From Stegostoma tigrinum (Eukaryota): a stretch of 64,000 nucleotides of DNA. The notes under the pieces are model-generated. The model was not told the DNA's origin. It searched no databases and saw only the letters and a list, made by a program, of their open reading frames with translations. The stretch spans positions 96,021,187-96,085,186 of the forward strand of contig NC_081362.1 in assembly GCF_030684315.1 (NCBI RefSeq). Direction: 5' to 3'. The translations under genes and the position numbers were made by a program. Shown in pieces: positions 1 to 64,000 of this stretch; positions within the stretch are counted from its first letter, which is position 1; every line of letters starts with the position of its first letter.

Positions 1-469
1 AACATTTAAAAAGTATTTGGATGAGCCCTTGAAGTGTCTCAACATTGGAGATCTAGTGTTAGGAAGTGGGGCTAGTGTAGATTTAGCAGAGTTTAATAGT
101 GAAGATTTGATTGGCTGAGGGGCTTCGCCTGTACTGTATGATTCTATGGTTGTATCTGAAATTACAAGAGTGCCGATGAAGGTTTCATCTTGCAGAGCGC
201 TTGTGGTAATCAGGTGTTGAGGGAGAATGCAACCTTGTATGCCTACTTTTACAACATCACATTTTTGCAATCAAATTTTATATACGTGTAAAAGGAGGAA
301 CTTGACAATTGCCCACTTGTTCTTGTACTTCTATTTCCTTTGGGCTATCTCGAACTAGATTTATCTCAATGGTGCTTTTTTTTTTAATGACTTCCTCAAT
401 TTCTTTTCCTGAATCACAAAAAGCTAGCAAGTTCAGTCTGTAATAGGGACGGCAAATAGTAACAAAAGG

Positions 470-820
470 GGAGGTAATGGCCTTGTAGTATTATGTCTGG
501 ACTGTTAATCTAGAGACCCGGATAACATTTTGGTGACCCATATACAAATCCAGCCACAGCAGATGGTGGAACTTGATTTTAATAAAATATCTGTAATTAA
601 GATTCTAATGATGACCATGAACCCATTGTCAATTGTTGGGAAAAACCCACCTGGTTCACTAATGTCCTTTAGGGAATGAAATTGACATCCTTACCCAATC
701 TGGCCTACATGTGAATCCAAACCCACAGCAATGTGGTTGACTCTGAACTACCCTCTGGGTAGTTAGGGATGGACAATAAATGCTGTTTAGCCAGTGACGC
801 GCATTAACGAATAAAGAAAA
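470..820 (+). mobile_element. tRNA-derived SINE (shark family with LINE-derived 3' tail)
   Basis: Homologous copies at 15860-16210(-), 28810-29160(+), 31110-31360(-), 32860-33160(-) and 45900-46220(-). The tail gggcaataaatgctggcc..gccagtgacgcc is shared with the LINE at 10590-11170. Confidence 0.8.
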
Positions 821-824
821 AAGA

Positions 825-1392
825 TGTTGCCCTTTATTTCAAAAGAATAGAAGTATGAAAATGTGAAGACATTGTCAAAACTATACAAGGTGTTAGATCA
901 CTGCTGGAATACTGGAACAGTTCTGGCCCTTATCTAAAGAAAGATATATTGTCATTTGAGGCAATTCAGTGAAGGTTCACCAGGAGTTTAGAAGACTGAG
1001 TCAAGACTTTATTGAAACATAGAAGTCTGAGGGGACTTGACAGGGTCAATGGAGTGAGATTATTTTGCCTTTTGGTAGAGTCGAGGACCAGAGGGTATTA
1101 CCTCAGACTAAGTGGTCACATATTTAAGACAGGGATGAGGAGGAATTTCTTCTCTCAGGAGGGAGTGAATCTTTGGAATTCTTTACTACAGAGGGCTGTA
1201 GAAATTGGGTCATGAAGTATATTTAAGGTTGAGACAGACAGATTTTTAATCAGTAAGGGGATCAAGGGTTTTTGGGAAAAGGCAGTAAAGTGGAGCTGCG
1301 GCTTACCAGATCAATCATGATCTCATTGAATGGTGGAGTAGACTTGATGGGTTGAATGGCCTACATCTGCTCCTATGTCTGATGGTCCTTAT
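825..1392 (+). mobile_element. CR1 LINE 3' fragment
   Basis: Degenerate RT C-terminus (RRNFFSQEGVNLWNSL) and CR1 3' UTR. Confidence 0.85.
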
Positions 1393-1884
1393 GCTTTCAA
1401 TACACAGCCCAACTGAGAACAATAGCACTCTGCAACAAAGTCGACATTATAACCGGAAGTTAAAAGTGCGTAAGTCAAAAACTTAAAAAAAACGTTTTAT
1501 TAGATGTGTTCAAACTGAAAATAAACCATCATAGCTTTATTTAAAACTGATTTCCTCTTTCTCAGCTTCCTAACAATATCTTTAGCAGGAACAGTTTTGT
1601 GTCCTTTCTTTAAATATATCTTATGCAATCATCTAAAACTGCTAATTAACTCTTCCACAAGCTACTCTCTTTGTTAATACTCTTTATCTCAATTGCACCA
1701 TAAGACTTTCGCAATTTGGCCTATCAAGTCTCCTCCACCATTCAGTAGGATCATGGCTGATCTGACGTTCCTAATATCCACTTTCCTGCCCTTTCCCATC
1801 ATCCCTAATTTGCGGAATGGTCCAGTATTATTCCCTCTCAGCCTTCAATATACACAAGGGCTCTGCCCCCACAGGACATAACAA

Positions 1885-2255
1885 GAACTGCAGATGCTGG
1901 AAGTCAGGGTCAATTCAATGTGGAGCTGGAGGAACACAGCAGGCCTGTCAGCATCTGAGATTCATCTGTGCTCTGTGTGTTCAAATCAACTCCACTTTCT
2001 GGTTGCCAACCATTTCAACTCCCCTTCCCATTCCCTTGGCAACATGTCCTTTCTTGGCCTTCTCCAATATCACAATGAGGCCACATGAAAATTGGAGGAA
2101 GAAAACCTAATATTCTGCTTTGGGAGCTTACAGCCTAAAGGCCTCAACATAGAATTCACTAGCTTCAAAATCTCCCCACCCCATCCCCACTCACCCTCCC
2201 TCTATTTATTTCTGAGCTCCCTTCCCCATCCCCAGAACTGACGAAGGGTCCTGGC
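1885..2255 (+). mobile_element. Penelope-like element fragment
   Basis: Homologous to 18400-18620 (LHFLVANHFNSPSHS), with an inverted terminal piece. Confidence 0.75.
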
Positions 2256-2339
2256 TCTGTCCCCATAGCTCTCTGGCAAGATGTTCCAAAGAATCACTGT
2301 CTTGAGGAGAAGAAATTCTGCCTCATCTTAGTCTTAAAT

Positions 2340-5300
2340 TGGTATCAGTTGTTCCAGCGGTGGGAGCCCAGGAGAAAGCACGAGGGCAGCCTGGGAAGGT
2401 AAGCGAATTGATTATAAAAGTCTTACCTCGCATGACTGCGGCCTTTCAGTTGTTTCAGCGTTGGGAGTCCGGGAGGAAGCATGAGGGCAGCCTGGGAAGG
2501 TAAGCTTCTACCCAATAAATTTGGGAGTTAACTAACACCCGAGACACTGCACACATAGTGTCTCCCACCTTTCCACTTCCTCTAACCTAACAATAATGAC
2601 TAAGTGTGGTGAGCCGGGAAGCTAATTGCATTTTTTTTTCCTAGTCTCTTTGTTATCTTTTGGCTGGTCACCCAGATGCCAAATCCTCTGCGAGCAGATC
2701 GGCAGGCAAAGTCGGAGTCTGTTTGAGTATATAACAGAATAAACTTACTGGTGCAGCGAACACTACAAAACTAAAATAAAAACTAATTAATTTTAAATAA
2801 TTAGCTCAGTAGCGATAGCAGGCCAGGTGATGTGTTGTAGCTGTATGATGTGGGAGCTGGCTGATCCCATTGAGAACGGCAGGGACCTCATCTGCAGCAA
2901 GTGTTGGCTGCTTGAGGAGCTCTGACTCAAAATTGATGAGCTGGAATCCAAACTCTAAACACTGTAGCACATCCGGGAGGAGAAATACCTGGATACTGTG
3001 TTCCAAAGAGGCAGTCACACCTGGTAGATTAACTAATGTTAATTCGATCGGCGGGCAGGGACAGCATTGTGTGACTGCGAGTGAGGCAGGTAGAGGAACC
3101 CTGCAGACAGGAACACAGGAGCCGCAGCCCTTGACATTGTCCCACAGGTATGAGGCACTTGCTCCCTGCGTGGATGAGGAACAGGGCTGCAGGAAGGATG
3201 AGTCAACTGACCATGGCTCCATGGCCTAGGAGGCCATTCAAGAGGAAGAAGCAAAAAGACAGATTGTAGTTATAGGGGATTCCATCATCGGGGGATAGAC
3301 AGTATCCTTTGCGAGCAGGATAGAGAATCCCGCATGGTGTGTTGCCTGCCCAGTGCCAGGGTGCGAGACATCTCTGACCGGCCTGAGAGGATACTGGAGA
3401 GGGCGGGGGAGGATCCAGTTGTTGTGGTCCATGTAGGTACAAAGAACACAGGCAGGACTAAGGAAAAAGACCTGTTTCGGGATTAGGAAAAGCTCGGAAC
3501 AAAATTAAAAAACAGGTCTTCAAGGGTCATAATCTCTGGATTGCTGCCCGAGCCACGTGCAAATTGGCATGGGAGGCAAGGATCAGGGAAGTAAACACAT
3601 GGCTAAAAGGGTGGTGTGGGAAAGAGGGTTTCCTTTTCATGGGGCACTGGCATCAGTTCTGGGACAGGAGGGATCTGTACCACTGGAATGGACTCCACCT
3701 GAACAGGGCCAGGTCTAGTGTTCTGGAGGAAAGGGTAAATAGGATGGGTAATAGGACTTTCAACTAGTAAGTAGGGGGCGAAGGGAGAAGTGAGTGTAGA
3801 AGGAGAATAACAATTAATGTAAGCCCAAGCAGCAGGTTAGCAGGTGACGAGGAAGCTTCAACACCATGGAAAATTAGGGAAAAAAGTTAAAGGGAAGGAG
3901 AACTCAAGAGCTGTTAGTAATGGAGGTAATAGGACCCAAAAAGGAGGTGCAAAAACTGGCATAAGGACACTTTATCTGAATGCTCGGAGCATTCAAAATA
4001 AGGTGGATGAGTTGATGGTGCAAATAATGGCAAATGGGCATGATTTAGTGGCCATTACAGAGACATGGTTACAGGATGGTCATGACTGGGAGTTAAATAT
4101 CCAGGGGTATCAAACTGTTCGGGAGGACGGACAGGAAGGTAAGGGAGGTGGTGTTGCTCTGATTTTTTAACAATGATATCAGGGCAGTACTGAGAGAGAT
4201 GATACAGGTTCTACTGAGCAAAACGTTGAATCCATTTGGGTGGAAATTAGGAATAGCAGAGAGAAGAAGTCACTCATAGGTGTGGTCTAGAGGCCACCAA
4301 ATAATGACATTGTGGAGGGGCAGGCAATAAACATAGAAACAGCTAATGCATGTAAAAATGGGACAGCAATTATCATGGGGGATTTTTATCTACATATCAA
4401 CTGGTCAAACCAGGTCGGTCATGGCAACCTTGAGAAGGGGTTCATAGGATGCATCAGCGATAATTTCCTTGAACAATATGTAATGGAACCTACAAGGGAG
4501 CAAGCTATCCGAGATCTAGTCCTGTGTAATGAGACAGGAATAATTAATGATCTCACAGTCAGGGATCCTCTCGGAAGGAGCGATCACAGTATGGTCGAAT
4601 TTAAAATAAATGTGGAGCGTGAGAAGGTTAAATCCAGTCCCTATGTCCTCTGCTTAAACAAAGGAGACTATGAAGGAATGAGGGAGGAGTTAGCTAAGGG
4701 AGAATGGGAGCAAAACCTTTATGATGGGTCAATTGAGGAACAGTGGAGGACTTTCCAAATGATTTTTCACAGTGCTCAGCAGGAGTATATTCCAGTGATA
4801 AGGAAGAACTGTAGGAAAAGAGAGAGCCAGCCATGGATGTCTAAGGAAATGAAGGGAAGTATCAGATTGAAAAAAAAATACATACAAAAAAGCAAAGAGT
4901 AGTGAGAAATTAGTAGACTGGGAATTCTTTAAAGGCCAACAGGAAGCCACAAAAATGTTATAAAGTAAAGTAAGACAGATTATGAGAGTAAACTAGGTCA
5001 GAATATAAAAACAGGTAGCAAAAGTTGCCCGAAACATCAGCTTTTATGCTCCTAAGATGCTGCTTGGCCTGCTGTGTTCATCCAGCTCTACACTTTGTTA
5101 TCTCGGATTCTCCAGCATCTGCACTTCTTATTATCTCTAGCAAAAGTTTCTATTAATATGTAAATCATAAAAGAGTCTTGAAGGTAAATTTTGGTCCTTT
5201 AGAGGGTGAGAATGGCAATTTAATAGCTAGGAAGGAGGAAATAGCCGAGACATTAAACAATTATTTCATATCAGTCTTCACAGTGGAAGACACAAATAAT

Positions 5301-6960
5301 ATGCTGAAAACTAATGGCAAGAAGGTTATAGCAGGTGCGGACCTAGAAACTATCATTATCACTAAGGAGGCAGCGCTGGGCAAGCTAATGGGGCTAAAGG
5401 TAGACAAGTCTCCTGGCCCTGATGACATGCATCCCAGGATACCAAAAGAGGTGAAGGGGGAAATAGCAAATGCACTAGTAATTAGTTACCAAAATTCACT
5501 GGAGTCTGGGGTGGTTCCCGCAGATTGGAAAACAGCCAACGTGACGCCACTGTTTAAAAAAGGAAGTGGACAAAAATCAGGTAACTATAGGCCAGTTAGC
5601 TTAACTTCAGTAGTGGGGACATGCTTGAATCTATCATTAAGGAAGAAATAACAAGACATCTGGATATAAATCTAGAACAACCAGCATGGGTTCATGAAGG
5701 GTAGATCATGTTTAACTAATTTGGTGGAATTCTTTGAGGACATTTCTTGCATGGTGGACAATGGGGAACCTGTGGATGTGGTGTATCTGGATTTCCAGAA
5801 GGCATTTTACAAGGTGCCACACCAAAGTCTACTACATAAGATAGTTGCACGGTATTGCAGGTTATGTATTGGCTTGGATAGAGGATTGGTTGACCAGTAG
5901 AAAGCAAAGAGTAAGGATAAATGGGTGTTTTACTGGTTGGTGGTCAGTGGTTAGTGATGTGCCTAAGGATCAGCGTTGGGACCGCAATTGTTTACAATTT
6001 ACACATATGATTTGGAGTTGGGGACTAAGTGTGATGTGTCAAAATTTGCAGGTGACACTAAGGTGAGTGGTAGAGCAAAGTGTGCAGAAGACACTGAAAG
6101 TCTGCAGAGGGATATAGATAGTCTGAGTGAGTGGGCAAAGGTCTGGCAGATGGAGTACAATGTTGGTAAGTGTGAGGCATCCATTTTGGTAGGAATAACA
6201 GCAAAATGGGCCATGTTTAAATGGTAAAAAATTGCAGCACACTGCTTGTGCATGAATCGCTGAAGGTGGGATTGCAGGTGCAGCAGGTAATTAAAAAGGC
6301 GAATGGAATTTTGCCTGCCATCGCTAGCGGGATGGAGTTTAAAAACAGGGAGGCTGTGCTGCAGCTGTATAGGGTCCTGGTGAGGCCACATCTGGGGTAC
6401 TGTGTGCCGTTTTGATCTCCTTACTTGAGAAGAGATATACTAGCACTGGAGGGGGTGCAGAGGAAATTCACTCAGTTGATTCCAGAGTTGAAAGGGTTGG
6501 ATTGTGAGGAGAGACTGAGTAGACTGGGATTATACTCATTGGAATTCAGAAGAATGAGGGGAGATCTTATAGAAACATGTAAGATTGTGAAGGGAATAGA
6601 TGAGGTGGAGGCAGGGAGGTTGTTTCCGCTAGCAGGTGAAACTACGATTAGAGGGCATCGCCTCTAAATAAAGGGAAGCAGATGTAGCACTGAGGTCAGG
6701 AGGAACTTCTTCACCCAAAGGGTTGTGAATCTGTGGAATTCCCTGCCCAGTGAAGCGGTTGAAGCTACCTCGCTGAATGTTTTTAAGGCAAGGCTAGATA
6801 AATTTTTGAACAGTAAAGGAATTAAGGGTTATGGTGAGTGGGCAGGTAAGTGGAGCTGAGTCTCAAAAAGATCAACCATGATCTTAGTAAATAGCAGGGC
6901 AGGCTCGAGGGGCCAGATGGCCTACTCTTGCTCCTAGTTCTTATGTTCTTATGTTCTTAT
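2340..6960 (+). mobile_element. Near full-length decayed CR1 LINE (5' UTR monomers, ORF1 zinc-finger + SGNH esterase, ORF2 APE + RT, (TTCTTATG)n tail)
   Basis: ORF1 IVVIGDSII...RMVCCLP at ~3260. APE motifs LYLNARSIQNK, VAITETW, IMGDF and SDH. RT motifs KSPGPD, NYRPVSLTS, DVVYLDFQKAF and SKFAGDTK. Multiple frameshifts and stops. Confidence 0.95.
5027..5137 (+). mobile_element. Penelope terminal-repeat fragment inserted in CR1 ORF2 with 11-bp TSD
   Basis: TAGCAAAAGTT at 5016-5026 and 5138-5148. Confidence 0.85.
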
Positions 6961-6964
6961 CTCT

Positions 6965-8060
6965 TTATTCTGAGACTTCGGCCTCTGGTCTCTTATGATG
7001 AGAAACATTCCCTCAGCATTTACTTTTGTCAAGCCTCTTAAATCCTGTATGTTTCAATGAGATCATCTCTCACTCTTTTAAGCCCCAATGAATAGAATCA
7101 CAACCTATTTCGCCTTTTTTCATAAGACATGCCAGGGATCATCCCAGTGAACTTTTCTGAATGGTCTCCAAGGAAATGATATTTTTTCTTACATAAGGGA
7201 CCAGAATTGCTTACAGTACTCCAGATGTAGTCTCACCAGCCTTTGTACAGTTGCAGATGCTGGAGAATCCGATTGACCTGTCTGTCCTCCCTGGGCTGAC
7301 CAATCTCTTCCCTACCTCCCCACCTACACTCACCTTTACTGGCTCCATCCCTGCCTCTTTGACTTGTCTGTCTCCTCTCCACCTATCTCCTCTGTCCACC
7401 TTTGATCCTCCTCCCGCTCTCTCCCTATTTATTTCAGAACCCCCTTCCCCTCCTACATTTCTGATGAAGGCTCTAGGCCCAAAACGTCAACTTTCCTGCT
7501 CCTAAGATGTTGCTTGGCCTGCTGTGTTCATCCAGCTCTACTCTTTGTACAGTTGCAGCAAGATTTCCCAATTCTTATGATCCAAAACCTTGAGATTACG
7601 GCCAACGTTCCATGAGCCTTCCTGATTACCTGCTGCCCCTGTGTATTACCTTTCTGTGTTTCATGCACAAGGACACTTCCCCCAAGTCCCTTTGTGTTGC
7701 AGCATTCTGCAGTTTTTCTCTATTTAAAAATATCCTGTTCTTCTGTTCTCCCTTCCAATATGAACGACTTCACATTTTCCCATGTAACCCTCCATTTGCC
7801 AGCTATAAGCCCACTTAGTTAATCTGTCAATATCTCTCCGTAAATTTTTTGTACCTCTCTCACAATCGGCCTTTCCACCTATTTTTGTGTCATCTTCAGA
7901 TCTGACTACAATAAATTCACTTTCTTCCTCCCAGTCATTAAGATATATTGTAAACAGTTGCAGTCCCAACACTGATCCCTGGGGAACCCTACTGGTGTTA
8001 GGTCTCCAATCTTTATCCCCACTCGCAGTTTCCTACACATGAGCCAATTCTCTATCATTG
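6965..8060 (-). mobile_element. CR1 RT fragment interrupted by a Penelope fragment (7257-7542, 16-bp TSD)
   Basis: The minus strand reads LQLFTIYLND..DDTKIGG..CEVVHIGR. CTTTGTACAGTTGCAG at 7241-7256 and 7543-7558. Confidence 0.85.
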
Positions 8061-8084
8061 CTATCCAGCATAAGAAGCCACCAA

Positions 8085-8850
8085 GGAAACGTTGCATTCA
8101 TATAACATCTTTCACATCGGCCAGATTTACCAAAGTATTTCACAGCTTGTGAAGTAATTTTGAACTGTGATCACTTTTCTGAAGCAAGAGATATAGCAAC
8201 TATTGTTCAGATAACAACATCCTGAATAGGAATAGATAATCTGTCCTTGTAGGATTGATCAACACACAAACACACACACACACACAAGCAAATCTACAGG
8301 GTAAATTTGTATTTGCAGATGCATTCTGTTTTGTTCACAAAGTACACAATTTATAGATAGTCAGTTAATGTGACATTTTACAAATTCCTGCTTTAGAAAT
8401 AAAACCAGTCCAAACCAAAATACAAACAGATTCTAAACAAGGCCTCACACTTTACAAGCATTATCTGAGCTAAAATGTCACCTCTTCTTCACACTGATAA
8501 AACTTTTATTTCTCTCAGGACAGTGACTTGAAAGGAATTAGGTGATTTACATATAGTATTTATCATTTAAAAAATTTTGATAAAAGATTTAGCAGCATCT
8601 TATGTTTGTTTAATACATCTTCATCAGTGGTGTGACTGATCTTTACTAACAAATTCTGTGCCTGATACTATCTCTCTCACTAACACCTGAAGAAAGAACG
8701 ATGCTCTGAAAGCTTGTGTTTTCAAATAAACCTGTTTGACCATAACCTGGGGTTGTGCGATTTCTGACCTCATTCAACAGGGAGCATGGAGGTTTTGTGG
8801 CATGCCCAACAGTACAGCTGTCCCATAGTGCTGCATTGGAATATCATTTA
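8085..8850 (-). mobile_element. Deu-domain SINE (SacSINE1/AmnSINE1-like) remnant split by a Penelope-type insertion (~8260-8770, includes a (CA)n tract)
   Basis: Reverse complements of 8090-8250 and 8790-8845 resemble the Deu-SINE tail and core (…gcagtactgagggagtgctgcactgtcgg…). Recognised from memory, not aligned. Confidence 0.5.
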
Positions 8851-10399
8851 ATTTGGCTTGATTTGCTTTATTGTTGTCGCATGTACCTAGGTACAGTGAA
8901 AAGTTTTGTTTTGTGTGCAGTACAGGCAGATCATACAAAGTGCATTGAAGGTAATTGAAAAGGCCAAGGAGTGCAATGTCACAGCTGCAGAGGAGTTACA
9001 CAAAGAGCAAAAGCAACACTAAATGGAAAATTTGAGAAATCAATTTAAAGGGCTAATAACAGCAGGGATGAGCAGTTCTTGAACCTATTGGTATGTACGT
9101 TCAAGCTTTTGCATCCTCTGCCTGATGGAAGAGGTTGGAAGAGATTATAACTGGGGACTTTGATGATGTTGTCTGTCTTCCTGAGGCAACAAGAAGTATA
9201 GTTTGCATCATTGAATAGAAGGTGCGAATTACTGCAGATGCTGAAATCTGTACTGGGCACAGCATGGTGGCACAGTGGTCAGCACTGCTCCCTCATAGAG
9301 CCAGGGACACAGGCTCAATCTGGCCTTGGGCAAGTGTCTGTGTGGAGTTTGCACATTCTCTCCATGTGGGTATGGTTTTGCTCACAAGCCACAGGTAAAG
9401 TACCTGATATGTGGAGAATAGCTAATGTGGTTCCTTTGTTCTGGTGCTTCTGGTCCAAAATGGTGCCAGAGCAGGGCTCCTTGTACGCTCCAACTGCTTC
9501 TCTCTTTCTTATTCTCCTCTCTTTATCTTAACTTACTTATCATGTCCTAAGCTTGGATGGCATCAGCGAAACAGTGCAAACTTTGATCAGTCTCAAACCA
9601 GGGCCAGGGTACAGACCTTGTGTGGGCCTATTGGGACCCTCAAGCAGGCCCAGGGTGAGGACTTCGAGGCAGGCCTAGGGTGTGGACCTGAGATGGGTCC
9701 AGGATGCAGACATTGAGCTGGGCTCAGGGTGTGGACCTTAAGGTGGGCCCAGGGTGCAGACCTTGAGGCAGGCCCAGGGCATGGACCTCCTGCCGGACCC
9801 AGTGAGGAGAAGAATGAACGCCTTCTTGCTTTACTGCAGCAAGCACAGGACTTGGAATTGGTGGCTGCTACATTGGCAAAGGCAAAGTCAGGAAGTAGGA
9901 CTAGTGGCAAAAAGATAGAGCAGTGATTTTGTTGTCGGTTGCACGCTGTGCTGGAGGTGACAAAATGATGCTGGAAGGGCACCATGGCAATGTTGACGAG
10001 GTTTTCCCAGCAACAAGTGGGGTGACTGACAGTAGTTCTGGTGCAGGAGGCAACGAGGCGGTTACAGAGCAGTATCAGACCAGAGGCAAGGATGGCACCC
10101 AGCAATGGGCAGCTTCGATGTTGGTTGAGTCCAATGTAGGTGGCAACAGAGTGGTGTGGATGGATGTCGGTGTAGGGGTCGTTGACAGCGATGAGCTGGC
10201 TCAGGACTGATTGACTTTCTTCAAGTTAATCTTCCTTTCTCATATTCTTAAATCATTCAAAACGGCATCATTTTGTGGCAACAAATGTAAGCTCTTCATG
10301 GCATTCATATTTTTACCGCAAAATACCTGTGACAATAAAATCAAAATCAAAATCAAAATCTCGTGGGGCAGCAGGGATAGGCCAGGTAGTTATGAGCTG

Positions 10400-12310
10400 T
10401 TATTTTGATGTCAGTGGGAGAGAATTCATTGGTAAAAATTCTGAAGCGCAGGATTAATTAATACCTGGAAGGGATAGATTAGGAATAGTCAGTGCTGATT
10501 TGCGGAGATCCTGTCTGACTAATTTAATTGAGAATTTTGAAAAGGTGACAAAATAAATTGATGAGGATAGTGCAGATTTTAGCTACAAAAGAATGTCAGA
10601 TGTTGGAAATACTGTGGTGAGTAACTCACTTCCTGACTGCCCAAAGCCAGACCACCATTGCAAGGAGTGTGATGGAATATTCCTCACTTGCCTGGATGGG
10701 TGCAGGCTAACTACATTCCAGAAACTTGACACCATCCAGGACAAAGCAGCCCGCTTGATTGGCACTACATCCACAAGCAATCATTCCCTCTACCACTGAT
10801 GCTCAGGAGCAGCAGTGTGTATTATCCTCAAAATGCACTGCAGAAATTCACCAAAGATCCTTAGGTAGTTCCTTCTCAGCACACAACCACTTCCATTTAA
10901 GAGGACAAAGGCAGCAGGCACATGGGAATATCACCACCATCAAATTTACGTCCAAGCTGCTCACCATCCTGGCGTGGAAGTATTTCATCGCTCCTTTACT
11001 CTGCTTGTGTCAAAATCCTGGAATTCCCCCTTTAATAACATTGTGGGCCAACCCTCAGCAAGTGGAATTTCGTGGTTCAAGAAGGCAGCTCACAACTACT
11101 TTCTGAAGGGCAACTGCAGATGGGCAATAGGTGCTGGCCAGCCAGTGACGCCTACATCCCACAAATGAATCAAAAAAAATTATGTGGTTTATATTAACCT
11201 CAGCAAGGCCTTTGACAAAGTCCCATATGGAAGGCTGGCCCAAAATATAAAAGCCAATGTGATTCAAGGAGGTTGGCAAGCTGGATCCAAAACTGGCTTG
11301 CAAATAGGAGGCAATGGATGATGGTGGAGAGTTTTTTTTGTGCTTGGAAACCTGTGACTAGTGGTGTACCACAGGGATCAGTGCTGGTACCTTTGCTGTT
11401 AGCTCTCCATGTTAATGACCTGAATGTGAATGGAGAAGGCATTAACTGTAAATTTGTAGATGACATGAAAATTGGTGGCGTTGTTGATAGTGAGGATGGC
11501 CTCAGTCTACAGTTTGTTACTGATCAGCTGGTAAATTGGACAGAGCAATGACAGGTTGAATTTAGTCCTGATGAGTGTTAGGTTATGCACTTTGGGAGGC
11601 CTCATAAAGGGAGGATAGACACAGTGTGTGGTAGGTCCTTAGGGTACATTGGGGAACAAAGGGACCTTGGTGGGCAAGCACATTCATCCCTGAAGGTGTC
11701 AGCACAGGCAGACAGGGTAGCCAGGCTGTAGAATATAGGAGCAGGGAAGTCTTGTTTGAACTTTATAAAATATAGGTTCACCCACAGATGGAGCACTGTG
11801 TGCATTTCTGGCTGCCGCACCATCAGTAGGACATGATTGCCACTGGAGAGGCTGCAATAGAGATTCACCAGGATGTTGTCTGGGTTGGAAAAGGAGGAGA
11901 GACTGGATAGGCTGGGCTTGTTTTCCCTGGTGCAGAGGAGGCTGAGAGGGGATTCTAATAATGGCATCCAAAATTAAGAGAGGCATATATAGAGTAGATT
12001 CTGAGAACCTTTTCCCCTTGGTAGACATATTTAAGACCACAGGGCTTGGGTTGAAGGTGAGGAATAAATAGTTTTGAGGGAAAATCATTTTCCCCCAGAG
12101 GGTGGTAGAAATATGGAAGGTACTGCCTGAGAGGGTGGTGGAGACAGACACTCTCACTTTATTGTAGAAGCTTCTGGATGAGCATTACTAATTCCAGGGC
12201 ACAGATAGTTATGGGTCAGTGCAGATATATGGGGTTAGTGCAGTTTGATATTTGTTGGTTGGCATGGACATGGAACAAAGGGCCTGTTTCTAAACTGCAT
12301 GACTCTATGA
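10400..12310 (+). mobile_element. CR1 RT/3' fragment with nested LINE 3' end (10590-11170)
   Basis: VTSGVPQGSVL, CKFVDDMK and an (ACTCTATG)n tail. The nested piece reads KLDTIQDKAARLI and ends in the SINE-shared tail. Confidence 0.85.
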
Positions 12311-13119
12311 CTCAATGATTGTATTTCGAGAATCTGTGATTTTTTTTTCATATCTGCTGGGAGTTTGAAAGAGTGAGAGGTGACTTGATTGAAACATACA
12401 AGATCCTGAGGGGACTTGACTGGTTAGATGTGCAAAGGATAGTTCCTCTTGTGGGAGAATCAGATCTAGGGGGCAGAGTTTAAACATAAGGGTTGTGCAT
12501 CTTGGCAGAGGCACATTTATCATAGAGGGTCATACATTTTTGGAACTCTCCCTGCAAAAGGTGGTGGAAGCAAAGTCCTTGGATATTTTTAAAACAGAAG
12601 TGGATAGACTCTTCTTTAACAAGGGGTTGAAACATTATCTAGGATAGGTGGAATGTGGAGAATCAGATTATCCACGAACGTTTTGGAACAGGCTTGAGGG
12701 GCTGACTGGCCTATTTCTGATCTTAGTTTGTCTGATCCTTTGGATGTTTGTACATTAACACGGGCTTGGACGTTGAAGGAATGAATCCTTGTCAGAAACC
12801 TGCCCATCAATAGTTGTTAGAAGATGGGGGAAGAGTGAGGAGAATTGGGTTGGGGGAGAAGGCTTTGTAATATTCACTGGGAGAAAGCACTGCCTGGGAT
12901 CTATGCACTGCATAATCCTGTCTACTGACCCGGTTAACCCATGCTCATCTGACCCAGGTGGGACACCTCTGCTGCCCATTTAGCTTCAGTATATGTTTGA
13001 GCTGTCACTTCCTAACAGACTAATAAATAACTCACAAATCACTTATCATTTGGATCCCACTTTGTGTAATCCGTGTGATCGCAGCCTAAAGCTGACACAG
13101 AGCCTATGGATTTTGACAT

Positions 13120-13475
13120 GATCATGAGTCACTGCATTCAAATGAAAAAAGTATTTAGGTATGATCAGGACAAATTTAATTTCATTTCATTGTCATTGAT
13201 TGGTGAATTACTTTCCGAGGACAGTCCCAATTACTCATGCCTTCCTCTTTTCGTGGTTTTTATTCAAGCTGTAACAACTGAATAGAGAAGTAGAGTGAAA
13301 TGCAGCCACGTCTGCAATATTGGCAGTGTCACAGCAAGGCAAAACAGCAAGGCATTTAGAATTCGAGAAATAAGTTCGCTTAATATGTCTGTTCACTTAA
13401 AATTCTCAACCCTGACTCTGATCCTCTGCCTCACAGTGGGTAAGTAAATGTTCAGGACTGGCTTTTCATTTTCAT
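13120..13475 (+). promoter_or_regulatory. Putative proximal promoter of the receptor gene (AP-1, PU.1/ETS, ISRE-like motifs)
   Basis: TGAGTCA at 13125-13131; CTTCCTCTTTT (reverse complement AAAAGAGGAAG, PU-box) at 13241-13251; TTTCATTTTC ISRE core at 13464-13473. All lie in unique sequence around exon 1. Short motifs like these can occur by chance. Confidence 0.35.
13385..13439 (+). CDS. Exon 1: signal peptide MSVHLKFSTLTLILCLTV(G)
   Basis: ATG with A at -3, hydrophobic core, donor G|GTAAGT at 13440. Phase 1 matches the V1 acceptor, giving the classic split leader (...TVG-RVDT|QTTLLQSP). Lies in a non-repetitive island. Its link to the V exons 24.5 kb away is inferred. Confidence 0.75.
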
Positions 13476-16262
13476 TACATTTTTGAGTTTGATTAATGTA
13501 TCAGACAGAAGTATGTGGGTTGGGTATTTTGTTGTCACATTGTTTTGTTCCAGAACTGAGATCTTAATTTGGTTTTGTTGTGGTTCAGTGGGCAAATAAT
13601 ATGTCATATTTGACACTGAGTGACACAGGTCAGTTGTTAGTATGTAGGAGGTGACCGAATTTGGAGAGAAATCATCTCACTTGCAATTTTCTTCAAGGTT
13701 GAAAAATCATTCAGCTGTTTTATGCAGACTTTTGATGAACAGTCGCTGTCATGAGGCAATGGAATACGGGCACCATTGGTAAGGTCATGACAATATTATC
13801 TGAAAGGAAAAGCCTACATGAGAATCAGAGATAGTGTAAAAGAAAAGGAAAAAGGAAACAAGGGGATGAGATGAGGAGGAATTTCTTCAGCCAGAGGCTG
13901 GTGAATCTGTGAAACTCATTGCCAGAGAACAGAGAATAGATTTGAAAAACATAACAGCCATGATCAAATGGCAGATGAGACTCAATAAGCCAAATGGTTT
14001 AATTCAGTTCCTATGTCTAATGGTCTTATGGATTTGGAGAAAATGTGAACGTGAATACAGAAAGTAGCTTGTGTAGAAGGTAAAAAGAAATCTTTTCAAT
14101 TATGTGAAGAGGAAATAAGTGGCTTAGTTGGACCGTGGGCCCACCAAGGATAGATGTTGGCAATAATGATTAAAGAAGAAATTGCCAGGCTTCTCATTGA
14201 AAACTTTGCAGCCCATCCAAACTCAAAAAAATGGAATTACATTGTTTTTACATTGGTTTAAGAAATGAAGTAGCCATCAGGCTTGGAGATGAATAACTCT
14301 GCATGACCTGATTTCTGTGTCAGGACATTAACAAGACAGAAGAGAAAATGATGATGGTGTTCACATCATATTTGAAATTTTGTAAAACTGGAGATTATGT
14401 TCTTGAAATTGAAAGCCACAAATGTCACTTTATGTTTGAAGAAAGGAAGGAAGCAGTCAACAAATATTTACCAGTGTGCGTGTGCTTCGTGTTGGGTTGA
14501 GGCAAGTTACCAGAATATAGAGTGATAAGCTGTAGCAGCAAAAGGAGGCGATTCAGCCTATCAAGTCTGCTCTGCCATTCAATTAGATCATTGCTGACCA
14601 ATTCTGCTTTCCTGTCTTTTCCCAATAACTCTTGATTTCCTGGAATGATTAAAAAAATGTCTATCTCAACATTGAATCAGAGATGGAGAGATTGAACATA
14701 TGGGCAAGTATAATCAATCTGTCTGAAGTGTCCCTATTGATTTGTGAAAGGTTGGTCACACCTGCTGATCTAGTTGAATGTGTTTAGCAGGTTGTCACTG
14801 GACTAAACAGGGCAGTGTATATGGGTTCAACCAAACTGGTCGTGACCCCAAGAATGTGTGAAGTATTATTTTTAACAAGGATAATGGGAGTCTGCACATT
14901 ACTTCATAAAGAGGCATCTAAATAGGGTTTGGTAGGTGTGAAGACATAGGTCACTAATGGCAGCGATACAGATAGACAAGTTCATAAAAAGCAACTCTGA
15001 CAGGACCATTTCAATTTGCGAGATGTAAGATACAAGAAGGTAATCTGAAGTTGCAGTTAACATTTGTCAGACCACTCCTGTGTTATGCATACCATTCTGT
15101 CCGTCATGTTGTGGAAATGATATAGAATTTCTGGAGAGAGTTGAGAAAATATTGGTAGGGAAAATGTTTGCAGAAATATGGGTGCCCAGTGTATTAATCA
15201 AGAGAAAATTAACAGCATTGGCTTTGTTATGTTTGAAAACAGATGTGACCTAATAGGAATAATTAATGCAATTTGTGGTGAAGAGGAACTGCCCATACCC
15301 TTAGACCAGGAGGCCTGGGCTCAAGTCCCCACTTGGTCCAGAGGTGTATAATAACAAGTTTGAACAGGTTGGTCAGAAAAATAGGGAGAAGCTTCATTTC
15401 TGTTTCTAATTTTCTACAACATCGCTAGAAGTCATCAATGTAAGAAAATCACAAAGGTACTGCATCAAACAGGGAGTGCTGCGTATGTTACCCTCATTGC
15501 CACAGAGATTGTTTGAGGTAATTTAGATACAATTTAAAGGAAACCCAGACCCTTTAAAGAAGGGAGAAGTGAGTAGAGAGTTAAAATGATGGCTTGAGCT
15601 AGGGAAAGAAAGGACGAGGCTTGAAAAATCTTTGACATGAATGTAGGCTGACTGTTGGGCTGAATGGCCTATTCAATTTCTGTACCTTTAGAGAATTTGA
15701 CAACCTATTTATGGTATTATTGTGAGGCTATTAATCCAGAGACACAGGTGGTGTTCTGAGGGCAGAAGTAGAAATTGTTGGAGAAACTCAGCAGGAGTGG
15801 TAACGCCTGCCAGAAAGAAAAATAGATTGAGCACTTTGAGTCCAGTAACCTTTCTTTTCTTTCATTCATTCATGGGACGAGGGCGTCACTGGCTAGACCA
15901 GCATTTATTGCCCAGCCCTACTTGCCCAGAGGGCAGTTACGAGTCAATCACATTGCTGTGGGTCTGGAGTCAGGTGTAGGCCAGACCAGGTAAGGATGGC
16001 AGTTTCCTTCCCTAAAGGGCATTAATGAGCTAGACAGGTTTTCCTTCAACAATTAGCAATGGATTCATGGCAAACATTAGATTGTTAATTCCAGGTATTT
16101 ACTGAATTCAAATTCCACCATTTGCCATGGCTGGATTCAAGGCTGGGCCCCCAGAATGTTCCCCGGGTCTCTGGATTAACAGTCTAGTGATAATATCACT
16201 AGCCCATTGCCTCCCATCTACTAGAGTTTCGTGGGAGAGAATAGAGGACTGGAGATGATGCC

Positions 16263-16294
<32 letters not shown>

Positions 16295-19200
16295 TGAAAG
16301 GCAAACAATGAGAATGCCTATTCTTTTCATCTATCTCTTTCTGGGCACTGTCTCCTTGTCCTTTCTTCTCTTCTCCCTACCCTCTGCAAACCCCATCATC
16401 ATCAAAAATGCCACCCTTCCCTGGCTATCTTCAGTTTTGACAAAAGATCACTGGACTCTTTCTTTCTCTCCACAGATGCTGCCAGACCTATGGAGTTTCT
16501 CCAGAAATTTCTGCTTTTGTTTCTCCAGCACCTGCAGTTCTTTGTTTTTATTTCAGATAGGCTGGGGTTGCTTTCCTTCGAGCAGCCAAGGTTGACATGG
16601 GACAAGATAGAGATGTGTAAAAGTACTACAGGCTTTATGGGGTAGATAGGAAGGCAACTTTTCCACCAGTGGAGGGGTCAGTAACTTGGGGTGGGGGAAA
16701 GCCCAGAGATGTAAGGTGAGAGGTGGAAGGCTAAGAAGAAAATTGAGGAGAAAGTTTTCACTCAGAGGCTGTGGGAGTCTGGAGGTCACTTATTAAAAAG
16801 GTGATTGAACCAGAAGCTCTTGAAACATTGACTAACTGCACCTCAGAGACCTGCAACACAGAAAAAGGCTTGACAGCCTATCGTGTCTGTGCTGGTCAAA
16901 AACAACCATTTGACCATTCTAACCTCACTTTGCAGCAGGCTAGGTGGGTTAGTCATGGTAAATACAGAGTTGCAGGAATAGGATAAGGGGCTGATTGCTC
17001 TTCAGCAAATTGGTACGGACTCAATGGGCCAAATGGCCTCTTTCTGCACTGTAATCATACAAACTGTACAGTGCTGAAACAGGCCATTCAACTCATTGAG
17101 TCCACACTGACCCTCTGAACAGCATCCCACCCAATCCCCAAATGGAATTTTTAACATGGCGAACTCACCTAATTTGCACACCCCTGGACTCTGCAGGAAA
17201 TTTTTAGCATGGTCAACCTACCTAACCTGCACTCTTTACACCATGGGAGGAAACCAGAGCACCTTCAGAAAGCCCATGCAGAGGCAAGGGGAATGTACAA
17301 ATTCCACACAGACTGTCAACCAAGGCTGGAATCAAACCTGAGTCACTGGCACTGTGAGGCAGCAATGCTAACCATGGAGCCACCATGCCACCCTTACAAA
17401 TAAGAATACAATTGAGAAGTTTTAGATTCACTGAACTCACTATATTAGAACATTCAAATTAATATTAATTGTCCTCTTGGACACCAATGTCATAAAATTG
17501 TCCAAGATATCTAAGTGTTTAGATTTTTCGTTGGGTAATGAAGAGCCCATTGAAATTGTATCAGAGATAATGGGAACTGCAGATGCTGGAGATTCCAAGA
17601 TAATAAAATGTGAGGCTGGATGAACACAGCAGGCCAAGCAGCATCTCAGGAGCACAAAAGCTGACGTTTCGGGCCTAGACCCTTCATCAGAGAGGGTGAG
17701 GGAACTGGAATAAATCCCCTCCCTACCTCCCCACCTACACCCTCTCCACCTATCTTCTTTACTCTCCATCTTCGGTCCGCCTCCCCCTCTCTCCCTATTT
17801 ATTCCAGTTCCCTCCCCCCATCCCCCTCTCTGATGAAGGGTCTAGGCCCGAAACGTCAGCTTTTGTATCTCAGGCAACCAGCTTGTAACTGATGTCCATT
17901 TCAAGCCCACCGACTCCCACAGCTACCTAGAATACACCTCCTCCCACCCACCCTCCTGCAAAAATTCCATCCCCTATTCCCAATTCCTCCGCCTCCGCCG
18001 CATCTGCTCCCACGATAAGACATTCCACTCCCGCACATCCCAGATGTCCAAGTTCTTTAAGGACCGCAACTTCCCCCCCACGGTGATTGAGAACGCCCTT
18101 GACCGCGTCTCCCGCATTTCCCGCGACACATCCCTCACACCCCGCCCCCGCCACAACCGCCCCAAGAGGATCCCCCTCGTTCTCACACACCACCCTACCA
18201 ACCTCCGGATACCACGCATTATCCTCCGACACTTCCGCCATTTACAATCCGACCCCACCACCCAAGACATTTTTCCATCCCCACCCCTGTCTGCTTTCCG
18301 GAGAGACCACTCTCTCCGTGACTCCCTTGTTCGCTCCACACTTCCTCTACATTGGGGAAACCAAGCGGAGGCTTGGGGACCGCTTTGCAGAACACCTCCG
18401 CTCAGTTCGCAACAAACAACTGCACCTCCCAGTCGCCAACCATTTCCACTCCCCCTCCCATTCTCTTGATGACATGTCCATCATGGGCCTCCTGCACTGC
18501 CACAATGATGCCACCCGAAGGTTGCAGGAACAGCAACTCATATTCCGCCTGGGAACCCTGCAGCCATATGGTATCAATGTGGACTTCACCAGTTTCAAAA
18601 TCTCCCCTTCCCCCACTGCATCCCTAAACCAGCCCAGTTCATCCCCTCCCCCCACTGCACCACACAACCAGCCCAGCTCTTCCCCCCCACCCACTGCATC
18701 CCAAAACCAGTCCAACCTGTCTCTGCCTCCCTAACCGGTTCTTCCTCTCACCCATCCCTTCCTCCCACCCCAAGCCGCACCCCCAGCTACCTACTAACCT
18801 CATCCCACCTCCTTGACCTGTCCGTCTTCCCTGGACTGACCTATCCCCTCCCTGATGAAGGGTCTAGGCCCGAAACGTCAGCTTTTGTGCTCCTGAGATG
18901 CTGCTTGGCCTGCTGTGTTCATCCAGCCTCACATTTTATTAGCCCATTGAAATTGATTATTTTTGCTTTAGATGTTCATTTGGTTAATGGCTCCAGAGCT
19001 GACTAATGGCTGGTCCAAAAATCCTCCTAATGAAAATGGAGTGGCTGAGGCTGAGGGGAGACTTGATAGAAGTTTATAAAATTATGAGATACATAGATCA
19101 GTTTGATGGTTCGAATCTTTTTCCCAGTGTTGAAATGTCTAATACTAGGAGCTGTGCATTTAAAGTGATTAGATTCCCTACAGTGTGGAAACAGGCCCTT

Positions 19201-22200
19201 CAGCCCAACAAGTCCACACTGCCCCTTGAAGCACCCCACCCAGACCCATCCCCCTATAACTCACACACCCCTGAACACTACGGGCAATTTAGCACAGCTG
19301 ATCCACGTAGCCTGCACATTTTTGGACTGTGGGAGGAAACCAGAGCACCCAGAGGAAACCAATGGCGAGACATGGGGAGAATGTGCAAACTCACGCAGAC
19401 AGTTGCCTGAGGCTGGAATCGAACCTGGGTCCCTGAGGCTATAAGGCTGCAGTGCTAACCACTGAGCCACTGTGCCACCCCAGTGAGAGGGGACAAATTC
19501 AAAGGAGATGTGAGGGGCAAGTTGTTTTGCACAGGGTGGTAGGAGGTTGGAATGTACTGCCAAGGGTGGTGATGGTGGCAGGTATAATAGGGGAATTTTA
19601 AGGGGCTTTTAGATAAACACATGAATATGGAAGGAATGAAGGGGTATAGACCAAAGGCATGCAGAAGGTATTAGTTTAATTTGGCGTCATGCTTGACACA
19701 ACATCGTCGGCCGAAGGGCCTGTTCCAATGCTGTACCGTTCTCTGTTCTACTGAAAACAACTTCAAGCTGTTCAAACATTTCTTCATTGCATCTGTTCTT
19801 GAAGTGTAGAAATTTCCTTTTCACAAACCGTATTTCCTCAATCTCTTTTGAAATATGTCAGTAACTTACAGCTAAATTGAAGACTGAGCAATTCTTTAGC
19901 AAGAGAACATTGTGAAAAAGAAGTAAAACTCTGGGGAATTGCAGCAATAAACATCTTTATAGAAATGTTCTGGTAAACAAAATCTTCTTTATTTTTACAA
20001 CTCAATTGGTCAGCAGGTCATGCCTGAGAAGGATTGGGTATAGGAGTGCAATACAGGATATTGTCCACCAAATTCCCTCTTTGGGGGGATCAGCGGAAAG
20101 TGGATAACCTGAGGATGTTTTCTCTTGCCTGGGAGTCAGAAACAAGTGACCACAGTTTCACAAGAACAATTCTACCTTTTAAAGCAAAGACGTGGAGAAA
20201 TTATTTCTTTGAGGGAAGTTGGATTGTGGAATTATCTCCACCAGATCTAGTGGAGGCTGGGTGATTGAGATTATTGAAGATTGCGTTCAGTCGAGTTTTG
20301 ATAGTCAGGACTGCAGGGTTAGGAACATTGAAAGAGTGAGGTTAAGAGCAGGAATGGATCATTCACGTCTGCTTTGATATTCATTATGATCATGGCTGAT
20401 CATCCAACTCAGTAGACAGTTCCTGCTTTCTCCCTATATCCTTTGATCCCTTTCCCCCAAGTGCTATATCCAACTCCTTCTTGAAATAGTAAAATGTTCT
20501 GACCTCAACCACTCTCTGGGTAACTTGTTTGGCTAGTGCACAGACAATGGGTCAGACAGGTTGTTTTCATGCTATTCTCTGTATAATAATATTTAATTCT
20601 CTGTATAATAATATTTAATTCTTTCATGACTTGGACATATCTGGCTGAACGAGTATTTATTGCTTGTCCCTAGTTGCCCCTTAAAGGTGGTGTTAAGCTG
20701 TCTTCTTGGTCTGCTGCAATCCATGTAGGTTAAGCCATCATGCCCTTTGGAAAGGGAATTCCATGATTTGGACCCAGTGACGTTGAAGGAGCAGTGGTTC
20801 TTGTGACTATATGTCCCTTTCAGGATTGTAAATCCAGCTTCAAAACCTCATACTTAAATTATTTTCACATCATATTTAAATGATTTTCTGTTTCCGTCAC
20901 TCACAGGACCAACTATTTTAGGCCCTTCAGTTTCTTTGTTTCATTCCATCCCTCTTGATATTCCCCTTGAACCTCCTCTCCTCCTTTCTGATGGAGTAAA
21001 CATTGATAAATGCCACATCCCTGTAGGGTTTCACCCAAATGACAAGCAGTTAAAGTGACCCTTGGTGAACAGTCTGGAAGAGTTAGAGTTTTAACTTTTT
21101 ACTTTGGGGTCCCAGCACAATAGACAAAGGAATCACACTGGGAAGATGTTTAGCGAGCTCTTTGATTGAAGCACTGCAGGGTCTTTCTAGTAAGTTTTTG
21201 CCAAGTCTGGATACGGAGTTTGAAGTCTTGCTCTCCTAACTCTGAATTCCAAGGGCAGTTACAGAACTGCTTCAGACCTGACTAGAATGAGGCACTTCAG
21301 TTTCTACCTGCCTCATGCAAAACCATGGTTAGAGACTTCCTTTTACCCCTTTTGCAGGAACCAACTGCTCATTTTTTTTATGTGTTTCCGTGTTTCACTC
21401 ACTTCCTTGTTCAGTTTTTCTTTATTCGATGCCTTCAGTTGAGGATTTCTCAACTTCTGTAAAACCCAGAAAGGTTTCCTTTCTTGTTGAAGTTCCTGTT
21501 ATGTTTCTATTTCAGTGTTGCTCATTTTTTGAAGCTGTCTACAAAAGAAGCAAGTTAATTTATTGATTCTCTTCAACTTCAAACTTCCATTTCCTTGATA
21601 AACATGAATCAGCTGTGTTTCTTCTTGACAGTTTGCGAGCTGCTCGCATAGCTTTACCTTTAAGACCATAAAACTGTCAGAAAGAGAATAAGGAGTAGGC
21701 TATTCAACACTTTGAGCCTGCTCTGCTATTCGATAGGGTCATGATATGAAGGTGCCAGTGTTGGACTAGGGTGGGCAAAGTCAGAAGCCACATGACACCA
21801 GCGATTATCCTGCAGGTTTATCTGAAATCTGCAATTGCTGATTTCAAATAAATCTGTTGGATTATAGCCTGGTATAAAGTGACTTCTGATACTAAGATAA
21901 TAGCTGATCAGATTCTTTTATGTATTTGCCCATGGAACGTGGGTGTCTCTGGCAGGGCTAGCATTTATTGTCCATTCCTAACTGCTCAGATGTACCTTGA
22001 TTTTGCTTTGAAGTTTGAGCCTTTCCTCATAATTATTTTGCCATTTTTCTGTTTGTCCCCTGAAACTAACCTTTTCCTCTGCAGATTTGCAATTTCTCCA
22101 ATTTCTGTGTTGATTCCCATTTTGCCATTTTATAACATGTCTGTGTGAGAGGTCCGGATTGTGATTTCTCTTTTTTTTTGATACTTGACATTCTTTTAGA

Positions 22201-25200
22201 TAAACCTTGATGGTTACCAGAATACTACTGTTGAATTCCTCCATGACCATGATTTCCTTCAAACCCTCGAAATTCTTTTCTAACTTTGATCAAAACTACC
22301 AATCCCATAATTTTATTTTCTCTCATACATTCTACAAATTTTTGGTAAAGTTTATTCTGTAAAACACTGAAAACTAATTTTTTAAATTTTAGGAATAAGC
22401 ATTGAGTGTTCATGTTTAAAAACTTCAGAGTCTGTAGATTGTTCTTCTGGTAAACTGGTGTACACATATCTGTATCCATCAGGACATTCGTTAAAATTAA
22501 GGTTCAAATATCTTTTCATCACTTCAACATCTCAGCCATATTTTAAAATGATGAAGGCAGAGCACAGGACTTTGTATGGACTTCAACAAGGCATTCGGCA
22601 ATGTTCCACTTAGGAGATACTTTAGTGAGGTTAGATCACAGGGAATCCAAGGACAACTATCAATTTGGATGTTATTTGGACTGTAATGGGTGATGTCCCA
22701 CAAAGTTCGGTGCTGGGTCCACTGCTTTTTGTCATTTATATAAATATAATAGACAATAGACAATAGACAATAGGTGCTGGAGTAGGCCATTCAGCCCTTT
22801 GAGCCAGCACCACCATTCATTATGATTATGGCTGATCATCCACAATCAGTATCCTGTTCCTGCCTTATCCCCATAACCCTTGATTCCTCTATCTTTAAGA
22901 GATCTATCCATCTCTTTCTTGAAAGTATTCAGAGAGTTGGCCTCCAACTGCCTTCTGGGGCAGAGCATTTCATAAATCCACCACTCTCTGGGTGAAGACG
23001 TTTTTCCTCAACTCTGTTCTAAATGGCCTACCCCTTATTTTTAAACTGTGGTCTTTTTAAAATGGTCTTGATGTGACTATAGGAGGAATGATTAGTGAGT
23101 TTGTAAATGCCACCAAAAATGGTGGTGAAGTGGACAGTGAAAATGGTTATTTCAGAGTACAATGGGCTGAGTGGCAGAGAGGTTTAATCCAGATAAATAT
23201 GAGGTGTTGCATTTTGGGATTTTATTCATTCATGGGATGAAAGTACCACTGGTTAGGCCAGCATTTATTATCTATCCCTAATTTCCCATAGGGAATTTAA
23301 GAGTCAACCACATGTCCGCTGGGAGTCACATGTAGACCAGATGAGGGAAGGTTGGCAGTTTCTTTCCCTAAAGAACATTATTGATTGATTGACAGTCACT
23401 TGTACTGAAGTACAGTGAAAAGCTTTGTTTATGAGCAGTCCAGGCAGATCACAGTATAGGTCAAAGCATCGTAGACAGAGGTACATAGAACATAGAACAT
23501 AGAACAGTACAGCACAGAACAAGCCCTTCAGCCCACGATGTTGTGCTGACCATTGATCCTCATGTATGCACCCTCAAATTTCTGTGACCATATGCATGTC
23601 CAGCAGTCTCTTAAATGACCCCAATGACCTTGCTTCCACAACTGCTGCTGGTAACGCATTCCATGCTCTCACAACTCTCTGTGTAAAGAACCCGCCTCTG
23701 ACATCCCGTCTATGCTTTCCTCCAACCAGTTTAAGACTATGACCCCTTGTGTTAGCCTTTTCTGCCCTGGGAAATAGTCTCTGGCTATCAAATCTATCTA
23801 TGCCTCTCATTATCTTGTATACCTCAATTAGGTCCCCTCTCCTCCTCCTTTTCTCCAATGAAAAGAGACCGAGCTCAGTCAACCTCTCTTCATGAGATAA
23901 GCCCTCCAATCCAGGCAGCATCCTGGTAAACCTCCTCTGAACCCTCTCCAAAGCATCCACATCTTTCCTATAATAGGGCGACCAGAACTGGACGCAGTAT
24001 TCCAAGTACGGTCTAACCAAAGTTTTATAGAGCTGCAACAAGATCTCATGACTCTTAAACTCAATCCCCCTGTTAATGAAAGCCAAAACACCATATGCTT
24101 TCTTAACAACCCTGTCCACTTGGGTGGCCATTTTAAGGGATCTATGTATCTGCACGCCAAGATCCCTCTGTTCCTCCACACTGCCAAGAATCCTATCCTT
24201 AATCCTGTACTCAGCTTTCAAATTTGACCTTCCAAAATGCATCACCTCGCAATTATCCAGGTTGAACTCCATCTGCCACCTCTCAGCCCATCTCTGCATC
24301 CTGTCAATGTACCGCTGCAGCTTACAACAGCCCTCTATACTGTCAACGACACCTCCGACCTTTGTGTCGTCTGCAAACTTGCTGACCCATCCTTCAATCC
24401 CCTCATCCAAGTCATTAATAAAAATTACAAACAGTAGAGGCCCAAGGACAGAGGCCTGTGGAACATCACTCACCACTGACTTCCAGGTTACATTGCACAG
24501 GTTATGGCACTTGGCAAGATCAATCATTATTTGGGGCTAGAGACTCCACTCATCAGTCTAATAACAACCAGGAAGAAGTCGTTCCTGAACCTGCTGATGC
24601 ACGTATTCAGACTTTTGTATCTGAGCCATATTGGTTTTTCCACAACAATGGTTATAAATTAAATTCTTAAGTCCAGATATTTTGTTGAACTCGAATTCCA
24701 CTAGCTGCTGTGGTTGGGATTTGAATTTAGGCCTCCACGATATTACCTACGTTAACAGTCCAGTGATAACACCACTAGGCCATTACCACTCATCCATCAA
24801 ATGGGATAGTAAAGAAGACATTTTGTATACTTGCTCTTATTGGTCAGTGCATTGATTATAGGAGTTGAAATGTCCTGTTGTGGCTGTAAAGGAAGTTGGT
24901 TAGGCCACTTTTGGAGTATTGCTTTCAATTCTGGTCTCGCTGTGAGAGGAGGGATGTTGTTAACCTTGAAACAGTGCAGAAAAGACTCACAACTCCAGGT
25001 TGCTGGAGTTGGAGGGCTTGAGCAACAGGGAGAATCTGAATAGGCTGGAGTTATTTTCCCTGGAGCATTGGAGACTGGCGGGGTGACCTTATTGAAGTTT
25101 ATAAAATCGTATGGGGCATTTGTCCCAATGTGGGGAAGCCCAAAACTAGAGGCCATCTGTTTAAGGCGAGAGAGAAAAGATTTATAAAGGACTTAAAGGG

Positions 25201-28200
25201 CAATTTTTTTACACAGTGGGTGGTACCTGCATGGAATGAACTGCCAGAGGAAGTGGTGGAGGCTGCAATTGCAACATTCAAAAGGCATCTGAATGAGCAC
25301 ATGAATAGGATGGATATGGGTCAAATGCCGGCAAATGGGACTAGATTGATTTGAGACAACTGGTTGGCATGGATGAGTCAGTATGAATGGTCTGTTTCCA
25401 TGCTGTTTAACTCTATGACTCTATGAGATGAAATATCTTTCACTTCTGCCCACTGGAAGTGTAGATACTGAGTACAAATTTTGATCAAATCCCTGATTGG
25501 AATCAGAATCAAGGTTTGAAATTCTATTGCCTTTTCTCTCAATTAAAGTTTTTGTCTAGCCCAGACATGGCTTCCTCTTTCATTTGAAGTTTCAGATTTT
25601 TGAATTTCTGAGTCCATTGTTCGACATTTATCTCGCTCCTGTTGTGTTCTTCTTTCCAGTTCTCTCTTCTTTTCTTTCTCTGTTTCATTTTGTTTTCGTT
25701 TTCTCCTCTCTTCTCATTTCCTTTTTCATCACCTTCCTTGGCAGCATGGTGGTACAGTGGTTGGTGCTAGGATCTTGGGTTCAATTCCACTCTCAGGCAA
25801 CTGGCTGTGTGAAGTTCGTACATCCTCCCTGTGTCATTGCCGGCTTCCTGTGGAGCTCTGGTTTCTTCTCGCAGCCCAAAGATGTGCATTGGCCGGTTTA
25901 AATTGCCCATAGTGTTCAGAGATATGTCGGTGAAATAGGTTATATGGGGCTGGGTGGGGTGCTCTGAAGGCCAGTGTGGGGTTTGTTGGGTCAAAGGGCC
26001 TGTTTCCCCTCTGTAGGGATTCTATGAGCTGTTCTGGTTCATATTACTTCAATCCTAACTGAATATTAGCTAATGATACATAAGTTTCTGATATCCCTCT
26101 TTTTAATTCTTAATGCTGAGTACTCACTGTTAAGCATCTCATCCTTATCCCTCCATTTCCACCTTAAATTTACCCAATTTCAGTTTAGCTACAATCAAAG
26201 ATCTCAAATAATGCAATGATATATTTTCTACTTGAAGTTACAGCACCAGTCAAAGCCATTTTGAAAGTTCAATCAATATTATGCCTTTTTGTGAGACTCT
26301 TAAACTGGTAAAGCAGCAAATGCATTTCTTAACATTGATTCCTTAAACTCCATCTCCAAAATTTTCTGTATCTAAAGTTCCCATTAAACCACTCAGCCAC
26401 TTCTTTTCTCCTCAGATTTATTTGGAGGCTGCTATGTTAACAGCACCCTTTCTGCCAGAGGCCTATTCTCTTTGACAGAAAACTTGCAAACTCACTGAAT
26501 CGAGCCTCCTCAGTGTTTCTCAAAATATAGGTTCCTGTTAGAGTTAAAGGCAAGGCTGGTAGATTAGGGAACAATGAGGCTACAGTCAAGGATAAAAAAG
26601 AATCATATATTAGATATAGACAACTGGGTTCAAATGAAACTTTTGAAGAATACAAAGAGTGCAGGGGCATTCTTAAGGGAATCAGGAAGACAAAGAGGGG
26701 ATTTGAGATAGTATTGGCAGATAAGGTTAAAGATAATCTGAATGATTCTACAAATACATTATGAGCAAGAGAGCACTAGAGAGAGGGTAGGACCCTTTAA
26801 AGATCAAAGCGGTCATCTTTATTTTGCACTTCAGGAGTTTTTGGGAGTGATATCAGTTTTAACCATTGAGAAAGAATGGGAGGCTACAGAGCTCAGAGAA
26901 ACAAATATTGATGTTTTGAAAACAGTTCTCGTTACAGAAGAGGAGGTGATGGAGGTCTCAGATTACGTAAAGATGGATAAATCTCCAAAACCTGACCAAG
27001 TGTTTTCCAGGATATTGTAGAAAGTTAGGGAAGAAGTTTCAGGCCCCCTAGGAGAAAATATCCAAAAATATGGTTGAAGAACTGGAGGATTGGAGAGTAG
27101 CTAAAGTTCTGCCATTGTTTAAGACAGACTGTAAGGAGAAGCCTGGAAACTGTAAACCTGTAAATCTGACATTGGTGGTGAGTAAGTTTTTGGAGGTGGA
27201 TTCTGAAAGATAGGATTTAGATGCTTTGGAGAAGCAAGGATTGATTGGGGATAGTCAGCATGGCTTTGTGCTAGGGAAATCATGTCTTACAACTTGATTG
27301 AATTTTTTAATGAAGTAACCAAGAGATTGGTGAGGGCAGAGTGGTAGATATTGTTTACTTGGAGTTTGGTGAAGCCTTTAACAAGTTTCCTCATGGCAGA
27401 CTAATTAGTAAAGTAAGATCACATGGGATTCAGGATGACATGGCCAATTGGATACAAAATTGGCTTACTGGTGGAAGACTGAGAATGATTGTGGAGGTAA
27501 CACGTTTGTGAAGCTGGATGGACACAGCAGGCCAAGCAGCATCAGAGGAGCAGGAAAGTTTGATGTTTCGGGTCAAGACCCTTCTTCAGAAATGGGGAAG
27601 GGGGAGGGAATTCTGAAATAAATAGGGGAGACGGGGGGGGGGGCGGAGGCAGATAGAAGATGGATAAAGGAGAAGATAGGGTGAGAGGAGACAGACAGGT
27701 CAAAGAGGCGGGGTTAGAGCCAGTGAAGATGAATGTAGGTGGCGAGTTAGGCAGGGGATAGGTCTGTGCAGGGAGGACGGACAGGTCAAGGAAGTGGGAT
27801 GAGGTTAGTGGGTAGGAGATGGGGGTTGGGCTTGAGGTGGGAAGAATGGTTAGGAAGGCGGGGACTAGCTGGGCTAGTTTTGGGATGTGGTCGGGGGAGG
27901 GGAGATTTTGGAGCTTGTGAAGTCCACATCGATGCCCTTGGGCCGCAGGGTTCCCAAGTGAAATATGAGTTGCTGATCCTGCATCTTTCAGGTGGCATCA
28001 TTGTGGCACTGCAGGAGGCCCAGGAAGGACATGTCGTCCGAGGAGTGGGGGGTGGTCGGTGGGGGGGGGGGGGTGGGGGGGGGTGCGGGGTGCGGGGTAT
28101 TTGAAATGGCTCGCAACTGGGAGGTGTAGTTGTTTATTGCGAACTGAGTATAGGTGTTCCTCAAAGCGATCCCCAAGCCTCCGCTTGGTTTCTCCGATGT

Positions 28201-31200
28201 AGAGGAGGCCACGCCAGGAATAGTGGATACAGTATATCACATTAATAGATGTACAGGTGAACATCGGTTTGATGTGGAAAGTCTTCCTAGGGCCTGGGAT
28301 GGGGGGGGAGGGGGGATGTATAGGGGCAGGTTTGACACTTGCTTTAGTTGCAGGAAAAAGTGCTGGGAGTGGTGGGACTGGAGGGGAGTGTGGAGCGGAC
28401 AAGGGATTCTCGGAGAGAGTGGTCCCTCCAGAAAGCACATAAGGGTGGGGAGGGAAAAATGTCTTTGGTATTGGGGTCAGATTGCAGATGACGGAAATGT
28501 CGGAGGATGATGTGTTGGATTTGCAGGTTGGTGGGGTGGTATGTGAGGAATTTGTGATGATACGTGATGATTGTGGAGCATTGTGTTTTAGACTGGAATC
28601 CTGTGACCAGCGATGTTCCACAAGGATCAGTGCCAGGCCCACTTTTGTTTGTCATTTACATAAATGTTTCAGATGTGAATAAAGGAGGCTTGGTGAGAAA
28701 ATTTACAGATGATATCAAAATTGATGGTGTAGTGGACAGTAAAAAAGGATATCTAAGATTACAAAGAAATCCTAATCAATTGGATTAATAGATTGAAGAG
28801 AAGCATTAAAGGAGGCAGTGGCCAAGTGGTATTATCACTGGACTGTTAATCCAGAGACCCAGATAACATTCCAGGGACCCAGGTTCAAATTCTGCCATGG
28901 CAGTTGGTGGAATTTGAATTCAATAAAAATATCTGGAATTAAGAATCTAATGGTGAACATGAACCTATTTTCAATTGTTGGGAAAACTCATCTGGTTCAC
29001 ATGTCCTTTAGGGAAGGAAACTCAACCTCAGATGGTCTGGCCTACATGTGACTCCAGACCCACAGCAATGTGGTTGACTCAAAACTGCCCTCTGGGTAAT
29101 TACAGATGGGTAATAAATGCTGCCTGGCCAGTGACACCCTCATCCCATGAATGAATAAAGGAAAAAAAAAAGAGTTTAATTTAGATAAATGCGAGGTGTT
29201 GCATCTTGGGAATACCAACAAAGAGAAAGCTTATACAAGTCATGGCAGTGCCCTGAGCAGTGCTGAACTCAAGTTCCACCCTCTGCCAAAGCAGGACTCA
29301 AACCCAGATCTGCAGAACAATATCTGGGATGCTGGGTCAATAGTCTAGTAATAAAACCAAAAAGCAATCACTTCCCCTAAATGGTCAAGTTGTTGCCAGT
29401 GAGGATCAAAAGGAGATGTTGAAGGAGAAATTCATTTCATTGGCCTTTGAAAACATAAATTTCAGTTTGTGGGCAGTTGAAATAACCATTCTCTGGGAGA
29501 GCACTGGCTCCTGATTTTTGGGAAACGCAGACTGTCTGTGCTACAGGGAGACATTCCTGTACATTTCTGATCCTGACTCGAAATGTTTCAGTGTCTTAAG
29601 AGTGACAGGGTTTTCTGTGCAAACCGTACCATTTCTTTATTGTATCTGTCAGGTTTCAGGAGCACAAAGTTAGGGCCAGATTGGACTAGAGGCTGAAAAA
29701 CAGTCGGATCATTGTCTTCAATTTTGCAATCTTCAGACACTTTGTATTGTGGGGAAGCCTGGTATTAATTTTCTTCACCCCATTTTCCTACTTTTTCTTC
29801 TGTATACTCTGTTACTGTGTTGTGGCCGTATTCTAACACCTCATCCCGTGAGATCAATATTATCTAGAGTGTGGAGGCCAGGGGAGGGGAGTGGGGGAAG
29901 GGAGGGGCAGGAGTTATTCATGTGCAACTCCTCTCCAGTTTCAAAATCTCCCCTTCCCCCACTGCATCCCTAAACCAGCCCAGTTCATCCCCTCCCCCCA
30001 CTGCACCACACAACCAGCCCAGCTCTTCCCCCCCACCCACTGCATCCCAAAACCAGTCCAACCTGTCTCTGCCTCCCTAACCGGTTCTTCCTCTCACCCA
30101 TCCCTTCCTCCCACCCCAAGCCGCACCCCCAGCTACCTACTAACCTCATCCCACCTCCTTGACCTGTCCGTCTTCCCTGGACTGACCTATCCCCTCCCTA
30201 CCTCCCCACCTACACCCTCTCCACCTATCTTCTTTACTCTCCATCTTCGGTCCGCCTCCCCCTCTCTCCCTATTTATTCCAGTTCCCTCCCCCCATCCCC
30301 CTCTCTGATGAAGGGTCTAGGCCCGAAACGTCAGCTTTTGTGCTCCTGAGATGCTGCTTGGCCTGCTGTGTTCATCCAGCCTCACATTTTATTATCCTCT
30401 CAGGACTAGTTCACAGAGTGAGCACTTCAAGATAAGTGAGTGCAGAGGTCTCTGGTAGGATTTCTGGGAGGAATGAGAAGACAAATTTGGTGCAAAGGAG
30501 GTTTCTTATGACCACATAGAGCAAATTATTTTAATGTGCCTGTCTGATCTTTCCTGTATCTATAGCTAGGCTTGAGGGAGTCTCTGGATTAGCACCTGAG
30601 CCATGTGCAAGCTGAGACAGGCCAAATCTGAGTGGCCAGATCAATGAATAGCACTAGACTAATGTGCGAGAAGTGGGTTCCAGGTATCCCAAATGGGATT
30701 TGTACCAGTGTGGTAGGTTCCACATGAACCTCGCTGGCATCAGTGTTCTCATCAGCTGTAAAACTATGGTAGTAGAGACAGCTTAAAACTGAGAAGTGGG
30801 ATCAAAAGTTCAAATTTAGGAAGAGGCGACAGATCAATAATGCAGAAAGATGGTAAGAGAGAGAAAGATATTTAGAAAGCAAGTGACACACTTCCAGAAG
30901 GAGCTATGGTCACTCTGAAGGCCCATGTGGATGTCTCCTGCTCCTAATTCACAGCTTCTCATGTAACTGAGGAGAAAGCTATTTCGCAGATTAAGGAGGA
31001 AGTCTGTGGGGGAAGTTTCTGAGCATGTGTTGGGTTGATTGACCAAATTTAACCTGTGAAAGCATACATGAGTCAGGGAGGGTGTCTCTAATCTGGAACT
31101 AATATTTTCTAATCATTTGCTGGATGTGGGTGTCATTGGTTGGACCAGCATTTATTACCCATCCCTAATTACCCAGAGGGCAGTTTAGAGTCACCCACAT

Positions 31201-34200
31201 TGCCGTGGATTTGGAGTCGTATGGATCTCTGTCAGTTAAGGATGGTGGATTTCCTTTCATAAAGGACATGCAAGAAACAAATTAGTTTCTCCAACAATCT
31301 ACAATAGCTGCATGGTTATCATTTGACTCTTAATTCCAGATATTTTTACTGAATTAAATTTTGGGAAGAGGTGATAATTCACCAATGTAGAACCAAGATA
31401 AGAGAGAAAGTTGTTTTCATTGGAAGTGTAAAACAGGCCATAATAGGAAGGGATAGGCCAAACAAATCTAAATGTATATCAGCAGACAAGATTATGAGCT
31501 ATAATCATACAAACACAAGTCTTATCTAAATGCACTTTGCATTCAATGCTAAACAGAAAGGCTGGAAAGGAGGAAACAGTGGTGCAGTCGCTCTGTTAAC
31601 TAGTGATGGTATTAGAAGAATTAACAAAGTTCTGCATCCTAGTTTCCCAAAGAGGTTTGTGTGGAAATAAGAAATGATGAACATAAGAACACTTATAATA
31701 AAATGACATACAGGCTCCCTAACAGTAACCATGTACTTGATTGGAGTGTAAAGTTAGAAATAATGGAAGCTTGATGGAAAACTATGGTGATAAACGTGGC
31801 AAATTTTAATCTCAATATAGACAGGAAAACATAGATGGGCCAAAGCAAACTCAATGAGGAGGTCATGGAATGCTTTTAGGATAATTTTTTTAAAACGACA
31901 TGTTCTGGACCCAACTAGACAGTGTTGTACAACAATATATGATTAATAATCTAATGGAGAAAGCAAACCTAGGTAGCAGTGAATATATTCTGATTAAATT
32001 TTACATTCAATTTGATGGAGAGGAGTGGATTTAAGACTAATATTTTAAACATAAGTAGGGCTGTTATGAGGAAATGAAATCAGAGTTAGCTATTGTGGAC
32101 TGATGTAGCGGCAGAGCAAACTGTCAACAAAAGTGGGTTACCAAAAAAAAACAACAAAAATTGGCCCAGAGGTTATTAAGGAGAGAAAATTGGGGAATAA
32201 GAGAAAGTTAGTTAGAATTATAAATCAGTAAAAATTTCTGTAGTCGAGAAAGAAAAGTCTTAAGATGCACATTGGGGCAGTAAGAAGTGAATGTTCGGAA
32301 GTAGAGCTGGAAAATGTGGAAGGGTATCTTGTATCAGTCTTCACCACACGGAGTATAAACGATATTCAAGAAGTAGCTTTAAACTTGGAAATGAAAGACA
32401 GGAGAAACTCAAGAATATTACAGTTACTGGAGAAGTGGCACTGAGTAAATTTTTGGATCAATATGTTGTCAAGTCTCTGGTCTTTATGGACTTCTTTGTA
32501 GGATCCTAACAGAGGTAGCTGGTGAAATAATTGATGCATTGGTTTTTGATCCAGTGGATCCAAGGAAGTTTGTGTCAGACAGAATCAGAATACAATGGAC
32601 CAGTTAGCTTGACATCAGCCAAAGGGAGAAAGTTAGAATGTATTGTTAAAATATAAGACACTTCAGCAAAGTCAAGATAACCTGAATGGGCTTGTGAAGG
32701 GAAAATTACGTCTAACCAATTTATTTTTATTTAGTCATTAATTTGGAAATAAATTACCCAAGTATTGCTGAAAACAGGTACATTTAGACTTCTAAAAAAT
32801 TAGCTTTTGAAGAATCTAGTGATGTTAGCCAGGTGAGTATTTTTTACCATTCCGTATTTGGCCTTGCTCCAAGAGGCCTACTGGGCTATTTGAGAAGGCC
32901 AGTTCAGAGTCAAACCATAGTTGTGGGTCTGGAGTCACATGTATGCCAGACTACGTAATGACAGCAGATTTCCTTTTGTAAAGGACATTCATAAACCAGA
33001 TGAGTTTTAACAACAAATGACAATAGTTATGTGAGCGCCATTATGCCAGTGTTCGATTTGATATTTTTATTGTACGTACACTCAATGAGTTGCCAAAGTG
33101 GGACTCAAATTCATGCCCCTGGAATATTGGCCCTAGATTCATATTATTCCTATGGCATTGCCACTAGGTCACCACTATCCCCTCTATACCCATTACAACA
33201 ATTTGAAAGAAGCACCAAATACAGGGAAGGACTTCTGTATGCCAAGACCGACCTGATTGTTTTGGAGGTGGACAATGGATGGACATGTATGATTGACCAA
33301 AATTTGGACATTTGGCACTTAAACTCATCTATCATATTGCTCATTTGTGGTGGACAGAATGCCTTCATGGCTCAAAGTTAGTGTTGTGTTATTTGTGAAT
33401 GCCACTTGTGTTGCTCCTGTATAGTAAAGTGTGAAACAGCCAGTAACCAGTTACTTTGGCTTTTTACAACAAGGCAGAGAGACAGGCCATTCCCACATAG
33501 CCTCAGCTTGCAAAAAAAAACACAGTATGTCCTACATTTGATGCAATCTACCACTGGTCAGCATATGCTAAATAAACATGAGTGTGCCATGGATTATACT
33601 GACAATCAAATTTAGGATTGTCAGCCAACCTTACTATGAAAGCTACATACATTTATATGTTGTACCCTTTACGTCACATGCAGAAAGACTAGGCATGCAC
33701 ATTGTGCCTTTTGCAACCAAAACAAAAATGCTGATATTCAACCTCTGGTTAATTTCTCTGGGTGTTGCATTAACTATACAGAGCTAGCATCCTGCCTGGT
33801 TTAAGTTGAAACAAAGCTTGACAATTAACTGTCAATCATCAACTAACTGGTGCATTATTTCTGACAACATCTCACCCAATTAGAGTTCACTTCTCAATCA
33901 ATCGGTGCTCTCATATACCATGAAAAAGTTTGTTTCCCGTTAGCGGTAGTATTTCTCATGAGCTGTCCTGGTGAGCACAAGACAAAAAGCTTCACCAGAA
34001 TGTATCTTGTTTCAGCAATTCTCAAGCTATTAGAGAGCTTTGAAGATGTAAGATATGCCGTCGATAAACCAGAACCAGTGGATATACTATACTTAGATTT
34101 CCAGGAAATACTTGGTCAGGTGCAATGTCTGAGGTTATTGTGGAAAATTGTGAAAAGCCCATGAGAAAGGAGGTGACATAATTAGTTGAATAGAAAATTG

Positions 34201-37200
34201 GCTAGCTGACAGGGAACTGAAAATTTGCATACATGGGAATTTTTGTTTGGTTTTGCAAGAAGTAATGCGTGGGGAGGCTCAGAAATCAGTATTGACGCCT
34301 GAACTTTTAAAAATGTATATAAGTTACTAAAGTGAAGGGTTAGAAGTTACTGTTGATGAAATTATTGATGTCACAAAGGTACGTAGTCAAGTAAGTTGGG
34401 AAAAGGACAAAAGGAGGCTACAAATTAATATAAATCAGTTGTGAGTAGGCAAAGATCTGGCAAATGGTGTGTAAAATTTGAAAATTACTTTTTTGGCAGG
34501 AATAATTAAATAAAGGATATTAGCCAAAGCTGAGCTGTTGGGTGTCTTCATGCAGAATTGTAAGAGATACATTTTCAAGTACAGTGAATATCTAGGAAGA
34601 CTAATCGAATGCTGCCATTTGACCTGAGGGGAGTTGAATACTAATGAAAGGCAGTGATGTTTCAGTTATGCAGGGGACTAATGTGGACACATCTGGAGTA
34701 CTGTGGCATTTCCTTATTTAAGGAGATGTGTTGGAATATAGTTTAGAGAAGGTTTACTAAACTAATGTTTGCAATGGGTGGACTGTCTTATGAAGAATGG
34801 TTAGATTTTAGGAGACTGGATTTTCAAAAAGTAAGAGGTGAGTTAATTGAAATATCAGATCCTGAGGGGACTTGTCCAGGGAGATGTGGAGAGGATGTTT
34901 CCTCTGACAGAAGTATCATGAATGACATGTCAATGCTTAAATGTCAAGGCTAGCTCATTGAAAACAGGTGTGAGGTAGGTTTAGCTGGTAACTATTGCAT
35001 GGCAAGCAGGCTTGAGAGGCTGAGGGCCTACTTCTGCTCCTAATGAGCATTGTTGCAAAGTTGGGAAGAGTACTTGTGGATTGGGAGGCAGGAAGTTAGA
35101 ATTTGGTGTTTGTAAAATACTAGGGGGGAAGCATTGCATGGTCCCTTTAAGAGATCATGTGCTTTTTCTGTCCTTAAAGATTTAAAATGGATGTCTGTGA
35201 GCAGCAGCTTGAAAGTTTGCAAGTACACAGACAGCACCTGAATTGAAATATTTGCATCAAAAGACCATTCAGTTAGCAGATCAAGAAGCAGTTTTTAAAA
35301 ATTTTATCAAGAAAACAAGTTTTTGTACTTAGATAATCAATTTGAACCAGGCACTTAGATGCCAAAAACCTATCAAATTTAAGAATGATGGTTTTGACAA
35401 CATAAGACCAATCCTAATGTAAGAAATATTGATGTGTCATCAAGGGTATTAAAGAATGGGACGGTTGGATGAGGACCTCAGAGCTAACTTCCATCTGCTA
35501 GAATTAACAGCCCTCAGCTCTCAAGAGAGAATTTTTGGCTTTTACAGTTTCCTCTATGTCTTAGAAAAAGCACCATCTAAATAATAATGGTATCAAGGCA
35601 CAACTAGTTAATATTCCTGAATAGAAGAATTCACAGTGAAAGCATTCCTGACAGAAGGGTCAATGGAGAAGGCACAGAACATTCCAGAAGACACTTAACC
35701 TGGCTGTAATTTCTAGAGGCTAAATTCTATTTTTGAATTGATATGCGAGATATGTATTTATTAGAACAGCATACTGTTAGAATATGACCTAACACAGCAT
35801 GGAGCTGGAGAAACATAGCAGGCCAGGCAGCATTAGAGGAGTAGGAAGGTTGATGTTTCAGATCGGGATTCTTTATTCAGGAATATTTAGTAGTTAAGAA
35901 GGGAGTTAGTTAGTTTGTTGATAATTTAACAAAATTAATTACTAATAGAGATAGATAAATAAATAGCTACTTGTTGATTTTAAAATGAGTGCAAGGGATT
36001 TATTTTGTTTAACCACTAGAAGCTGATGAAAGACAGGTTGCACCATTTTTCACAATCCTTTTACAGATTTTTGGGTGAGGTGCTCCTCTTCATTTGTTTC
36101 AGCTTTAGTTCTCAAGGGGAGGTCAATCTCCACTTTATAAAAGATTGGGCGCTCATGTCCTGGATCTTGACAGATTTGAACAGATTTAGGGTATGAAAGG
36201 TTCCAGCAAGTTTAAACAGACTCGGGGACTAATGTACTCGATCTTTAAATAAAACGTAAGTGAGAAATGTAAAATCTGATAAATTTTGTTTGCTTGTTGT
36301 TGGTTAAATTAAAAGTGGGGAAAAGGCTCTCAAAGTTGCTAAAGAGATTCAGCGTGTCAAAGATGCTTCCCAAATTTTCCAAAGAAGTTTAGAAAGACAG
36401 CTAATGGTGACATTTGTAGAATTAGCAAAGAGGCTAAAATGGGTTTAACTAGGGATCAGAAGAAAGCTGAATTATAATTGAATTAGCCAAGCATTTAAGT
36501 GTGTTAGAGAAACGTCAATGTACAGTGGAGTTAGAAAAAATTACATTGCAAATGAGACCATTGGAGTTAGAGGACAATTAAAGGGAAAAACGAGTCCTAG
36601 CTGAAGATAAAGAAAGTGAACTGAAACAGTTTGCATTATGGTTAAAAACAGAGGAAAGAGAAAAGGAAGGAGTCGCTCTAGTTGAAGAAAGGCAAAAAGA
36701 GAGAGAAGAAAGGGAAAGCATGATCGAGTTGGAAATGATTGAGTTGGAACTTAAAAGTACAAGATAGAAGTGATGACAAACAAACTCATCGTGACCAACA
36801 GCCTGGAAGGGATATGTATAAATATGCCCAAACATTAACAAAATTTGATGAAAACTTTGTAGAAGCCATTTTCATTTCCTTTGAGAAATCGGCAAAACAG
36901 ATGAACTGGCCAGAGAGTTGTGTGGATCATAAAGGCCAATTTTACAGCACATTTGCTTCCAGATTAATAATCTGCAGTATCTTGCTTAGGCTAGCTCTGA
37001 AGAAGGGTCACTAGGCTGGAAACGTTGACTCCGTTTCTCTCTCCACAGATACTGCCAGACTTGCTGAATGTGTGAGTGATAATGGGAACTGCAGATGCTG
37101 GAGAATCCAAGATAATAAAATGTGAGGCTGGATGAACACAGAAGGCCCAGCAGCATCTCAGGAGCACAAAAGCTGACGTTTTGGGCCTAGACCCTTCATC

Positions 37201-40200
37201 AGAGAGGGGGATGGGGTGAGGGTTCTGGAATAAATAGGGAGAGAGGGGGAGGCGGACCGAAGATGGAGAGAAAAGAAGATAGGTGGAGAGAGTATAGGTG
37301 GGGAGGTAGGGAGGGGATAGGTCAGTCCAGGGAAGACGGACAGGTCAAGGACGTGGGATGAGGTTAGTAAGTAGGAGATGGAGGTGCGGCTTGGGATGGG
37401 AGGAAGGGATGGGTGAGAGGAAGAACAGGTTAGGGAGGCAGAGACAGGTTGGACTGGTTTTGGGATGCAGTGGGTGGAGGGGAAGAGCTGGGCTGGTTGT
37501 GTGGTGCAGTGGGGGGAGGGGACGAACTGGGCTGGTTTTGGGATGCGGTGGGGGAAGGGGAGATTTTGAAACTGGTGAAGTCCACATTGATACCATTAGG
37601 CTGCAGGGTTCCCAGGCGGAATATGAGTTGCTGTTCCTGCAACCTTCGGGTGGCATAATTGTGGCAGTGCAGGAGGCCCATGATGGACATGTCATCAAGA
37701 GAATGGGAGGGGGAGTGGAAATGGTTTGCGACTGGGAGGTGCAGTTGTTTGTTGCGAACTGAGCGGAGGTGTTCTGCAAAGCGGTCCCCAGACCTGCCGA
37801 ATTCTGTTTTTGTTTACTTCAGATCTCCAGCACCGACAGTACTTTGTTTTAATTTTACATTTAAAATAAGTCGCCGATAAAACCAATGTTAACAACACAG
37901 AATATGTGTCTGTCAATGTTCAGGCATTTTGAGAACTGCTATGATTTGAAGGTGTTTATTATGTTCTAATCTCAGTTATTTTTGATTCACAGGTCGGGTA
38001 GATACACAGACAACTCTTCTCCAATCCCCTGAAGCTGTGACAGTGACTGAGGGTGGCACAGTGACATTTCGCTGTGATTTGCGAAGCAGCAATGCTGATT
38101 CCACTGTGAACAGATATGATCTACACTGGCACCATTCACGTGGTGGGCTGAAAATATTGAGTCATTATGTAAACGGCCGTGTTTACCGATCGAGAGGATT
38201 CTCTGAGCGGTTCCAGCTTTCCAGAAATGTAACCAGTAACAGTTACATTCTGACCATCAGAGACCTGAAGCTCACTGACAGCAACACCTACATCTGTGAG
38301 ATTTGGGGGAAGATCTATGGAAACGGAACCCGCCTGAATGTAACCAGTAAGTACTCTCTAATATTATATTAATTTTGTTCCAAATATAATGATTAAGTTA
38401 CCATCTCGCAAAGAAATGAATGTGACATCATCGTCACTTATACAGTAACAACAGCGGAAGTTATGGCCTCAGAACAGAGTAAAATTTGTGTTGAACTGAA
38501 CAAATGAGCATGTGAATGTGATACAACATCTTACACAGAGTTCAGTTAGTATTGCAGAAAAGGAGCAATGATCAGAATAAATGAAGCTGCCTGATTATGT
38601 GCGGACTTTGACCAGGATATACATAAAAAGCAAATACTTATTACCAAATGTGAATCCATTGATGAAACCTAATATATCTTGTGACTATACCCTACAATGA
38701 ACAACCTTGTCAGTTGTAAATAGGAAAAGTGGAATCATATTCCTCATCTACTGCACTGTTAAGAGACAGGGCTGCCTGGAAACTCTTTGCTAATGAGGTC
38801 TCTCTCTGTGGTTGGGGTATTTGAATGGAGTAGTCACAGGACATAGCACTCCAGAGGAGGCTGGGACCCAAAGAGGCAACAAGGTCAACCTACAAGGAGT
38901 CTGGAATCTGTGAGTTGAAAATGGACAACTTAAATAACCACTATAATATGAAGTATCAAACTGGCTGTAAATGCAATAACCTTAGAGTTTCACCCATTGG
39001 GGAAAATATATTGAACATTCAGGATGTTACTCATGATTTTCCAGTGGAAAATTCCTGTAGAAATTAGTTCTTGTACAGTTAACTCTAAATAGACAGAGAA
39101 GCTAAATCCCAAGGAAATAAAAATTGTTGTCTTTGGGAATTAATTGGGTGATGTGTGTAGGGAGCAGTTAAAGTCTTAAAAATCCAACTCCATCCCAAAC
39201 AAACTTTGCGCCCATCCCTTTCAGCTTGATTTGGCTCAGATGGTCAGTGGATGGCCAGTATGGTCCTGGAAGGCAAACTCTTCCTTTAAATATTACAGTG
39301 AGGTTGTGAGCCTTAGTGTTGCTCAGATCTACACCTTTAACTGTGGTCATCAGCTTTCCCAAGCCTCAGGAAAACTGACAGCAAGATCCCAGCCTGGACC
39401 TCAGTGGATCTGTGATGGCAGGGACTTCACACCCACCTTCCAGGAACATTGGGCTGTCTCATGAAAGGGCAACCGCAAACATGCAACCCAGGTCTCGAAG
39501 AGATCTCCACCCTTCCATAGCCCTCTTCCACCCACTCCTACATCACCAGCACCTGAAATCGGGCCCCAGCCATGTTGCCACCTGCAACTAATGCTGCCCA
39601 CCTTTCCAGGTCCCAATCCACCCCAACCCTCGTCCACACTGGGATTGTTGAAATTTCACCTCACCCTCCCTCTCAGCACTCTTTCAGGAGCAGGCTATGT
39701 CCCAGACCCCATCATCTCATACCCCTGCCCCCTCCAAAGCAACTGGAAATTAACCCTGGTGAAGCCACAAACACACTGTGCAGTTAAAACCTTTCCTCTG
39801 TGCTTCCCATAATTGTTGCATACCCCTCAATCACCACAGGTTCCACCCTGCATTCCCAAGGACCTCATAGATTCAAGAAAAAAACTAGGTAAAAGGTGAA
39901 AGGGTTACACTGTTAATCAAGCTTGAAGTCAAAACATTGAATGTTTCCAAGAAGGCGATAGATAAAGTTCTTTGAGCTAATGGGATCAAGGGATATAGGG
40001 AGAAAACAGGAACAAGAGACCGATTTTAGATGACCAGATGAATGTTGGAATGGGCTCAAAGGGCCAACTCCTAGTCCTAGTTTGTTCGTCTCTATAGCAT
40101 TGGTGCAACAACTGGAGACGCATTGTTCCAGGAGATCGTGATGTGGAATTGGTTTGAGTGCCGATGAGGAATAGCAAAGGAAAGATGTCACTCATTGCAG

Positions 40201-43200
40201 TGATCTACCGGCCCCACAGCAGGAACCACAGTGTTGAAGAAAGTATATAAAAAGAAATGTTTGGTGTCTGTGATAAAGGGAATAGATCATGAGTGATTTA
40301 AATCTACATATAAACTGGAAAAATCAGATTGACAATAATAGCCTGGATGCAGAGTTCACAGGATGCTTTGGAGAGTGATTCTACAACATGCTGCTGTCAG
40401 AAACTATCAGATAGTAGGTTATATTAGAGTTGGTATCATGAAGTGTGACAGGATTAATGACTTCAGAGCGTACTGTACTTGGATTTCCAGAAAACATTTT
40501 ATAAAGTGTTACATCAAGGATTACTGAAGCAGATAAAATCTCATGTGCCAGTGTAGATAGAAGATTGGCTGGCTGGTTGAAAACAGAGGGAATACAGAAA
40601 AGAGTTTCTTTACAATCAGCAGGAGGTGATAGGTGGAACCCCACAACAGTCTGATCTGGGGCCTCAACTTACACCAAGATACGAGGAGAGAGGGCATGTT
40701 GGCTAAATTCACAGCCAATTCAAGTTAGGTTGAAAATTGTGTTGTGAAGATATCAAAAGGAGTTGTGGATGGATAGTGATAGGATTTTGTCAGATGGACT
40801 ACAATGCAGAAAAATGTGAAGTTGCTGTATTTTACAGGAAGAGTAGAGAAGCAGGGCATTAATTTAAAGGTGAACAACTGCAGAATTCCAAAGTGTGGAG
40901 GGATCTAGATTTTCAGGTGTGAGTTGCAAAGTATTAGGATACAGATGTAGCATGTTGTCAAGAAAGCTAATGGGATGCTAACTTTTATTTTTGAGAAGAA
41001 TTGAACACTAAAGGAAAGTATATTGTGTTGCAATTATCCAGGGCATTAGTGAGAACACATCCCAAATACTGTGTGTAGTGTTGATTGCCTGATTGAAGGA
41101 AGGATGTAAATGTATTGGAAGTGGCTGAAAGAAAGCTAATTAGATTAACATCTTGAATGAGTGGGTTATTTGATGAGGAAAGGTTGGACAGACTGAGTTT
41201 GTGTCCCCTGAAGTTTAGAAGAGTGAGGGGCGTCTTGATTGAAGTGTATCAGATCCTTTATGGCTTTGATAAGGCGGATGTGGAAAGGGTGCTTCCTCTT
41301 GTTGGTGAGCCCAGAGCCAGGGGACACTGTTTATATTTAGTGACTGACCTCTTAGGACAGAGATGAGGAGATGTTTTGTTTCTCTCAGAGGGTGTTGCAA
41401 ATTTGGAATGCTATGCATCAAAAGGCCATGGGGGTGGGACTTTTTTAAGGCATAGGTGGATCAAATGCTATTGGGACAAATGGAATTCTCAACAAAGCGA
41501 TCAACTATGACCATTTTGAAGGCAGAGCAGATTAGATGGTCCAACGGCTCTATTTATACTCTTTACTTTACATGTTCATAGTGTCCGGTGCCCTCCTCTC
41601 TATTACCCTCTTGACCTATCGCCCTGACACCCGACCCGACACCTCTAGCAAGCCCCACCTCAAACCCCTTTCACTCACCCTCCATTATCCTGCCCCTCCG
41701 CACACCCAGAGTACAATGAGGAAAACTCAAGTCCTTTATCCACCAGTGATGAACATAATTCCGATAAACTCCACATGGGAAAGGGATTGAGTAGATCCAG
41801 AGCTCTCTCTGAGTGAGTAACATCCGTTGTATTGACATTAACCAAGCTGGCCCAGTCCTGAAGCATAATCCTCTTAGCCTGGGCTTGAGGTGACAAACTT
41901 TTCTAACACCTTGATGGCAGCAACGTATTCAAAAGCAGCTCACAGGAGTGCTTACCAACCTGCATTTGACACTGAGTCACTGAAGGAGATGTCAGGACAA
42001 GTGACATACATTGTAACTTTGGGGTGGTTAGATGTGGGGTTGTTGATGTTGACTCTGGGCTGGGAGGGGTGGAATTTGCTAGTGAAGCTGAAATATTTGG
42101 AAGCTGACTGATCGGGGAAGAGACATGAAGATTTCCCAGGGAGACTGACCACAGGATCTCTCCTCCAGCACTGAGTCCCCACTTAGACAGGAAACCAGAT
42201 ATTCCAGGACAAATTATGAGGGCTGCCAATCATCTGAGACATATCGGACCCTAGAACATAGAAATGTTCAGCTCCACAGCCTGTTCCACAATCTGATAAG
42301 TTAATTGCTGATCTCATTATGACCTTGACGCTACTTTCATATCTGCCACCCCAATCACCAATAAATCTTGCCTCCCCTGTCTGTCAGCTTTATTCCACAT
42401 GTTGTCCCTTCCAAACCTTCTCTTCCTCGTACATACTTACAGGAGTCATTGCCAAGGTCATGGGGTGTGAGGTAGGTGTGGGTCGATATTGGTGAAGCTC
42501 CAAGCTGGACACAGGATTTAGAGAAGGAGCTTCACAACTTGACAGATTCCAGAAAGCAGCTCAAGGTCAATGCGAAATGAGACATCAGGCAGACACTGAC
42601 CCAGAGTCAAAAAGTGCAGCAACAACAACACAGATACCTCTCAAGCACTCCTTCAGACACAGCTTCAAGCAGAATTCCCTGGTGTGCAATTTGAAAGCTG
42701 TAAGAGCCCATTTGAAATGGGCAGCAGAGTGACAATGAGAGAAAGGACACGGAGGGGGGCAATTCACCCTGGGTTTAGCTCCCATTTTCTTAATTCTCTG
42801 GAATGTAAGACACCTGTGCAGACTTTCCACAAAACCTGATGACACTGGATGTACATTTTTTCGCTGAGCTCGAAGGTTCGTTGTCAGACGTTTCGTCATC
42901 ATTCTAGATAACATTATCAGTGAGCGTCCGGTGAAGTGCTGGTGTTATGTCCTGCTTTCTATTTATCTGTTTAGGTTTCCTTGGGTTGGTGATGTCATTT
43001 CCTGTGTTGGTGATGTCATTTGCTGTTCTTTTTCTCAGAGGGTGGTAGATGGGCTACAAATCAAAGTGTGGAGCTGGATGAACACAGCAGGCCAAGCAGC
43101 ATCTCAGGAGCACAAAAGCTGACGTTTCAGGCCTAGACCCTTCAAATCAATGTGTTTGTTGATGGAGTTCCGGTTGGAATGCCATACTTCTAGGAATTCT

Positions 43201-46200
43201 CGTGCGTGCCTCTGTTTGGCTTGTCCTAGGATGGATGTGTTGTCCCAATCAAAGTGGTGTCCTTCCTCATCTGTATGTAAGGATACTAGTGATAGTGGGT
43301 CACGTCGTTTTGTGGCTAGTTGATGTTCATGTATTCTGGTGGCTAGCTTCCTGCCAGTTTGTCCAATGTAGTGTTTGTCACAGTTCTTGACATTTGTTTT
43401 GCTTGTTGTCTGTACAGGGCTTTTTAAGTTCATGAGCTGCTGTTTTAGTGTGTTGGTGGGTTTGTGGGCTACCCTGATGCCAAGAGGTTCGAGTAGTCTG
43501 GCAGTCATCTCGGAAATGTCTTTGATGTAGGGGAGAGTGTTTATGGTTTCTGGGCATCTCGGAAATGACTGCCAGACTACTCAGACCTCTTGGCATTATG
43601 GTAGCCCACAAACCCATCAACACACTGAAACAGCAGCTAATGAACTTAAAAGATCCTATACAGACAAGCAAAACGAACGTCATCTACAAAATACTTTGCA
43701 AAAACTGTGACAAACACTACATTGGACAAACAGGCAGAAAGCTAGCCACCAGGATACATGAACATCAACTAGCCACAAAATGACATGACCCACTATCACT
43801 AGTATCCTTACATACAGATGAGGAAGGACACCACTTCTATTGGGACAACACATCCATCCTAGGACAAGCCAATCAGAGACACGCATGAGAATTCCTAGAA
43901 GCATGGCATTCCAACCGGAACTCCATCAACAAACACATTGATTTGGAGCCAATCTACCATCCTCTGAGAAACAGAACAGGAAATGACATCACCAACCCAA
44001 GGAAACCTAACCAGATAAATAGAAAGCGGGACATAACACCAGCGCTTCACCGGAGGCTCACTGATGATGTTACCTAGATTGGTGATGAAACGTCTGAAAA
44101 TAAACCTTCCAGCTCAGCGAGCAAACTTACATCCAGAACCTCAACCTGAGCTACAAATCTTCTCAAAACTTGCTAACCTGATGACACTTCAGAATCTTCT
44201 CCCACAGTATTTCAGTCAGTGAGAGAGTGTCTGACTTCAGCAATGGATGAGCAGGGTCCAAGCTCAATGCTCTGAGCTGGGAGCTGAACTGGATACATTT
44301 GAACAGATCGTTTTGAGAATGTAAAGAATGGAGATTAGATGAAGAACCAGCAGCAGCAGTAGCAGGCAGTACAAATGGATTCGGCGGACTTAGGGTCATA
44401 CAGCACAGAACTACATGCTTCAGTCCAATTCATCTGTGCTGACCAGGCATCCCAATCTGACCTAAATCCATTTGTCAGCATTTGGCCCATATCTTTCTTA
44501 AACTCTTTGTATTCAGATACCCATCCAAATGCCTTTTAAATATGCAATTTTACCAGGATCCACCACTTCCTCTGGCAGCTCATTCCATACACACGCCACG
44601 CTCTACATGAAAAAGTTTGCCCCACAGGTCATCTTTAAATCTTTCCCCTTAAGCCTATGCTCTCCAGTTTTGTACTCTCCTACCCCGAGAGAAAGAACTT
44701 GGCTATTCATCCTATTCATGCACTTCATGATGTTATAAGTCTTTTTAAAGTCACCCCTCAGCCTCTGATGCTCCAGGGAAAATATCCCCAGCCCGTTCAA
44801 TCTCTCCCTATCACTCAAAACCTCCAACCTCAGCAACATCCCTTTAATTTTTTCTGAACTCTTTCAAGTTTAACAACATCATTCCTATATCAGGGAGGCC
44901 AGAACTAAAAGCAGTATTCTAAAAGTGCTCTCACCAAAATCCCATACAGCCACAAACTAATGTCTCAATCTGAGACTCAATGCACTGAACAATGAAGGCA
45001 AGCATGTTAAATACCTTCTTCACTACCCTGTCTACCCGTGGCTCCACTTTCAAGAAATTCTACGCCTGCACCTCTAGCTCTCTTTTTTTGGCAACACTCC
45101 CTAGAACCCGATCATTAATTGTATATGTCCTGCTGTGCTTTGCCGTATCAAATTGCAACACCTTACAATTATCGAAATTAAACTTCTCCTGCCACTCCTT
45201 GGCCCATTGGCCCATCTGATCAAGGTCCAATTGTACTCTGAGATAACCTTCTTCATTGTCAACCAGATCACCAGCTTTTGTGTCAGCTGCAAATTGACTA
45301 ACCATGCCTCCAATATTCACACCTAAATCATTCTGAAAAATGACAAAAAGCAATGGGCCCATGATAGATCCTTGTGTCGCAGGCTTCCTCACCACCTTCT
45401 GTCTCCTACCTTCAAGATAATCTTGTGTCCAATTGTCTAGGTGCCCTGGAACCCACATGAATGTTGCTTACCAGGATACCATGCATAACCTTGTCCAATG
45501 CCTTGCTGAAGTCCACATTGACAACGTCTACTATTCTGTCCTCATCAGTCTTCTTTCTCACCTCCTCAAAAATGTCAAGTTAGTGGGACACAATTTTACA
45601 CATACCAAGACTCTTGAATATACCCAATCAATCCATGTCTTTCTGAATGCATGTCAATCCTGTGCCTCAGAATCCCTCCAACAATGTACCCAGAACTGAC
45701 CTCAGGCTCACTGGCCTATCAGACCCTAATTTTTTGTTATCACCTTTCTTAAATAATGGCGCCACATTAGCCAACCTCCAGTCTTCTCAATCACTTGACT
45801 GACTTGTTTGAGGAGGGTTTTGATGACAGTGTGTTTGAAGAGACTCTGGTTTCTGTGAGCTGTATCATATAGCGTGAAGTGCAGGAAGGGAGAGTTTGGA
45901 GATTACTGGCCAGCCTGCATTTATTAGACATCCCTAATTGCTCAGAGGGCAGTTAAATGTCAACCATATGGGTCTGGAGTCACATGTAGGCCAGACCAAG
46001 TAAAGATGGCAGATTCCCTTTCCCTCATGTACACTAGTGACCGAGATTGGGTTTTTTCCAAGAATTGAAAATGGAGTCATGGTCAACATTAGACTCTCAA
46101 TTACAGATTTTTATTACATTCAAATTTACCATCCGCCATGGCAGGATTTGAATCTGGGTCCCCAGAACATTACCTGGGTCTCTGGATTAACAGTGATAAT

Positions 46201-49200
46201 ACCACTAGGCCATTGTCTCCCTATTCATGAACAGGGACTGAGTCATTAGGAAATATGATGATGGTGTGGGGAGAAGACTGGGAAGATTCTGCAGTGACTG
46301 GGGATCAGGAGGGGAGACATATCAAGTTTGTGCATGAGGAGGAAGTGGCTGAACATCAGATCTTAATCTTCAAATTAGAGTAATCCATGAGATTTTCAGA
46401 TCAAGATGATTGATAACAGTTTGGGAGTTCACCCAAGGTAACATGAGCTGCTATGCTTCTCATTAAGTATTTGAGATTTTTAACAGGCTTCAGACTAGTT
46501 TTAATTTATTCTCACTTTTTCCCTTAAAAGTTGCAAATCCTCCGATTCTTCTCCAATCTCCGAGCCTGGAACGTGTCACCGAGGGTCACACTGCCCGGTT
46601 ACAGTGCACCATCAGGAACGCCGCAGTGACACGTACCGATGTTCACTGGTACTGGGAACAACCAGGGAATACCACGGAGTGGGTTTTAACACATGACGTG
46701 AGGAACATCACACAAAGGAGCCCAGGATTCACTGAGCGATTCCAGTCTTTCAGAGACTCCTCCAATAACAGCTTCATTCTGACCATCACAAACGTGCAGC
46801 CCAATGACACTGGGATCTATTATTGTAAAGTGTGGGGAGATATCAGTGGGAATGGATCCAAGCTGACTGTAACCGGTAAGTATATGAAAATTTATTTTAT
46901 GCAAAGCAGCTTCAAAATGGTGAAATCATTATCTTTACAACCCCAGTAGAGAGGAATCAGGACTGGAGATTGGGGTTTTGATGTTGTCAGCTTATTTCCG
47001 ACCCATATTCCATGGAGCTGTTACTTCTCCCTCAGAGTATGACAATGTGGAATTCATCTTCTGTAACAATGTCACCTCAGAACAGAATTGATCAGCTTCT
47101 CAAACTCAATGGAAATACTCAAAAGGAATAATTCACTTTGGCAGGTGGCAATTTATTGTCCATCCCTAGTTGTCCCTTGAGAGGATAGTGGTGAGCTGCC
47201 TTGTTGAACAGCTGCTGTCCAGGTGCTGTGGATTGACGTTAGGGAGGGAATTCCAGGGTTTTGATCCATCAACACTGAAGGAACAACAATATATTTCCAA
47301 GTCAGAATGGTGACTGTCTTGGAGGAGAACTTGCAAGAGTTGGTGTTCCCATTTATCTGCTGCCCTTAGCCATCCAGATGGATGTGTTCATGGGTTTGGA
47401 GGATGCTGTCTCAGGAGCCTTGGTGGATTTCTGCAGTGTATCTTGTAGATGGTACACACTGCTGCTACAGAGTGTTGGTGGTGGAGAGTGTGGATGTTGG
47501 TGGATGTGATGGCAATGGAGCAGGCTGCTTTGTCCTGGATAGTCTGCTACTATTCTGTCCTTCATGGCATTTCTGAATCATCTGTAAACTGAGAAGTTAC
47601 ACTTCTTATACCAAGTCAATGATATTTATTTATAATAAAAACAGAAATTGCTGGAGAAACTCAGCACGTCTGGCAACACATATAGAGAGAGAGGCAAAGT
47701 TAATGTTTCAAGCCCAACTTGCCTTGTTCAGAACCCAAAACATTAACTCTGTTTTTTCTTTCTCCACACATACTGTCAGATGTATCGGGTTTTTCCATCA
47801 CTTTCTGTTTTTATTTCAGTTTTCCAGAACCCACAGCAATTTGCATTTGTTCATCATTACAAACCTGGTCCTTGTCCCCTCTCCCTGTGAGCAGTATGAA
47901 CAATCTCTCTGAGTCTCTTTCTCTGTCCAACTATGCCTGAGGATGGGACAGCATACAGTTACAGCTCTCCACACACACACCTTGCATCACTACAGTGCAA
48001 CTCCTTTGCAAGTGATTCGCAGATTTGGAGATGTCTTATCCCAATTTTTCATGTCATTATGTTAACAATTAGATTGTTTATTCAGTAACACCTTTCACAA
48101 CCTTAGAGGGTCCCAGCATAGTTTACAACCCATGAGGTACATTGAAGTCATGAGTGGAGAAAATACACAGAAAGATCCAACAAACAAGCATTAAAATGAA
48201 TCGCCCCATCCCTGAACACTGACTGAAATCTTCTTTTGATCCTTGAATGATACCCTGGGAGTTTTTCACATCTTCCTGTCAGTACGGACTTGTTTTAACA
48301 CGACAGATCAGTGCTGGCTGTTCCAAACTCACTGTCTCTGTGCTGCTCTGGATGGTCCTAACGTCTGCTCAAACCTCAGGAGGGATGGGAATCCCATCAC
48401 CCTCCACCTCAGAGTCAGGATGCTCCCAATAAGCTTCAGCTGACAGAGTGCACCCTGTTGTACTGTTTCTGGTCCCTGACCTTAGAAAACATTGCATTAA
48501 ACAGCACGTGATGATTAAACCTTTCTGAGATTTTACTCAGATTTGAAAGGTGGAGTATTATATTTCTTTGTGTTAACCTCCGTCTGTTTTTCACACACAG
48601 ATCCATTGGCTGATCCAGTCCTCATTCAGTATCCAAGGTTCAGCAAGGTACCAGAGGGTGAAACTGTCGAGTTCCAGTGTGCCATGCACAATGCCAGTGT
48701 GAATGACACTGATGTCCACTGGCACTACCAGCAACCTGGCAGCAACAGGGAGTGGGTGATAAGCCAGTTTGAGAATGGCACCTTCACCAAGGCCCAGGGT
48801 TTCCATGATCGTGTTCATGCTTCCAGGAATGTTGGCAGTAACAGTTACATTCTGCGCCTTGTGAATGTGACTCTCAATGATAGTGCTGTGTACCACTGCA
48901 GTGTGTGGAGCTACATTTATGGAGCAGGGAGCCAGCTCAATGTAACTGGTAAGGCAATGGGAGGGAATGCTGGTAGCCTCACAGATCTGACTGGGAACTG
49001 TTCTACCTTCATACAGTAGAACAGATAGGTGGAAGCTTGTAATTTCATCCAACATGCCTCATGTCGGGGCATGAAATAGACAGTGGGAAGCTTGATTCCA
49101 GAGGGAAAATAGAAGGGTTGAATTGTGGAAATATGAGAAAGAATCGATGCTTTTTCTATCATCTATCAATCCAGCATTTATTGCTTGCCTCTTATCGTCT

Positions 49201-52200
49201 TATTGTCATTCAGTACGTGGCTGTGAGCTGCCTTTCTCCACATCGGCAGGTTTAAAGCTTTGATATCATGAGAATTTTGCTCAGCTGTTTCAGAGGGCAG
49301 GTCGGCCATAATTCTGGATTTGTATACCTGCCAGACTAAAGATTATAGATTGCTGTCCATCAATGATATTAGTGAACCTGATGCCTGCTTTTATTCAGTC
49401 ATGAGACATGGGCATCACTTGCTGGGCCAGCATTTATTTCCCATCCCTATTTGCCCCTTGAGAAGGCAATAGTGAGCTGCCTCATTGATCCACTGCAGTC
49501 CATTCCATGTCGGTAGACTCCAATACCGTTTGGGAAGGAATACCAGGATATTGACCCAGCGACACGGAAGAACAACAATATATCCCAACAAGCCAGGATT
49601 GTGAGTGGCTTGGAGGGGAACTTGGAGAGGGTGGTGACTTCTTATGTATTTGCTGCCCTTGTCCTTCTCAGTGGAAGTGGGTGTGGATTTGGAAGGTCCT
49701 GTCTAAGGAACCATGTTGAATTTGTACAGTGCACCTTGTAGACAGTACACACTGCAGAGACAGAGCGTTGGTGGTGGAGTGAGTGGACACTTAAGGTGGT
49801 GGATGGGATAATGAAGAAGTGAGCTGTGTTGTCTTGGATGCTGTTAAACTTCTTGAGTGATATTAAAGCCTTCTTTATCCGATTAAATACAGTGTTTTCC
49901 ATCATACCCATGACTTGATCCTTGTGGATAGTGGACACGCTTGGGGAAGTCAGGAGGGGAGGTTTTCCTTGGAAGGTTGCCAACCTTTCATCTGTCCTTG
50001 TAGCCACTGTTTGATTTTTTTATACTCCTTCTTCAAATCCATTATGAAGAAAAATTTGGTCTCGAAACGCCAACTCTGATTCTCAGCCCACTGATGCTGC
50101 CAGTCTTGTTGAATTTCTCCGGAGCTTTCTGTTTGATTTCAGATTTCTGGAAATCCATGGTATTTTGCTTTCACCAACATGATTAAGAGCCCATGTGCAC
50201 ATTGGTGGCATGTTGTTTAGCATTGCTGCCTCACTGCCGCATGGACCCAGTTCGATTCTACTCTCGAGTGACACGTTCCAGGCTCGGAGTTTGCACATTG
50301 TGTCCATGTCTGCATGGCCTTTCTTCATGTACTCCAGTTTCCTCCCACTGTCCAAAGATGTGCAGGTTCGGTGTGATGGACGTGCCAAATTGCCCACAGT
50401 GTCCAGGGTTATGCAGGATAAGTGGATTAGCCATGGAAAATGCAAGTTCACAGGAATTGGGTAGGGGGTAGGTCTGAATTGGATGTTCTTTGAAGGGCCG
50501 GTGTACATTTGATGGGCTGAATGGCCTCCTTCCTTATTACAAGTGTTCTCTGCTTCTCAAGACTGAGACGATTAAAAAGTTCATTTTTTTCGTCTCCAGG
50601 ACAATGCAGGATCTGCGCTCCAGATGGGGGATAACACAGTACCTGACATGGTTCCATGCTTTGGGTACAGGTTTTGTTTGAAATGTGAGCTGTACAAGCA
50701 TCTGGCTGGGAGCAGCCGTGTTATGTGGACATCCCAGGATGCAGCTGTGAGGGAACCTCCCGGCATTGAGCTGAGTGAGTTGTGAACATGAGCTCTGTTT
50801 CTCTCTCCACAGGTACTGCCAGACCTGCTGAGTTTCTCCAACATTCCCGGTTTGTACCTCACATTCTTTCAGGTTTTTGATGACACAGGAGGAGATAGTC
50901 AGACCTTTTGGGATGGCACTGCCAATGAATTTCTGTTTACCTTTCAGAAAGTTCACTGATTTCCAAAACTATTCTTGTTGGTTTTTCTCAGGTAATTACA
51001 GAGAGATTCCAATTGCAGGTGAATCTGTCAAGGAAGTCATGTGACTTATGGGTGCCATTTTGATGGGTTCTGCATGTGCATTTTAAAGACAGATTAGTTT
51101 TCTTCCTTAATTGTTTAGATTTATTTCTGTGCATTCATGACAAGGTAATGCATGCTGACTGACTTTTCAACTAAAATATTGAGGACAATTTTCAGATTGC
51201 AGTCTAGTTTGTACATTGTTTATATTCTTGCCTTAAAGTTGCAAATCCCCCAGTCCTTCTCCAGTCTCCGAGCCTGGAACGTGTCACTGAGGGTCACACT
51301 GCCCGGTTACAGTGCACCATGAGGAATGCTGCAGTGACACACACCGATATTCACTGGTACCAGGAGCAACTGGGGAACAACAAAACATGGGTTTTAACAC
51401 ATGACGTGAGGAACAACACACAATGGAGCCCAGGATTGACTGAGCGATTCCAGTCTTCCAGAGACCCCTCCAATAACAGCTTCATTCTGACCATCACAAA
51501 TGTGCAGCCAAATGACACTGGGGTCTATTACTGTAAAGTGTGGGGAGATATCAATGGGAATGGAACCCTGCTGTCTGTAATGGGTAAGTCCTGTTTACAT
51601 GATACTGACTGACTTCTGATTGTGTGGCGGATGGAGAGGCTGGGATGGGGATCATTAAATCATATTTACTTTAAACTTCTAATTCATGGCTTAATTTTTA
51701 TTTAAATTCTCAAAAAGAATCTTTTTTCACTTGAGCTTTACAGTGTTTACAACAGATTTAATCAGCAATTGTCAATCACTCTTTCTACTCTTTTGGGGGA
51801 GATTTCTGACTGGCTGATTGTTGGTGGAATATTCCAAATTATTATTTGCCAAATGAAAATCTCCAGAGCCCAGTGATCCCCTTCTCATTTATTGGGGTGG
51901 GTGTGATGAGCCCATTTGTCTGTTGAGGGGACACTTACCAGGAAGGAGCAGTGTAGGCTGTGTCTCTTCATGCATATCTGACAGAGGGTTTTGAACTGAG
52001 GCTTCCTGAGGGAGGGAGCCAGCTGGTTCAGAGACTCTGGCCAATTCTCAACCTGTTCAGCAAGGCCCACTCTCAGTGCGGCTGCTTCAAGACAGCCACT
52101 TGACAGATGGTCTTTGTCACAAGGGGAGAATGTGTCAGTGATAACCCACAGTCTCCCATTCCTTGATCTGAAGGATGTCTTGTTGGTGAACCTTGCTGAG

Positions 52201-53018
52201 CAATGTTGCTCCGCACAGAGCATTCAGATGGAGGGGGAGAACGGAGTGGGTCATTGTAGAGTGGAGAAGGGAGGGGCAGCATGGATCACTGCAGGTTTTC
52301 AGCATTCACCACATGTGTGGGGAAGAGGGAAAGATGTTTGTGAGCAGACAAAGCTGGGGGTGCCTTTTGGCTAGAAGGTTCCAGTTGTGAACCACATTGT
52401 TACCTTCAATTAAGTGTCAGTGAGACTTGGGAGCGGATGCAGAGTATCAGACAGGTGCCCAGTCGCCCGCTGTGGAGGTCACATCCCCCGTCACTGCTAT
52501 ACTTACAGACGCTCAATTTAATCCTCACTCCCACTGTGATCTCAACCTCAAACACTGTTTCAATGAAACTCAACATGAGCTCATGTTTGACCTGGGATTT
52601 TACAATTTTGCAAACTCAGTTCTAACTTCATGAAATTCAGATTGTCTTCACTGATGGTTTCTCCCTCAATCTGGGTCCTTGGTTTGCTGTGACTCATTCG
52701 ATCTCACCAATCTTCCACTCAATCACAGAGCTTTCCTTATGTTCTATCTCCACTCTGCCCAGACATTCCCTCTCACATAACTTGCTTCAAAGCGGTTACC
52801 ACTTTCAGAGTAAACTCTTGCTAGTCTCCATCCAGACCCAGCCCCTCCCTATGTATGCTCTCCCCTCCTGGAAGAGCGCTGCAGCTGATTGAGAATCTAA
52901 TAAGTTTCAGATCTGAGAGCTCACTATGGAATTAACAGGAGCATTTTGGCTAAACAAACAGTCGCAGATCCTAACAGCTGGTGGGCTCAGAGAGAGAAAG
53001 AGAGAGAGACAGAGAGAC

Positions 53019-53072
<54 letters not shown>

Positions 53073-56000
53073 TGCAATTTTACCACAATTCACATTCCTC
53101 AGTAACATGCAGCACCCTGTGATTATAGGTGCAAGCGTGACAGTTCAATATGTCACTGCAGAATTGTTTTGATGGAGAACTGGTCACTTGCTGTGAAGGA
53201 GGGCGAAAGGTTGCAACCATGTTTTAACGGATGGCAGCAGGTGATCAGTGCGCTCTCATAGGATTCAAAGAACAAAGAAAATTACAGCACAGGAACAGGC
53301 TCTTCGGCCCTCTAAGCCTGCGCTGATCAGATCGTCTGTCTAACCTGTCATCTATTTTCTAACAGTCTGTGTCCATTTGCTCCCTGCCCATCCACGTACC
53401 TGTCCAGATACATCTTAAAAGACACTATCGTGTCTGCGTCGACCACCTCTGCTGGCAAAACGTTCCAGGCACCACCACCCTCTGTGTAAAGAACTTTCCA
53501 CGCATATCTCCCTTAAACTTTCCTCCTCTCACTTTGAACTCATGACCCCCAGTAACTGAGTATCCCACTTCTGGGAAAAAAACTTTTTGCTATCCACCCT
53601 GTCTGTACCCCTCATGATTTTGTAGACCTCAATCAGGTCCCCCCCCCACCTCAATCATTGTCTTTCTAATCAAAATAATCCTCATCTACTCAACGTTTCT
53701 TCATAGCTAGTGCCCTCCATAGCAGGCAACATCTTGGTGACCCTCCTCTGCACATTCTCCAAAGTATCCACATCCTTTTGATAATGTGGCGACCAGAACT
53801 GTACGCGGTGTTCCAAATGTGGTCAAAACGAAGTCCTATACAACTGTAACATGTCCTGCCAACTCTTGTACTCAATACCCCGTCCGATGAAGGAAAGCAT
53901 GCCGTATGCCTTCTTGACCACCCTATTGACCTGCGTTGTCACCTTCAGGGAACAATGGACCTGAACACCCAGATCTCCCTGAACATCAATTTCCCAGGAC
54001 TTTTCCATTTACTGTATAGTTTGCTCTTGACGTGGATCTTCCAAAATGCATCACCTCTCATTTGCCCGGATTGAACTCCACCTGCCATTTATCTGCCCAA
54101 CTCTCCAGTCTATCTATATTCTGCTGTAATCTCTGACAGTCCCCTTCACTATCTGCTACTCCACCAATCTTTGTGCCATCTGCAAACTTGCTGATCAGAC
54201 CACCTACACCTTCCTCCAGATCATTTACGTATATCACAAGCAACAGTGGTCCCAGCACAGATCCCTGTGGAACACCACTGGTCACAGTTCTCCAATTTGA
54301 AAAAAACCCTTCCACTATTACTCTCTGTCTCCTGTTGCCTAGCCAGCTTTTTATCCATCTAGCTAGTGCACCTGGGAGCCCAGGTGACTTCACTTTCTCC
54401 ATCAGCCTGCCATGGAGAACCTTATCAAATGCCTTATTTAACTCCATTCAGTGCTTTTCCAATTGACATCAATGTTTCAGGTGAGGGGAGTGAAAGCACG
54501 CTGGCTAAATTCACAGATGTGACCTGTCAGGAATTATATTGTGAAGAAGATATAATATGGTCACAGGTGAACATAAATCAATTGAGACATTGGGTATTAA
54601 TGCCACAGATGGAGTATGATGAGAGAAAATGTGAAGTTCTTCACTTTGTCAGAAAAAAAATCAAAAAGGTAGGGCATTACATAAAGAGGAGAAGACTGCC
54701 AGCACTGAGAAAAATCTTTGTGTTCTTGCGCAGGAGTCAAAGAAATTTGGCTTCCAGGTACATGCTATAATCGAGAAGGTTATTGGGATGTTGTCTTATT
54801 ACGAGAGGAATTGAATATAAGAACTTGGGAGCAAGAGTAGGCCATTAAGCCCCTCAGTTATGCTCTACCATTTAATATGATCATGGCTGATCTCATCTCA
54901 GTCTCAACTCCACTTTTCTGCCTGTTCTCCATAGCTGTTTAATCTGTTACTCATTAAAATTCTGCCTGTCTCCTTCTTAAATTTACCCAATGTCCCAGCA
55001 TCCATCAAAATCTGCGGGACTAAATTCCACAGGTTCATGACCCTTTAAGTGAAGTAATTTCTCCTCATCTCTGTTTCAAATTTACTGCCCCTTACCCTGA
55101 ACGAATTCTAAATTGTCGCACAAAGGGAAACATTCTGTCTACAACTGGGATAGCAAGTCCTGCAGATGCTGGAGTCAGAGATAACATGGTGTGACGCTGG
55201 AGGAACACAGCAGGCCAAGGCTCATCAGAAGAATGGGAAAGATGATGTTTCACATCAGGACCCTTCTTCAGAAATAGGGAGAGGGAAGGGAGCTCTGAAA
55301 TAAATAGAGAGAGAGATAGGTCGGGCTGGAGAAGGTAGGTGGGATGGTGACAGGTGAGTGCAGGTAGGGAGTGGTGGGGATTGTTCAGTGGGGTTGGAGG
55401 GACAGAAAGGTGGGAGAGAAGATGGACAGGTTGTGTCAGGTCAAGGAGGGGGATGAGAGGGAGGGTTGATCATGGGATAAGGCTGGGGGTGGGGAAATGT
55501 TGAAACTTCTAAAATCCATGTTTAGGCCATTGGGTTTTTGGCTCCCGAGGCGGAACGTGAGTTGCTGCTCCTCCAGCTTGCGGGTTTGGAGTACATCCCT
55601 CAGGACAGTCCTATCCTCACATTGGGCCTGAAATGAAGCTTACATTAAGAGAGAACTCTCTGTCTCCATTACTCTGGTATGAAACCAACTGTTCCAAAAG
55701 ACTGAAATCCATGTGTTCACTTGATTTATGGCACTGATGTGAAATTAAACTTCAGTTTTTGGTATCTTACAGAGCAATCTGAAGAGCTGTGGTTAATGAT
55801 AATCATTGGCGTTGCCCTGGCATTTGTTGTCTTACTCTGCATCTTTCTCATCATACTTCTTTATGTGAAGAAATGGGCCTGTTTTCAACACCGATCAAAA
55901 CCAGAGGGGTAATTACAATCACATTCCCTATCTCATGGGATTATAATCTTGAATTAAATATTGATGGGTGGAGGGATGACATCAGCACTTTGGCAATGGT

Positions 56001-59000
56001 GTCAAAAGGCATTTTCCCACTCACAGAGTCCTAATGAATATGAAATTATACAGACCTATGATGCATTGCAATTTATCAGATGGCTATCAGAGTTTTGAAT
56101 TTCAAAAGAAGTGTCTACAAATTTCGTAGTTCACCTTCCACTTGTCAGTCAGTGTTTTCCCCTTTTCCCAGCCGTGTCCTTCTTTAGAACACTCTCTCTC
56201 CGTCAGTATTTTTATTTACTCATAGGAAATGCATCTCACTGGCTGGTCCAGCATTTACTGCCTCATCCCCAGCTGCCCTTGAGAAGGTGGTGATGAGGTG
56301 CCTTCTTGAACTGTTGCAGGCCATGTGCTTTGGGTTAACACACAATGTCCTTAGGGAGGGAATTCCAAGATTGTTACTCAGCAACACTGGAGGAATGGTT
56401 ATATTTCCCAAGTCAGGATGGTGAGTGGCTTTGAGGGAAACTTGCAGGAGGTAGTGTTCCCATATATCTGATGCTCTTGTCATTCTAGAACCTGCAAAGT
56501 GCTGTATAAGATCACTCCAACTTATTTGTGCAGAGAATGTACACAAGAGAACTTTACACATTTGTAATCCATAGAAATGAATGTTAAAGATGATGATCAC
56601 AAGTGTCCATGCGACAAACCTCTCACCTCAGTCAGGGGGTGTGAGCCCATGTTTTCAGCCGGAATCACCCCAAAGGAAATGTGTTGTTTATTCCTGCTAT
56701 TCGGTTTCTGGGAGCAGTGGCAGGTGATTGTTATATTTGAACATCAGTTCTTATTTATAATTTTTGATAGACTGCCCCAAACCATTTCTGTGTAAAATGT
56801 CTGTCAAAGTTGCTGGCAGTGCTGTTGGGTCCTGTACCCGTGCATATTGATCAATCAGAAGCTCCTGTTATAGTCAACATTCAGAACAGTGACCAGCAAA
56901 TCCCAACTGCTGAAATGTCAATTTCCAAAATTTTTACTCAGCCCATCATGTTCATGCTATCTGAAAGCGAATGCAGCCTGGGATGATGACTCCTGAGAGA
57001 CACATGGTGGTCTCTGAGAGCTGTTTCATGACATTATTGCAACATCCAGGAGAAAGGTCTCTGCACAATGAATTTATATTCCTGACCTTGTCCACAAGAC
57101 ACAGCCTGAACAAAACTGACCCCAGCACTGACTCAACTGTCAGAAATTCCTGGGATCTTAGCTGCTAACATGAAATTCTGCTTTATCTGAAGGAATAGTT
57201 GGTCAATCTCAGATGCATCCTTCAGTTCTTGGGTCATTTACTGTAAATAAGGCGGGGGGGCATTCATCCAATCAAGACTTCACTAGCTCACTGTGGATCA
57301 ATCTATGTCGATGTAACTCCCTACTCTATCCCATAATCTTGCAAGATCATTTGCCTCAAGTGCCCATCCAATTTCTTTATGAAATCATTCATTCTCTCCC
57401 TTTCCAACTTCCTCACAGGCACCAATGTCTGGGTCATTTCCATGTTTAGATAAAGGTTTTCCTCACATTTGCCCTCCCTTTCTCATCCAAATCCTTCAAT
57501 CTGTTTCTGCCAGTCCCTGTCCCATCAGCCAATGGAAATAGTTTCAGTTTGTTTAAACTAAACCTGTCATGATGAGCAAGGGAGAAATAGAGAGATAAGA
57601 GAATGGATGAAGGGTCTAGGCCCGAAACATCAGTTTTTGTGCTCCTGAGATGCTGCTTGGCCTGCTGTGTTCATCCAGCTCCACACTTTGTTATTAAGGG
57701 AGAAATGGACACCAGTTGGCCCCTTCCAACATGTGCATGGTTTATTAGACAGAATAAGAGGCTTTCTCCATCACTTTGACGTTCTTTCCTACTTCTGGAG
57801 TCCCAATATTAAATCACTGACTTTATGTTTCTGCACCATTTCAAACAGGACCTCTGAAGAAGAGCTTAACACGGTGTATGCAACAGTCAGTGGTAAGGCA
57901 TTTCAATACCCACACTGATGACCGCCCAAATGACATTTGTTGTTTAACACTAATTATGAAACATTATGAGATGACTTTTGTACCCATGTTATTTTCAACC
58001 ACTCATCACCTGAGTGAAGACATCAGAAAGACAAGGATGAGGGACAAAGCAAAACTAGAACAGAGGAGCAAGAGAAGACCATTCCCTCTCAAGTAACTCT
58101 CCAACAGTGCGGCACTCCCTCAGCACTGACTCTCTGACAGTGGGGCACTCCCTCAGTACTGACCCTCCAGCAATACAGCAGTCCCTCGGTACTGACCCTC
58201 GGACAATGAGACGCAAACTTAGTACTGACCTTCTGACAGTGTGGCACTCTGTTAGTACTGACCCTTGGACAGTATGGCACTCTGTTAGTACTGACCCTTG
58301 GACAGTGTGGCACTCTGTTACTACTGACACTCTAGCAGTGTGGCACTCTGTTAGTACTGACCCTCCAGCAGTATGGCACTCTGTTAGTACTGACCCTTGG
58401 ACAGTGTGGCACTCTGTTACTACTGACACTCTAGCAGTGTGGCACTCTGTTAGTACTGACCCTCCAGCAGTGTGGCACTCTGTTAGTACTGACCCTTGGA
58501 CAGTGTGGCACTCTGTTACTACTGACCCTCCAGCAGTGTGGCACTCTGTTAGCACTGACCCTTGGACAGTGTGGCACTCTGTTAGTACTGACCCTCCAGC
58601 AGTGTGGCACTCTGTTAGTACTGACCCTTGGACAGTGTGGCACTCTGTTAGTACTGACCCTTGGACAGTGTGGCACTCTGTTACTACTGACCCTCCAGCA
58701 GTGTGGCACTCTGTTAGTACTGACCCTTGGACAGTGTGGCACTCTGTTAGTACTGACCCTTGGACAGTGTGGCACTCTGTTAGTACTGACCCTCCAGCAG
58801 TGTGGCACTCTGTTAGTACTGACCCTTGGACAGTGTGGCACTCTGTTAGTACTGACCCTTGGACAGTGTGGCACTCTGTTAGTACTGACCCTCCAGCAGT
58901 GTGGCACTCTGTTAGTACTGACCCTTGGACAGTGTGGCACTCTGTTAGTACTGACCCTCCAGCAGTGTGGCAGTCTGTTAGTACTGACCCTTGGACAGTG

Positions 59001-62000
59001 TGGCACTCTGTTAGTACTGACCCTTGGACAGTGTGGCACTCTGTTAGTACTGACCCTTGGACAGTGTGGCACTCTGTTAGTACTGACCCTCCAGCAGTGT
59101 GGCACTCTGTTAGTACTGACCCTTGGACAGTGTGGCACTCTGTTAGTACTGACCCTTGGACAGTGTGGCACTCTGTTAGTACTGACCCTCCAGCAGTGTG
59201 GCACTCTGTTAGTACTGACCCTTGGACAGTGTGGCACTCTGTTAGTACTGACCCTTGGACAGTGTGGCACTCTGTTAGTACTGACCCTCCAGCAGTGTGG
59301 CACTCTGTTAGTACTGACCCTTGGACAGTATGGCACTCTGTTAGTACTGACCCTTGGACAGTGTGGTGCTCTGTTCGTACTGAACTTCTGACAGTTTGGC
59401 ACACCCTCAGCACGGACCATCCAAATACACAGCTAGTCATCAGAGATTCATTCGAACTTAATATTTTTGTCAACAATCCTGCTTTCCTGTCATTATCAGT
59501 CAGAAATAACAGCGATAATAAACTCAGAAATTCTTATCTTATTTCAGCTGAAGTGCAGAATAAACAAATGACTGCGTCCCCTCCTCCAGTAAGTATTGAA
59601 CATAAGCCTTTTACTATTATCATCATGATATGTTGGCCATTCTGTCTTCATAATCCTGTCTGGTTTGACTTCATTTGATTAGATATTAGCAATGCTGTAG
59701 TGAGGGAGTCAGTCTTAGTGGGAAACAGCCTCTGCGTGTGTTCCCATAATCATACTGAGTCACTATTTAACCTGTGACAGCTTGAAAAGAAGCATTAATC
59801 ACAGTGTCACAGAATTGTTACAATGCAGAGGGGGCCATTTGGCCCACTCAGCTTGCAATAGCTCTTCAAACAAACATTGTTACTGTGTGCCAATCAGCTT
59901 TCTATCCATATCTTTCCATATTATCCCAAATAATCATTCAATGCCCCTCTAATTAGCTCAATAGAACCTACCTCTACCACATTTCAAGACAGTGCATTTC
60001 AGACCCTGACCATGCACTGTGTGAAAAACATTTTTCCTCACATCACTCTTGCTTCACTTACAAATCACTTTAGAACTACTCCCTCTCATTCTTGTACAAT
60101 CGAGTGAATTCTCCCTGTTCCAATCTTTCTTATCTCTGAGATGACTTCCTCCAGGGTTTGTTAAAGTCACTGCCTTCCCCAGCGCTGGCCTCCTCTCTGT
60201 TGTTTGGCTCTCCCTTATTGCACAGCTTATTGGGAGAATTTCGAAGTGTTTCCCTTAAGGATGGTTTTTCTTTATTCCTTCGCATGAAGAGGGCATCACC
60301 AGTTAGCTCAGTGTTTTTTACCCCTTACCAAAACTTGGGACATTGTGTTTAGTTCTGGTCACCTCATTATTGGAAAAATGTGGAAGCTTTAGAGAGGGTG
60401 CAGAGAAGATTTACCAGGATGCTGCCTGGACTCGAGGGCAGGTCTTATGAGGAAAGGTTGAGGGAGATAGGGCTTTCTCTCATTTGAGCGAAGAAGGATG
60501 AGAGGTGACTTGATAGAGGTGTACAAGATGATGAGCGGTATAGATAGAGTGGATAGTCAGAGACCTTTTCCCAGGGCGGAAATGACTATTATGAGGGGGC
60601 ATAATTTTAAGATAATTAGAGGAAGGTACGGGGGAGATGTCAGAGGTAGGTTCTTCACACAGAGACTGGTGGGCAAGTGGAATGCGCTGCCGGCAGTGGT
60701 AGTGGAGTCAGATATTTTGGAGACTTTTAAGTGACTCTTGAATAGGCACATGGAGGGTGGTAAAATGAAGGGTATGCAGTGTAGATTGATCTTAGTAGGA
60801 TAACAGTTTGGCACAACATTGTGGGCTGAAGGGCCTGTGCTGTGCTGTATGTTCTATGTCCTATGTTCTAAAACTGTGCATGGGAATGTGGTGGGGAACT
60901 GTGTGCGCAGCAAATGAGCACTGAGTCCCATACCAGGTTTTCACATAAGTATTTTTGTTTCCATGAAATGGTTTATATTTATTTTAACTTCGGCCATAGA
61001 TTGCAGCCAATGTCTTAGCTGCTCAGGTGATAATTCTTTAGAAGGTGCGAATCCAGTTGAAGTGTGTTTTCTCACACTTAGAAGGTTCAGTATGAGGTCA
61101 GCCTGTAGAATTTGATTTGTACTGTCTTTGGCTTAGATAGCTGATATTTAAACTATATAAGTGATTATTAGTCAGGAAGGGAATTAAGGATTATGAGGGG
61201 AAAGGCAGGAAAGTCAAGTTGAGGATTATTGAATCAACAATAATCTCATTGAATGGCAGAACAGCTTTGATGGGCTGAATAGCATACTTCTGCTCCTATG
61301 TCTTGTGATCTGAAAATTTGTCGAGGTGATGAAAAAATCTGAAATCCTTCACTTCCCTGTCTCCCTGTAATGATCATCTCACTATCCCAATTCTGATTTC
61401 CTACTTGCTTGAGCTCCCTGACTGGAACCTATTGTGCCCTCACCCTCAGTTTATTCTTGTCCTCAGTTCATCCTCCAGCTGGTGTATCTTAACAGTGTTT
61501 GGGCAGGACACCTATGTGCCTAATTGAGCTGAAAGCTCTCTCGAGTCTCCACATTGCAGAATCTTGTCTAATAGAAGATGCTAATGTTCATGTTCGACAG
61601 CACTTGCTGGATAATCCAGAATGTGTGAGGAATTTCACTAACAGTTTAGGAGTATTCACCAGGCCTGCAGCGCATATTCATAGATGGGACACATTCTTTT
61701 GAAGCCAAAAGGATGTCCATACTCTGTACCTAGTACAAATTAACAAGGTACATGATATCTATTGCTGATTCATTGACCAATCTGCTTCAACCTGATTGGT
61801 TTAAAATTTAACAAAGCCTGGCAGTTGACTGTCATTCAATACTGATGAGTGCATTCTCTGTGGCAGCCCTTCTAACAATCAGAGTGCAGGTACCAATCAA
61901 TCCACACTGTCCTCTCATGTAGCCTCAGTATTGGCTCCCCCAGATTTCTATTCTTGTGAAATGTCCTGGATGAGAAACTTGGACAAAATGAGTCCTTAAT

Positions 62001-62662
62001 TAGCAATTGTGCTCCTGAGATGCTGCTTGGCCTGCTGTGTTCAACCAGCTCCACACTTTGTTATCTTGGAAGCTTTTGTGCTCCTGGGATGCTGCTTGGC
62101 CTGCTGTGTTCATCCAGCTTTACACTTTGTTATCTTGGAAGCTTTTGTGCTCCTGAGATGCTGCTTGGCCTACTGTGTTCATCCATCTTCACACTTTGTT
62201 ACCTTGGATTCTCCAGCATCTGCAGTTCCCATTATCACTCCTTAATTAGCAATACTCAGGTTCTGTACCTGCCAGACGACAATTTGAACTGCCCTTCCCG
62301 ACCAGTGCCCCAGCTGACACTGCTTTGAAGGTTTGTGGGTTCATGAATCAGAAGTTCCTAGAGCTGCTCAAACAACTGTAGCAGAAAGACTGAAGGGACT
62401 TCTACATCCATGAGGTCAGACCCAGACTTTTTCCCTGGTGAGGGGTGAAGAGTTTGCCCTGTGGTGTAGTATGTGGGGAGGTTAGGTGCAGGAGGGGTTT
62501 GCTACCGGCTGTTGTGAAAATCCTGTGTCTTTCATTGTGTTTCAGTTGGAGGAAGGGGAGTTGTATTATGCTGATATCCAGTTCTTCCGAAAGAAAACTG
62601 AACAGCCAGCTACAGTGGTCACTGAGGAGTCAACCGAGTACGCTGCCATCAAATATACATAG
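13385..62662 (+). CDS. Whole spliced gene model: type I membrane IgSF receptor with 4 germline-joined VJ-type domains, TM and ITSM/ITIM/ITSM tail (594 aa; exons 13385-13439, 37993-38346, 46531-46875, 48601-48948, 51239-51583, 55773-55908, 57849-57892, 59548-59588, 62546-62662)
   Basis: All 8 introns are GT-AG with matching phases (1,1,1,1,1,2,1,0). Exon lengths 55+354+345+348+345+136+44+41+117 = 1785 nt = 595 codons with a single terminal TAG. The domain order is coherent. Confidence 0.85.
17050..17390 (-). mobile_element. HE1/V-SINE
   Basis: Reverse complement begins ggcatggtggctccatggttagcattgctgcctcacagtgcc and continues into the V-domain core. Confidence 0.8.
17663..17690 (-). ncRNA. Minimal type I hammerhead ribozyme core (PLE-associated)
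   Basis: Reverse complement CTGATGA-A-GGGTCTAGGCCC-GAAAC-GTC. Confidence 0.75.
17830..17857 (+). ncRNA. Minimal type I hammerhead ribozyme core (PLE-associated)
   Basis: CTGATGA...GGG-TCTAGG-CCC...GAAACGTC. Confidence 0.75.
18852..18879 (+). ncRNA. Minimal type I hammerhead ribozyme core (PLE-associated)
   Basis: Same 28-nt core as 17830-17857. Confidence 0.7.
19035..19750 (+). mobile_element. CR1 3' fragment interrupted by HE1 SINE (19168-19480, minus strand)
   Basis: RLRGDLIEVYKIMR. The SINE reverse complement starts gggtggcacagtggctcagtggttagcactgc and ends ...gtagggaatctaat. Confidence 0.88.
23483..24485 (-). mobile_element. Young 5'-truncated CR1 LINE with open RT C-terminal frame
   Basis: 317-aa ORF with VPQASVLGPLLF, KFADDTK and RGDLIEVYKIM; (TTCTATG)n tail at 23483-23505. 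Confidence 0.95.
24795..25430 (+). mobile_element. CR1 3' fragment
   Basis: KGNFFTQWVVPAWNELPEEVVEA; ACTCTATG tail. Confidence 0.85.
25740..26030 (+). mobile_element. HE1/V-SINE
   Basis: ggcagcatggtggtacagtgg...ccaaagatgtgca...gggcctgtttcc. Confidence 0.8.
26440..29265 (+). mobile_element. Decayed CR1 ORF2 interrupted by a Penelope element (27497-28566, minus) and a SINE (28810-29160)
   Basis: DKSPKPD and VTSDVPQGSV motifs. TSD ATGATTGTGGAG at 27485-27496 and 28567-28578. Confidence 0.88.
27497..28566 (-). mobile_element. Penelope-like element (Neptune-type) with Cys-rich linker and GIY-YIG
   Basis: FTCTSINVIYCI...LLYIGETKRRLGDRFEEHL; 12-bp TSD. Confidence 0.9.
29935..30395 (+). mobile_element. 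Penelope 3' pLTR fragment, near-identical to the 3' part of the 17559-18940 element
   Basis: Matches 18589-18850 almost base for base; hammerhead core at 30305-30332. Confidence 0.9.
30305..30332 (+). ncRNA. Minimal type I hammerhead ribozyme core (PLE-associated)
   Basis: CTGATGAAGGGTCTAGGCCCGAAACGTC. Confidence 0.75.
30480..35045 (+). mobile_element. Ancient, heavily decayed full-length CR1 with nested SINEs/PLE fragments
   Basis: Traces of the esterase (~30500-30790), APE (~31520-32000) and RT (EPVDILYLDFQE at ~34070). Confidence 0.7.
35075..36925 (+). mobile_element. Gypsy LTR retrotransposon remnant (LTR, degenerate tRNA-Pro PBS, gag fragment)
   Basis: TGGGCGCTCATGTCCTGGAT at ~36146 resembles TGGGGGCTCGTCCGGGAT. 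An E/R-rich coiled coil is followed by the gag motif LTKFDENFVEAIFISFEKSAKQMNWP. LTR boundaries are approximate. Confidence 0.6.
37075..37792 (-). mobile_element. Penelope 3' fragment ~200 bp upstream of the V1 exon
   Basis: Reverse complement of the GIY-YIG C-terminus and pLTR seen at 18375-18940. Confidence 0.9.
37993..38346 (+). CDS. Exon 2: Ig V-set domain 1 with germline J-like G strand
   Basis: Acceptor ttcacag|, donor |gtaagt. Encodes QTTLLQSPEAVTVTEGGTVTFRC...LHW...GFSERFQLSRNVTSNSYILTIRDLKLTDSNTYICEIWGKIYGNGTRLNVT, with canonical C23/W41/C104 and GxG. Confidence 0.95.
40090..41560 (+). mobile_element. Decayed CR1 ORF2 fragments
   Basis: APE/RT traces; FRRVRGVLIEVYQIL. Confidence 0.75.
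42847..44174. mobile_element. Penelope-like element (Poseidon-type GIY-YIG) in inverted head-to-head configuration with 14-bp TSD; nested Neptune pLTR piece at 43065-43142
   Basis: NVIYKILCKNCDKHYIGQTGRKLATRIHEHQ on the + arm and a partly deleted copy on the - arm. AACCTGATGACACT at 42833-42846 and 44175-44188. Nested TSD CAAATCAA at 43057-43064 and 43143-43150. Confidence 0.9.
44061..44094 (+). ncRNA. Minimal hammerhead ribozyme core (second PLE family)
   Basis: CTGATGA-T-GTTACC-TAGATT-GGTGAT-GAAAC-GTC; stem II GUUACC/GGUGAU. Confidence 0.7.
44395..45790 (-). mobile_element. CR1 RT/3' fragment
   Basis: QGSIMGPLLFVIF, SQFAADTK, RLRGDF. Confidence 0.88.
46531..46875 (+). CDS. Exon 3: Ig V-set domain 2 (VJ-joined)
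   Basis: Acceptor ttttcccttaaaag|, donor |gtaagt. Encodes ANPPILLQSPSLERVTEGHTARLQC...VHWY...DTGIYYCKVWGDISGNGSKLTVT. Confidence 0.95.
47140..47560 (-). mobile_element. LINE 3' fragment (same family as 10590-11170)
   Basis: Reverse-complement homology; further copies at 49400-50010, 56225-56490 and 20630-20800. Confidence 0.8.
48601..48948 (+). CDS. Exon 4: Ig V-set domain 3 (VJ-joined)
   Basis: Acceptor tttttcacacacag|, donor |gtaagg. Encodes PLADPVLIQYPRFSKVPEGETVEFQC...VHWHYQQPG...DSAVYHCSVWSYIYGAGSQLNVT. Confidence 0.95.
49400..50010 (-). mobile_element. LINE 3' fragment (same family as 10590-11170)
   Basis: KKFNSIQDNTA...SLHHQRSVSAVCTVYKVHC. Confidence 0.8.
50200..50540 (+). mobile_element. 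HE1/V-SINE
   Basis: ggagtttgcacatt...gtttcctcccactgtccaaagatgtgcaggtt core. Confidence 0.8.
51239..51583 (+). CDS. Exon 5: Ig V-set domain 4 (VJ-joined), paralogue of domain 2
   Basis: Acceptor ttcttgccttaaag|, donor |gtaagt. Encodes ANPPVLLQSPSLERVTEGHTARLQC...DTGVYYCKVWGDINGNGTLLSVM. Confidence 0.95.
52989..53070 (+). repeat. (GA)n compound microsatellite
   Basis: Seen directly in the sequence. Confidence 0.95.
53268..54435 (-). mobile_element. CR1 RT/3' fragment
   Basis: KAFDKVLHGRL, VTSGVPQGSVLGPLL, SKFADGTK. Confidence 0.92.
55160..55590 (-). mobile_element. Penelope 3' fragment
   Basis: Homologous to the 27500-27980 region. Confidence 0.75.
55773..55908 (+). CDS. Exon 6: transmembrane exon (EQSEELWLMIIIGVALAFVVLLCIFLIILLYVKKWACFQHRSKPEG)
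   Basis: Acceptor tatcttacag|, phase 1 in. About 26-residue uncharged hydrophobic helix followed by a KK stop-transfer signal. Donor |gtaatt, phase 2. Confidence 0.9.
57849..57892 (+). CDS. Exon 7: cytoplasmic exon with ITSM (TSEEELNTVYATVS)
   Basis: Acceptor catttcaaacag|, phase 2 in; donor |gtaagg, phase 1 out. Contains a TxYxxV motif preceded by acidic residues. Confidence 0.8.
58095..59420. repeat. 33-bp minisatellite (~40 units) in intron 7
   Basis: Unit GTGTGGCACTCTGTTAGTACTGAC[CCTTGGACA|CCTCCAGCA]; 11-aa periodicity in the ORF track. Confidence 0.97.
59548..59588 (+). CDS. Exon 8: short cytoplasmic exon (AEVQNKQMTASPPP)
   Basis: Acceptor ttcttatcttatttcag|, donor |gtaagt. Its phase 1 in / phase 0 out is exactly what is needed to join exon 7 to exon 9. 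Confidence 0.75.
60335..60870 (+). mobile_element. CR1 3' fragment
   Basis: MRGDLIEVYKMM...RFFTQRLV; TTCTATG tail. Confidence 0.9.
62008..62238 (+). mobile_element. Tandem (69-bp period, x3) Penelope terminal fragment with 15-bp TSD
   Basis: TCCTTAATTAGCAAT at 61993-62007 and 62239-62253; TGTGCTCCTG recurs at 62008, 62077 and 62146. Confidence 0.9.
62546..62662 (+). CDS. Exon 9 (terminal coding): ITIM LYYADI + ITSM-like TEYAAI (LEEGELYYADIQFFRKKTEQPATVVTEESTEYAAIKYT*)
   Basis: Acceptor ttcattgtgtttcag|, phase 0, TAG at 62660-62662. The ELxYAxI...TEYxxI layout is typical of terminal exons of inhibitory IgSF receptors such as CD33-related Siglecs and NITRs. Confidence 0.88.
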   Translation: MEEGELYYADIQFFRKKTEQPATVVTEESTEYAAIKYT

Positions 62663-63941
62663 TGACGAGCAATCAGTTCTTCAGCAAGTAATGAAGAGCA
62701 GTCTTTGCTGCCATTAACTCCAAAACCAGCAGAACGAAGGACAGTCAATCATCACAATTACTTATTGATATTTCTGCTTGATAATTATTCCAGAATTTGC
62801 ATGGTGCAGCTTCCTGGCAGAGTGAAGTCTCTGGGTAGTGAATCCATAAGGTGACCAGATTTTAAATAGCAAGAAACCAGGGTGAGTTTAATGGGCATGG
62901 GAAAGTTGGGCATTGCTGAGCTGATTGTTACCACATTGGGTGAACAGTGCAAAGAATCTCAAGGTTAGGCATAGAAATTGGAGTGGGTGGGAAACAGGGG
63001 GAAATAGTTATGTCATGACACTTTTTGGAATATCTTCAGCTGGGGTTCTCTGCTGCAGAAAGTTTTGAAGCTAAAACATTAACTATTTTCAAGATGGAGT
63101 TAGACATAATTCTTGGGGCTAAAGGGATCAAAAGGCATGGGGGCAGGGAAAGCAAGAACAGGGTTGTGAGTTTGACGATCAGCCATCATCATATTGAATG
63201 GCAGATAGGCTTGAAGGGCCACTCCTGTTTTCTCTTTCTCTGGCAGGGGTGTGGTGAGGAGTAGGGAGCGAGGCTGACTATTGGCAGGGAGGATACAGGG
63301 TTCGCTGTGTACAGTGCAACGTGAAGTAATAAGGGTTTCCTTGGAGAGAAACAAACATGTCACACTGACTTTTTCTGAAGTCCTGGTTTACACTCTTAAC
63401 TAAGGAGAGGTGAGAACTGAGTTATTTTAACTATTTTCTGGAAATTGTCAGGAACCCAGAAGACTTTAGAGAAACCAGGACAGTCCCTTAGGAAGCCTGG
63501 GAATCTGGTCACTCCCTGAGCCCACCAACAGCATCATCTGTTAGGATAGTGAGCCTAGTAGAAGCCAAACAGGCCTCCTGTTTAACAAACGTAGCAGGAA
63601 ATTCTCCCTTGTTAAACTTGACAAAATGAAACTGTCCTGGTGGCCAACAACAGCAGAATTCTGGACTCCTGAACCTTGTTCACATGCTTTCCCATGGAAG
63701 GTTCCATTGGACTAGTCTTCGTCATTGCTCATTAACAGAGAAGCAGTGAGCTGATTTGAGAAGAATGACTGTCAGCCATTTCAGTGCCTCATGTAACTGC
63801 ATCAAACAAAATAGAAAGCACTTTGGAGCAGAAATCTTAACAAATTGAAAATTTACTCAAGGCACTTTGGAACGACAAGGATTTTATTTTTATTCAAGTG
63901 CTTACAGCAGGACAGCTAACTGAGAAATAGTGACAAATCAA

Positions 63942-63947
63942 AATAAA
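63942..63947 (+). terminator. Candidate polyadenylation signal AATAAA (~1.3 kb 3' UTR)
   Basis: AATAAA in unique sequence downstream of the stop codon. No transcript evidence. Confidence 0.3.
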
Positions 63948-64000
63948 AATACTTGGAATGAACAGAGGGAAGAGTGAATTGGGATGAATGCTCAGTCAAA

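Follow-up and report, generated by a model that had tools for sequence, protein, structure and literature searches.

The window, a stretch of 64,000 nucleotides from the zebra shark Stegostoma tigrinum (G000:C11:96,021,187-96,085,186), encodes a predicted type I receptor with four V domains, XP_059504760.1. Judged from its sequence, it is probably an inhibitory member of a paired-receptor family of cartilaginous fishes and would act as a brake through SHP-1 or SHP-2. As an ITIM-ITSM module the cytoplasmic tail is ordinary; the actual find is the family to which it belongs. A preliminary description of this DNA covered the tail and missed both the paired family and the antibody-like ectodomain.

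Gene structure and predicted product

Nine exons on the plus strand join into one open frame of 594 amino acids according to a splice-site check and translation. The product is identical, letter for letter, to the zebra shark RefSeq model XP_059504760.1, which carries the automatic name of a SIRP-like protein ("PTPN substrate 1-like"). It consists of a leader, four single-exon VJ-type Ig domains, an uncharged transmembrane (TM) helix and three tyrosine motifs. Exon 1 (13385..13439) encodes the signal peptide as a phase-1 split leader and corresponds to the N-terminus of XP_059504760.1. VJ-type V-set domains 1 to 3 are encoded by exon 2 (37993..38346; Pfam V-set E 2e-13), exon 3 (46531..46875; E 1e-18) and exon 4 (48601..48948; E 9e-16), all delimited by splice sites. 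Domain 4, encoded by exon 5 (51239..51583; E 2e-20), is 82% identical to domain 2. Between the leader and the TM exon, every exon border is in phase 1.

The remainder of the protein is encoded by exon 6 (55773..55908), exon 7 (57849..57892, 44 nt), exon 8 (59548..59588, 41 nt) and the coding part of exon 9 (62546..62662), also on the plus strand. Each of these exons is preceded by an AG acceptor, the first three are followed by a GT donor, and the frame ends at a TAG codon (62660-62662). The four-exon spliced tail proposed in the preliminary description is in frame and agrees with the RefSeq model. Exon 6 was delimited by splice sites, a structure model and a residue scan. The TM core that it encodes contains no D, E, K or R, with Cys505 inside the helix and Cys519 just past it in the juxtamembrane region, as had been noted earlier; both cysteines are predicted palmitoylation sites. 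The uncharged TM implies that the receptor does not couple to an adaptor. The proximal ITSM-type motif, the SLAM-like TVY538ATV (57871..57888), does lie on its own 44-nt exon as described, and exon 8 serves as a spacer. Exon 9 contains the ITIM LYY564ADI (62561..62578) and the distal ITSM TEY588AAI (62633..62650), followed by the stop codon. An AlphaFold model comprised four Ig domains, a helix at residues 486-524 and a disordered tail (mean pLDDT 69, pTM 0.34). Fold search returned generic multi-V constructs and pIgR alone, with low TM-scores.

Among the RefSeq isoforms, one lacks the TM exon and is predicted to be a soluble four-domain form, and others drop V3 or V4 in frame (P0108, P0022, P0034). 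Isoform X2 (P0008) has an alternative N-terminus from window position 37082 onward, a repeat-like stretch without a signal peptide. The start of this peptide recurs at 62232 on the minus strand, and the alternative N-terminus is likely a model artefact. The first intron is 24 kb long and includes open frames at 23574-24536 and 17846-18734, presumably resembling LINE reverse-transcriptase and Penelope-type fragments. A 33-bp minisatellite of about 36 copies (58219-59402) lies in the intron between exons 7 and 8 and creates spurious long ORFs on both strands.

Transcript support

No RNA run from Stegostoma tigrinum was present among the runs listed. The runs used here come from a related shark, and their RNA status is a guess of the tool. 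In two of them, one contig each starts to match exactly at 62546, preceded by 127 and 222 unmatched letters. In a third run, which holds most of the window as DNA, a contig spans 62218-63300 unbroken. Since the two contigs break exactly at the acceptor that the DNA-like contig crosses, splicing into exon 9 is backed indirectly. The same two contigs mark the start of a likely 3′ UTR (62663..63047, plus strand), whose end is not fixed. Read depth rises locally over the 41-nt exon 8 in two runs. The related-shark contigs show five differences within the coding part, and the motifs stay intact. No exon-exon joint of the tail was found among the joints listed in the run comparisons, in lists that stopped short of 304 and 535 further joints. 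Skipping of exon 7 would bring a stop codon right behind the TM exon and yield a tailless receptor, so that this exon is not an in-frame cassette, while skipping of exon 8 would leave Y538 alone of the three tyrosines. Neither kind of skipped transcript was seen among the related-shark run data that were inspected.

Conservation of the tyrosine motifs

At least two ITSMs together with one ITIM arose by chance in 13 of 200,000 composition-preserving shuffles of the 80-residue tail. A search with the second V domain (V2) collected 106 proteins, and every named one was from sharks and rays. The tail type of XP_059504760.1 was shared by 36 proteins representing 25 distinct tails; after three truncated models were dropped, 22 complete tails from 17 species were compared. 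All of these sequences come from annotation models, and they were taken as orthologues on the strength of their tail type.

The distal TxYxx(I/V) motif was kept in all 22 tails from the 17 shark and ray species, and so were the middle Tyr, its Ala at +1 and its Phe at +5. The middle and distal tyrosines were separated by 23-24 residues in all 22 tails (24 in XP_059504760.1). The residues around the middle Tyr fitted the strict ITIM consensus in 14 tails, a number that rises to 19 when Met is also accepted at −2; at +3, Thr is present in three sawshark copies. In contrast, the proximal Tyr was kept in 18 tails, and the complete proximal ITSM was intact in 14, from 11 of the 17 species, sharks and rays alike. 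Heptranchias, Pristis, Narcine and Rhinoraja have another residue in place of this Tyr, and Leucoraja, Hypanus and two of the four Pristiophorus copies lack Thr(-2). The proximal-to-middle spacing varies from 24 to 33 residues (26 for Tyr538-Tyr564). These counts suggest that the terminal ITIM-ITSM pair is fixed and the proximal site dispensable. The preliminary description had proposed to check all three tyrosines in orthologues: the middle and distal ones are invariant, whereas Tyr538 is replaced in four species and its Thr(-2) in two more and in some copies of a seventh, so that for the proximal motif the refuting outcome named there is partly realized. In 19 of the 22 tails the pY-1 residue of the distal motif is Glu, and the bamboo and epaulette shark orthologues have the sequence TEYATI at this motif. 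The earlier remark that TEYAAI differs by one residue from the TEYATI of PD-1 agrees with the PD-1 consensus (PMC12151841).

Predicted function of the cytoplasmic tail

ITIMs are defined as (S/I/V/L)xYxx(I/V/L) and ITSMs as TxYxx(V/I) (PMC12151841; PMC8999077). SHPs are activated by bivalent binding to motifs about 25 residues apart, and the paired tyrosines of PD-1 (Y223/Y248) and BTLA (Y257/Y282) are separated by 25 residues (PMC8999077). The zebra shark protein shows the features by which inhibitory immunoreceptors are recognized in sequence, namely ITIM and ITSM consensus motifs in the tail, an uncharged TM and a spacing of about 25 residues. With both terminal tyrosines and their 23-24 residue spacing conserved in 22 of 22 tails, the inhibitory receptor with a PD-1/Siglec-like pair that was originally proposed is supported by the sequence. 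The binding sites of SHP-1 and SHP-2 are conserved to sharks (PMC12151841), from which source, rather than from this genome, the presence of the two phosphatases in shark was taken.

In the mechanism that we propose, a ligand would cluster the receptor, and Src-family kinases would then phosphorylate Tyr564 and Tyr588. With 24 residues between them, the two phosphotyrosines could fill both SH2 domains of either phosphatase, SHP-1 or SHP-2. In an ITIM, Ala at pY+1 promotes SHP-1 binding and Phe at pY+5 helps binding of the SHP-2 SH2 domain (PMC12151841). BTLA, with the motifs IVYASL and TEYASI, prefers SHP-1 (PMC8999077), and the Ala of the shark ITIM may favour SHP-1 as in BTLA. The recruited phosphatase would damp the signals of ITAM receptors, including those of ITAM-pattern members of the receptor's own family. 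Tyr538 would be a third site that the receptor can do without; it may recruit SAP/EAT-2 or form a second SHP docking pair with Tyr564. Switching by SAP or EAT-2 would be accessory at most.

A family of paired receptors in cartilaginous fishes

A genome search with V2 gave 77 matches, 53 of which lie in a 1.7-Mb cluster on the same contig (C11, 96.06-97.78 Mb); 18 of these 53 contain stops. A GULO-type gene lies at 95.86 Mb on C11, and a search for PLAC8 synteny came back blank and was uninformative. Family members have one to nine V domains and several tail types, including the type of XP_059504760.1, a related type with degenerate ITIM-like motifs, a type with YEN plus YxxL-x7-YxxL/I, and short YEN types. 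In 21 proteins of the family, which come from 12 species and include P0068 on C11, the tail ends in the ITAM-pattern motif YxxL-x7-YxxL/I. Charged TM cores occur in two of the 67 distinct cores in the family, the other 65 being uncharged. Because ITAM-pattern tails stand in place of the ITIM-ITSM tail in these 21 members, the family is a paired-receptor family, with related ectodomains, opposite tails and one cluster; the activating role of the ITAM-pattern tails is a prediction.

The family reaches the elephant shark Callorhinchus milii, as found in a search of 1.84 billion representatives, of which 20 of 150 matches were named, and in a further search. No bony-vertebrate member was present among the 20 named matches. 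The elephant-shark family models examined stop just after the TM. Two additional Cys occupy the junction strand of many C. milii family domains (P0146, P0151, P0261, P0262), which sets these apart from the members in sharks and rays. A family V exon at L009:5260-9897 (G000:C11:97.36 Mb) continues into an open frame of 1,546 amino acids with Asn/Gly/Ser-rich repeats, perhaps a long stalk, and P0098 and P0085 may be similar. Three family loci with known locus numbers were not among the bamboo-shark cell-type markers listed in the part of the PMC11372145 supplement that was available. In the same material, a candidate member is LOC122553189, an uncharacterized bamboo-shark gene whose number adjoins that of the family gene LOC122553190; it is a marker of myeloid cells (36% vs 3.5%) and of HSCs. 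A description of this family was not found in open-access full texts; subscription work on shark NCR3, the primordial immune complex, UrIg, and innate receptors and VJ domains may mention it.

Alternative readings of the tail

A different main function, a SLAM-like switch in which an inhibitory output becomes an activating one once SAP or EAT-2 binds the proximal ITSM, the distal ITSM or both, seems rather unlikely to us. The preliminary description had suggested such switching through SAP-family adaptors, and part of this suggestion stands. TVYATV fits TxYxx(V/I) with the hydrophobic pY-1 that is tied to SAP binding and needed for the SLAM switch (PMC12151841), and the proximal motif is intact in most of the species. 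The zebra shark genome contains a SAP (SH2D1A)-like first exon (L105, G000:C18:29795460; E 4e-18 to 1d1z) and an EAT-2 (SH2D1B)-like first exon (L108, G000:C14:32296970; E 3e-13 to 5kaz), identified for exon 1 only, among 40 of 99 SH2 matches, and confirmed against PDB sequences, and their presence makes a switch possible. A sh2d1a-like gene marks a T-cell subset in bamboo shark, and SAP was reported in a review to bind phosphorylated PD-1 (PMC8999077). However, the proximal Tyr or Thr(-2) is lost in several genera while the terminal pair never changes. Glu at pY-1, the usual residue in the distal motif, makes a SLAM-type switch unlikely there (PMC12151841), which leaves Y538, with Val at pY-1, as the sole SLAM-like site. 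In addition, the 44-nt exon cannot be skipped in frame, and the family already has separate ITAM-pattern members.

We give little probability to an endocytic or adhesion receptor whose tyrosines act chiefly as sorting signals of the YxxPhi kind or as a scaffold for positive SHP-2/Ras signalling. All three motifs do match YxxPhi, the sorting signal for AP-2. SHP-2 is also able to signal positively (PMC8999077). Conservation nevertheless extends to Thr-2, Ala+1 and Phe+5, which lie outside YxxPhi, and to the spacing of 23-24 residues, as expected for tandem-SH2 binding, and the ITAM-pattern tails of the paralogues give the layout of paired receptors. Still more remote is the explanation that the tail is a prediction artefact or the gene a pseudogene. 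The cluster has many broken V exons, and a direct exon joint was absent from the joints listed, but nine exons with canonical splice sites keep the frame open, the same tail recurs in models from 17 species, and contigs of two runs break exactly at the exon 9 acceptor, by which this explanation is largely refuted. The phosphatase-recruiting brake is the reading that we consider likely.

Relationship of the V domains to sigma-2 light chains

Beyond the cluster, the best genome matches of V2 were V exons on contig C60. C1 exons follow these V exons, three of which have an RSS heptamer and three of which are joined to J, and a protein named Ig sigma-2 light chain is among their relatives. No RSS was found beside the V exons of the window. 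When 20 family domains, cut before the junction, were tested against 15 classes, sigma-2 V was the best class for all 20 (31-54% identity). An alignment of seven rows, the four window domains and three sigma-2 V exons, had 21 invariant columns. Slow evolution of sigma-2 could inflate this likeness.

Four trees joined most family domains with sigma-2 (support 93/91, 91/83, 91/83 and 94/89, the last under a site-mixture model; none at the starred level), and the backbone of a fifth tree was unresolved. In the latter and in the site-mixture tree, the group formed by the family and sigma-2 left out one or two divergent domains of the family type. The trees were based on 101 columns and included neither an intact IgL sigma V nor a bony-fish sigma-2 V; the smaller trees were made without IgNAR and long branches, and 20-25 of 63 rows were left out in the 91/83, 91/83 and 94/89 trees. 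Class labels in the trees other than sigma-2 are our own reading. An AU test did not reject the alternative in which all rearranging V domains were kept together without the family (p = 0.245). An earlier AU test did reject a broader constraint (p = 0.019), but we disregard it as unspecific, for that constraint pushed UrIg-like and further VJ rows outside as well.

One of the C60 genes (L015, G000:C60:3633697; P0115-P0117) is a germline-joined sigma-2 light chain with a junction of six residues, found in zebra, whale and bamboo shark with 78-90% identity. Of 212 distinct V domains of the family that the pattern picked up, 211 have the same 6-residue Cys-to-GxG length as this joined gene. Direct descent of the family from this gene was considered and rejected, because in five of five trees the gene falls within a sigma-2 clade to which the family does not belong, and because elephant shark already has the family. 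Since sigma-2 forms a clade of its own, today's joined gene with the short junction is not the source of the family.

RAG-type germline joining of shark light chains has been documented, with wholly joined type I genes in skate (PMC2193156 and PMC4279169), and this makes descent from some joined sigma-2 exon plausible. We tentatively suggest, with a little less than even confidence, that RAG joined a sigma-2 V and J in the germline before the split of sharks, rays and chimaeras, and that the exon left the Ig locus, gained a TM and tyrosine tails, and multiplied into a paired innate family. On the mirror reading, which we regard as unlikely, the family is the surviving sister of the VJ gene that RAG invaded. 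In terms of sequence, the family V domains may be antibody parts reused in innate sensors.

Other single-exon VJ genes were encountered. Two of them, L023:5184-5546 on G000:C282 and P0205 of bamboo shark, were placed close to sigma-2 and the family; P0205 carries a light-chain-like C domain that is divergent. At L076 (G000:C15:76.97 Mb) and L064 (G000:C44:25.54 Mb), VJ exons adjoin series of C1 exons and resemble two UrIg2-type genes and UrIg, respectively, and the UrIg2-type pair on C15 lies off the IgH/TCR contig C55.

Shark inhibitory receptors are poorly catalogued, and in this cluster a single ectodomain scaffold comes in predicted brake and trigger forms. Arguments about the origins of antigen receptors have drawn on non-rearranging VJ genes (PMC12227049 and PMC10751288). 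V domains that are up to 54% identical to one light-chain isotype mean either that an antibody V became an innate receptor or that an unusually close relative of the ancestor is at hand. If descent from a joined sigma-2 exon is true, an adaptive gene segment was recycled for innate recognition, and a VJ domain on a single exon would not by itself mark a receptor as a relic from before RAG.

Comparison with known receptors

Like BTLA and PD-1, XP_059504760.1 has a terminal ITIM-ITSM pair about 25 residues apart, and its TEYAAI is one residue away from the TEYASI of BTLA (PMC8999077) as well as from the PD-1 motif (PMC12151841). Members of the CD28 family, however, have a single V domain, whereas the shark receptor has four VJ domains and shares a multigene cluster with partners of the ITAM pattern. 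The shark gene for PD-1 is a different one and has already been identified (PMC12151841). The proximal TxYxxV with hydrophobic pY-1 and the SAP/EAT-2-like genes in the genome recall SLAM receptors (CD150, 2B4 and NTB-A). SLAM ectodomains are composed of V and C2 domains (PMC8999077), in contrast to the four canonical two-Cys VJ domains of the shark protein, in which the ITSM-type proximal site is dispensable.

CD33-related Siglecs, CEACAM, SIRP, CD300/MDIR and teleost NITR are all similar to the shark family in their clustered genes, variable domain number, birth and death of genes, and inhibitory and activating members. The shark family differs in that it seems to activate by an intrinsic ITAM-pattern tail, not a charged TM, and in that all its domains are joined VJ exons. 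Siglecs have one N-terminal V-set domain for sialic acid followed by C2 domains, whereas all four shark domains are two-Cys V-set domains and a C2 domain is absent. The V domain of CD300/MDIR/pIgR has two Cys pairs, compared with two Cys in each shark domain. The SIRP ectodomain consists of one V and two C1 domains; despite its RefSeq name, XP_059504760.1 has no C1 domain, and no C1-set match was found on C11 among 150 scored of 318 candidates. NCR3/NKp30 is an MHC-linked single VJ domain with a charged TM, unlike the shark receptor with its uncharged TM and four domains on a contig other than the C1-rich C44.

The V domains resemble those of sigma-2 (sigma-cart, NS5, type I) in the J-like G strand within the exon and the phase-1 exon borders. 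The shark receptor differs from a sigma-2 light chain in the absence of RSS and C1, in its location (C11 vs C60), and in its tandem domains, 19 N-glycan sequons, TM and signalling tail. It shares non-rearranging single-exon VJ domains with UrIg, UrIg2 and NCR3/NKp30 (PMC12227049). UrIg and UrIg2 are V plus C1 and NCR3 is MHC-linked, and their presumed homologues, whose labels are inferred, fall apart from the family in the trees. Its domain make-up departs from those of SLAM, the CD28 family, Siglecs, SIRP, CD300/MDIR, NCR3 and UrIg, but the shark receptor, as far as its sequence tells, likely works in the manner of brakes of the BTLA, PD-1 and Siglec type.
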